In this document: piece by piece, positions 1 to 64,000 of the stretch
Layout of the letters: every line of letters starts with the position of its first letter
Position numbering within the stretch: the stretch's first letter is position 1
NCBI RefSeq assembly: GCF_963921235.1
Contig: NC_086097.1
Coordinates: forward strand, 124,436,001-124,500,000
Direction of reading: 5' to 3'
Source: Mobula hypostoma
Taxonomy: Eukaryota
Length of the DNA stretch: 64,000 nucleotides
The notes under the pieces: model-generated
What the model was told of the DNA's origin: nothing
Databases searched by the model: none
Seen by the model: the letters and a program-made list of their open reading frames with translations, nothing else
Position numbers and translations under genes: made by a program

Positions 1-454
1 ATCTCATAATCTCTTCTTTCTCCCCCCGCTGTACCTGGCCTCCTTTGTCCATCACCTCCCCCCCACCCTCAACTGGTTGCACCCACCGTGGAACAACTTG
101 TGCTTTACTCGCACTCTTACGCCCTCTCAATCTTGATGTGGGATCTCAACCCAAAGCCTTTGCCCCACAGATACTCAATTCACTGGGTTCTTGCAGCAGT
201 TTACATTTCTGCTCTACAGTACAGCATCTGCAGGCTTGAGTCCACACTCCCAAGCCACCAAGCACCCGCGTCAACACCTTTCAGCAGCTTAGCATGCACT
301 GACAGGCTTGGAACGATAAAGTTTGTGGAGCCTCCTCTTTACACCAGAGGCTTACCTGCCCAACATCAATGCATGGTTGAAAGTGACAGCCTCGATCGGA
401 TTTGTTAGTCTTGGGGCTGCTGGATTTGCTGGGAGCAAATTCAGAAAAAAAAGA

Positions 455-1160
455 GGTGAAAAGGGACTTGGGAGCCCTCATGTATGATTCCCTAAAGGTT
501 AACTTGCAGGTTGAGTTGGTGGTAGGGAAGGCAAATGCAATGTCAGCATTCATTTCGAGAGGACTAGAACATAAAAGCAGGGATGTAATGCTGAGGCTTT
601 ATAAGTTGTTGGTCAGTCTGCACTTTGAGTATTGTGAGCAGTTTTGGGCCTCTTATCTAAAAAGGGGAGGGCCCAGATGAGAGTCACAAGAATGAGCCCG
701 GGAATGAAAAGGTTAATGTACGAGGAGTACTTGATGGCTCTGAGACTGTACTTGTTGCAGCTTAGAAGAATGAGGGGGGAATCTCATTGAATCCTATCGA
801 ATATTGAAAGGTCTAGATAGAGTGGACGAGAAGATGTTTCCAAGAATGAGAGAGTTTAGGACCAAAGGCCACAACCTCAGATTAGAAGGAAGTCCCTTTA
901 GAACAGAAATGAGGAGGGAATTCTTTAGCCAGAGGGTGATAAATCTGTGGAGCCCATTGCCATAGATGGCTATGGAAACCAAGTCATTGGGTATATTTAA
1001 CACAGTGGTTGATAGGTTCTTGATTAGTAAGGGTGTCAAAGGTTACAAGGAAAAGGCAAGAGGATGGGGTTAAATGGGATAATAAATCAGCCATACTGGA
1101 ATGGCAGAGTAGACTCGATGGGCTGTATGGCCTAATTCTGCTCTTTGTCTTCTGGTCTTC
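455..1160 (+). mobile_element. CR1-type LINE, decayed 3' fragment (RT C-terminus plus 3' UTR)
   Basis: Peptide KANAMSAFISRGLEHKSRDVMLRLYK..HFEYCEQFW; 3' UTR shared with other copies in the window. Confidence 0.88.
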
Positions 1161-1284
1161 TATCTACAGCATGCTGGGCTTTGTCATTCAGCACACTTGC
1201 ACACATTTGCCGTGGTTGGCAGCTCGTTTTCAGATCCCACGTGTTCATCTGTGCCAAGCCAGGGTTGGTCTGCTATGATCATCA

Positions 1285-2972
1285 GAAGCAGAGTCGGGTT
1301 TAATATCATTGGCATATGTCATGAAATTTGTTAACTTAGCAGCAACAGTGCAACACAATACATGATAATAGAGAGAAAAAGAGAAAACTGTGACGTAGTT
1401 ACAGGAAAGTAGGACAAAAAAAAGGAAATTAAAAAAATGTAGTGAGGTAGTGTTCACGGGTTCAATGTCCATTTAGAAATCGGATGGCAGAGGGAAGAAG
1501 CTGTTCCTGAATCGCTGAGTGTGTGCCTTCAGGCTTCTGTACCTCCTTCCTGATGGTAACAATGAGAAGAGGGCATGTCCTGGGTGATGGGGGTCCTTAA
1601 TGATGGATGTTACCTTTCTGGGGCACCGCTCCTTGAAGATGTCCTGGATACTATGGAGGCTAGCGCCTATGATGGAGCTGGCTAATTTTACAACTCTCTG
1701 CAGCTTACTTCAATCCTGTGCAGTCGCCTCGTCCCATACCAGATGGTGATGCTTGTTAAAATGCTCTCCATGGTACATCCACAGAAAATTCTGAGTGTTT
1801 TTGGTGACATAGAAACATAGAAACATAGAAAATAGGTGCAGGAGTAGGCCATTCGGCCCTTCGAGCCTGCACCGCCATTCAGTATGATCATGGCTGATCA
1901 TCCAACTCAGAACCCTGTACCTGCCTTCCCTCCATACCCCCTGATCCCTTTAGCCACTAGGGCCATATCTAACTCCCTCTTAAATACAGCCAATGAACTG
2001 GCCTCAACTGTTTCCTGTGGCAGAGAATTCCACAGATTCACCACTCTCTGTGTGAAGAAGTTGTTCCTCATCTCGATCCTAAAAGGCTTTCCCTTTATCC
2101 TCAAACTGTGACCCCTCGTTCTGGACTACCCCAACATCGGAAACAATCTTCCTGCATCTAGCCTGTCCAATCCCTTTAGAATTTTATACGTTTCAATAAG
2201 ATCCCCGCTCAATCTTCTAAATTCCAACGAATATAAGCCTAGTCAATCCAGTCTTTCATCATATGAAAGTCCTGCCATCCCAGGAATCAATCTGGTGAAC
2301 TTTCTTTGTACTCCCTCTATGGCAAGAATGTCTTTCCTCAGATTAGGGGACCAAAACTGCACACAATACTCCAGGTGTGGTCTCACCAAGGCCTTGTACG
2401 ACTGCAGTAGAACCTCCCTGCTCCTGTACTCGAATCTTCTTGCTATGAATGCCAGCATATCATTCGCCTTTTTCACCGCCTGCTGTACCTGCGTGCCCAC
2501 TTTCAGTGACTGGTGTACAATGACACACAATGACATACCAAATCTTCTCAAACTCCTAATGAAATAGAGCTGTTGTTTTGCCTTCTTTTAAGCTGTATCG
2601 ATATGTTGGGTCCAGGTCAGGTCCTCAGAGATATTGATACTTAGGAACTTGAAACTGCTCACTCTCTCCACTTCTGATCCCCTCTATGAGGACCGGTGTG
2701 TGTTTCCTCATCTTACTCTTCCTGAAGTCCACAATCAGTTCTCTAGTCTTACTGACACTGAGTACAAGGTTGTTGCTGCGACACCACTCCACTAGCTGGT
2801 ATATCTCACTCCCTCTCGCCACCATCTGAGATTCTGCCAACAATGGGTGTATTGTCAGCAAATTTATAGATAGCATTTGAGCTGTGCCCTGCCACACAGT
2901 CATGAGTGTAGAGAGTAGAATAGTGGGCTAAGCACACACCCCTGAGGTGCGCCAGTGTTAAGTGTCAGCGAG
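1285..2972 (-). mobile_element. Rex1/Babar-like LINE 3' fragment, split by a CR1 insertion at 1812-2530
   Basis: Peptides WCRSNNLVLSVSKTRELIVDFRK and MSPKTL..ESILT..ITIWYG are contiguous once the CR1 is removed. Confidence 0.8.
1812..2530 (-). mobile_element. CR1-type LINE, young 5'-truncated copy with (TTTCTATG)n tail
   Basis: ORFs 2243..2551 (RPHLEYCVQFWSP) and 1907..2104 (FFTQRVVNLWNSLP); TGACATA repeated at 1805-1811 and 2531-2537. Confidence 0.92.
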
Positions 2973-4119
2973 GATTATGAAGGTAAAGTATGGATCAGAG
3001 CAAGTCACTAGGTTCCAGACTGGAATCAGCCTTTTATTCCCTCTTTCCCAGGGATTTATGAGTACATTTATGAAACGTGTGTACAAAACGATAACACAGA
3101 AATTCCAGCACACCAAATAAGATTGGAAAATGTTGGTGAGACTGGAGTACGAGTACCTGCTGTTGGCAATTCCGGATTTGAGAACATCGGTCAGACCCGA
3201 TGCTGTAGATGTCCGAGAGTCCGCAGGGGAGGTGGAAGCCCAGTGTCTGCAGGAGGATAGGGGACTGTGCTAGGGCTAAATGTGTATGGCTGGGAGGGAT
3301 GAAGGGAGCTTGTTTTTGCTGCTGTTATTTGGTGCTTGTGTAATGTCCTGGTTCATATTTTTTACTGTTGTGCTGTTCTGTATTTCAATTGTGCTGTTCT
3401 CTGCAAGCCTCTTGTTTGGGTTACTGTTGAAGATAAGAGATAGAGAATTGTGTGCCATCCAATTAGGGTGGCTGGATTAAGGGGAGGTTTCTCTGGTGAG
3501 GGACACTAAGGCTGGGCTTGGGGCTTTTGTTAAGGAGATGAAGGGGGAAGACACCAGAGAGAAGAGGTCGTAGGATTCGACCTGGAGTGGGGCTGTGATT
3601 CGATGAAGCCTGGGGTGAGATCGAAGGAGGATTGGCAAAGGGGAAACCGTGAGCTCCAACTTGTGCACATTAGACTGTTTCATTAAATTGGGCCCTGTTC
3701 TTTTTTTTTGGTCTTTCTTTACTAACCCTTTAGTCAAATTAAGAATTATAAGCTAAATCTTTTAATTGTATGCAGTGTACTGTCTGTTACTTTGCGGTAC
3801 TCATTTGTAACGATAATGAATCAGGCAGCATCCACACAAACGGGTTTGGGGTTTGGGGTTTTGGCTGGACTCGCGCCTCAACCTCACACGTTTGGCGGGG
3901 CCGGACGTTGTTTTCCCCGGACTAATACAGCCAACAGAACCAGAGTGTTTCCCTTGTTGTTCTGCAAAACATTGTGGATGTGTGAGGTTGGTGCCAGAAT
4001 GTGTGGCAACATTTACGGGCCGCTCTCAGCACACCCTCAAATATATTGGTTGTTAATGTAAACAATGTATTTCGAAAGTCAAGTGACAAATAAACTTGAA
4101 TCTTGAAAACAAAACTTTC

Positions 4120-4870
4120 CTTTGCCTATTGAATATTTAGTCCGGCACCTCTTGCCAAATCCCACATGTACCGCTAAAAAAAAGCATACCCTTGCCCATA
4201 AAGCCATTGTAAAGTGTCAATTAGAAGATACTGTAAAGATGTGGAAGAAGGTCTTGTGGTCAGATGAGACTAAAGTGGAACATTTTGGCCTCAACACTAA
4301 GTGGTACGTGTGGTTAAATCTAACATTGCACATCGATTTACTAACACCAACCCTACTGTAAAGTATGGTGGAGGTAGCATCATGTAATGGGATGCTTGTC
4401 AGCAGCAGGGATGGGAAATCTGGTCAGGATTGATGGGAAGATGAATGTTGCTAAACACAGAGAGATCCTGGATAAAAACCTGCTAGCCTCTGCCAGAAAG
4501 CCTAAACTGGGGAGGAAGTTCGTCTTTCAGCAGAATAACGACCCAAAGCGCACTGCCAGAGCAACCACAGAGAGGTTTTAAAAAGAAAACTACCATGTCC
4601 TTGAATGACTCAGAGACCTGACCTTAATCTGATTGAACATCCCTGGCAAGATCTCAAGATTGCTGTCCACCCCTACTCCCCAACTAACCTGGCACAGCTT
4701 GATCAAAGAGGAAGAATATTTTTGAACTACTGTCATACCAGTTTTTGATTTTTTACTTTTTCATGCTTTACAATTATCCCTGCTTTTTGGGCTCGACAGT
4801 GAAAAAAGGAGCATGTGATTCACAAATAAAAATTCTCAGTTGAATTGATCAACATCTCTGATTGTAAGAC
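4120..4870 (+). mobile_element. Tc1-family DNA transposon, decayed transposase C-terminal part
   Basis: Motifs [31 protein letters not shown]; several stops and frameshifts. Confidence 0.88.
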
Positions 4871-4874
4871 TATA

Positions 4875-7800
4875 TGATATAATTACTATATAGAGAGCAA
4901 CAGCATATTCAAGTTTAAATTGTCCCATTCAGGCCTAAAGATTCGCTGCGGAGCATTCCTTACTCCTGTGGGACAGCTTTCCTGACAAAGAGGGGTCATT
5001 CTGCTGAGCAAGTCAGACTTGTGGCTGTGGAAAAATCTCAGATTCGGGGGCCTCCTCCAGGGTGGTTGCAGGAGTTGACTCTGGGACTCCAGGAAGTGGC
5101 TCTGACAGCTCTGGACACCTTACATCTCTGTTTAAAATGATTCTGCTCTCCTCAACTGATCGATGTGTCACCTCCCGATGATAACAGGCACAATCACCAT
5201 TGTGCAGGAGAGTGATCCAGTTCCGTCCTAAATCTTTCCAGGTACCTACTTTTGTTCACATTGTAGTCCCGCGCAAGAACTGTTTGTCCAGGAATGAAAC
5301 ATCGAACCCCCTTGTTTGAGGAGATTTCAATCCATCTTAGTTGTTTGTCCTGCATACTCCTTCTGAGATTGGGCTTGAGGAAATCCAAGCGTGAACACAT
5401 GGAACGACCCAGGAACAGCACAGCTGGTGAGTTGTTGGTTGCGGAGTGGGCTGCATTGCCATATGCAAGGAGGAGATTGGCGAGCTTCTGATTCAGTGTT
5501 AGTGCAGTGTGTTCTGCTTGTTGTGTGTTCTTTAGACTCTGGACAAACATTTCCACCAAGCTGGGTAGTACGGTGCCTGTGTAATACGTTATATTCCATT
5601 CATTTTCAGGAATGACCGAAACTGCTCCCCCACAAACTGAGGTCCATTGCCACTGACTAAGTGTTATGGAACACCAGTCCTTGAGAAGAGGCCTCTCAAC
5701 ACATAAAAGGTGTGCGAGGCTGTAGGGGAGGCTGTTGGGAACACTTCAGGCCTCTTTGTAGCTGCATCCACTACTACCAAGAAATTTGTGCCCATGAATG
5801 GTCTAGAAAATTAACATGAATCCCCCGCCATGACATTGCAGGTCATCCCAGGGATGGAGAGGCACTGTTCTTGGCATCTTCTGGACGTGTTGGCATCCCA
5901 AACAGTGCATGGTGAGCTGATCTATCCCAGGCCACCAGACAAAGCTTCAAACCAATTCTTTTATTTTGACCATGCCTAGATGACCAGCACATAGCTCCTC
6001 CAACACCTTAGCTCTCAGCATTAATGGTACAACAACTCTCAACCCCACATACGGCAACCTCTGTCAAGGACAAGTTCATCCCAGCGATGGTAAAAATGGT
6101 GGAACTGGGATTTCTGCTGCACCTTCTAACCATTTTTGGTAGCCATGTAGACCTGAGACAGTGTGGGATCTTTTCTGGTTTCCCTTTGGATCATCTCTGC
6201 CGTAATTGGGTAACTTTCAATTTGTATTAGGGAGAATACATTCAGAGGGGTGTCCTCTTTTGTAAATTCTTCAGTATTTTCCTTTTCAAAGGGTAAATGG
6301 AGCAATCCATCAGTGTTTCCATGATTATTTGTTCTCTTTAATTCAATCTCCTAATTGTGTCCTCCAAGAAACAGAGCTCACCTCTGCGTAGATGCTGCTT
6401 CTGTTAGTTGACAGCCTTATGTGGATTGAAAATGGACACTAGTGGTTGATGATCAGTAGTGAAGGTAAACTCTCTCTCATACAAGTACTGGTTGAAACGT
6501 TCTACACTCCAAACCAGACTCAAGGCCTGTCTGTTAATCTGTGTGCAATCTTTTCATTTAGACTGCTTTACACCTCTGTGCCCATTGCCATTTCTTCCTG
6601 TTCTGTAGTAATAAGTTCAAGGTGTGGAGCGCAGCAGCCAGGTTTGGCAAGAACCTGTTATGGTAAAAAGGACCGCTACTGTAACACGTCCTTTGGCTTT
6701 GGGGCATCCAGCACTGCTTGAGTATTCTCATCACACTTGTGTAAATCTTGTGCATCAATGGTGTGACCACACTAAGTGATGATTGGTTTAAAGAATTCAC
6801 ATTTGTTTCGTCATCTTCTGAGCCCATAATCTTCTAATCTTTTTAACACTGTTTTGAGATTTTTGGAGATGTTCTTTGTCATCCTTACTGGTAACAATGA
6901 TGTTAAAACTGGGTGCCTGGGCAGCCTTACAGCACCTAGCCCATAGCTTTCTGCCACAGTGCAGGTGCCGATGCTACTCCAAAAACAAGCCTATTATAGT
7001 GATAAAGCCCTTTGTGAGTGTTTGTGGTGAGAAACACTTTGGACCTTTCTTCCATCGCCATCTGTTGTTAGGCCTCAGCTGAGTCCACTTTGCTGAAATA
7101 TTTTCCTCCCGAAAGGTTTGCAAATATATCCTCTAGCCTGGATACAGGGTATTGATCTACTTTCAGTACTGAGATGATGGTGACCTTACAATCACTACAG
7201 ATCCTGACAGACCCATTCTTCTAGGCTACCGAGTCCAGAAGCATTGCCCATGGGCTTTACTCAACCTTGGAAAGAATTCCTTCATCCTCCATGCATTCTA
7301 GCTCACTGGCTACTTTATCACAGATGATATAAGGAACCAGACCGGCTTTTTAAAACTTGGGTGTGGCATTTTCATAACACTATTTTACCGTTGATATGTT
7401 TGAGTTTTCCAACGCCAGCCTTGAACACGACTGTGGCATCATCCAGTACCTTTCTTAATTTGATTTCAGTTGATCCTATTGCAGGGGATGTGGCATGAAA
7501 ATGGCGGATGGATCTCCAATCAAGTTGTAGTTGTCTCTGACAATCATGGCCCCATAATTCTGGCCGTCCTGCTTTTACCATATACAAGCCCAATGTGGCT
7601 TGTTGCATGTTGCATTTCACTGTTACGAATGTCATACCCACGGGATTTATCGTTTCTCTAATATAAGTTCTTAGAAGCATATCCACAGGCTTCTGTTCAG
7701 TATCTTTGAAATGCTGCTCAAACTCATTTTGTGGAATGACTGAAACAGCCGAGCCAGTGTCCAATTCCATTTTAATTAATTTGCTGTTCACTTCGTGTGT

Positions 7801-8225
7801 GAACCATATTGCTTCTCTCCTGTTAGTTTTCACGTTGTAAATCTCAAGGCTACCTAGTCCTATGTCACTCTCCAATGTCTCGTGCTTCAACAGGCAAGTA
7901 GGCGATTCGGGTTTGTTTAAAACTTCCTCATCGCCATTGTTATGTTTTATAACTCTAAAACTTAAAACTAATTGAAAGGAAACGTGGTGCCGTGAATGCG
8001 CGTCTTTGTTTTTTTTTAAACTTGAAGTAAGGCGTGCACATGACATGGAGCCACACAGGGCTGAAGTCTGATTAAGCAGGGTGCTGTCTATGTGAAGTTG
8101 TGACAATATGCCATTCATGTACTTTTACATGTAACAGTAATTATGTAATCAACAAAAAATGCTTTATCAAACAATATATTTACAATATTACTCAAATATT
8201 ACTGAAATATTAAATAGCAGCAACA
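4875..8225 (-). mobile_element. Gypsy/Ty3 LTR retrotransposon remnant: 5' LTR 8225-7938, PBS, protease-RT-RNaseH-integrase; gag and 3' LTR missing
   Basis: TGT...ACA LTR followed by PBS-like TGGCGATGAGG (7936-7926); protease MELDTGSAVS; RT FSKVD and [13 protein letters not shown]; integrase C-terminal ORF 5194..5559; many disablements. Confidence 0.88.
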
Positions 8226-8563
8226 TTCTCTGTTCAAACACACTCCTTCTCATGAGTATTTTTGTCAATAGATTTAAATAAATCCCAGCTGGTCTGATAG
8301 TAAAAGCATTAGTAAGTTGGCGCTTATTTTAACATTTTCTAGTAAAGCCAAAAAAAGGCCTCTGTTCCTCACAGGATGCAGCTGTTTTCAATGTGGTAAA
8401 TAAAAGATGTTCTCCAGAAGTTTTACAGATGGGACACAGGATTTGTTTTTCAGAAAGGAAACAATATTTTCAAAAGCACAGTTTAAACAGACTTTATCAG
8501 TTATTGCCATTTGCAAAGCATACGAGAATACTAGAGGTCAACATTTCAAAAGATATTACTTGC

Positions 8564-8767
8564 CTGGATACCGATCTGCCAACATCGTATTCTGTTAATC
8601 TTGAAACTGAACTCTTCGATGTGGTTCTTTGGTAACCGAACACAGCAGTTAATTTCATAATTGCCCACACGAACAGTAGCAGGGCAGTTGGGCTCTGGAT
8701 AATCACAGGTGCAAGCCTCAAACTGTAGATGCCCATAGAACTTCACTTCCCTCATAAGTTCGAGGAA
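8564..8767 (-). CDS. SNX31: SNX31-like internal exon E (204 nt, phase 0->0): FLELMREVKFYGHLQFEACTCDYPEPNCPATVRVGNYEINCCVRLPKNHIEEFSFKINRIRCWQIGIQ (PTB-like F3 module)
   Basis: Acceptor ttcttccttag. Overlaps ORF 8546..8755. FLEL.REV..YG.LQ, CTCDYPE, VGN.EI.CC and CWQ match recalled SNX31. The 3' boundary assumes a GC donor CAG|gcaagt. Confidence 0.92.
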
Positions 8768-10061
8768 CTAAGGAAGAATAATTTTAAAATAGATGAAAAG
8801 TGATTAAAAGTGAAATTCTTTCTGGGGTTCTCAACAGTGCATCAGTTCTTACTTCTAAATAATGGTAGTTAACCCAGGACCAAAGTCCTGCTATTCAAAA
8901 CTTATCTTAATTAAACAGGTTGAAGTTTCATTCTTTTAACTTCAAAACTCTCAGGGATATTTGATTACAGGAAAATGACTATGTTTTGTGCATAACCATA
9001 TACAAATGATTCTAAAGATTGTTGACAGGAAAACATCAACCCGCCCCCAATCAAAGTGCAAAAAAAAATTGAACAAACAGCAGAAAGAGCGAAAAGCATA
9101 GAATATAAAACAATAACCCACAAGGTCATTGAAAGAGTCCAGACCTATTCAGTTCAGCTCAGTTCAGTTCAGCCTAGTGCAAATAGTGATAAAGTCACGG
9201 GAATAGACTAAGTCAAAGATTTCTTTATGCATCAGAATGGTTACATCACCAATATTATCACAGCGTGGATTCCAGTGTGCCTCTTGGCGACATTATCAAG
9301 CAAGTTCTATCACTGAGCCACACAGGGCAGACGTCTGATCAATCAGGGTGCTGTCTACGTGAAGTTTGGTAGTTCTCCTTGTCACCACGTGGGCTCGATT
9401 GTATGCTTCTGTTTTCTCCCATGTCCCAGGTTAGTGTTGCCATGGGCATGTCATGGTAGAATCTGGGGATGGGGTGGGGGGAGGGAGTAGAGGGAATGTA
9501 AGGAGAATTTTTTTTTAAAGGAGCTAATATTGGTTTTGGGCATGGATGCAGTGGATTGATAGGCCAGTTTCCCACTCCTCTCTCACTCTGAGGTAGGGCA
9601 CATTTTAGAGAAAGACTTTACTTTTACACAGCACCTTTCAAGACTTTAGATCATTCATTCCAAACAGCCAATGCCCACAAGCTGCACTGCAGGAGTGTTC
9701 AGATGTTTTTGAGACCTCAAGAGTTAAGAATTGAATCAGAATCGGGTTTACTATCAGTGACATATGTCATGAAATGTGTTATTTTGTGGCAGCTGGTCAC
9801 TGAGATACAAAGGAATTAGTGCCATTTCAGAGAAACATCAGACAAATGCCTGAGAGCGTAGGAGAAAACAGCAGAAATTCAATTCCTTAAAATGACATCA
9901 AGAAATCATTCTTGACACCAAGTGGGAATCAGAATCCGATTCAACACGAGCTAAATGATTCTGTTCAGGCAGTGATCTCATTGCTTCCAAGTGAGGAAGA
10001 AGAGGAGTATTGCAAGTAGGATAATCCATAACCAGAATCAGGTTTACTATCATGGACATAT

Positions 10062-11560
10062 AGAACATAGAAAACCACAGCACATTACAGGCCCTTCGGC
10101 CCACAATGTTGTGCCGACCATGTAACCTACTCTAGAAACTGCCTAGAATTTCCCTACCGCATAGCTCTCTATTTTTCTAATCTCCATGTACCTATCTCTA
10201 AGAGTCTCCATTGCATCCAGCTCCACTATCATTGATGGCAGTGCATTCCACACACCCAACACTCTGTGTGAAAAACTCTGACATCGCCCCCTGTACCTAC
10301 TTCCTAGCACCATAGAACTATGCCCCCTTGTGTTAGCCAATTCAGCCCTGGGAAAAAGCCTCTGACTATCCACACAATCAGTGCCTCTCATCATCTTATA
10401 CACCTCTATCAGGTCACCTCTCATCCTCCGTCGCTCCAAGGAGAAAAGGCCAAGTTCACTCAACCTATTCTCAGACATCCCACCGCTCCCAGAAGTTCCG
10501 CGAGTCTCCCGCATATTAATAGTGGCTCCCTGATGCCCGCAAATTATATACAATGTCCCGGAAATCAATTTTTTTGTGAGCGAGAGAGCGCGCGAGAGCG
10601 ACCACGAGAGAGAGAACGAGCCTGCGAGTGCGCGAGAGCGACCACAAGAGAGAAGGAGCGAGCGTGAGAGAGAGCGAGCGCAAGAGAGAGAGAGTGAGCG
10701 AGCGAGCGAGAGCGTGCCATGGCAGAGTGTTCCATAAAAAGAATATATAAAACGTACGTCACCCCAGACTACACTAAAGTGTACCCCTGCCTAATAGGGG
10801 TCAAAAATAATGACAGTGTTGCTCGCTGCACTGTTTGCAACAGTGACTTTTCTATTGCCCATGGTGGGTTAAGACTGTAAAAGACATGTTGAGGTGAGTT
10901 TAACAGGTGTCATTTGTTCAATAGCATAGCTAACATTATTTAAACTAGCTGGCTAGCTGCTAAGGAGCTACTCTATTGCAGGCATCCCGCCTCTCCTAGA
11001 AGTTCAGGGAGTCTCCTGCAAATTGATGGTGCTACCTCCCTGAAATGAGTTTTTGCAGGGTGGGATGTCTGTATTCTCATAAGGCACAATGTCCAATTCA
11101 GGCAACATCCTTCTAAAACTCCTCTGCACTCTCTGTATAGTATCCACATCTTTCTTGTAGTGAGGTGACCAGAACTGAACACGGTACTGCAAGTGGGGTC
11201 TGACCAAGGTCTTATTTAGCTGTAACACTATCTCATGGCTCTTGAAGTCAGTCCCATGACTGATGAATGCCAACAGATCATACACCTTCTTAACAACACT
11301 GTCAACCTGCGCAGGAGCTTTGAGTGTCCTATGGACACGGACCCCAGGATCTTTCTGATCCTCCACACAGACAAGAGTCTTACCATTAATACTATACTCT
11401 GTCTTCAAATTTGACCTACCAAAATGAACCACTTCCCACTCATCTAGTTTGAACTCGGCCTGCCACATCTCAGCCCAGTTCTGCATCCTATCGATGACCC
11501 GCTATTACTTCTGACAACCCTCCAGACTATCCACAACACCTCCAATCTTTGTGTCACAAG
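10062..11560 (-). mobile_element. CR1-type LINE fragment, split by a hAT-like element
   Basis: ORFs 11004..11486 (RPHLQYRVQFWSP) and 10143..10568 (LFSLERRRMRGDLIEVYK) are contiguous across the insertion. Confidence 0.9.
10472..11071 (+). mobile_element. Non-autonomous hAT-like DNA transposon (600 bp) with a BED-finger remnant
   Basis: 13-bp TIR CAGACATCCCACC at both ends; TATTCT duplicated at 10466-10471 and 11072-11077; internal peptide from ATG 10719 ...ARCTVCNSDFSIAHGGL/DCKRHVE. Confidence 0.82.
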
Positions 11561-11929
11561 TCATTAAATTTGTTGATCTGCGGCAGCAGTACAATGCAAT
11601 ACATAAAATAAACAATAATCTGCAATAGGAGCAATGCAAAAAGAGAAAAAATATGAGGCGATTTTCATAGGTTCGATGTCTGTTCAGAAATCTGATGGAA
11701 AAGGGAAGGAAGCTGTTTCTAAAATGGTGAGTGTCCGAAAATTGAAGGGGATTCCTCCATTCCTCTTCAAAACAGTGTGATTGGGAACCTAACTATCCTC
11801 CTGACTTGAATGTCTCATCTAAATGGTAAAGTGTCCATTTGTGAAGCACTTCCTCCACATCGTATGATGTCTCTGGACAGATTTTTGTGTTTAGGTTTCT
11901 GGGGAACCTAAGAGGTAGAACAACAAAAA

Positions 11930-12240
11930 TCAGACCGGCAGGTTAGCAGAACCCGATTACAACAGCAGCATTCGCAAGACTGGGCTTTGATTCCTGCCAC
12001 TTTCTGAAAGGAGCTTGTATGTTTTCCCTGTGACCATATGGGTTTCTTCTGTGCACTTTCCCTCCCAAAACCCAAAAGCAGGTTATGCTAGGTTTGAGTA
12101 AGTTGTGGCCATGTTATGTTGGGCAGAAGCATGGGGACAATTGCAGGCTGAGCTCAGCATTTCACAAATGATAACGCAAGCGATACACTTCACTGCATGT
12201 TTCGATGTACACGTGACAATAAAGCTAATCTTTAAAATCA
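11930..12240 (+). mobile_element. V-domain (HE1-like) tRNA-derived SINE, decayed
   Basis: V-domain-like ggagcttgtatgttttccctgtgaccatatgggtttc; 3' end catgtttcgatgtacacgtgacaataaagctaatc shared with copies at ~32310 and ~48610. Confidence 0.65.
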
Positions 12241-12994
12241 GTGCGCATGGGTGGAGAAGGAATGTATGTGATGTCCAGGTCTACTAAGGAACTTAAAAAT
12301 GAGGATAAAAATTTTATAGACTGAGAGAGTCCCAAGGAACAAGTTACTCAGAAATAAGATAACTCTGCAAATGAAATGAAACACCAATTTAGTTTTTAAA
12401 ATCTTCTTGAATTTGGGTTCTTATTTTAAAATATTTCTTTATAAAAGCAAAATTGCTTACATTGAGCAACAATTGTGGATGACACATTTGAATACATCAT
12501 TATTTAAAGTTAAGAGATACTGAACCCCTTGTTAGATTTTAGCAGGGCCCCATTAATTACAGACATACTGGTTAAAAATTCATTAACATCTACGCAATAA
12601 CTCATCTGGGTATAAGGACACTAGCAAAAAATAAAGGTAAGTTCTGTTTATTCAACCCTGTAAATTCCGGTAGCATTTTTCAAGTATAATCAAGTCCATA
12701 GAAGTATTGTAAACCTTTTCTATCTAACAACTTGATCAGTATCAACTTTGCACAACAAAATGCATTCAGTCTGATTTTTGATAACAAGAAAATAATGTGA
12801 GGTGCTACAAGAGTGATATACGTGAATCTGAATACGAACTTGAGATTCAGTTTCTTGCAGGCATTACAGGAAAATAAAGGAATGCAGCAGAATTTAGGAA
12901 AACAAAGACTGGCAGACAACCAATGTGCAAGACAAATTGTGCAGAATGTAAAAATATATATCCAAAAATAAATAAATAATACTGAGAACATGAA

Positions 12995-13826
12995 AGAGGC
13001 AGAGCGAAGTCAAGATGGCACTAAATGGCCACTCCTTTGCTTGCATCTTTGGAAACAGCTCTATTTCTAATCTTTGAAATCTCTTTTTTTACTTTTCAAG
13101 GTTATTTTGAAGACCTTGACCTGGAGTTACACTCTGACTTTGGTCCTCTCCGGGAATGGGACCCGCTCTCAGGGCTTCTTTCTGATATCCCAAGAATGCC
13201 GCTGGGAAGACGCGCTCCTTCCGGATTCTGGAATTTCGTGGCTCTGGGGACGTGCTGATTCTAGGCCCGTGCCCCTGACTGAGACATCGCGGGAGAACAC
13301 GGAACATCGGGAGCAGCGGGTTAGCTGCCGGGGGTTGTGTGTCCAGAGAGCTGTGCCTTTCTGGTGCCGAATCTCCGGGTGCAGAGCTCAGAAAAAAACG
13401 ACACAACGGACTTTTAACATCATAAGTCAGACAGTTGTTTGTTATGTCTCTCTTCTCGCTGTGAAACAGTGACATCTCTTTTTCCATGTTAGGGAGAGAG
13501 AGAGAAACTGTGGTATGTCAAATTACTGGGTGAACAAGTAGTTTTTAGGGTACAGCAAGTCTGTGACTTTATTGATACTTTGCTGCACACTTGAGTGCTC
13601 CGTGGAGGGAGCGGATGCTTCTTTGCTGGTGGGGGAGGGGAGGGGTCATTGCCTTGCTGCTGCTTCTGTGGGGGAGGGAGAGCTGAGGGGGGGACTTCAG
13701 GGTTCTAACACTTTAACTATTAGTCATTCTTTGTGGGACCCCTCTGTTTTCGTGGATCTTTGCGAAGAAAAAGAATTTCAGGATGTATATTGTATACATT
13801 TTTCCGACATTAAATGTACCTATTGA
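12995..13826 (+). repeat. Probable non-autonomous retroposon-like repeat (~830 bp), unclassified
   Basis: CpG-containing 5' part starting aagatggc and a LINE-like 3' end (gaatttcaggatgtatattgtatac...attaaatg); no credible ORF. Confidence 0.45.
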
Positions 13827-13829
13827 AAC

Positions 13830-14080
13830 GTATTGAACCTATTCTCTCCTTGGCATCCCAGGGGCTGCAGGATTGTCACAGAGGCTGCTGGGTGAGCCTC
13901 CAGATAGCTACGGATCAAGTGGTGTGACCCGTGGACCAACGTTGCTGGGACACAAACCAGGGCCAGATCAACCCTGGCTGGGTCGCCTGGGTGAGAGTGT
14001 TTGATGTTGAAAGACCAGAAGCACCCGATCACCCCAGATTACATCACCGATAAAGTGTTCCAGAGCACCTAGGATGCATC
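13830..14080 (+). mobile_element. HERO-like (RLE, R2-group) non-LTR retrotransposon 3' end
   Basis: Decayed C-terminus EAAG*ASR*LRIKWCDPWTNVAGTQ followed by gatcaaccctggctgggtcgcctggg...gatgttgaaagacc, resembling fish HERO 3' ends as recalled. Confidence 0.55.
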
Positions 14081-14504
14081 TCTGCATCGAAGAGCCCTTG
14101 AATAGAAACAACATGAGCCCTTGAAAATGCAATTGGCCTTTGTTAATTGTGCTGAAAGTGTTGGTGAATGAGAGAATCGGGGGTGGGGTGGAGTGCGGTG
14201 TTACAGGGAATTGAGTAGACAAGTATTGCAAGGTCTTTTCATTTCATCGAATAACGTGGCCTCCTGGTCATTAATAGCTGAATAGTCTTTGCATAACACA
14301 ATGCATTCAATCTGATTTTTGATATGAGATGCTATACCTGGTGATATACCTGAATCCAGGTCACTCTTCCTACACTTTCCAGTGGCAATATATTTTGCTC
14401 TCATTTCTCTGAACTTGCAGACTGATAATGGAGCAGGGCAAAAACAGAGAACGTGGGACCTTGGTGAGCCTTGGAACAGACAGTGCCTCCTTAATCAATA
14501 AATA

Positions 14505-15248
14505 CACTCAGTGCAACTTTATTAGGTACAGTTACACACCTGAAATGCTGGAGGAACTCAGCAGGCCAGGCAGCATCTTTGGAAAACGGTAAACAGTCGA
14601 CGTTTCGGGCCGAGACGCTTCATCAGGCCGGTTGGGTCCTGCTGAAGTATTTCAGCCCAAAACTTCGACTGTATTCTTTTCCGTAGATGCTACCTGGCCT
14701 GCTAAGTTCCTCCAGCATCTTGTGTGGGTTGTTTGGATCTCCAGCATCTGCAGATTTTCTCATTTGTGACAGTTGTATACCTGCTTGTAAACGCATATGT
14801 CTAATCAGCCAATCATGTGGCAGCAACTCAATGCATAAAAGCATGCAGACATGGTCAAGAGGTTCAGTTGCTGTTTAGACCAAACATCAGAATGGGGAAG
14901 AAATGTCATCAAACTGACTTTGACCGTAGAATGATTGTTGGTGATTTGAACATCTCAGAAACTGCTGATCTGGGATTTTCACACACAAGCCTCTAGAGTT
15001 TAGAGAGAATGGTGCAAAAAACAAAAAAAAAACATTCAGTGAGTAGCTGTAGGTGGGTGAAAATGGCTTGTTAATAAGAGAGATTAGAGAAGAATGGCCA
15101 GACTGGCTCATGCTGACAACAGTAACTCAGATAATCACACGTTACAACTGGTGTGCAGAAGAGCATCCCCTGAAGGCAGAACACGTCAAACCTTGAAGTA
15201 GATAGGGTGCATCAGCAGAAGTCTACCTAATAAAGTGGCCACTGAGTG
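14505..15248. mobile_element. Non-autonomous Tc1/mariner element (MITE-like) containing a Penelope-type fold-back insertion
   Basis: TIRs CACTCAGTG..ACTTTATTAGGTA / TACCTAATAAAGTGGCCACTGAGTG with TA at 14503-14504 and 15249-15250. Related copies at ~31875-32102, 39421-39896, 41165-41260 and 56925-57490. Confidence 0.85.
14540..14768. repeat. Penelope-type terminal repeat pair in inverted orientation, each with a damaged hammerhead motif
   Basis: Arms atgctggaggaactcagcaggccaggcagcatc / gatgctacctggcctgctaagttcctccagcat; minus-strand CTGATGA-AGCGTCTCGGCCC-GAAA-CGTC at 14594-14629. Confidence 0.75.
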
Positions 15249-15339
15249 TAGAATGGACTAGTGATAGAACCAGAGGAGAATAAATTAAGGAAATCAAACC
15301 TGGCGTCACTTGAAAGGCAAAATGAAAAGAAAGAGAGAG

Positions 15340-15762
15340 CCAAAAGACCGATGCCAAGGGTTGAGGCCCGAGGGCCAATTGGAAGTCCAGAAGTCGAGGC
15401 CCAATGGCCAGGGCCCCGAGTCTGCAAGTCTCTGGGGAATTCAAAGCCCAACATCTGTGAGCCTGAGTCTGAGTCTGCTGGAGGCTCTAGGCCGAGGAAC
15501 ATGGCCTGCCTGGGTTGGACGACAATGTGGGTGTGTGTGTGTGGGTGGGAGGAACGGGGCTTGTTTTGCAGTGTTGCTTTGTTGCTTGGCATGTTGTGTT
15601 CTGCCGAGCACTGTGGGCATGCTATGTTGACATCAGAATTAGTGGTGACACTTGCAGGCTGCCCCCAGCACACCCCAGTTACGTTGGTTGTTGACGCAAA
15701 TAACGCATTTCACTGTATGTTCCAATGAACATGGGATAAATAAACTTAAATCTTAAATCTTG
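15340..15762 (+). repeat. Dispersed retroposon 3'-UTR-like family with (AATCTT)n tail
   Basis: Shared block gttctgccgagca.tgtgggcatgctatgttg...ggctgccccc...ttgttgacgcaaa also at ~3150-4107, 23640-24300 and 42725-43197. Confidence 0.7.
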
Positions 15763-15904
15763 ACAAGTGAAGAGCTGTAAAAACCGAACAGAATCCCCAG
15801 GATCACAGATTTCTGACCAACACACACATTAATAATAACTTGCATTCTGAACGGCCATTTGTTTTTCCAGCAAACTCTGACCAACACAACATGGTAAGAA
15901 TTAC

Positions 15905-15997
15905 CTCTCTTTTCTGAGCAGCCTCCTGGAAAGCCTTTAGTTTTCGGGTTTGATCCAGAGTAGGCTTAACCCAGCCTCTCGCCAGCTCATAGGTAGC
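15905..15997 (-). CDS. SNX31: SNX31-like internal exon D (93 nt, phase 0->0): ATYELARGWVKPTLDQTRKLKAFQEAAQKRE
   Basis: Long polypyrimidine acceptor ending ttttag and donor GAG|gtaatt. WxKPT and KLxAFQ match recalled SNX31 (WAKPTQAQRQKLEAFQ). Confidence 0.92.
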
Positions 15998-16149
15998 CTA
16001 AAATTGGAGGTGAAAGGAAGAAATGGTGAAGAAGAAACAATAACATTCCTGTTTTTTTTTAATTTTTGTGGTCATTCAGAAGGAGATTTTAAATTAACTT
16101 TAAATTCCTCGGGTTTTTCATTTCAGTGGACCTGTCCTGCACCCAGCAC

Positions 16150-16885
16150 ATTACGCAATTACGAAGGATGTACGGCAGCTTCTCTACTTCCTTAGAAGTT
16201 TAAGAAGTTTCTGCATGACACCTAAAACTTTGACAAACGTCCATAGATGTGTAGTGGAGAGTGCATTGACCGGTTGTATCACTGCCTGGTATGAAAACAC
16301 CAATGCCACTGAACAGCAAATCCTACAAAAAATAATGGATACGGCCCAGTCCATCATGGTTAAATCCTCTCCCCCACCACCAACATTGAGCGCATCTACA
16401 CGGAGCATTGTCACAGGAAAGCAGCATCCATCATCAAGGACCCCCACCACCCAGGACGTGCACTCTTCTTACTGCTGCCATCATCAGCAAGAAAGTACAG
16501 GAGTCTCAAGACTCACACCAACACTTTCAGGAACAGTTACTACCCCTCAACCATCAGGCTCTTGAACCAGTAGGGACAACTCACTGAATCCCATCATTAA
16601 ACTGTTTCCACAACCTGTGGACTCACTTTCAAGGACTCTTCATCTCATGTTCTTGATACTCATTGCTTATTTATTTGTTATTATTATTATTATTTCTTGT
16701 TTTCCCCTTTGTATTTCCAGTTTGTTGTCTTTTGTACTTTGGTTGTTTGTCCGGCTTGTTGGGTACAGTCTTTCATTGATTCTATTACAGTCCTTGGATT
16801 TGCTAAGTAAGCCCATAAAACAATGAATCTCAGGGTTGTATATGGTGACATATGTGTACTTGGATAATAAATTTACTTTGAACTT
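16150..16885 (+). mobile_element. Rex1/Babar-like LINE 3' fragment
   Basis: ORF 16215..16565 MTPKTLTNVHRCVVESALTGCITAWY; tail aataaatttactttgaactt. Confidence 0.82.
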
Positions 16886-17418
16886 ATTATATTGGGAACG
16901 TGATGATTTCTCCCAGTTCATTTTGGTGGTCCTAATGATTAGAAAATCCAGAGAACAAGACAGCGGCACAGTTGCTGCCTCCTGCTCCAGCAGCTGGTGT
17001 TCGATCCTCACCACCAATGCCGTTTACATGGACTTTGCAAGTTCGCCCAATGACAATATACATTTCCTCTAGTTACCCCAGTTTCTTCCCACATTCAAAG
17101 TTTAGTAGGTTAACTCAAAGTCAAATCAAATTGAAATTTTATTGTCAAAGTATGTATTTGTCACCATACTAACTTGAGATTCATTTTCCTGCAGGCATTT
17201 ACAGGAAACTAAAGATAATCAATAGAAATTACAAAACTATACATAAACAAAGACCGGCAAACAACCAATGTAAAAGACAAATTGTACAAATAAAAATATA
17301 AATAAACATTTTTAAAGTAAGTAAATAAATATTGGTTGTTGTTGCATAAGACAGCAGCCACTCCGGGTCTAATCAAAAGTGTATTTGCTTGTCCTTTACA
17401 TCCTTTTCACTATTTCAA

Positions 17419-17604
17419 ATCACTGCTGGACACTGAGATCATCAAATACGGCAGGATTATCCCATCGGCAAGTTGCTCGATAGCGAGGGAGCTGGACTGA
17501 CTGTGCATCACTGCTGGACACTGAGATCATCAAATACAGCAGGATTATCCCATCGGCAAGTTGCTCGATAGCGAGTGAGCTGGACTGACTGTGCATCACT
17601 GCTG
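17419..17604. repeat. 88-bp tandem duplication (about 2.1 copies, 2 mismatches)
   Basis: atcactgctggacactgagatcatcaaatac... starts at 17419 and 17507, with a partial third unit at 17595. Confidence 0.95.
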
Positions 17605-18964
17605 TGATGTCACCTGGACTAGTTACGTACCTTCATTGCTTTGAGACGGTGAGTGGTGCGAGTGATTGCCTTGGGCAGTTTTATTGTGATCGCAAGACCC
17701 TGTTGGATATTGTTAGCCTAGAATACCGCAAGTCCAGCTCCCTGGTTCATGGTGAGACAACAGCACGAGAGCTGCGTTGCCTCGATTGTGGTGAGGTGTA
17801 GGGGTCGCCTGTTACAGTTGCCCAGGGTAAGAGGCACTGGAGGCATGTGGCAGAGGCTTCTGTAGGAGTGCTAGAATCTGTACTACGTCTTTCCCACTGG
17901 TGCTGCCCTCTAGTGTTTGCTTGGTGGAAGAACAAGCTGGAGCAGGGCAACTTGCCACCAATCATGCCACTCAGGAACTTGGGCTGTATATATTTTTCTT
18001 TGTGCTTGTATTTTTTCTGCAGTCCTAACTAGATGTGCTATTTGTGCAGCATGTTGTGTGCTACTAGCAATGTGCTTTGCACCTTGGCCCCAGAGAACTG
18101 CTGTTTTGTTTGGCTATATTCATGTATTGTTGAATGATAATTCGAAATTCAAAGTTCAAAATAAATTTAATATCAAAGTATACACATGTCTTTATGTGTT
18201 TATGAAGTACATATATATAATTAAACTTGAATTTGAGTTGTAGAATCCTTGAAACCGGCCATTGTAAATCCTGTGTCGTGAATGACAGAATCGGGGAGAT
18301 GCGCAGGGGGGTGCGGGGTGGAGTTGGAATTAGTGGGAATGGAGTGGAGAGGAAAGGGTAAGAAAACAAGATAGAATTAAGATAGGGATTAGTCTAAAGT
18401 GACGCATCACAGTGGACTCTATGATGCTTAACCTCTTCAACAAGAAACACGTTATGAATTTGCCATTACCTGTGCATCCATGTGAAGAAATTACCTCTCA
18501 GGAGTGATTCATACCTAGATGTGCCCAATTGTTACAGGAAAAAATAATAACATTCAAAACAAAATTTCAGGGAAAAGCTGATCCCTTTACTCAATGTTTT
18601 TGTTTTAAACACTTGTGACAAATTTGAATCACGTGGAATTTGCTTAAGATTCTACAAGTCTTTGCAACAGTTGGCCTTTTCAAAGTGAACTGCACACATT
18701 AAAGCAGCAGAACAAAGTAGAAATGTGCATTCTGCATGTTAGCTATTTGCTGGAAAAAGATCACGTGAACTCTTCCATCACCATGCGGTTTCCATCATCA
18801 TTTTCCATTAAGAAATCCCAGAGCTACAATCATTAAAGGCAAGTGCCGGAGTAAATATGTTCTCCAGCCAGTAGAGGTGCTGTTGTGGAAGAAGCTCTAA
18901 TTTCAGAATGTCAATATACCAAAGCAAAGTTTATATAATGTGGACAATGGAACTTATAGGTTGA

Positions 18965-19510
18965 CATAACACAGGGCTGTTTGCTCAGCCCAGTGCTGTT
19001 CACGCTGCTATCTCATGATTGGACTGCCAGATCCAGCTCAAACTGCGTCAAGTTCGGTGATGATACCACAGTGGCTGGCCTCATCGGCAACAATGATGAG
19101 TCAACACACAGAGAGGAGGTAGAGAGGATCATTAAAGGATGTGAGAACAACAACCCGAGTCTCAACATGGACAAGAAAAAAACGATGAGTATGGACTTCA
19201 CACAAAAGGCTGGAGGAACTCAACAGGCCAGGCAGCATCTATGGAAAAAGAAGGACCTTGGCCCGAAATGTTGACTGTACTTTTTTTCCCCATAGATGCT
19301 ACCTGGCCTGCTGAGTTCCTTCAGCATTTTGTACAAGTTGCTCGGACTTCCAGCATCTGTTGATTTTCTCTTCTTTGTGATTTGATTATGGACTTCGGGA
19401 AGGCACAGGTCAGCCACTCTCCATTGCACATCGATGTCTCTGCCTTAGAAAGAGTGAACAGCACAAAGTTCCTTGGTGTGCACATAATGGACGTGGACCA
19501 CCAACACCTC
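18965..19510 (+). mobile_element. Rex1/Babar-like RT fragment, split by a Penelope-type fold-back unit
   Basis: LSPVLFTLL..CVKFGDDTTVAGLI and ERVNSTKFLGVHI on either side of the insertion. Confidence 0.82.
19200..19382. mobile_element. Penelope-type fold-back unit with target-site duplication
   Basis: Inverted arms around a partial hammerhead (ggcccgaaatgttgactg); TGA(G/T)TATGGACTTC duplicated at 19186-19199 and 19383-19396. Confidence 0.8.
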
Positions 19511-19518
19511 CTCATTAC

Positions 19519-20915
19519 TTCCGGGCACCACGAACAAATACTTCCGTTTGCTACAGCTGAGAACCACAACTACATCTAAGGTCTGTACAGTTAGTAGCGT
19601 CATTTTAAAGTGACTAAAGATATTTATGAATGGACTTTGGTTGATAGTGTACTTCCCCTTTAAGTGGGCGGAAAAGGGGATGCCGAGCTAGACTAATAGA
19701 AGTATAGCTTTTGACTCCCATTACCGGCTATCTTGCTGGCAAATGTACAGTCTCTGGTAAATAAAATTGAAGACCTCAGAGCTAGCATGCTGAATCAGAG
19801 GAACATTAGGACCATTTGCATGGTCCGTATCACGGAAACTTGGTTAACCCCTTCCGTTCCGTTCTCAGCGATCCAGATTGATGGGCTGACAATACGTCAC
19901 CAAGACAGGACAGCCGAGTCTTTCGAAGGCAGGGGAGGAGGAGTAGGCTTCATGATCAACTCTTCAAAGTGTACAAATGTGGCGATGCTGTCCCAGTCCT
20001 GTTCACCCGACCCGCAACACCTCGTGAGCAAGTGCCGCCCATTTTACCCGCTGTGGGAGATCTCAGCGATCACTTTGGTAGCAGTGTACATTCCACCTCA
20101 GGCCAATGCCAAGCAGGCTCTAGACCAACTGAGCGATGTGACAGCGCGCACTGACGCCTTCACCACCATTTTGGGGGATTTTAACCAGGGCGGCTTGAAA
20201 AGGTCTCTAAATAACTATTACCAACAAATCACTTGAAGTACCAGAGGAAACAGTGCACTGGACCACTGTTACACCACCATCAAGAGTGCCTACCATGTTA
20301 TTCCACACCCTCACTTTGGAAAGTCTGATCACCCGGCTATATTTCTACTCCCTATATATAGGCAGAGACTGAAGCCTGCAGCATCAGCAGAGAGGGCCAC
20401 GAAGATATGGACAAGGGAGGTGCAGGAGCGCCTACAGGACTGCTTTGAATTGATGACTGGACTGTATTTAGGGATTCATCTTTGAGTCTGAATGAGTACA
20501 CCACAGCTGTCACTGACTTCATTAAAACCTGTGTGGAGGAGTGTGTGCCAATGAGAACTTACTGTACATACCCAAACCAAAAGCCGTGGATGAACCAGGA
20601 GGTTCAGAGACTGCTGGTGGCTAGATCTGTGGCATTCAAGTCTGGCAGCCCAGGCGGGTACAAGAAAACCGGATATGACTTGCGGACGGCTATTTGAAGA
20701 TCTAAGGAACAATTCTGAACGAGGTTGGAGGTGGAATCGGATGCATGTCAACTCTGGCAGGGTTTGCCGCCCGTGACTTCCTACAAAGTGAAACCCAACA
20801 CCATGAATGGCAGAGGTGCTTCTCTCCCAGACAAGCTCAATGCCTTTTACGCTGGCTTTAAAAGGGAGAGTAAAACCACAGCTCTGAGGATCCCCACAAC
20901 ACCTGGTACCCTGTG
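19519..20915 (+). mobile_element. Rex1/Babar-like LINE 5' part encoding a decayed AP-endonuclease domain
   Basis: ORF 19733..20236 with LANVQSL, ITETWL, AVYIPP and LGDFN, continuing to LDHCY and GKSDH; then YPNQKPWMN. Confidence 0.85.
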
Positions 20916-21019
20916 AAAGCACACACTCTTCAAATCAGGAACAGCTTCTTCCCCTCTGCCATCCGATTTCTAAATGGACATGGAACCCGTGAACACTACA
21001 TTAAACCTGATTCTGATTC

Positions 21020-21645
21020 GGATCAGTCAAGAAGGCACAGCAGTGTCTACACTTGCCGAGGAGAATGAGATGTACAAAGCTCCCTGCCCTCACTCTAACA
21101 ACTTTCTACAGGAGTACAGTCAGGAGCGCCCTCTCTGGCTGCATCGACGTGCAGTACAGAAATGGCGGAGACGCTACAGAAGACAGTTAAAACCTGCCCA
21201 GGGGCTCCCTCCCCACTATTTGTGGCAATTACTGGCAGCATTGCAGACGAAGGGCCCAAAGCATTGCTGAGGATTCCAGCCACCCATCCCACGACCTCTT
21301 TGACCCACTACCGTCAGGAAGGAGGTACAGGAGCATCAGGACCAGGACTGCCAGAATGGGGAACAGTTTCCTCCACACCGCCCCCCCCCCCCAGGCCGAG
21401 AGAGCTATGAATACCCTGTCAGCACTGAGGTCTCGTCACTAGCACAGCAAGCTGATTACTGTTTACCTTTTACCTGTGCTGTTTACCTTTTAACTGTGCT
21501 GCAGAATTCACATGCATTTTAAATTATAGTTTATTAACTTGTTTCTGGTAATATTTTGTTTGATGTGCTGTGTGTGATACATGTACTGTGGGTGCACAGT
21601 GGTCCAACTGATTGTATACATGTACAGGCAATCAACTTGAACTTA
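21020..21645 (+). mobile_element. Rex1/Babar-like LINE 3' fragment
   Basis: Decayed 3' ORF (FLRRMR..LTTFYRSTV..LSGCI..) followed by a 3' UTR ending aacttgaactt. Confidence 0.7.
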
Positions 21646-22936
21646 AGCTCTTGAAAAACCCTAAAAGAATGGCTATCTACACACATACTGTACGAAAAGT
21701 CAGGCACGTATACAGCCAGGGTGCCTAAGGATCTTGCATTGTACTGTATTTGTCAGCGTGGAGTGGAGAGCGAGCCTGTAAATTGGGCAGGAGCAAAGGA
21801 TGTTGGGAATGGCGAGGGGGGAGTGCTGCAGGAGGCGGGTGAGGCTGGTGGCAGACGAGGAGAGCGAGGGGCCGGTGGATGGAACAGGTGCAGACACACC
21901 CAGCCCTGAGACACCAGGCAAGGACATTTGATAACAAACTATTAGTTTCTTGATCATGACAGAATGTCTGTGTAGTGCTTCCTGCTCCCTCCACCTCCTC
22001 CTTCCTCTTTTCCCAACCATGATTCCCCACCCCCTACTGTGTTACCATGCCCCCCCACCAAATCTGCTCCTGTATCTTAAAGTCTCAATCTGTAGGTGAG
22101 GGTTAGAATCTGGGGAAGCTGATGAGAGTGTGGGGAGAATGGAGAAAAGATTAATATGGGGTTAGTGTAAGTAGATCGTGGATAGTTGGGACTGAAGAGA
22201 GTGTTCTGGTGCAAAATCTCTTGATGACCCTGACTTATTCATTCCTTGCACTAGTGTTGGGCAAGGCAACCTCCTTTATGGATGTGCGACCACCCGTAAA
22301 AAGAGCACAAGAAAAGTTACTGTGCCCCCCTCCCCCCGCCGAAGGACTGTTTAGCAGAAGTGAAAGCTAGATGAATGTAATATAAGAACATAAGAAATAG
22401 GAGCAGGAGTCGGCCATCTGGCCCGTCGAGCCTGCTCCACCATTCAATACCATGGCTGATCTGGCCGTGGACTCATCTCCACCTGTACAATCAGATATTC
22501 TGTCCATAACATTGAAATGTATTTCATTGCTTGATGTTCTTCTCAACTTAGCAGAATGCAGAAAATCTATCTGAAGTTTACCATTTCTTTGAGGAAAACA
22601 GGAAACTCAACATTGTAACACACATTATTTAAATTCTACTCATTGTAGAGATAAATCTATCTTCTTTTTTTGCTGTGAAATGTCAAAGTTGTATTTGGAG
22701 GCAGAAAAAGCAGTGTTATCCTTACATAGTATTATTAGAACTAGTCATCCATTACAGAATATTAAACTCAATCTCCACAAGGTTACTTATTGTGCCAGGT
22801 TTATGTAGGAAACTGTCTTTTTGTTCAATATTTTCCATATCCTTTTTATATTCCATTGGCCTTTACACAACCCGTTCTAATTGTAGTCAGAGTATTTATG
22901 ACATTGCTGATGTGTGCAGAATTTTAATTCCCTTAC

Positions 22937-23006
22937 CTGACTGTACAATAGGAGGACTCCAGCAATACTTCCCATCAGTAGTCTATCCTTCAAAGGATCC
23001 AAGTAA
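22937..23006 (-). CDS. SNX31: SNX31-like internal exon C (70 nt, phase 2->0): (S)YLDPLKDRLLMGSIAGVLLLYSQ
   Basis: Acceptor ttttttgcag and donor CAG|gtaagg. Matches the family pattern Y.(D/A)P..D..LM.....V.LLY.Q. Confidence 0.9.
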
Positions 23007-23104
23007 CTGCAAAAAATGGACATGTTTCTCAGTGATTTAGCCAGACAGGCAGTTCAACTGCAAGGCAAAACTTCAAAACACAAAATAAACTTGGCTCATT
23101 CACC

Positions 23105-23218
23105 AACAAGAGAAAATCTGCAGATGCTGGAACACACACAAAAACTCAGCAGGCCAGGCAGCTGTGATGGAAAAGAGTACAGTCGATGTTTCAGATCGAA
23201 TCCCTTCGGCAGGATTGA
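23105..23218 (-). repeat. Penelope-type terminal repeat with a degenerate hammerhead, ~100 nt upstream of the exon C acceptor
   Basis: Minus strand CAATC-CTGCCGA-AGGGATTCGATCT-GAAA-CATC-GACTG followed by the family tail ccagcatctgcaga. Confidence 0.7.
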
Positions 23219-24774
23219 ACAGAATACATTGAATCTAACACTCCAAGGCTCCAGCTGGAAAATTTTACTCTTAAATATGACTTTGCAACCAGCATAAAAG
23301 TAGATAATTTGGCAGCAGCTTATTGAGAAAGTGCACAAATAGAAGACTTACTTGTCTCTACGTTTCCTTTCTGCAGGTTTTCATCTTGTGGTTTTATTTT
23401 CTACTTTGATTCTGCTGAGTTCTACTTTAACATATTTACAATACTTTGAGAACTCATTTTATTTAAATGTTAGATTAACAAGCAGGAACTGAAGGTGGAC
23501 TGCAAGGTTCCTCTCTCACGGTTCTTCAGTTCACTTTGTACTTTGGTTTGGAAGGTGCAATTGTTTTGTCTAAATCTTATTTCAGACTTTCTTAGCAATC
23601 TGGCTGACCAGATGTTCCCATGTCAGTGAGTTGTCAGTGTGTTCTGGGATTGGAGTTCGGTGTGAGCAGGAGGCACGAGGGGTGGTGACCACCTCGGTAC
23701 GCGAGTCGGCGAGACTGATTTTCAAGGCCTAGTATTTGGGATCCTGTCATCGGTGAGTCCAGAGCTTGTGGTTGGAGTTTGGGTTCTGACCCAGGGTGCC
23801 CATTTGTTGTCGCCAGCGAGTCCCAGTTGACACCGAAGATCGAAGACTGAAGGCTGATTGGAAGTTGCAGACCAAAGCCCAAAGGTTGATCGGAAGTTCA
23901 GAAGTTGAAGCCCGATGCCTGGAGCCCTCAGTCTGTGAATTTCTGCAAGTCCGCTGAAGAAGTCGAAGGCCCAATGTTTGAGAATCCATGTGTCCACTGA
24001 AAGCCAGAGGCTGAAGATAGCCTGTCCTGGCTTTAGAGGATTTTGTAAGTATGTGGGGGGGGGGGAGAGGGGGTGGGGAACAAGGTGAGAGAGAGGAATG
24101 TGGCTTGTTTTGCTGTTGTTATTTCATTGCTCGGTATGTTCTGTTTTGCTGTGTTCTGTGTTGTTCTGCTGAGCATGGCGGGCATGCTACGTTGGCGAAA
24201 GAATTGGAGGCGACTCTTGCGGGCTGCCCCCCATCACATCCTCGGTTGTGTTGGTTGTTAACACAAATGACACATCCCATATTAAATAAATCTGAATCTC
24301 AATCCGTACCCCACGTTTCTGTGCCAAAGAGAAATTTTATCATGAAGGAAAAATTTAAGAACTATACCTTCCTGTTTACAGCGACACACAAGATTATCTT
24401 CAATCTCCTGAAGAGCCATTAGGTTACACACTACACCCACAGACAAGTATGAGGACACCTTCAATGGAACAGAGTAGATCATTTGGCCCAGGGACATATT
24501 CTGCCAATCACTGAGCTCGCAGCTGGCCAATCACCTGTTATGGATCTACACTCAGTGAGCACTGTACTAGCTACCTCCTGTACCCAACAGAGTCACCACT
24601 GAGTGCACTGATCCCCAAGGTAGGCCACTCCGTCCACTACCACCCTCTTCCTCCTATCACTCAGGCAACTGTGCGCAACGCGAGAGATGAAAATTAAGAT
24701 AAACAATAAGAAAATACTCTTTGCCTGAATTTGCTCGTGGGCAGCTTTGGGAGGGTAAAAAATAGTGAAATTGA

Positions 24775-26355
24775 ATTACTTCAAATTTAATTTGGCTTTT
24801 TTTTGACACTGATCAACAGAAAAAGACTCTGCCGTGTCGAAGTGCAAAACCGATCTCTATAAAGTCATAGTCATAGTCATACTTTATTGATTCTGGGGGA
24901 AACTGGTTTTCATTACAGTTGCACCATAAATAATAAACAGTAATAAAACCATAAATAGTTAAATAGTAATATGTAAATTATGCCAGGAAATAAGTCCAGG
25001 ACCAGCCTATTGGCTCAGGGTGTCTGACCCTCCAAGGGAGGAGTTGTAAAGTTTGATGGCCACAGGCAGGAATGACTTCCTATGACGCTCTGTGTTGCAT
25101 CTCGGTGGAATGAGTCTCTGGCTGAATGTACTCCTGTGCCCAACCAGTACATTATGTAGTGGATGGGAGATATTATCCAAGATGGCATGCAACTTGGACA
25201 GCATCCTCATTTCAGACACCACCGTGAGAGAGTCCAGTTCCATCCCCACAACATCACTGTTTGATGTAAATTAATTACAAATATAAAACACAAAATAATT
25301 GATTGTATAAGTATCCCCCACCAAATCATCACTGGTGCAGCCAATTGGCTTTAGGAGCCACATAATTAATTAAATAGAGATCCCCATGTTTAGTCAAGGT
25401 GCTACAATTGATTATAGCAAAAAGACACCTGTCTCTAGAAGGTCCAACTGCTGGTGAGTCAGTATCCTGGCAAAAACTACACCACAAAGACGAAAGAACA
25501 CTCCAAGCAACGCCGCAAAAATTTATTGAAAAGCAGAAGTCAGGAGATAGATACAAGAAAATTTACCAGTCACTGATTACCCCTGGGAGTGCAGTTAAGT
25601 CAAATCATCAAGAAATGGAAAGAATATGGCACAGCCGTAAATCTGCCCAGAGCAGGCCGTCCTTAAAGACTGAGTGACTGTGCAAGAAGGGGACTAGTGA
25701 GGGAGGCCACCAAGAGACCTATGCCAACTCTGCAGGAGTTACAATTTCAGTGGCTGAGACGGAGAGACTGTGCACACAACTGTTGCCTGGGTGATTCACC
25801 AGTCACAGCTTTATGGGAGAGTGGCAAAGAGAAACCCACTGTAGAAAAAAAACTCGCATGAAATCTGGCTAGAGTTTGCCAGAAGACATGTGGGAGATTC
25901 TGAAGTAAGCTGGAAGAAGCTTCTATAGTCTGGTGAAACGAAAGTTGAGCTTTTTGCCCATCAGACTAAACACTACGCTTGGCATAAACCAAACACTGCA
26001 CATCATCAAAAACACACCATCCCTACCATGAAGCATAGAGGTAGCTACATCATGCTGTGAGGATGTTTCACTGCAGCAGGCCCTGGAAGGCTTGTGAAGG
26101 TAGAGGGTAAAATGAATGCAGCAAAATACAGGGAAATCCTGGAGGAAATCCTGATGCAGTCTGCAAGAGAACTGCAACTTGGGAGAAGATTTGTTTTCCA
26201 GCAAGAAAATGACCCCAAGCAAAAAGCCAAAGCTACACAGGAATGGCTTAAAAACAACAAAGTTAATGTCCTGGAGTGGCCTAGTCAGAGTGCAGACCTC
26301 AATCCAATTGAGAATTTGCGGCTGGATATGAAAAAGGCGTTTCACTCACAATCTT
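24775..26355 (+). mobile_element. Tc1-family transposon, near full-length decayed transposase
   Basis: N-terminal HTH-like TKEHSKQ..KSGDRYKKI; SGETKVELF, FVFQQENDPK and VLEWPSQSADLNPIENL; multiple stops. Confidence 0.9.
24864..25260 (-). mobile_element. Rex1/Babar-like LINE 3' end with (TATGAC)n tail, inserted in the Tc1
   Basis: ORF 25007..25249 ..HPLHNVL..RCNTERHRKSFLPVAIKLYN; tail gtcatagtcatagtcata. Confidence 0.85.
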
Positions 26356-26519
26356 CGAGATACAAACAAAATGGTTGCCTCAGTCTGCTCCCAGAGGGAC
26401 TCTGGAGCTGACTGCTTGTAAACTTAATGCCTTATCGTGTGGCACAAACAGCAAAAAGATGCCAAGCAATATCGATAAATGGCAGGCTTTCTAACCAAGG
26501 TGGAAGAGGGTGTCATAAA

Positions 26520-26827
26520 TACAAGGGATTCTGCAGAAGCTGGAAATTCAGAACACATATTGGAGGAACTCAGCAGGTCAGAGAGCATCAATGGAGAGTA
26601 ATAAACAGTTGACATTTTGGGTGGAGACCATTCATCAGGACTGGAAAGGAAAGAGGAAGAAGCCAGAATAAGAAAGTGGGGGAGAAGGGAGGAGTACAAA
26701 TCCGCCTTCTTGTTCTGGCTTCCACTCTCTTCCTCTCCAGTCCCAATGAAGTGTCTTGGCTCGAAACATCAACTGTTTATTCCCCTCCAGAGATGCAGCC
26801 TGACCTGCAGAATCCAGCTTTTTGTGC
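26520..26827. repeat. Penelope-type inverted pair with two decayed hammerhead motifs
   Basis: Minus CAGTC-CTGATGA-ATGGTCTCCACCC-AAAA-TGTC-AACTG; plus CAGTC-CCAATGA-AGTGTCTTGGCTC-GAAA-CATC-AACTG. Confidence 0.72.
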
Positions 26828-27157
26828 ATTTAATGACTACTTTGTTCACTTTGCACTAAAATTGACCTTCCTGTTCTAAAAGAGCTCTTTTTTTTGTAGA
26901 ACTCCTGTGTTATTTATCTTTACAGATTTCCTGTGGATGGTGCCTATCTAATGCTCTATGCCTATGATGTTGCTGCAAATTACATTTTTCATTGCACCTG
27001 TTCATACAGGTACATGCGCAGATAACAATAAACTTGACCTTGACTATGTTCCCTTATCTATGTTTTTACACCCACTCACTCACTGACCTTGTTCACTACC
27101 GATCTCCAGTTCTACCCCATCATAGATACCGCCCCCTCACTCACATTCCCTGAAGCA

Positions 27158-27468
27158 CAGAACGAGGGGCCACAGTTTGAGGATAGAGGGGAAGCCTTTT
27201 AGGACCGAGATTAGGAAAAACTTCTTCACACAGATAGAGTGGTGAATCTGTGGAATTCTCTGTCACAGGAAACAGTTGAGGCCAGTTCATTGGCTATATT
27301 TAAGAGGGAGTTAGATATGGCCCTTGTGGCTAAAGGGATCGGGGGTATGGAGGGAAGGCTGGTACAGGGTTCTGAGTTGGATGGTCAGCCATGATCATAA
27401 TAAATGGTGGTGCAGGCTCGAAGGGCCGAATGGCCTACTCCTGCACCTATTTTCTATGTTTCTATGTT
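27158..27468 (+). mobile_element. CR1-type LINE young 3' end with (TTTCTATG)n tail
   Basis: Roughly 94% identical (manual count) to the reverse complement of 1812-2120. Confidence 0.92.
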
Positions 27469-28279
27469 TACAAGAAGATTCAGGTCTCTCCTTCCCAAAA
27501 GGGTCTTTGACCTGAAACGTTTACTCTGTTTCTCAGCCTGACCTGCCCAAGTATTTCCAGCATTTTCTGTTTTTTATTTGAGCCACACCAAAGATCGATT
27601 TATTTGCTGGGAATGCAGATAAACTAGGCTTTCATCGATACCTTCAGACTGCACTTAAAAGTGCAGCACCTCTTGGTTCTGTGGGTAAGGTGGGGTTTGG
27701 TGAGCTCAAACTGACAAGGAAAAACCTCGCCAGTCTACAAAGAAAACAAATAACCAACATTCAAGTTAACTCAAAAACTAACTGCAAAAACCTATGTAGA
27801 TAACTTCATTCTGACCACATTTTTCCGCAAACCAGGATAAGCAACCCAGCTCAGTAGAACAGTGCACCTGAATTGAAACGTACTTGGTTTTCTTTTCTTG
27901 AAAATGTAAAAACTACTGTTCTGCTATAGAAATCAAGATCAATATTTCTAAATCCTCTTTTTCAGTTCTCCATTTTACTTCCTTAATAACCAATGGCATT
28001 GCTTCTCTTTTTTAGTTTAGGCTTATAGTTCCAGTTTGCGCTGTTACTAAATTACTGAGCAGTAATTTACAATAACCAATTGATAAGAAAATACTCGTTG
28101 CTAGACTTTAATTGTAACTCACATGCTATATGTCATACCTTAATATGTTATGGTAATGCAGTACTGTGTTAACTTAACAAAAGCTCTCTTTAAATTTCAA
28201 AATAGATTTCCCACAGATTATTTTTTAAATCAAGGATTAACTTTATTCCTGGGTGGAAGGACAAAGATACATTTCTACC

Positions 28280-28575
28280 AAAGGAGGCTCCTTCCCTCCA
28301 CTAGCCTGCAGGTCACCCTTGGGCAAGGTGTAGCACCTGCCTAGCACTCCAATCAGGGTCACATGAAGTCTTGGGAACTGATAGTGGATGGTCGTATGAG
28401 CAGCTGGTGCATATCACAAGTCCTGGTTATGTGACCACTGATGCCAGGCAGATAATCCCTGAAGAGTATTGATAATGGCTGGGGTCACCTGTCTTGTGAA
28501 GTTACTGCCCAGAAGAAGGCAATGGCAAAGAGATTCTGTAGAAAAACTCCCGAGAACAGACCTGGTCTTGGAAAC
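28280..28575 (+). mobile_element. RTE-related short element
   Basis: gaagaaggcaatggcaaa...gtagaaaaa resembles the RTE/BovB-associated motif (recalled). Confidence 0.5.
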
Positions 28576-28579
28576 AAGT

Positions 28580-28747
28580 TCCCCTTCTTGTTCTAGCTTC
28601 TACCCCCTTCCTTTCCAGTCCTGATAAAGGGTCTTGACTCGAAACGTTGACTGTTTATTCCCCTCCATAGATGCTGCCTGACCTGCTGAGTTCCTCCAGT
28701 ATTTTGCATGTGTTTCTCTGGATGTCCAGCATCTGCAGAATCTCTTG
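28580..28747 (+). repeat. Penelope-type terminal repeat, hammerhead with core mutation
   Basis: CAGTC-CTGATAA-AGGGTCTTGACTC-GAAA-CGTT-GACTG at 28616-28653, followed by gatgctgcctgacctgctgagttcctccag. Confidence 0.78.
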
Positions 28748-29310
28748 AACTTTTGAGAGGTTAGATGGACTAGGTGTGTTTCCTTTGGAGCAGACGAGGT
28801 TGAGGGGAACCTGATAGATGTCTTCAAATAGTAAAAAAAAACCTTCTCTCCTATAAGGCTATATGATATAGGAATAGAATTTGACCATTCAGCCCATCAA
28901 GTCTGCTCTGCCATTCCACCGTGGCCAATTTATTATACAGTATCTCTCAACCTCTTCCTCCCTGTAAACTGTGACACCCACACTAATCAAGAATGACTTC
29001 AAATATAGCCAGAAGTGACTAGGAGGGATGTAGCTGCCACTATATTTATATCTGTCCTCTCGATAAAACTGCAGCCCAGCCTCCCCTTCACTCCATCATT
29101 ACTATCAATTCATGGTGTCAACCTTGGTTCAATGAGGAGTGCAGAAGGGAATGCTGGGAACAGAATTAAACATTCATAAAAATAAGATGCCACACTAATG
29201 AAGCTGCAACACATGATGTCCTGTGTGCTAAACGGAAAGAACAACCTGCCCTCCCACAATTACACACCTAGTACAGTGTCACTGACACAGAGGCAGAGTC
29301 ATACAACCTT

Positions 29311-29488
29311 GAGTAACACACACAAAATGCTGGAGCAACTCAGCAGGTCAGGCAGCATCTATGGAGAACAATAAACAGTCGACGTTTCAGGCCGAGACTC
29401 ATCAGCTCTGTTTATTCCTCTTCATACAAAATGCCCGACCTGCTGAGTCTCTTTGACATTTTGTGTGTGTTACTCTGCAGAATCTTGT
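29311..29488. repeat. Penelope-type fold-back unit
   Basis: Inverted arms; minus-strand CTGATGA-GTCTCGGCCT-GAAA-CGTC-GACTG at 29376-29410 with shortened stem II. Confidence 0.75.
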
Positions 29489-30749
29489 GTTCATACAACA
29501 TAGAATCAGTTCCGTCAGCCCACTATGTCCAAGCTGACCATCGTGCACTCACATCAATTACTTACTGAAACGACACTATTTACCAGAACTTGGTCCATGG
29601 CCTTCGTGCAGTATCCTCAAACCTACTCTAAACCTTTGACCCCCTCATCCCCCCCCCCAGATCACTCACCCTAAACATATACCCTCTAGCTTTATATATT
29701 TCTGCTACAGGAGAGACTCTCCTTGGTGTGAAGGCAGTACATGGTCATGTACACATACTTGATAATAATATTTACTTTCACTTTGACTCAGAGGGCTTGG
29801 TATCGGACACTGATTAAGAGTGTGATGAGAAGGAACTTTTTCTCTCAGAGGATATGAATCTTGGGCATTCCTTTCTACAGAAAGCTTGTGCATAGTTAAG
29901 GAAATGGAGAATTACAGGGAAAGTGCAAAGATAGCATCACGGTTGTTCCTGTCAATGCTATCGACAACAGACACGTTGATCTGAACAACATGTTATTGAT
30001 GTTGCTTCGCTCTCTGACAGTAACCTTCTTCCTTGGTCACATTTGGGTACATTTCAAGCAGAGTTTGATAGGTTACGGGGAGAAAGCAAGAGAATGGAGC
30101 TGAGAGTGGTGGAGCAGACTCGATGGGCCGATTGGCCGAATTCTGCTCTTGTGTCTTATGGACTTCGAGAAGTTTTGTTTTCACTAGGTCACTTGTTTTA
30201 TTTTATTTATCGACTGAGATACAGTGTGGAACAGGTCCTTCAAGACGTGCTGCCCAACAATCCCTGATTTAACCTTAGCCTAATCATGGGGCAATTTACA
30301 ATGACCAATTAACCTGGTAACCGGTGCACCTTTGGACTGTGGGAAGAAATCGGAGCACCCGGAGAAAACCCATAGGGAGAAGATACAAACTCTTTACCCA
30401 GGTCACTGGTACTGTAAACACACCAATACAGAAAGATACACACACACATACAGTTTATATATCGACCTCAATCAGACTGCCCCTCAGCCTCCTCCGCTTC
30501 AAGGAAAACAAACTCAACTCATCTAATCTCTTTTCATGATGGAAACCTCCCCCTCTCCACCCCAGTGGATCTTCTCTCCACCTTCTCCATTGCATTCACG
30601 TCCTTTCTATGGAATAGCAACCAATAACCGCATACAGGGCTTGCCATTGTTTTAAAACAGTACCAGAACATCCCTGCTCTTATATTTTATGCCTTGTCTA
30701 ATGAAGGCAAACACCCAAGATTGTTTAATGTCATTTCCAGTACACAAGT

Positions 30750-30900
30750 GTAACGCACGCAAAGTGCTGGAGGAACTCAGCAGGTCAGGCAGCATCTATG
30801 GAGAGGAGTAGATTGTCTGTAGATGCTGCCTGACCTGCTGAGTTCCTCCAGTATTCTGTGTGTGTGTTACTCTGGATTTCCAGCATCTGAAGAAGCTCTT
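30750..30900. repeat. Penelope-type fold-back unit with perfect 32-bp arms, hammerheads deleted
   Basis: 30767-30798 is the exact reverse complement of 30820-30851; 21-nt spacer. Confidence 0.9.
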
Positions 30901-31059
30901 CTGTTTACGATTCTTCCCTCCTTACCTACCTGTGCTGCCATCCTCAGGGTCCTTGGAGTTGAACACCAATTTCCATCGGTCCCTCGTGGCAGACTGTTCA
31001 TTGCGTTTGCCCTACCATTATTAGTTCTCTCAAAGTGCATCACATTGCTGATCAGTATC

Positions 31060-31525
31060 GTGGTGAGGCTCATGGTCATAGGTTTACGCATGAGGATATT
31101 CCCGAGCTCAGCAAGTGATGGTTTCTCTTCTTCACGCCACCCACCTTCCCCACCCACACTCCCCCCCCCACTGCAGTTTAGCCAGTGATCAGAGCTCTTG
31201 ACACAGGTGGTGTATTTTGGCCAACCTACAGTACATCATGTAGGGCACATTGCTGGCTTTCTTCTCCACTAGGCCGGATCTCTCAGAAGCAAAGCTGAAA
31301 ATGATAGTTGTCATGGTTTGGAGTCGTCTGTTGACATCTCCTTTGGTTACTGCCTCAGTGATAGGGACAACGTCCTCCTCAAACTGCAGCCACTCCCTCC
31401 AAAGGTCTGCTGGAGGCCATTTAACCTGCTGGTGATCTGCTACACTGCCTAGAGCAGGACTTTCTGGTGCTTGGAGGTTCTGTGGGGTGACTCAGGGTTG
31501 GGCTCCTCCTGTGTCTCACCATGAA
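31060..31525 (-). mobile_element. HERO-like non-LTR element, pre-RT region
   Basis: Minus-strand peptide VKWPPADLWREWLQFEEDV..KGDVNRRLQTMTTIIFSFASER and EEKPSLAELGNILMRK. Confidence 0.65.
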
Positions 31526-31559
31526 TAAACCCTGTGCCCTGTGTTGTTCTCTCCTGCTC

Positions 31560-31868
31560 CAGGCTTTCCACATTCCTCCAGCTACTTTGGCAATTCCTTA
31601 GGGTTATCAGGCAGAGGGGAAATATCGTGGGCCAGTGGAGGAGTGCAGAGGGAATTGAGATCTCAAAGAGGAGAACTCCAGCGACATTGAGCAGTTTAGA
31701 TCCGTGTGTGGATCGGAACAGATTAGCTGCTCAGTGTGGAAAAGAAGATATTTTTCAGTATCATTTCTCATTGCCTGACTGAGTTTCTCCTCAAAAATGG
31801 CTACATTGATACATCTGTACAGAAAGGAGGGATTCCCAGAGTGCCCAGGTGCCTGGAACACATGGATG
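31560..31868 (+). mobile_element. HERO-like non-LTR element, RT N-terminal region
   Basis: LWQFLRVIRQRGNIVGQWRSAEG..EQFR and SVEKKIFFSII..KNGYIDTSVQKGGIPRVPRCLEH. Confidence 0.72.
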
Positions 31869-32109
31869 AGATTTCCCAGTGAAAATCCCAGGAGATCAGC
31901 AGTTTCTGAGATACTCAAACAACAATCATTCCACAGACAAAGTCACTGAGATCACATTTCTTCCCCATTCTGATGTTTGATCTGAACAACAGCTGAACCT
32001 CTAGACCATTTCTGCATTAATTTATTCATTGATTGGCTGATTAGATATTTGAATTAATGAGCAGCTGTATAGATGTATCTAGTAGCATGGCCACTGACTG
32101 TAAATTAGC

Positions 32110-33195
32110 ACTAATAGCGTGGAAGATGAATTTATCAGGTGTATGATCAGCATGTTGAGGAAGCAACAAGAGAATAGACAAATATAGATCTAGTCTTGTG
32201 CAATGAGAAGGAACTAATTATTAATCTGAGAGTTAAATAGCCTTTAGGGAATAATGACTGTAATATGATAGTATTCTATGCAAATACTGAAAACGATCTT
32301 TAAAGAGATTAAGTTTAGCTTTACTTGTCACATGTACATCAAAACATACAGCGAAATGTGTCATTTGCATCAAAACAAATCAGTGAGGATTGTGTTGGGC
32401 AGCCTGCAAGTGTCACCAAGCCTCCGGTCCTAATACAGCATGCCCACAACTTACTAACCCTAACCTCCTTGGAATGTAGTAGGAAACCAGAGCACCCGGA
32501 GGAAGCACGTGCCGTCATGGGGAGAGCATCCAAGCCCCTTACAGAGAGCGGCAAGAATGGGACCCCAATCGTGGATGTTGTAAAGCGACGCACTAACTGC
32601 TTCACTGACTCACTGGTTAAAAAAAATACAGAAGCATAAGGCGTAGTTTACTATGGAAGATTGGGAAACTAAATTAAAACCTACGATAGTAACTGAGTAA
32701 CTGGCTAACATTATAAAATCATTCTAGCTTATTCAAATATATACTCACTGACGGCAGAAATACCCAGAAAGTTAAGGTGGCCCAGCCATGGCTAAGAGAA
32801 GTTGAAGATAATATAATTTCAAAGGAAAATATTTATAATGTTATAAAGATTAATAAGCATATGTACTGGGAACATTTCGGAATGCCATGGGTTTTATTTC
32901 CCCTCTCAACGTAGTGGTCACAGCGTTAGAATAGAAGGTCATCCCTTTAGAAGAGAGATGAGGAGGAATTTCTTTAGCCATAGGGGGGTGAATCTCTGGA
33001 TTTCATTGCCACAGGTGGCTTTAGAGGCCAAGTGATCGGGTATATTTAAAGCAGAAGTTGATAGGTTCTTGATTAGTTAGGGTGACAAGGTTTACTGGGA
33101 GAAGGCAGGAGAATGGGGTTGAGAGGGCTAATAAATCAGCCATGATGGAATAACAGAGCAGAATCGATGGGTCCAATAGCCTAATTCTGCTCCTA
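32110..33195 (+). mobile_element. CR1-type LINE, old internally deleted copy with a V-SINE inserted at ~32310-32600 (minus)
   Basis: Decayed endonuclease C-terminus (DLVLCNE..LGNND) and typical 3' UTR at ~32905-33195. Confidence 0.7.
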
Positions 33196-34759
33196 CGCTT
33201 TATAGTAACATAAAAAGAATAAAATCCCAGACATTAAATAAAGGAACACTGGCTTGCTACCAAACCCAGCGTGAAGTGAATAGAAACCGATAATAAGTAT
33301 GATTGCCAAGCATCTGTTGTGAAACACAATGTACAGACAATAAGGAAATTCTAGGGTAAAATGCCAAATAATAATGTTTACATCCAAAAAGACACATGTG
33401 TGAAAGGTGCAATCCTTTCTGAGATAAAAGCTAAAAGTGATTCAGGAGCAAGACAAAGCCAGTTTGGAGGAAAATATTTGCTAAATCCATCCAGCGTTGG
33501 TATTTCACTGGAAGAACACAAAGACAGCAACAACATAAGAAGTTCCTGGAAAATAAGGTAGCAATGGATGCACAATTCAATTTGACTTCCCTCCCCCACA
33601 ACTCATGAAGTGGACTGCTCGACTGTCAGACTGCTTTAGAACATATGCCAGCAATAAAATACCAAGCCCAACTAGAACATTCCTCGTTTTGCAAGCAACT
33701 CACAAGCAAATGTGTCAGTGTATGAAGTTCGCCTGTGCATTGGGCTTAAAAAATTCTATTTCAAACATTTCGAACTTAGGTTGAAACTAGTCAGACCACC
33801 ACGAAAAGTCTTCTGTCACCAGCCACACCCCTAACACACAGACACAGCTGAACTTTTGAATAGTAAAAAACAAAGAAAGCTCCCTGTAATCGTCTGCAAA
33901 GATCTTGCTATTCTGGAGTTGCTTAGAATGAGTCATATTGGTACAGACAGGCACAACCTCTCCAATTTTTAATTTAAGACAGGAAGATAGCAAGACCCGA
34001 AAGAAAACACATGTTGTTCAGAAAAAGATCTGATTGGAAAAGGGCCCATATTAGTGATGCTCTAGTTCTGCTGTTTCACAGACAAAGCCATAGAGGTCTA
34101 AATGTCACGTAGAATTATAAAGCACTGCAGTCAGAAACAGGCCTTTCGTCCCATCTAGCCCATGCTGAAATATTGTTCTACCTAGTCCCATCAACCTGCA
34201 CTTGTACCAAAGCTATCCATATACTTATCCAAACTTCTCTTTAAGTATTGCAATCAAACCCACATCCACCATGTCTGCTGGCAGCTCATTCCACACTTTT
34301 ACCACCCTCTGAGTGAAAGTCTCCACCCCCGCATGACCCCCTTAAACATCTCACCTTTCATGCTTAACCCATGACCTCTAGTTCTGATCTCACCCAATCC
34401 CAGTGGAAAAAGATGAAGGGCTTAAACCTATTGCAATATATTTTTATTGTGAATGAGCCACTGTATACAAAGCTAGTTATCAGAATTAACTTTGGACAAA
34501 AGCACTAAAATAACTTTACCCAAACTTTTAAGTCTCCATTCTCCAAACAAAAAAAGATACAAAACAATCACTTCCTGTGCTTCAGATGCCACATTATAAG
34601 ATGATTCACCAGACTGTACTCGGTGTTAAGCTAAATTGGATGTTCACATACATTTTTATTAAAAATTGAAATCATTTTAGTGTCCTACTCAACTCAGAAC
34701 TGATTCCACAACCTAGAGATGCACTTTCAATGACACTACAACTTATGTTCTCAGTATTA

Positions 34760-35150
34760 CCATTAGACCCCAAGACATGAGAGCAGAATTCGGCCATTTA
34801 GCCCAATGAGTCTGCTCTGCCATTCCATCATGGCTGATTCATTATCCCTCTCAACTCCATTCTCCTCTTAACCTTTGACACCCTTTCTAATCAAGAACCT
34901 GTCAACCTCTGCTTTAAATATACCCAGTGACTTGGCCTCCACAGCCATCTGTGGCAATGAATTCCACAGACTCACCACCCTCCGGCTAAAGAAACTCCTC
35001 ATCTCTGTTCTAAATAGATGCTCCTCTATTCTGAGGCTGTACCCTCTGGTCCTAAACTCCACCTGTATAGGAAACATCCTCTCCACATCCACTCTATCTA
35101 GCCTTTCAATATCCGATAGGTTTCATAGAGATTCCCCCCAATTCTATTAA
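34760..35150 (-). mobile_element. CR1-type LINE 3' fragment
   Basis: ORF 34868..35092 RTRGYSLRI..FFSRRVVSLWNSLP. Similar minus-strand 3' fragments at ~34120-34410, 36080-36275, 37225-37960, 40355-40825, 42160-42400, 44095-44345, 51245-51845 and 55405-55800. Confidence 0.88.
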
Positions 35151-35224
35151 TTCTTCTAAAATTTTCACAATTGACTTCTTTTGCACATTGGCTATTTGTC
35201 ACTCTTTGTTTAAGCATTTTAAGG

Positions 35225-35520
35225 CATCAATTAGTCTTGTAAGACCATGGATCTGTGCCTGGAAAGTCTTCACTCTCCAGGGTGCAGGCTGGGCAAGGTT
35301 GTATGGAAGACCAGCAGTTGCCCATGCTGCAAGTCTCCCCTCTCCACAACACCAGTGTTGTCCAAGGGAAGGGCAAGGGCCGATACGGCTTGGCACCAGT
35401 GTCGTTGCAGAGCACTGTGTGGTTAAGTGCCTTGCTCAAGGATACAACACGCTGCCTCAGCTGAGGCTTGAACTCACGACCTTCAGGTCGCTAGTCGAAT
35501 GCCTTAACCACTTGGCCATG
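35225..35520 (-). mobile_element. tRNA-derived SINE with CORE-like domain
   Basis: A box TGGCCAAGTGG, B box GTTCAAGCC, then TCCTTGAGCAAGGCACTTAACC. Confidence 0.82.
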
Positions 35521-38500
35521 AATAGTTATTCATAAATTCTATTGTATTTCTTTACTTTCCTATCAATGTCCGCAAGAAAATTAATCTCAGGGTTGTATAT
35601 GGTGACAAATATGTACTTTGATATATTTATTTTGACTTTGATTTTGAATTTTTGACTTTATTCTATGCAGATTACCCATAGTCCCTTGCTCCTCTCCAAA
35701 CAGTGATGGGCAGAAGGACAACATGGAGCTAAGTCTGTCAAGTGTGGCGATCTGCAGGTGAAACAGCTGGTCACTGGAAACAGTCGGTAGGAAATTCTTG
35801 CAGTGTGTCCAAGCAACCACAAAAATGTCTGCATTCTGCAATCTGCCATTTCCCATGTATCCCACTGGAAAATGACTGCAGGTAACATGGGTGAATTTCT
35901 TTGTAATTCTTTGAGGCTTTTGCCTGTGTAAGTAGTTTTGAAGTGATTCACATTGAAAGTATGAACTCCAGTCAAATCACTGATAAACTCCAATCCAATC
36001 CAATCAAGTTCAGCTCTCTACTCTCAAGGAGGTTACCAAGGTCATCAAATATTTTATTTCCCTTATATTGGACAAATTACGCCATTCAGCCTATCAAGTC
36101 TGCTCTGCCACTGCATCCTGGCTGATTTGTTTTCCTTCTCAACCCCACTACAGGCATTCTCCCCGTAACCTTTGACACCCTGACTGATCAAGAAACTATT
36201 AACCTCCGCTTTAAAAATACCCAATGACTTGACCTCCACAGCCACCTGTGGCAAAGAATTCCACAGACTCACCATGACTGACTAGTCCATTGCCAAATTT
36301 TCTGTTTCCAAGTGTTTATGAAAAGATATAGTTTATTAAGTTATTCAACCAGCCACAGCAAGCATTGAGTACCATGGAGGTGGTCTGCTTAAGCAACGAT
36401 AAGCATATTTCATCTACTCCCAAAAACCCACAGCTACCATGCAAAATAGCCCATTCTCCAGCACACCATTGTGCTGTTTAGTGCTTGTCTTTGTATTTAT
36501 TGCTGTATTTCCATTTTCTGTTGCCATGTGTAATCTTTACTCTGTAAGCTTCGTGTGAACAAGGATTTTCATTGCACGCTGGTGTAATAATCACAGTGGA
36601 ATCACTCGAGTCGAGTACGAGGTCAGGTATCTTAACGGGTTGTCTGTTGGTGGGTCCTCAGTTGGCTGTAGAGGCTGATCTGGGATCCACAGATTTTGAG
36701 GAGCTTGCAGACCTCACAATTCCGCCCTCTTCACCACTTGCTGATTGCCACAGGACTTAATTTGGGATGTTAGGGAGGATTCCCGTACGGGAGAACCGCT
36801 GTGCGTGATTTTGATTAACGTGGGGAGGCTGATTCACAGGGCAGCCACCGCTTGGGGTCAGGGTCCAGGGTCCAGGGTCCAGGGTCACGACTGGGGATCC
36901 TTTCAGTCAACCCCATTTCAATTCAAAGTTTTCATTTTTGATATGTCCTTGTCCTACTCATCACCAATAATGAATTCAATCATATTTGCAAAATCCCACA
37001 GCTGAGAAAGCCACTCTGCTCATTCTGCTTGTTTAAGCTCTTTGAAGAACTATCACATTCCTGGCTCTCCCCATAGCTCTAAAAAGAAAACCTTTCTCAA
37101 ACACATTCAGTTCCCCTTTTGAAAACCATTGCTGGATTTAGTTTCACTGCCCCTGCAGGCAGTGCAAGTCAGATCATAAACCTGCAAGGTGAAGCACTCT
37201 CCCCTGCAACGCTGTCAAAACCTCACAAGATATGTGGCCACGTCTGTTCCGCCATTCCATCATAGCTGATTATTATCCCTCTCAACACCGTTCTCCTGCC
37301 TTCTCCCTATAACCTTTAACACCCTTACTAATCAAGAACACATTAACCTTTGCTTTAAATACAGAAACATAGAAAACCTACAGCACAATACAGTCCATTC
37401 CACCCACAATGCTGTGCCCAACACATACTCACTTTAGAAATTACCTAGGGTTGCCCATAGCCCTCTACTTTTCTAAGCTCCAAATATATGTGACTTGGCC
37501 ACCACAGCTGTCTGTGGCAATGAATTGCACAGATTCATCACCCTCTGGGTAAAGAAATTCCTCCTCCTCTCTTTCTATGTCCTTCGATTCTGAGACTGTG
37601 CCCTCTGGTCCAAAACTCCCTCCACTACAGGAAACATTCCCTCCTTGCCCACACTACCTATGGCTTTCAAATTTTGATCCATTTCAAAGAGATTCCCCCT
37701 TCAGACTTCTATACTTCAGCTGAGTACAGACTCTGAGCCATCAAACAATCCTCTTACTTTATTTTAACCCTTTTGTTCCCAGGGATCATTAGCAGGAACC
37801 TCGTCTGGACCCTCTCCAAGGCCAGCAGAAACATTCTTAGATCGGGGTGTAAAACTGCTCACAATACTCCCAGTGCAGTCCGACCAAAGCCTCAGCGTCA
37901 CTTTCCCTCTTTTATATACAAGTCCACTCAAATAGAATGCTGGCATGTCTGCCTTCTCCATGTACATGAGGTTCCTTGTCCTTGGTAGGATTGTGACCAA
38001 TCCCTCTTTGCTTCCCGCCCTCCATCCCTCCCCAAGGCCCCAGATATAGGACAATATACTGAGGCTGAGATTAACCAAAGTATTGCCATAGTTTGCTTGC
38101 TTTTATGCACTCTGCCTATAACCAAATCCACTGAGCCTGTTGCTATTTCGACTTGCCCAGCATATTTGAACTCTGAACCTCAGGTCTTTGTCCCATATTT
38201 ACTTTTAAATATCACCAGTTGGTCTATGCTTTAATCCCCATTGCTCAAAGGTTTCCTGCAAACTTGGCCTTAATGCCGAAAAGATTCCATGTATCCAATT
38301 TTATCACGTTATCAGTCTTTCTTCCCCACCGCCCTATAATGCAAACATTGTCTCCAGTCTGGATTCTGTTCCCATGCACTGTGGCCGGTTATTTGTTCAG
38401 CTAGTCTCCATAGTAAAGGTGAAGGAAGGTCAAATACTCTTAATTTTAAAATATTAGAACATTTTCCGGGAGATAATCCTCTGAATTCTCTTGAAATGAC

Positions 38501-39084
38501 CCAGGACATATCGGGTGCAACCTCCTTCCCCGTTCCTCTTTAAGCTCTTTGTCCTCCCCAACACTTCGGTCACGTCATCCATCTTCACACCTGCCTTAGA
38601 GCACTTGTTGCCAAAGTCATGGCTTGGTCATCTTCAGAGATAGTCGCCCCACCACTCTGTCCAACATCCCAACTCATCTTACCCAAAACTCCACCGTCTA
38701 TTTTCAAATTCATATCCAATCATCTCTCTTCAACTGTTTTTAGGAACTGCTTCTTCTCCTCGCCATCAGACTTCTGAATGATGCATGAACCCTTGAAAAC
38801 TACCTCACTAATTTTAATTGTTTTACACTTCTATATATAATATTGAAATATATATACATATACTGTATATATAGTAACTTATAGTCTATTTTATGTATTG
38901 AACTGTACTGTTGCTGCAAAACAACAAATTTCATGACGTCAGTGATAACAAAATTGATTCTCAGTGAACTGCATTATCTTCCATTCTCTCAGAGTTCAAC
39001 TGCATTCCCCTTCAACCTCCCAAAAAGTATACAGTTCTCCTGTTTCTGTTTCATATACACACCACTTCCCTCCTTCAGCACTGA

Positions 39085-39185
39085 ATAACACACACACAAA
39101 ATGTTGGATGAACTCCACAGGTTAGGCAGCACCTATGAAAGGGAATAAGCAGTCAATATTTCGGCTGAGAGCCTTCATCAGGACA
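39085..39185 (-). repeat. Penelope-type terminal repeat with a partly intact hammerhead on the gene's sense strand
   Basis: Minus GTC-CTGATGA-A-GGCT(CTC)AGCC-GAAA-TATT-GAC at 39150-39185. Confidence 0.72.
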
Positions 39186-41409
39186 TGTCTTGCTTTCAAT
39201 TGCCTGATCCCAGCCTGCTGATAATCCCTCCCTACACCTTTCAGCCTCGTTCATCTCCTTAAATGTGTTATTTAGTTCCCCTTCCCCTTTTTCTTTCTTT
39301 TATGTGAAGTTAGCTGTGAGCTTACCTGCCCTTACCAAGTGATAACAGTTAAGGTGAAAGGAGAAGTGCATTTGACTTTGCACGGTACTGCTGCGACGGA
39401 ACAACAAGTTTCAAAAGATACACTCAGTGCTTCTTTATTATATATATGGTCTTTTGCTTCAAGGTTCGAGGTTTTGTGCATTCAAAGATGCCCAAAGATG
39501 CTGTTGTAATAGATGGTTACTTAAGTTACTGTTGTCTTCCTGTCAACTTGAACCAGTCTGGCCGTTCTCCTCTGGCCTCTCTTGTTAACAAGGCATTTTT
39601 TAGATTTATTTTTCTTTTTCACACCACTCACTGTAAACTCGAGAGACTGTTGAGAGTGAAAATCCCAGGAGGTTAACAGCTTCTAAGATACTCAAACCAC
39701 CCATCTGGCACCAACAATCATTCCACAGTCAAAGTCACTTAGACCTCCTTTCATCCCCATTCTGATGTTTGACCTGAACAACTGAACTTCTTAACTGTGC
39801 CTGCATTCATTTATGCATTGAGTTGCTGACGCATGATCGGCTGATGAGGTATTTGCATTAACGAGAAAGTGTACCAGATAAAGTGGCCACACAGTGTTCG
39901 GTACATTATCTGAAGGAATTTAAAATATTCAGAACTGACACTGAACTAAATTGTTCCTCTCAATAAACTTGCCAGGTCACCAAATGTTTTGGGAAATGAC
40001 TTTAAACAGGATGAAATGCTGGGGAAGATGACCCAGAGCAGAATTTTGAAGGGAGGGAATGGAAAAATAATTGAATCAAAAATATTTTAAGAATGTGGAG
40101 AGAGGTCAGTTAGCTCTTTCAGAAGCTGTTACATGCACAATGCCCATCTCTTCAGCATTATAGTTTTTTTATTTATGTTTTTCCATTTTTAACTATTACA
40201 AAGAATTTAGAGGAAGTCTACTAGAAGGGAAATCAAACACACAGTTTCATTATAAACAAATCTCATATTAATTATTGTTTTAAATTGTTCAGCTAAACGA
40301 TAATAGAATATTTATTATTTTTGAATGGCCCAGTGGAAAATGTTTTTCCTTTTAGAGCCATGGAGCACTACAGCACAGAAACAGGCTCTTTGGCCCATCC
40401 AGTCTATGCTAACTTTTATTCCGCCTAGTCCCATTGACCCACACTCTCCATACCCCTCCCATCCATCTACTTACCCAAACTCCTCTTAAAAGTCGCAGTC
40501 AAACCTGCATCTACCACTATCTCCAGTAGTTTGTTCCACATTCACGCTGCTCTCTGAGTGAAGGTGGTCCTGCTTAAATATTTCACTTTCAACCTTAACC
40601 TATGACCTCTAGTTCTAGTCTCACCCAGCCTCAGTGGAAAAAGCCTGCTGCATATACCCCAGTAATACCCCTCATAATTTTATTAAATCTCCCCTCATTC
40701 TCCTATGCTCCAGGGAGCAAAGTTTGAACCTGTTCAACCTTTCCCTATAACTCAGGCCGTCAAGTCCTGGCAACATCCTTGTAAATTTTCTCTGTACTCC
40801 TTCAATCTCTTGTATATTTCCTATACATTTAATGCTTCCAGAGATGAGAGGTGGGAATAGGAGAGGTCCAACGACATCAATGCTTTTGTCTGAGAGGAAG
40901 TCCTAGTGGTATCATGTGTCACCTGTGAGAAGCCTGTGCTCCTATCACTTGTAGATAATGAGAACAGCACCTACTTGAAGCAAAGAGGGTCAGAACATTG
41001 AGAGAGAATAAGTTAAAATAAACATAACAATATATCCAAATATGCACTTTAAAATCATATTCAGGTCTGTCCATAACTTTGCCCCTCACTTTTCCACAAG
41101 CTACACAGCCCTCCAAGTTCTGCCACTTGTGCATCCCCAACATCACTAAATTTGCACAACACATCGAACCTTGAAGAGGATAGACTACAGCAGCAGAAGA
41201 CCATGAACATGCACAGTAGCCACTTTATTAGCTACAGGAGGTACCAAATGAGTACATTTGTGGAGGCCCCAGCCACACTGGCAGCTCTACATGATTGTCC
41301 ACCCTTTGCTCTACACTTGCTCCTGTTGCTGGTGACCAAGCGAGATCAAGTCATGTTCAGGAGACTGGGAAGGACATCAATCAATACCAAACAGAGACTG
41401 GACTGGGCA

Positions 41410-41875
41410 GAAGCTTCTTACTTCATCCCTTCCTCCCTCACCCTCTTACCTTCCCCAGCTTCCTGGAATTTCTCTCCCCAACTTCTCCCCCCTTTTCATT
41501 CCCCATTCTGGCTCCCTTCTTACCCCTTCTCTTCTGTTCACCTCCCCGTCATTTCCTTCTGGTGCCCCTCCTCTTCGTCTTTCTCTCATGGTCCACTCAG
41601 ATTCCTTTTACTTCAGCCCTTTACCTCTTCTACCTATCACCTCCCAGCTTCTTACTTCATCCTCCCTCTTCCACCCACTGACCATTCCCCTCACCTCGTC
41701 TCACCTACTGCATCACCTTCTAACTTGTACTGATTTGCTGCCCCCCAACCTTCTTATTCTGGCTTCTTCCCCCTCTCTCTCCAGTCCCAACGAAGGGTCT
41801 TGGCCCAAAATGTTGACTGCTTATTCCCCTCCAGAAATGTTGCCTGACCTGCTGTTCCTCCAGTATTTTGTGCTT
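41410..41875 (+). repeat. Penelope-type end: long polypyrimidine tract plus decayed hammerhead repeat
   Basis: C/T-rich tract then CAGTC-CCAACGA-AGGGTCTTGGCCC-AAAA-TGTT-GACTG at ~41782-41819. Confidence 0.68.
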
Positions 41876-44484
41876 TCTTAAATGTAAAAAGGTGATAGAT
41901 ACATCCCCCACCACCTAATATTCCAGAAATTAAAACTGAGAATGAAAGAACAACCCGTGAGCTGTGCAGTTGTCTGCAGCTTTCGCCCCGACCATTTTAC
42001 TTGGAAGAGTGACTAACCACAGTTTTCACACTCTCAGTTACCAACCAGCCTTCAGTATCATCCAACAGGCATTTCCCGGGCCACCCAATGCACATGCTGA
42101 CCTGTAGCTCTGCTAACAACCTCACTTAATGGCTATTTCTTCACCTGATATGCCGAGCTAACATAGAACAGTACAGTACAGGCCCTACGGCCCACAATGT
42201 TGTGCTGACCATTTAACCTACTTCAAGACCAATCTAACCCTTCCCTCCTACATAGGCATACGGATGACAGAAAAATGGAGGGCTATCTATGAGATTCTTA
42301 AATGTCCCCAGTGTATCTGCCTCTACCAACACCCTTGGCAGTGCATTCCTTGCACTCACCACTCTGTGCAAAAAAAACCTCAGTTCTTGACATTCCCCCT
42401 TCACTCCAGAGAGAAAAGCCCTCAACTCACTCATCCTATCCTCATAGACTTCGAATCAGCACAAGACCAAAGAGCAATATTTGATCCAGTCAAACCACTC
42501 AAAACCACTTAAAGCATTCATTTCTGCACCAATGTTGTTGGTGAGGCCAACATTTGTCATCCATCCTTAGTTGCTCCTGAACTCAGTGGTTTGCTGGGCA
42601 ATTAACTGTGACCAGCATTGGTATCACACGTAATGGACTGAACTGACCCAGCCACTCCAGCTGAGTGCAGTATTCAACACTGCAGGCAAAACCTCCACCA
42701 TGATCTTCCAGCATCTACACATAGACCTGCTTGGGGGTGGAGTTTGAGGCCTAGTGCTCGGGGCCTGTCATCAGCAAGTCTGGTGCTTGAGGTCTAGTAT
42801 TCAGTGATCAGGATAGAGGCTAGGAGTTCAAGTCAGAATCCGGGGCCCGTTGGCTAGAGGCCTGTGCCTGTGAATCCCTGCAAGTCCTTTGGAGTAGTTG
42901 AAGGCTCAATGCCTGTGTGCTCTTGCTCGAATCCAAGGCTGGAGACTGAAGACAACTTGGGATTAGCGGACTGTGTATGTGCATTTGTGGGAGGGAAGAA
43001 TGCAGCTTATTTTGTTGCTGTTGCTTTGCGGCTTGTTGTGCTGTGTTGTTCTGCCGAGCATTGTGGGTATGCCATGTTGGCGCCAAAATGTGTGGTGACA
43101 CCTGGGGCTGTTCCCAGCACAGTGTGTTAGTTGTTAATGCAAATGACACATTTCACTGTATGTTTTGATGGATATGTGATAAATCATCTTGAATCTTGTG
43201 CACCTGAAAGCACCCACAGGTAAACTACTGAGTTGGCCTGTTGTTGAGGCCTTTCTGAATCCAAAGGAGGTAGGAGGCTACTCAGTGTAGGGGCCTTGTT
43301 CCCCTCAGATGTTCCGCACCTTCTTGCAGATCGTGCTAATTGTGTATAACTTAGACCATCCGGGCCTCTCTTCAGAGTGAGGTCAGACATACCACAATGG
43401 TCAGTTGTTCTGGTAATCTCATTGCCTTGCAACCCCAGATCAGGGAAGTATCTACTTCCACTTCTCCAACTTTCCACAGAAACAATTCCGCTCCCTGCTT
43501 AGTGGCTTCACTTTGTTCACTGGTGCAGCTTCTAACCAACAGCTCACTCCAAAGGTTGAGGAACAGACAAATTTCAAGACTCACAGCAGGGTTTACGTAA
43601 AGGTGACAATTTGTTGACCAGCAGGGAATTAATACAAGACTAAAAAGGTGTAACACTATGTGACACGGTTCCTCCCCTCTTCTCATTACTACCAACACAA
43701 AGATACAGGAGTCTGAAGCCACATGCTCAACACTTTAGGAACAGCTTCTTCCCTTCCGCCATCAGATTGCTGGATGGACAATAAACCTATGAACACTATG
43801 TCACTATCATTGCTCTTTTTGTATTACTCATTTAGTTTACAAAATACATTTCTTGTTGTAATTTAAAGTATATTTTATGTTTTGCATTGTATTGCTGCCA
43901 CAAAATCCCAAATTTTCATGACAGTGATAATAAACCTGATTCTGACTCACTTATTTGTTGTGATGTATGGATACTGTTGGAAAGAGCTGCATCGTCTACC
44001 CCTGATTACCCAGTACTCACCAGGTTACTGTGTTATTTGAAAGGACAATTTAACATCATTCATTTTGCCCTATCGGCAGTCGCATATAATGAAGACCATA
44101 AGACTTGGGAGCAGAATTAGGCCATTCGGCCCATCGAGTCTGCTCTGCCATTCCATCATGGCTAATATTGAATCCCTCTCAACATCATTCTCCTGCCTTC
44201 TCCCCATGACCTTTGACACCCTGACTAATCAAGAACCTATCAACCTCCACTTTAAATATACTCAATGACTTGGCTTCCACCTCCACCAGTGGCAATGAAT
44301 TCCACAGATTCACAGCCCTCTGGCTAAATGAATTTCTCCTCATCCGGGGCAACTCATCTTCCCTTACAGCACGTGGGGGGAGGGGTTGTTTAGAGGAGGT
44401 GTGCAGGACAATTTTTTTATGCGGACAAGTCTTTTTATAAACACGGAGAGTGATGCCTGGAACAGGTTGCTGGGGTAGTGGTGG

Positions 44485-47400
44485 TGTAGGGCAACATAAT
44501 TGAGAGAAATGTACACAATTCACAACCACCAACATTGAGTTGGGGTTTGGCTTTAAGAGGCTGGTCAGACGTGATGACATTATTACGTAAAAGGTTTTCA
44601 GCATGCTCTTGTTGTGTAGGTTTTGGGAGTTCAATAAAATGTGTTACGGATTTCATTAAACATATAAAGCCTCACTTTGTTTTATTTGTGCAAACCTACA
44701 TTGGTGACCCCGATGCTCTAGGAGGATTCCGGAGTTATTGAATATGTCGGCCAATGTGGTCACTTCGGAAGTGCCAGAGTTTTGGGAGCAAAATGCCATC
44801 GCTTGGTTTGGACAAACTGGGGCCCAATTTGCACTGTGAGAGATCACTGTCATAAATACCAAATATTTCTTTGTGATAGTGTCACTCAGTAATTACACAG
44901 CTGCAAGAGTGGTGAATCTACCAGAACATATGACTGAACATGATAAATACCAATCGCTGAAAACTCATCCTTTTGGACTTTTGGACCACTGGAGTCCGAG
45001 CACACCAAACAGTTGCCCTTCTTACCCATGCTCGCCAATGTTAGGCCTTCAGAGCTAATGGGCCACTAGTTGTCTCTCCCGGGAAATCACCATCCTTGTT
45101 TTATTTTTAAAGCAGCAAATGCCTGATCAAGTTCACATAGCCCTCGCTAATGCACCCTTGAGGGATTTTAGGAAGCTTGCTAAAATAGCTGATAGTCTAC
45201 ACTCAGCCAGGCAGCAGTGCATAATTCCTCCTCCTTTCCGTACCTCAGCAAGGCCCCCAACACAAGGACGTCCGTGGCTATGAGACAGATGACACTGGGC
45301 CTATGCTTTTACCAAGCTGGCTTTGATAGGAATGCTAGGAAGTGCCACCGCCTTGCAGCTTCAGCAGTGCCTACACATCGGGACATCAGAGGTCTGTGAA
45401 CACCGTGGGTTCCAGCTGCCAGGATGGTCTACTGTTCATCACAGGCTCCTTTTCAGGGCCGTACTTCCTGTGTGACACGGGTGCTGAAGTGAGTATGTTA
45501 CTGGCATCACTAATAATAATTACTTCATTGATCCCGAGTGGGAAATTAATTTGTTACAGCAGCATTTAAAAACACACTTAGCAATAATAATAAATAATAG
45601 TAATAAATATAATAATAGTAACTAATAATAAAATACATAATAATAATTTAACAATGTGTAAAATAATAAAACAGAGACTATTGTACTATGATGTGTGCTC
45701 TCTTTGCACAGAGATGAACTGTTGTATATGCTTATTGATGAGACAGCAAAGAGTGATGAAACCTCGCTGGAGGCCGCCAACGGCTGCAAGATCCTGACTT
45801 ACGGGACATGACGGGTGACGCACTGCTTCAAGTGGGCGACGTTATACTTGGGGCTTCAAGTAGCTAGACCTCTGCTCGGTGCAGATTTCCTGTGTGCCCA
45901 AGGACTGCTAGTCGATCATAAGAACTGCCAGCTTGTGGATGTCAAGGACGTTGGGTTGTTACCTTGCTTCCTCAGCAAGTTCCCCACAAAGACTCCATCA
46001 AGTGCATGCACCATCACATGTGACTTTACTCGACTGCTGGGTGAATTCCAGAACCTCACCGAGCCCACATTCTCCACCGCAGTCACAAAACATGGGGTCG
46101 AGCATCACATTTCCACAACTGGCCCGCCAGTTCATGCCCACGTGTGTAGACTGGAGCCAGAAAAGCTGGCAGCTACCAGGGCAGAGTTTGCCAACATGGA
46201 AAGACTCTGAATTGTACACCAGTCGAATACCCCTGGGCTTCACCCCTCCATATGGTCCCTAAGTGTGACGGTGGTTGTCGCCCATTTGATGAATACTGAC
46301 AGCTTAATGAGGCCAATTGTTACCTAGTCGCTACACATTCAAGACTTTTTGGCATGTCTAGCCGTTAAGTTAATTTTCTCCAAAGTTGATCTAGTTAGGG
46401 GCTACCATCAGGTGTCTGTGTGCTTGGAGGACATTCCCAAAACAACTGTGATAACCCTGTTTGGCCTCATTGAGTTTCTGCACATGCTGTTTAGACTGAA
46501 AAATGCAGCACAGACTTTCCAATGGCTGATGGACTCTGTATTAAAAGACTTAAATTTTCTTTTTGTTTGCCTGGATGACATATTTGTCACCAGTGCGTCC
46601 AAACCCAAACACGTATCTCATCTCCGCATGCTTTTCAAGCACTTAAGCCAACTTGGGTTGATTATTAACCCTGCTCAATGCCAGTTTGGATTGTCAATCA
46701 CTCAGTCACTGATCTTCTTGGCCATCCATCTCCGAAGAAGGTCTGAAACCCCTCCCATCAAAGGTAGGCGCTATTATGCGTTTCCCACTGTCCCGCACTG
46801 CTAAAAAGCTACAGGAGTTTTTAGGCATGGTGAATTTCTGTCACCACTTCATTCTGCAAAGTGCTGAAGTTATGCATCCCCTGTACAGTGTGCTTAAAGA
46901 CAATACCCCTAATCAGGTGCTTGACTGGTCAGTAGACATGACCAGGGCATTTGATGGTCACAACTGATATACAACGTATCAAGGAGAAAAATAATGCCAC
47001 GTCCAATTGCCTCTCATGGCCAGCCGTTGAGACTGTAACGTAGGGGTTAATTATGCTGGCATCGCAGCCGACCAAGTTACTGACCCAGGGGTCCAGGTTT
47101 ACTGAACAGCATTCGGTGGCCTGCAGTTGGCTGACGTTAAGTTCAGGGAGGCTGGTGTTTCTCTCTTGTGCAATGTCTCAATGGGTCACCCTCACTCCAT
47201 TGTGCCCGCAAACTGGAGACAGACTGTTTTCAACTCCATACAAGGTCTCTTGTATCTGGGCTGGAAGGCCTCACAGAAACCAGATGAACCAGAAAGGACG
47301 TGCGTGATTGGACTGCTGCTTATGTGGGGTGCTGGCGGGCAAAAATTAACCATCATGTTCAGGCATCACTGGCAAATTTTGAGGTCCCTAAGCGATGGTT

Positions 47401-48238
47401 TGGCCATGTCAATGTGGATCTTGTTGGTCCTCTTCCCCCCTCCCTCAGTTTCACACACCTCCTTACCATGGTGGACCATACCATCAGGTGGCTAGAGGTC
47501 GTCCCTCTAGCATTGACGATGGCTGCAGATGTGGCTCGGGCTTTCATCAGCACCTGGGTTGCTCTGTTTGGCACCCCATCTGACATTTCCTCCGACCGCA
47601 GTCCCCAATACATTTCAGACCTCTGGGCTGCGGCGGCCCAAAACCTCAGTAATCATGGCCTGCCTCCCATCATGGCGCACAGCACTCTCAGGTTCCTGTT
47701 GACCTACATTCCACCACATTTGTTTCCGTCCGCCATGACGCACACTAACATAGTAAAGATTTTCTATCATAGATAAGTGCGGGGTAATCTCGAACTTATT
47801 TTGACTGATCGCCATAAACCAGCCCACCAGGATTTGGAGTATTCCGCTGCCATGCCCCCTGGCGTCACAACATGACCGTGAGCGTGTCAATACACCTCTG
47901 GGTGAGCCAGAGGCACCTGCGGTTCCTCCACCCATGGAACGCTGGACTCAAGCCGGGTTGCTCGTCCGAGCTCCAGACAGGCTCACAGTGCCAGCTTTAG
48001 TGAATCCTGGGGGTGGGGTGGAGTGTAGGGTAATGTAATTGGGAGGAATGTACATAATTCACAACCATTGGCACTGGGTTGGAGCTTCGATTTAAGAAGC
48101 TGGTCTGACATGATGACGTCACTAGGCAAAAGGCTTTTAGCACGTTCTTGTTGTGTAGGTTTCGGAGTTTAATAAAATGTGTCATGGGTTTCGTTAAACA
48201 TAAAACGCCTCCCTTCACCTTATTTGCGGAAACCTACC
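44485..48238 (+). mobile_element. Gypsy/Ty3 LTR retrotransposon with both LTRs (44485-44700, 48024-48238), decayed gag-pol
   Basis: TGTAGGG...AACCTAC LTRs about 80% identical; PBS TGGTGACCCCGA at 44702; purine-rich tract at 48009-48023; protease FLCDTGAEVS; RT FSKVDLVRGYHQ and CLDD; integrase VNVDLVGPLP and ISSDRSPQY; flanks GTGG/ATGG within a CR1 3' UTR. Confidence 0.92.
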
Positions 48239-48609
48239 ATGGTAACAGATACCCTGGTGGTGCTTAAGAGACTTTGAGACAGTCACATGAGTATGTAAGG
48301 AATGGAGAGTTACGGATCATTTGTAGGCAGAATTGGCAGCGTCCCCTCCCTGAAAGACACCAGAGAACAAGGTGAGCCTTTAATGGAAATTTGGTAGTTT
48401 GACAGGTGTTGACTGCCACTGGGGAAGCTGGGGCCTCCAGAAGGTATTCTCTGCACAGTTTCTGTCACAATATCTTGATCGCTGAAGCAATAATTGAGAC
48501 ACCTTTCCTTCAGGCTGACAATATTACTGACATGAGGAAATGATTACTAAGTGGGGGAGGGGAACCAGTAAATCACTCTGAGAACACGCAGAATCTCATG
48601 ATAATAAAG

Positions 48610-48905
48610 ATAAGGATTAGCTTTTTTTGTCAAATGGACATCCAAACATTCAGAGAAATGTATTGTTTGCGTCAAATCAGTAAGGATTGTGCTGGGCAGC
48701 CCGTCACACTTCTGACACTAACGTTGCACATTCACAGCTCACTAACCCGAACCTCGAGCTTGTGGAATGTGGAGAGGACATCGAAGCACGCAGAGGAAAT
48801 CCACGCGGTCATGGGGAGAATGTACAAACTACCCACTTCCGGGCAGTGGCAGGAATGGTACCCCGATCTGACAACGCAAGCTGCAATAGCATTACGCTAA
48901 CCGCT
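48610..48905 (-). mobile_element. V-domain (HE1-like) SINE
   Basis: Minus strand GTTAGCGTAATGCTATTGCAG head and TTTGTACATTCTCCCCATGACCGCGTGGATTTCCTC V-like domain. Confidence 0.7.
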
Positions 48906-49523
48906 CGGCCGCCGGGCTGCTCAGGGTGGCGCAGTGACACGGCAGTTTTGCATAACGCTCGTTACAGGACCAGCTGTAAGAATAGGGTTCAGCTCCTGCT
49001 GCTGCCCTTACCAGAAAGCTCACAATTCCTGACAACTCACTGAAGATCCCCAGATCAAAATTCCAAGGACCAGTCTGTGTGTGTCATGAAGCAAACTTTT
49101 TTTTGAAAAATGAGCTGTGCTCTGAATACAGTCACATTTATTTTTACTTCTACTCTCTGTGCACAACAGGTGAACTCGCAGAGGTGCCTAAACATGTACA
49201 ACCTTGTCTGGATCATGGAACATATTACTGGGAAATCTAATTGCACGTCCCTAGACCGTGCATCTTTCATTAAGAGCACACCTGCATGGGAAATGAGAGG
49301 CATGCTGTGACAAGCTCCCCGGCTCCTGCCATTTCGAACTAGCTACACGTGGATGCTTACTACTCTGAGGGCAGAAACTTAGGTCCCACACCATCAGGTT
49401 CAGTAACAGTTATTCCACTACAACCGTCAGGGTCCTGAACCAATATGGATAACTTCGCTCACCTCAGCTCTGAACTGACTCCATAACTTATAGACTCATT
49501 TTCATGGACTCCACAGCTCTAGT

Positions 49524-49923
49524 ACGCTGGCCTTAAAACCAGTCGCTTCGGGCAGATAGGGCTCGTCAGCCGTGGTTGGCAGCTCATTTGGGAGAAGGAA
49601 AACTCTGACCTCAAACCCCCGCTGCCTTGCGGCTGTACCCACTCATGGGGAAGGCTTTGGGGGTAAACCTCGAGGGAAAAATCCGGAGCTGGAGTCCCTA
49701 AGGCAGTCCTACATCGAGTTCAATGCCAACTGGCAACTCCTGCGATGCTGCTGGTACCAAACTGTATCAGTCTCTGCCATTCCTGTGGGTTCATCAGTTG
49801 TATGGAGAGAGGGTCTTGTCACATGGGTAACAAATTGCTCTCCATATTGTACTGTCCAAACTTGCTTACCTCGTCAGCTAGGACGCGACATCCTTGATTG
49901 TTGGAGGGCTCAGACAGACAGAG
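49524..49923 (+). mobile_element. 400-bp non-autonomous retroposon (RTE-like) with (CAGA)n tail, inserted in a Rex-like 3' UTR
   Basis: ACA(G/A)CTCTAGT duplicated at 49513-49523 and 49924-49934; ggagaaggaaaactctga motif resembling RTE 5' UTRs (recalled). Confidence 0.65.
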
Positions 49924-50263
49924 ACAACTCTAGTTCTCACTATCATTTATTTATTTATTATTTGCACAATTTGGCTTATTTTGCACATTGACTGCTTGTC
50001 AGTCTATGTTTAGAGATAGTTTCCATAAATTCTATTATATTCCTTTATTTTCCTGTAAGTGCCTGCAAGAAAATAAATCTCAATCTGATGTATACTGTAC
50101 ATACTTTAATAATAAATTTTGACCTTGACTTTGACAATGTTCCGTTAAGTTAAAATTTACTCTTTCCTATCGATCTCTCTCAAGCAACACCCATGCCGCA
50201 TCATGAATCGGAAGTCAATTCTACCTGGCAGCTGATCACAGATCCTTCCTGAAGTTCCCATCC

Positions 50264-50545
50264 CAATTTCCACCCATCATCCAATTCAACACTCCAAACT
50301 TCCCCTTGACACCAGAAAAAAGAAGAAAGACCTTTGTGTTTGTTGAACATGTGAATTCATGCCCAATAAAATTTTACACTCATGATGTTCCAACCCATGA
50401 AATCTCAATTTCCATCCATCACCAAGTTCAACACTCCAAACCTCCCCTTGACACGAGAATAAGAAAAAGAAACTCCTCTGTGTTTGTTGAACATGCAAGG
50501 CCTGTTCTGCTACTTGTAAATTCACGCACAATAAAATTTTACACC
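50264..50545. repeat. Diverged ~142-bp tandem duplication
   Basis: caatttcca.ccatca..ttcaacactccaaac.tccccttgacac...tgtgtttgttgaacatg...aataaaattttacac occurs twice (from 50264 and 50406). Confidence 0.88.
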
Positions 50546-52562
50546 AGTTCCAAAACATGCCACAACTTTCCTTACATTACCTATCCAATAGGCTTGTCCT
50601 TTTGGGAGGATTTCTAGGCCTCCTCCTTCTATCGAGGTGATGATGTAGTCGGATGTTGGTCCCACAGACCAGCCAGGCAGAGAGTTGGAAATGTCAGCAA
50701 GATCTGGGATTGGTGCTTCGTCCCGGGAGGTGGAACAAGAGCTGGAGACCCCCTAGGTCTGTGAATCACGAGATCAGAGCTTGAGGCCAAGGGTTTGGGG
50801 TCTCACCGTTGGTGGGTCCGGAACTCAAAGCCTGGAGTTCAGGTCCTCTTCCATCATCATTGGGAAGTCCTGGGGATGATATTGAAGATCGGAGCCCGAA
50901 GGTTGATTGGAAGTCCAGAGATTGAGGCCTGACAGCAGGGCTTGATGGTGGAACAATTAGGAACCAAAAACCCAAAACCACAATGCAACAACGTGCACAG
51001 GGCAGTGGCTGTAGCTGACTGGGAGACTGACATCCGTCATAGCTCTGTGAGGTGGTGTCATCTGATTTGGCGTGGTTCCTCAGGCAGCCATCTGTTCTCT
51101 GCTCTGGAACCACAGTGTCAGAGTGGCAGCTGAGACTCCTATACCAGCTGGTGTCCAGTGGTCTGCAGGAAGCCACTCAACACCCGACCCATTTGTTTCA
51201 TCTGAAACCAACGGATGTACAGGCAACTGAAGAAATAGGGAGACAGAACACCATACAGGCCCTTCAGCCCACGATGTTGTGCTTCCCTTTTAACCCACTC
51301 TTTGATCAATATAATCCTTCCCTCCTACATAACCCTCCATTTTTCGATCATCCTTGTGCCTATCTAAGAGTTTCTTAAATGCTCTAAATGTAACTGCCTC
51401 TACCACCACCCCTGGCAGGGTGTTCCACTCACTCCACCGCTCTCTGTGTTTTAAAAAAATCTGACCTTTGACATGTTCCCATGTGCTTTCCACAAATCAC
51501 CTTAAAATTATGCCTCCAGGTAGCAGCCATCTCTGTCCTGGGGACAAAGTCTCTGGATATCCACTTGTACCCCCTTATCAATTCACCTTCATTCCAGAGA
51601 GGAAAAATCCCCAGCTCGCTCAACCTATCCTCATAAGACATGCTCTCTAGTCCAGGCAGAATCCTGGTGAATGTCCTCTGCACCTTCTCTAAAGCTTCCT
51701 CATCCTTCTAATAATGAGGCGACCCGAACTGAGCACAATATTCCATGTGTAGTCTAACCAGGGATTTATAGAGCTGCAACATTACCTCGTGGCTCTTGAT
51801 CTCAAGTGCCTGACTAATGAAGGCAAACACACCATACGATTTCTTACGTTGTAATTGTGACGTAGCTGAAAGTAATCAAATATTGAAAGGCTTGGATAGA
51901 TGTGGAGAGGGTGTTTCCAAAGTAGGGGAGTCTATGACCAGACGGTCTTGTGTCTTATGGTCTTAATTGTGATTTGGAGATCTGAAACAGTGTTTTATCT
52001 AAGAAACCCTGCTTTGGGACATTTGATAGTTTTCACAAGCAAACCCCAGTGCTCTGAAATCACACGTGGGTGCAGACAGTTGACCGCCTGGGAAACACTG
52101 AACTCTTTTGTACAGTGCTGGTCTCCGAGATACAAAGGAATTAGTGCCAGTTCAGAGAAACGTCAGACAGATGCCTGAGAGTGTAGGAGAAAACAGCAAA
52201 AATTCAGTTCCTGAAATGACATGAAGAAATCTGTCTTCACACCAAGTGGGAATCAGAAACCGAGCCAAATTGTTTTGCTCAGGCAGTGATCTCTTTGCTT
52301 CTGAATGAGGAAGAAGAGGAGTATTGCAAGTAGGATAACCCGAAATCAGAATCAGGTTTATTAGCATTCACATACAGTGTGTTGTGAAATTCGTTGATAT
52401 GCAGCAGCAGTACAGTGCCATAAATAAAAATACGATAAATTTCAATAGCATGTATAAATAAACACACAATAATATTTAATACTTTGAATATTAAATAAAA
52501 TAGTGATACAATGTTTATGTTGACTGACAAAGATCCACTGTACAAAAGAGGACAAATCATGC

Positions 52563-54790
52563 ATAGAACATAGAATAGTACAGCACAGTACAGGCCCTTC
52601 AGCCCACAATGTTGTGCCGACCCTCAAACCCTGCCTCCCATATAATCCCCCACCTTAAATTCCTCCATATACCTGTCCAGTAGTCTCTTAAACTTCACTA
52701 GTGTATCTGCCTCCACCACTGACTCAGGCAGTGCATTCCACGCACTAACCACTCTCTGAGTAAAAAACCTTCCTCTAATATCCCCCTTGAACTTCCCACC
52801 CCTTACCTTAAAGCCATGTCCTCTTGTATTGAGCAGTGGTGCCCTGGGGAAGAGGTGCTGGCTATCCACTCTATCTATTCCTCTTATTATCTTGTACACC
52901 TCTATCATGTCTCCTCTCATCTTCCTTCTCTCCAAAGAGTAAAGCCCTAGCTCCCTTAATCTCTGATCATAATCCGTAATCTCTAAACCAGGCAGCATCC
53001 TGGTAAATCTCCACTGTACCCTTTCCAATGCTTCCACATCCTTCCTATAGTGAGGCGACCAGAACTGGACACAGTACTCCAAGTGTGACCTAACCAGAAT
53101 TTTATAGAGCTGCATCATTACATCACGACTCTTAAACTCTATCCCTTGACTTATGAAAGCTAACACCCCATAAGCTTTCTTAACTACCCTATCCACCTGT
53201 GAGGCAACTTTCAGGGATCTGTGGATATGTACCCCCAGATCCCTCTGCTCCTCCACACTACCAAGTATCCTGCCATTTACTTCGTACTCTGCCTTGGAGT
53301 TTGTCCTTCCAAAGTGTACCACCTCACACTTCTCCGGGTTGAACTCTATCTGCCACTTCTCAGCCCACTTCTGCATCCTATCAATGTCTCTCTGCAATCT
53401 TCGACAATCCTCTACACTATCTACAACACCACCAACCTTTGTGTCGTCTGCAAACTTGCCAACCCACCCTTCTACCCCTACATCCAGGTTGTTAATAAAA
53501 ATCACGAAAAGTAGAGGTCTCAGAACAGATCTTTGTGGACACCACTAGTCACAATCCTCCAATCTGAATGTACTCCCTCCACCACCACCCTCTGCCTTCT
53601 GCAGGCAAGCCAATTCTGAATCTACCTGGCCAAACTTCCCTGGATCCCATACTTTCTGACTTTCTGAATAAGCCTACCATGTGGAACCTTGTCAAATGTC
53701 TTACTAAAATCTAGATAGATCACATCCACTGCACTACCCTCATCTATATGCCTGGTCACCTCCTCAAAGAACTCTATCAGGCTTGTTAGACACGATCTGC
53801 CCTTCACAAAGCCATGCAGACTGTCCCTGATCAGACCATGATTCTCTAAGTACCCAGAGATCCTATCTCTAAGAATCTTTTCCAACAGCTTTCCCTCCAC
53901 AGACGTAAGGCTCACTGGTCTATAATTACCCAGACTATCCCTACTACCTTTTTTGAACAAGGGGACAACATTCGCCTCCCTCCAATCCTCCGGTACCATT
54001 CCCGTGGACAACGAGGACATAAAGATCCTAGCCAGGGGCTCAGCAATCTCTTCCCTCGCCTAGTGGAGCAGCCTGCGGAATATTCCGTCAGGTCCCGGGG
54101 ACTTATCCGTCCTAATGTATTTTAACAACTCCAAACCTCCTCTCCCTTAATATCAACATGCTCCAGAACATCAACCTCACTCATATTGTCCTCACCATCA
54201 TCAAGTTCCCTCTCATTTGGTGAATACCGAAGAGAAGTATTCATTGAGGACCTCGCTCACTTCCACAGCCTCCAGGCACAACTTCCCATTTTTACCTCTA
54301 ATTGGTCCTACCTTCACTCCTGTCATCCTTTTTTTCTTCACGTAATTGAAGAATGCCTTTTGGGATTTTCCTTTACCCTACTCGCCAAGGCCTTCTCATG
54401 CCCCCTTCTTGCTCTTCTCAGCCCCTTCTTAAGCTCCTTTCTTGCTTTCCTATATTCCTCAATAGACCCATCTGATCCTTGCTTCCTAAACCTCATGTAT
54501 GCTGCCTTCTTCCACCTGACTAGATTTTCCACCTCACTTGTCACCCATGGTTCCTTCACCCTACCATTCTTTATCCTCCTCACCGGGACAAATTTATGCC
54601 TAACATCCTGCAAGAGATCTCTAAACATCGACCATATGTCCATAGTAAATTTCCCTGCCAAAACATCATCCCAATTCACACCCACAAGTTCTAGCCTTAT
54701 AGCCTCATAATTTGCTCTTACCCAATTAAAAATTTTCCTGTCTTCTCTGATTCTATCCTTTTCCATGATAATGCTAAAGGCCAGGGAGCG
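52563..54790 (-). mobile_element. CR1-type LINE, longest copy (~2.2 kb, 5'-truncated ORF2 with few disablements)
   Basis: ORF 52624..53505 (293 aa, KFADDTK), ORF 53622..54020 (NYRPVSLTS, YLDFSKTFDKVPH) and GDSDH endonuclease end; (TTCTA)n-like tail. Confidence 0.95.
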
Positions 54791-56074
54791 GTGGTCACTG
54801 TCGCCCAGAAAGCAAACAATAAAAAACGTACAGAACATGAACAGCAGTGTCCCAGAAAGTGAGTCCACAGCCGCGCAGTTAGTATTGGCACTGAGGGGAG
54901 TGAAGCCTGTCCAGGAGCCCGAAGGCTGCAGGGCTACAATTGCTCCCGAACCTGGCGGCGGGGGACACAGGACCCCTGTGCCTTCCGCCCGGCGGTAGTA
55001 GCGGGAAGAGGGAGACAGGTCAAACACAGGCAGGCGAGACTGGCTGGCAAGGAGTGATGGGGTTGAATGCCTGGTGGTATGGGGTTGAGAACAGGGGTTC
55101 CCAACCTGGGCTCCATGGAGAACGCCTAGCTTAGAGGGATAGGGGCTGAATGCAGGAATTTGAGACCAGGCAAGTTGGTAGCGTGGACTTGCCTGGCTGA
55201 TGGGCCTGTATCCTTGCTGTAATATTCGATGACTCCCCATGTTAAGATGCACAGTTCAGTCTTGGAGTGGTCCTGTACTTCCTGCCTGTTATATTGGAGA
55301 CTAGAGAGGTCACATACCACTGAGGAAAACAGATGCTCAATTTTAACTTATCTCTCCCATTACAAAGGTCGTCTGCTCTCCATTTGCTCTGAATTACATA
55401 GAACGCTGCAGCATAGTCGAAGCCCCTCGGCCCACGATGTTGTGCTGACTATTTAACCTACTCCAAGATCAATCTAACCCTGCGTCCAACATAGCCCTCC
55501 ATCTCTCTATCATCCACATTCCTATCAAGAATTTCTTAAATGGTCCTAATGTAAATGTTTCTATCACCAACCCCGGAGGGGCATTCCACTCACCCACCAC
55601 TCTTTGTGTAAAAAAAACGTGCCTCTGACATCCCCACTATACTTCCCTCCAAAATCATGCCCCCTTCTATTAGCCATTTCCACCCTGGGAAGAAGTCTCA
55701 GGCTGTCCTTTTGATCTATGCTTCCTATCATGTACATCTCTATCATCTGCCCTTGCTCCAAAGGGAAAAGCCCCAGCTCACTAAACCTACCCTCTAGGCA
55801 GCTTCCTGACAAATTTACAGACATAGTAACTGATAGAAATCCTGCTTGAAGTTATCTTCCCCTCAGGAGGTCTCACTCTCTATTTCAATGAACATCAAGT
55901 GTAATTCACCTCAGAGGAGGGAACATTCCAACCTATTACATCAATAAAAGCTAACTTGATTCAATAGAAAACCTTTGTTGTAATTCACAGCCATCCCCTG
56001 TAACCACTCACCTTTTGAACTCAGCAAGGTGGTTTTGGGCCAAGATCCTTTATCAGGCCAGCGAGATGGTGACA

Positions 56075-56480
56075 AGTGGGAAATTGAGGGAACATGCACC
56101 AGCCCTCATCGAGGTATCAGCAATGGAAAGAGTGAGCAGTTTCAAGCTCCTGGGAGTCAACATCTCTGAAGATCTATCCTAGTCCCAACATATTTATTCA
56201 ATTACAAAGAAGGCATGTCAGTCGCTGTATTTCATTAGGAGTTTGAGGAGATTTGGAATGTCACCAAAGACTATCAAACTTCTATTGACGTACCAAGGGG
56301 AGCATTCTAATAGGCTGGAACACCATCTGGTATGGGACACAAATATACAAAATCGGAACCCATGAACCCACATTTTTTATATTCCTTATTGTAATTTATA
56401 GAAAGTTTTATGTATCGCACTCTACTGATGCTGCAAAACAACAAAGTTCACTTCAATGATAAAAAACCCGATTCTAATTC
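56075..56480 (+). mobile_element. Rex1/Babar-like LINE fragment
   Basis: ERVSSFKLLGVNISEDLS..LYFIRSLRRFGMSPKT. Confidence 0.75.
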
Positions 56481-56506
56481 GGTAAAATGTTTCCACCAAT
56501 GACATA

Positions 56507-56525
56507 CACTGCCATCTAGAGGTGA
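56507..56525 (-). promoter_or_regulatory. Candidate CTCF core motif
   Basis: Minus strand CACCTCTAGATGGCAGTG fits CCASYAGRKGGCRS with one mismatch; lies in non-repeat intron sequence. Confidence 0.3.
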
Positions 56526-57692
56526 CAGAATTAACCACAGGAAGTTTCAGATTTCAGTTTGTTTAAAAGAAAGGCCAGCTTTAATTTTTAAGAGTTTTAA
56601 AGAGATTCAAAAAAATTGTGAGCATTTAAAAAAAATAAAAATTACATCCTAATGATGTTAATGCTCCTCCAAGTTGGCATGTTCAACAAGTATTTAATAA
56701 GCTATGTATTTAATGAAAAGCTGATGGAATTCAGTGAGTGAGGCAGCATCTGTAGAGGGAAATGGACGGTTGATGTTAGGATTTGGACCCTTCATCTGGA
56801 TACTCAACGATTTAGAAACAGCTTCAACCACGCCCCCCACCCCCAACATCAGATTTCTGAATGGTCCATAACCCATGAGCACTGCCACACCATCTTGATT
56901 TCTTTTTGCACTACTTATTTATTGGCCTCAGTGGCCACTTTATTAATTATACCTGCTCATTAATGCAAATAAATAATCAGCCATTCACGTGGCAGCAGCT
57001 CAATACATTAAAAGCACGCAGGCATGGTCAGGAGGTTCAGTTGCTGTTCAGGCCAAACATCAGAATTGGGAAGAAATGTGATCTAAGTGACGTTGATCAT
57101 GGAACTATTGTTGGTGTCAGACGGGGTGGTTTGAGCATCTGAGAAGCTGCCGATTGCCTGGGATTTTCACTCACAATCAGTCTCTGGAGCTTGCATAGAA
57201 TGGTGTTAAAAACAGTGAAAGATGTCCAGTGAGTGGCAGCTCGCTGGCAAAAATGCCTTGTGAAGGAGAGAGGAAAGCAGAGAATGGTCAGACTGGTTCA
57301 AGCTGACAGGAAGGTGACAGCAACTCACATAACTACTCATTACAACAGTGGTGTGCAGAGGAGCATTTCTGAACATACAACACATTGAACCTTGAAGTGG
57401 ACAGGCCACAATAGCAGAAGACCATGAATATACACTCAGTGGTCACTTTGCTGCGTACAGGAGATACTTAATAAAATGTCCACTGCGTACATTCCTTAGT
57501 TGCTAGTAGGTGGAATGAACATACAGGGTAGAGCAGAAAACTTCGGAATACTGAAAAAATTTCACTAAAACAATCATTTTACTGAATATACACTGAAGAT
57601 ATTCAGTGACCTGGAAGCATAGAAACAGAAAGGTACAGTAAAGAAACTATCCTTTTTAGAAATTGCTAAAAAGAAAAATATACTTTACCTAC

Positions 57693-57780
57693 CTTTTCCT
57701 GATCATTATTCTGCTGTTTCCATTCTGCGGGCTCCATAGTCTCACATATGGCAACTCAAAGGCATGTAGTTTTCTCAGCA
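57693..57780 (-). CDS. SNX31: SNX31-like internal exon B (88 nt, phase 1->2): (V)LRKLHAFELPYVRLWSPQNGNSRIMIRK(S)
   Basis: Acceptor gagcag and donor AG|gtaggt. Contains the SNX17/SNX31 signature RKLxxFELPYV. Phases are compatible with both neighbours. Confidence 0.93.
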
Positions 57781-58069
57781 CTGCTCCAAGATAATGAAAA
57801 AATAGTCACAACTGTGTCTTTTTCTATATATATTATAATACTTTGAAATGGAATCAATGGGAGTCTATAGAGGAAGAATGGAGAAGTGGAGTATACAGAG
57901 AATGTAAACAATGAGAGAAGGCACATTAGGCTCAGTGGAAAAACTGGAGGCCACATACCACCTAAAGAAACACATCTTCAACAGCTCAAATTAACCGTTA
58001 AAAATTTTCTCTGCCATTCTCTTTTTTCTGATTCACAACATAATAACCTCTAGAAATCGCGCATGGAAC

Positions 58070-59530
58070 ACATCTTAGATTTAATCACCCTTCCAGACTC
58101 CAGCGGGTACAGGCCCAGTGCCATACACTAATGTGTAGGTCCTCATATGTTACCCATTGCATTCCAAGAATAATTCTGGTGAACCTCCTCTGGACCCTCT
58201 CCACTGCCAGCACATCTTTTAGATAAGGGGCCTTAAACTGCTCACAATACTCCAAGTGTAGCCTAATGCATTATAAAACCTCACCATCACATCCTTGCTC
58301 TTATATTCTAGTCCTCTCAAAATGAATGCGAACATTATATTTCCCTTCCTTTACCACTGACCCAACTTGCAAGTTAACCTTCAGGGAATCCTGCATAAGC
58401 ACTCCCAACTTCCTTTGCACCTCTGAATTTTGAATTTTCTGCCTGTTTAGAAAATAGATTAGATTAAAGTCTGTCATGAGCCCTGTGGCTCATTAGGCCG
58501 GTGCTTATGCCGGCTTCTGTGGCGTGAAGCGACTGAGAGTACGAGACTCCCCCCTGGATAGGACACCAGACTATCGCGAGGTTAACCCCCAGCATTTTTG
58601 CCGGTACCCATTCCCAGCTGGGTAGACTGGAGCATTGTGCGGTTAAGTGCCTTGCTCAAGGACACACACGTTGCCCCGGCCAAGGCTCGAACCCACAACC
58701 TTCAGATCGCTAGTCCAAAGCCCTAACCACCCGGCCACGCGCCACATTTTAGAAAGTAGTCTACGCTTTTACTCCTTCTATCAAATTACATTCACTTCCT
58801 TACAAGATATTCCATCTGCCATTACTTTGCCTATTCTTCCAATCTGTCCAAGTCCTTCTGCAGACTCTCTGCTTCCTCAACACTACCGGCTCCTCCACCT
58901 ATCTTTGTATCATCTGCAAACTTGGCCACAAAGCCATCAATTCTGTCATCCAAATCATTGACATATGACATGAAAAGCTGCCCCAACACCAACCCCTGCA
59001 GAACATCATTTGTCACCGGCAGCCAACCAGAATAGGCCCCCTTTATTCCCACTCTTTGCCTCCTGCCAGTAAGCCAATCTTTTATGCATGCTATTATCTT
59101 TCCTGTAAAACCCACGGGTTTTTATCTTGATAAACAGCTTCAGGTGCAGCATCTTGTCAAAGGACTCTGAAAGTCTAAGTAAACAATACCCATTGACTCT
59201 CCTTTATCTATCCCACCAATTATTTCCACAAATAATTCCAACAGATTTGTCAGGCAAGATTTCATAAGGAAACCATGCTCATTTTAGCTTACTTTATCAT
59301 GCATCTCCAATTACCCTGAATCCTCATTATTAGGAATGGGATCCAACATTTTTCCAACCACTGAAGTCAGGCTAACAGACCTATAATTTCCTTTCTTCTG
59401 CCTCGCTCCTTTCTTGAAGAGTGAGTGACCTTTGCAAATTTCCAGTCTTCAGAACCATACCAGAATCTAGTGATTCTTGAAAGATCATTACTAATGCTTT
59501 TACAATCTCTTCAGCTGCTTCTTTCAACTC
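58070..59530 (-). mobile_element. CR1-type LINE, decayed RT region, split by a SINE
   Basis: ORF 58831..59115 WLTGRRQRV..VAKFADDTKIGG. Confidence 0.88.
58458..58747 (-). mobile_element. Full-length tRNA-derived SINE with CORE-like domain and (AATCT)n tail
   Basis: A box TGGCCGGGTGG, B box GGTTCGAGCC; TTTAGAAA(A/G)TAG duplicated at 58446-58457 and 58748-58759. Confidence 0.88.
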
Positions 59531-60335
59531 CGTGTTATCTTTCAGTTTGCTCCTACAACATGCAATAATTTCCCCAGTAACAGTGTAATAAGCGCGGTCA
59601 CCCATTGTATTACACCCTTCATTTGGAAGTGCATCGAACATTGGAAAATGCTTCAATAAATACAAGAAACTTGCAACTGGAAGCTATATCCCTGGAAAAT
59701 CATATTCCATTTCAGGGAGAATGAAAAAGACTTTAATAAGTGTGGTGCTGAGAGAAAACTGACCACACTTCAGAATTTCCAGGCCAGTGGCTGCTGAATG
59801 AAAGAACTTCCATTTGCATGGGGTAGCGATAATATATTTTGGGATTGTATAAAATGTCTGACAGATATTTTATCCAAACAATTATTGTTTGGATAAATCT
59901 TGGCTGAGGCATTGAACAGCTGATTAGATGGGGTCATACAGAGTTGATTCATGGAAACAGGAAATTAGGACAATCTAGTCTGCTCTGTCTATCAAACCTC
60001 CGCTTTTAGATTAGGGTTGGTGTAAAAACCAAACCTGACCTAAAGCATTTATTCTCTCCACATCCTCATCAATTCAGACTGAATTCTGCCAGTCAACAGC
60101 ACATTAGAGGTAAACCTGGGTTAACTGGCCACTATAGTCATGCAGTCATGGGGTGAGGGGGAACTGGAGGGAGAGGAGCAGGGGAAGGAGAAGTTGAGGG
60201 GGCGAGGGCAAGTGAGGGAAATAGACAAAGAAACATTGCACCATTTGTGAATGTCTTCCACCTCTCAAGTAGATGCTTCTCACATTAGTCCACCACCAGA
60301 CTGCCTTATGGAGTGAAATTGAATTTGGAACTCAC

Positions 60336-60426
60336 CAGAGTATCCTCCTTCAGCATGTTCACAAACGAGATACAAGGTGAAATATTCCAAAAGGTGCCTC
60401 GGTAGTTCAATTTTCTGGGCTGCAAT
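60336..60426 (-). CDS. SNX31: SNX31-like sorting nexin, internal exon A (91 nt, phase 0->1): IAAQKIELPRHLLEYFTLYLVCEHAEGGYS(V)
   Basis: Acceptor ttttaaaag and donor G|gtgagt on the minus strand. Peptide aligns with the SNX17/SNX31 FERM-like segment (recalled SNX17 AAKLDLPDDLIGYFSLFLV, SNX31 KIGLCRELLGYFGLFL). Splices in frame to the next exon. Confidence 0.9.
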
Positions 60427-61296
60427 CTTTTAAAAGCAAATCACCTCATTACTGAAGAACATTTCTCGCAGAGAGAAAAAACATTTTAAGAATTAAGAGA
60501 AATTTGACTCAATTAGCTACTGCAAGGGAAAGTTGTTAAGAAACAGGAGAAGGCCATTGGGAGCAATCCCATCAATGAGAATCAATATCTAATTATTTAT
60601 AAGAGTTGATTAGGAGTTAATTTATGTAATATTCTGAACATAGGAGAGGTAAGACTTACCCACACGGACACAATGAGATAAATCTTTTGTGATTCTAACA
60701 TACAGTATATTGAAGCATTTGCTGTTTATGAAGCAAGAAGTTCAAACCAGGACCACAGACTGCTAAGTTGGCCTTTGCTTTTTTTTTGGTCCCTTCTCAC
60801 AACTTTCCAATGTTAGAAGATTTCTTTTGGAACTATCCTCCAGCAGATTACCAGGTGTAACACATTGAAACTTGGGAATCTTTGGCTCATAATCGCTCAA
60901 ACTGGAGAAGAGGTGCTTGAGATGGCACTGAAAACTCTGGGTCCAGGCATCAGGGTGTACAGAAGTGTAAGATAAGCCCTGAAAAAAGCTCACCATTTCC
61001 CAACCCACCAAGCTCCTCCACCTGGAGCAAAGCTCACCATTTCCCAAACCACAACACTGCTGAAACCACCAACTCCTCCACCTGGAGCAAAAATCTGCAG
61101 ATCCTACATTGGCCTCAAGATTTTTTATTTCCATGCTTCAGTACACGTGACAAGGAGAACAAAATGATTGTTACTCCAGATCTGATACAGCATTAAAAAA
61201 AACAGAGCATAAAAAATACAATAAATACAATACAAGAACAATCTTATAAAACAAAATACGTAAGTAACTGTTCATAGTGGCCATATATACATAAAT

Positions 61297-61334
61297 TAGT
61301 CCTGACGAAGGGTCTCGGCCTGAAACGTCGACTG
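61297..61334 (+). ncRNA. Minimal type I hammerhead ribozyme motif (Penelope-associated)
   Basis: Stem I UAGUC/GACUG, core CUGACGA, stem II GGGU(CUCG)GCCU, GAAA, then C-GUC with predicted cleavage after 61329. Confidence 0.75.
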
Positions 61335-61428
61335 CGCCTCTTCCTATAGATGCTGCTTGGCCTGCTGCGTTCACCAGCAACTTTGATGTATGTTGCTTGA
61401 ATTTCCAGCATCTGCAGAATTCCTGTTG
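61297..61428 (+). mobile_element. 132-bp Penelope-type terminal-repeat insertion with perfect 11-bp TSD
   Basis: TATACATAAAT at 61286-61296 and 61429-61439; CpGs retained. Confidence 0.88.
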
Positions 61429-61634
61429 TATACATAAATGATACTAGGTGCAGGAGTATTCAAACACAAGGTGACTGACTGGAAATTACATTGTCACCTC
61501 AAGACTTGTAGTGGAAGTAGATCACTGTCGATTCCAATGTTCTGGTTAATAAGTACCAAGTCTAGGTTAACACTGATTCCACCTCCACAGATGCTGACTG
61601 ACTTGCTGAATATTTCAGGTGTTCTGGTTTTAGA

Positions 61635-62318
61635 CAATAGACAACAGGTGCAGGAGTAGGCCATTCAGTCCTTCGAGCCAGCACCACCATTCACTGTGAT
61701 CATGGCTGATCATCTACAATCAGTACTCTGTTCCTGCCTTTTCCCCATATCCCTTGACTCCGCTATATTTCAAAGCTCTATCTAACTCTTGCTTGAAAGA
61801 ATCCAGAGAATTGGCCACCACTGCCTTCTGAGGCAGAGCATTCCACAGATCTACAACCCTCTGTGTGAAAAAGTTTTTCCTCAACTCCGTTCTAAATGGT
61901 CTACCCCTTATTCTTAAACTGTGGCCTCTGGTTCTCGACTCCCCCAACATCGGGAACATGTTTCCTGCCTCTAGCGTATCCAATCGCTTAATAATCTTAT
62001 ATGTTTCAAACAGATCCCTTCTCATTCTTCTAAATTCCAGTGTATACAAGCCCAGTCGCTCCAATCTTTCAACATATGACATTCCCGCCATCCCTGGAAT
62101 TAACCCAGTAAACCTACACTGCACTTCCTCCATAGCAAGAATGTCCTTCCTCAAATTTGGAGACCAAAACTGCACACAATACTCCAGGTGGGGTCTCACC
62201 AGGGCCTTGTACAACTGCAGAAGGACCTCTTTGCTCTTATACTCAACTCCCCTTGTTATGAAGGCCAACATGCCTTTAGCTTTCTTCACTGCCTGCTGAA
62301 CCTGTATGCTTACTTTCA
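61635..62318 (-). mobile_element. CR1-type LINE young 3' fragment
   Basis: ORF 61720..62430 is open through RPHLEYCVQFWSP..FFTQRVVDLWNALP; (TTGTCTA)n tail. Confidence 0.92.
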
Positions 62319-62654
62319 GATTTATTGCAGATGCTTGCCCATATTTCTTTGGGAACTGTGCTATTGAGACCAGTCTACGAGCCCACACTGCCTGCAGGGC
62401 CTTATTGAAAAAGAACACGAAATATGGCATGTGTCCATTGTTGTAGTCTTAAATGATCACAAAGATAAATAGTTCAGAACTATCACAAACTCCACAGGGA
62501 GAGCAGACTAAACACAAGTGTGCATGGTTCCATTTGCCAAGCTCCTGTTGCAGACAGTGGCAAGCATCAGTGACCGTCTCTTCTCAAAACTTTGGCCTCT
62601 GCATATCTTCCTTTGTAAACAGACCGGAGCATTTCTCCCAGAAGACTGTTGGCA

Positions 62655-63380
62655 GACAGCCAGATCAAAGGTGGTGACATATTGGCATATCGGAGAGAGA
62701 TTGAAAATCTGGCTGAACGGTGCCACAACAACAATCTCTCACTCATAGACAGCAAATTCAAAGAGCCAATTGTCAGCTACAGGAGGAAAAAGCCAAAGGT
62801 CTATGAGCTGGGCCTCATTAGGGAATTGGAGATGGAGAGAGAGCTTTAGATTCTCTGCTATTATCATGTCAGAGGATCTGTCCCAGGACCAGCATGTAAG
62901 AGCCATCACAAAGATGGCTCAACAGCATCTCCACTTTCTTAGAAGTTGTCACCTAAAACTTTGTCAAACTTCAATAGATGTACAGTGGGGAGTATCCTGC
63001 CTGATGGCATCACAGCCTGGCATGGAAACAGCAATGCTCAGAAACGGAAGAGTGTACAGAAGGTAGTAAATAGTGCCCAATCAATCACAGGCAAAGCCCT
63101 CTCCATCACTGAGCACATTTACAAGGAGCACTGCTACAATAAAGCAGCATCCATCATCAAGGGCCCCCAGCATCCAGACCATGCTCTCTTCTCACTAGTA
63201 CCATCAAATAGGAGGTGCAGGAGCCTTAGGTCCCACACCACCAGGTTGAGGAACAGTTATTACCCTACAATCATCAGGCTCCTGAACCGGTGTGGATAAC
63301 TTCACTCACCTCAACTCTGAATTGATTCCTCAACCCATGGTCTCACTTTCAATGACTCTACAACACATGTTCTCAATATA
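62655..63380 (+). mobile_element. Rex1/Babar-like LINE 3' fragment
   Basis: ORF 62946..63299 MSPKTLSNFNRCTVGSIL..RLRNSYYPTIIRLLN. Confidence 0.82.
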
Positions 63381-64000
63381 CATATACACAGTATGTATAT
63401 TTATATTGAGAACAAGTTGTACCATTATATACATACACACACACACACCTCTACACATATCTATTGTATATATATATATATATACACACAGACACACACA
63501 CAGACTCACTTACGCAATTTGTGGATGAGACCAAAATAGGGGCTGTAGTGGACAGCGAGGAAGACTACCAAAGCTTCCAGATGGTGGAACTGGCTGAAGA
63601 ATGGCAGATGGAATTGAATACAGATAAGTGTGAGGTGCTGCACTTCGGGAGAACTGTCCAGGGTAGGTCTAACACACGGTGAATGTCACATGTCACTGGA
63701 TGTTTTGATGTACATGTCATATATCATCCTCCTCCTCTGTTCTTCAAATGTTAGTAAAACAGTGATTGGCTTTTTAAGGACTTAATTGAATGTATTAGGG
63801 GAATGTTTTGTAACCGAGTTGATATTGACTTCAGTTTTGAGTCAAAGGAGTCCACGCCAATGATACAGCTCAATCATCCAAATATCCAACAACTATTTCT
63901 GTTTAAAAGTGGAGATAAACTGCAGTAACAATACAACTCCTGACTACACAAATATTTGTGCACCCAATTAACCAGCGACTCAGCTCAAACAGGAACATCA

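Follow-up and report, generated by a model that had tools for sequence, protein, structure and literature searches.

A recent insertion with a minimal hammerhead motif in a ray-like cartilaginous fish is probably a 5'-truncated terminal piece of a Penelope-like element

Both the type of ribozyme and the structure of the insertion that are discussed here have already been published, in work on Penelope-like elements (PLEs). For the minimal hammerhead ribozymes (min-HHRs) of these elements, no cleavage is reported for monomers and weak cleavage for dimers (PMC4209133), one of nine Xenopus dimers was cleaved (bioRxiv 10.64898/2026.07.22.740005), and the hammerhead of an Anolis PLE is described as cutting only with the element's protein and as dispensable for insertion in vitro (PMC11167929). 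The pair G10.1-C11.1 is given as highly conserved in min-HHRs (Cervera and De la Pena 2014, PMC4209133). As to the elements themselves, an optional one-sided tail is reported for PLEs (PMC8557442, PMC3846280), and the target-site duplications (TSDs) of rotifer PLEs measure 8-10 bp (PMC3846280). The locus described here is a recent, TSD-flanked insertion of 132 bp. It is probably a 5'-truncated terminal piece of a high-copy PLE, made by the endonuclease and reverse transcriptase (RT) of that element, and its hammerhead would be a passenger that does not cut in this place. The literature on Penelope in Mobula and cartilaginous fish yielded no description of this ray family; one may exist in Repbase, in Dfam or in the supplementary files of PMC4209133 and the preprint.

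The window, that is the whole 64-kb stretch of DNA that was analysed, contains the insertion at 61297-61428 on the plus strand, where a hammerhead is followed by a spacer and a long-form 3' end with a tail. An exact 11-mer, TATACATAAAT, occupies 61286-61296 and recurs at 61429-61439, with 132 bp in between. At random positions of the window, with the same spacer and 5 bases of slack at either side, a direct repeat of at least 11 bases was found 2 times in 3000. The left and right duplications are AT-rich, in keeping with the short TSDs of PLEs. One T per boundary, at 61296 and at 61429, also matches the element's own continuation as seen in loose ends of contigs, and for this reason each edge of the insertion is uncertain by 1 base. 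The unit has no ORF and no upstream repeat of its family.

Contigs of four public runs were compared over 60900-61700: X1 and X13 are from organism A, the latter from a different sample and study, X5 is from organism B (record 18) and X9 from organism C (record 24). In both X5 and X9 a contig joins 61285 directly to 61429, so that the orthologous site is empty and carries the target only once in both of the other organisms compared (2 of 2). These contigs differ from the window in 7 of about 350 (X5) and 4 of about 200 letters (X9), plus a 3-base gap. Because the target is present only once at the empty site, the duplication is a true TSD and the insertion is specific to its lineage. The perfect 11-bp duplication around a 132-bp unit, as claimed by the initial annotation, is thereby borne out by the sequence, the repeat search and the empty sites, and the check for insertion-free alleles that it had proposed has given a positive answer. 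In X1, the filled junctions have contig depths of 27.2 and 25 and the flank 30.2; the insertion looks homozygous, but this run may be the assembled sample itself and is therefore not independent evidence. A joint between 61294 and 61439 in X1 and X5 was considered as an empty allele or polymorphism and was rejected, having 21 letters on one side and a skip of 144 instead of 143.

Six CpGs survive in the 132-bp unit, in a window with an overall CpG observed/expected ratio of 0.33. The earlier statement that the CpGs are largely unmutated holds for these six; positions 61321-61322 read TG, where several other copies of the family have a CpG. Two letters of this copy are enriched in organism A: G61336 has a depth share of 33% in X1, 35% in X13, 2% in X5 and 0.5% in X9, and A61390 one of 19%, 12%, 3% and 0.2%, respectively, all being upper bounds on summed depth of contigs that are at least 88% alike to the unit. 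Because of this enrichment, the copy is likely to belong to a subfamily that expanded in the lineage of organism A.

The minimal type I hammerhead (61297-61334, plus strand) was recognised from the sequence, from folding and from the definition in PMC4209133. Stem I consists of 5 bp between 61297-61301 and 61330-61334. It is followed by CUGACGA at 61302-61308, an extra A at 61309 and a stem II of 4 bp (61310-61313 with 61318-61321) with a G.U at 10.1-11.1, and then by GAAA at 61322-61325 and CGUC at 61326-61329, with the putative cut after C61329. There is no helix III stem or loop; the palindrome ACGU at 61325-61328 takes its place. All core boxes (CUGANGA, GAAA and NUH) and helices I and II are hence present, as are the extra base between 9 and 10.1, here A61309, and the palindromic positions 15.2-16.2, both published features of min-HHRs. 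The layout at the start of the unit is therefore as had been proposed. This copy departs from the conserved G10.1-C11.1 pair of min-HHRs in having U at 11.1. Among 11 aligned copies in the window the pair is G-C in 7 and G.U in 3, and the contigs of the public runs list no letter other than U at 61321. The U may be a character of the subfamily or a private decay of a CpG; a search of the literature on the effect of a wobble at 10.1-11.1 gave nothing useful.

Covariance models and comparative data do not lend further weight to the motif. A search with Rfam yields no match at the gathering score in the whole window, and within 61240-61480 none of its hammerhead families is matched even at E<=10, so that the Infernal check with hammerhead models, which had been suggested earlier, fails to detect it at either threshold. 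Covariation in stems I and II, likewise named as a check, is absent from the 11 window copies: none of 9 pairs is changed on both sides, in what is a weak test, the copies being decayed relics of one family. Over these copies 79% of the cells are paired, with no excess over shuffles. The folding z-score of 61290-61345 is -0.18, also no better than shuffles. What speaks for the motif is its conserved boxes and its agreement with the published definition of min-HHRs (PMC4209133). In 13 window copies that were checked, both core halves are kept in 3, and both boxes together with both stems, the latter judged by eye, are kept only in the copy at 61297.

How this motif would behave as RNA can be approached by modelling, with the reservation that nearest-neighbour folding ignores Mg2+, tertiary contacts and help by proteins. 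ViennaRNA pairs the core G5-G8 with C15.2-C17 at a probability of 0.98-0.99, and this core trap (-11.0 kcal/mol) lies 4 kcal/mol below the hammerhead register (-7.0 kcal/mol). A self-duplex of ACGU contributes only -1.7 kcal/mol, and the best structure of two copies, at -30.3 kcal/mol, is not an active dimer. The monomer is thus predicted not to cut alone, its core being paired with itself, in agreement with the literature on min-HHRs and on the Anolis PLE hammerhead. No intact hammerhead on the same strand, which could act as a partner, was found in the window. The earlier description of the ribozyme as intact is correct for the catalytic boxes, which are complete, and overstated in view of the G10.1.U11.1 wobble and the predicted core trap.

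The insertion is one of many relatives. A single query finds 14 matches in the 64 kb, and a profile finds 18; the profile was built from 11 of the 14, which match it by construction. This amounts to about 1 relic per 3.5 kb of window. Contig depth, summed over the unit, reaches about 10^7, as against about 30 in the flank (roughly 10^5 times), which is not a copy number but marks the family as a massive repeat. Five head-to-head pairs occur among the 18 matches, as is characteristic of PLEs, whereas the copy at 61297 itself is single-armed. Two older pairs, at 14532-14761 and 19195-19370, each consist of one long and one short arm; the second of these is flanked by a common 10-mer, a likely TSD. 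A third pair, at 29306-29484, has a 9-mer common to both flanks, so that shared flank words of 9-10 bp are seen in two pairs. The remaining two lie at 26524-26831 and 30749-30899. In each of the 4 pairs from the single-query search, one arm reaches query position 127-128, while the other stops at 78-97.

This difference between the arms corresponds to the optional tail of 30-40 bp that PLEs usually have on one end. The 61297 copy has the long end. Its tail can be placed at about 61400-61428 (plus strand, left border and length approximate), a segment which is present in long-form copies (query ends 127-129) and not in short-form arms (78-104). At the other end, the window copies are cut short to varying extents at the 5' side of what is a longer terminal repeat, as is expected of PLEs. 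Extension upstream into a pyrimidine-rich repeat is seen in 4 of 13 inspected window copies and in hundreds of contigs, with upstream loose ends of a median of 79 letters in X1 and 136 in X5. The longest window copy, at 41410-41878 (plus strand), has about 370 bp of pyrimidine-rich sequence, a presumed pLTR with an approximate left border, followed by a decayed hammerhead. No ORF remnant was found upstream of it, and three plus-strand frames of 40501-41792 have no Pfam match. Nor did a search of the six frames of the window for PLE RT and GIY-YIG motifs give a convincing match; the segment 41156-41244, which in translation looked like a GIY-YIG C-terminus, was rejected and belongs to another repeat. 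By five structural features, the insertion would nevertheless belong with truncated PLE termini carrying a min-HHR.

Outside the window and the contigs of the public runs, the family was encountered in proteins. Two of the 4 candidates from a protein search with the unit's 47-codon frame are Mobula gene models with an embedded copy, 94% and 79% identical in translation, and no PLE domain; they suggest a ray-like host. These models, a STARD3NL isoform and an uncharacterised protein, have the unit in frame, either by exonisation or as an artefact of annotation. Exact-pattern scans of metagenome contigs and viral contigs gave 0 loci.

It could be imagined that the unit is a self-standing, non-autonomous retrozyme monomer, amplified via its own ribozyme-processed circular RNA. 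It is indeed short, non-coding, TSD-flanked and hammerhead-bearing, and monomeric derivatives of PLE pLTRs are reported from vertebrates, one chondrichthyan included (bioRxiv 10.64898/2026.07.22.740005). This reading is nonetheless very improbable. The unit is solo, while active retrozymes consist of two or more tandem units according to the same preprint, and no head-to-tail array exists among the 18 window matches. The hammerhead is minimal and not canonical, so that neither the tandem units nor the canonical type I hammerhead, with a helix III stem and loop contacts, of non-LTR retrozymes is found. Moreover, the ends of the unit do not match the cut site, and its relatives extend upstream and form inverted pairs of PLE type. 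As the unit is solo, its relatives continue upstream and the inverted pairs have a one-sided tail, a 5'-truncated PLE end fits better than a discrete mini-element. From the initial proposal of a recently mobile, ribozyme-bearing mini-retroelement, the recent retro-insertion, the true TSD and the PLE-type minimal hammerhead are retained; its discrete, retrozyme-like nature is given up in view of the solo unit, the upstream extensions and the inverted pairs.

The 3' part of the unit raises another option, namely that it represents a LINE-2-type recognition stem-loop, which would make the unit a SINE-like element carried along by a LINE. The segment 61375-61428 is predicted to fold as a stem-loop, and it coincides with the only Rfam match at E<=10, to UnaL2 (15.9 bits, E 2.3). 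That score is no better than chance and falls far short of the gathering threshold of 55, 61428 is not followed by poly(A) or a short tandem tail, and inverted pairs with one-sided tails are features of PLEs. A SINE-like origin is accordingly hardly credible. For the terminal piece of a PLE, the modelled stem-loop could be a protein-binding or priming hairpin.

The 5' edge deserves separate attention. Just before 61296, the parent element reads a branch-point-like TACTAAC, a pyrimidine tract and CAG in loose ends of X1, X9 and X13, that is in three of the four runs, at a column agreement of the consensus of 0.56-0.82. The insertion therefore starts within one base of an acceptor-like site, although no spliced read was encountered. 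We take the same bases also to resemble the initiator consensus of transcription starts. In older copies of the window a pyrimidine tract is present and the CAG falls inside stem I. Judged by eye, about 5 of the 13 copies begin no more than a few bases from stem I, a pattern that seems less random than simple truncation would leave. Two further observations were put aside: the median loose-end length of 12 before 61296 would suit a stop at the branch A, but where the repeat graph is tangled the ends of contigs are no proof of this, and the Mobula gene models, considered as evidence that the acceptor is spliced, were rejected because reading through the bases upstream would account for their residues too.

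These data invite the idea of a programmed mini-insertion. In this scheme, the PLE protein would prime at the tail site, close to the 5' end of the mRNA that encodes it, and would copy up to a fixed stop, a splice acceptor or transcription start at the edge of stem I, giving a recurrent class of inserts of about 130 bp. The acceptor-like motif directly before 61296 and the window copies that begin near stem I are in line with this, as are the intron of the D. virilis Penelope, which ends at the 5' end of helix I (PMC4209133), and the Anolis PLE protein, which is reported to start reverse transcription internally, at +111-118 of the ORF (PMC11167929). Yet copies that start there lack the common first exon expected of a spliced template, PLEs are described as usually retaining introns (PMC8557442), and the two Mobula proteins are no proof of acceptor use. 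Splicing and transcription start are guesses at the level of motifs, and clustered ends would also result from a polymerase that stalls at the helix or from fold-back at short matches. We consider a programmed edge unlikely, though worth keeping in mind. If true, thousands of such young inserts from a subfamily confined to one species, with empty sites in close relatives, would provide a natural in vivo record of the internal initiation that the Anolis element shows in vitro, and would reveal how intron, promoter and ribozyme overlap in a vertebrate PLE. A fixed 5' edge, whether set by splicing or by transcription start, would matter more, because it would bear on the origin of the 5' ends of PLE copies and on the purpose of the hammerhead.

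The insertion lies within a gene. In a scan of 8 chosen frames, the minus-strand frames 60283-60429, 57692-57805 and 8549-8767 match FERM Pfam models of SNX17/27/31. The nearest downstream host exon frame, 60283-60429, corresponds to the F1 lobe of FERM (PF21273, E 0.00016, below the curated cut-off), the next, 57692-57805, has an E of 5e-06, and the frame 8549-8767 is identical to an SNX17 chain in PDB at 28 of 65 residues (43%). Since the nearest FERM frame is mid-domain, on the minus strand and about 0.87 kb below the insertion, the latter is intronic and antisense. The initial placement antisense to SNX31 is upheld as far as an antisense, intronic position in an SNX17/31-family gene is concerned, by the three FERM frames; for the gene's name, an SNX17 paralogue such as SNX31 is a plausible candidate from the 43% identity. 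The host pre-mRNA carries the reverse complement of the unit, which is not a hammerhead.

Several other features of the surroundings may be mentioned. The insertion is flanked by high-depth repeats, a short one at 61143-61200 and an older fragment of the same PLE family at 61572-61626, and 61629-61700 is the high-depth end of a LINE-like relic with a frame at 61720-62448 (minus strand). In the intron, 60990-61090 contains a direct repeat of about 20-30 bp, with two copies near 61015 and 61075; part of this segment is not covered in organism B. Two family copies, at 14603-14630 and 29378-29406 (both minus strand), are sense to the SNX pre-mRNA and have both core boxes and broken stems. Farther away, the decayed frames 5194-8124 (minus strand) and 45812-47776 (plus strand), with stops and frameshifts, are presumably, as judged by eye, like LTR-retrotransposon pol/integrase.

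On the basis of these elements, a history of the 5'-truncated PLE piece can be sketched. By analogy with the Anolis system (Frangieh 2024), the PLE protein would have nicked AT-rich DNA and started reverse transcription at the tail site, within the element RNA, thereby fixing the 3' end at 61428. Synthesis of cDNA would then have halted about 132 nt further on, where stem I of the hammerhead has its 5' edge, and 11 bp of target were duplicated in repair. This happened, as dated by the empty sites, after organism A had split from B and C. The source was likely a burst of a lineage-specific subfamily, the alleles of which are enriched as depth shares. The copy would have been dead on arrival, because it has no ORF and no upstream repeat. 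Being antisense to the host pre-mRNA, with a self-paired core and no intact same-strand partner in the window, the ribozyme is predicted to be inert.

The value of the locus seems to be that it is a clean, dated insertion of a PLE fragment, with a filled site, empty sites and an exact TSD. It shows that a PLE subfamily was still active once the lineage had separated from two close relatives. It may be used as a marker and, in assays of protein-assisted cleavage, as a substrate.

Finally, the locus can be set beside the known systems. With non-LTR retrozymes, as described in PMC7229834 and by Li et al. (bioRxiv 10.64898/2026.07.22.740005), it shares a short non-coding repeat, a type I hammerhead, kinship with PLE pLTRs and a TSD of >4 bp; unlike them, it is not tandem, its ribozyme is minimal and its unit is not set by the cut site. 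The min-HHRs in pLTRs of metazoan PLEs, including Xena, Poseidon and Neptune of fish, stand closer, with the same CUGANGA and GAAA, the palindrome instead of helix III, the extra base between 9 and 10.1 and the helix I of 5 bp (PMC4209133). According to that paper they too are mostly dispersed single motifs from truncated elements with a low expected activity, and they form opposite-strand pairs 100-700 bp apart, as does this family. The differences are the G10.1.U11.1 pair in place of G-C, a helix II of 4 bp as against 7-8 bp in Schistosoma, a ray-like cartilaginous host unlike those named in that account, and a density far above the 4,000-9,000 motifs per genome that it gives for coelacanth and Xenopus. 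The canonical, endonuclease-bearing PLEs (Craig 2021, PMC8557442; Arkhipova 2013, PMC3846280) and the Anolis Poseidon PAc (Frangieh 2024, PMC11167929) differ from this copy, which is one-armed and for whose family the window gave no linked ORF. In their published descriptions they have in common with it the 5' truncation, the head-to-head arms and one-ended tail of the family, and a TSD near 10 bp at an AT-rich target. The hammerhead, too, is found in a comparable place, with roughly 100 nt between it and the 3' end: the distance is 99 nt in this copy and, as calculated from PMC11167929, 85-92 nt from the cut site to the internal start in PAc.
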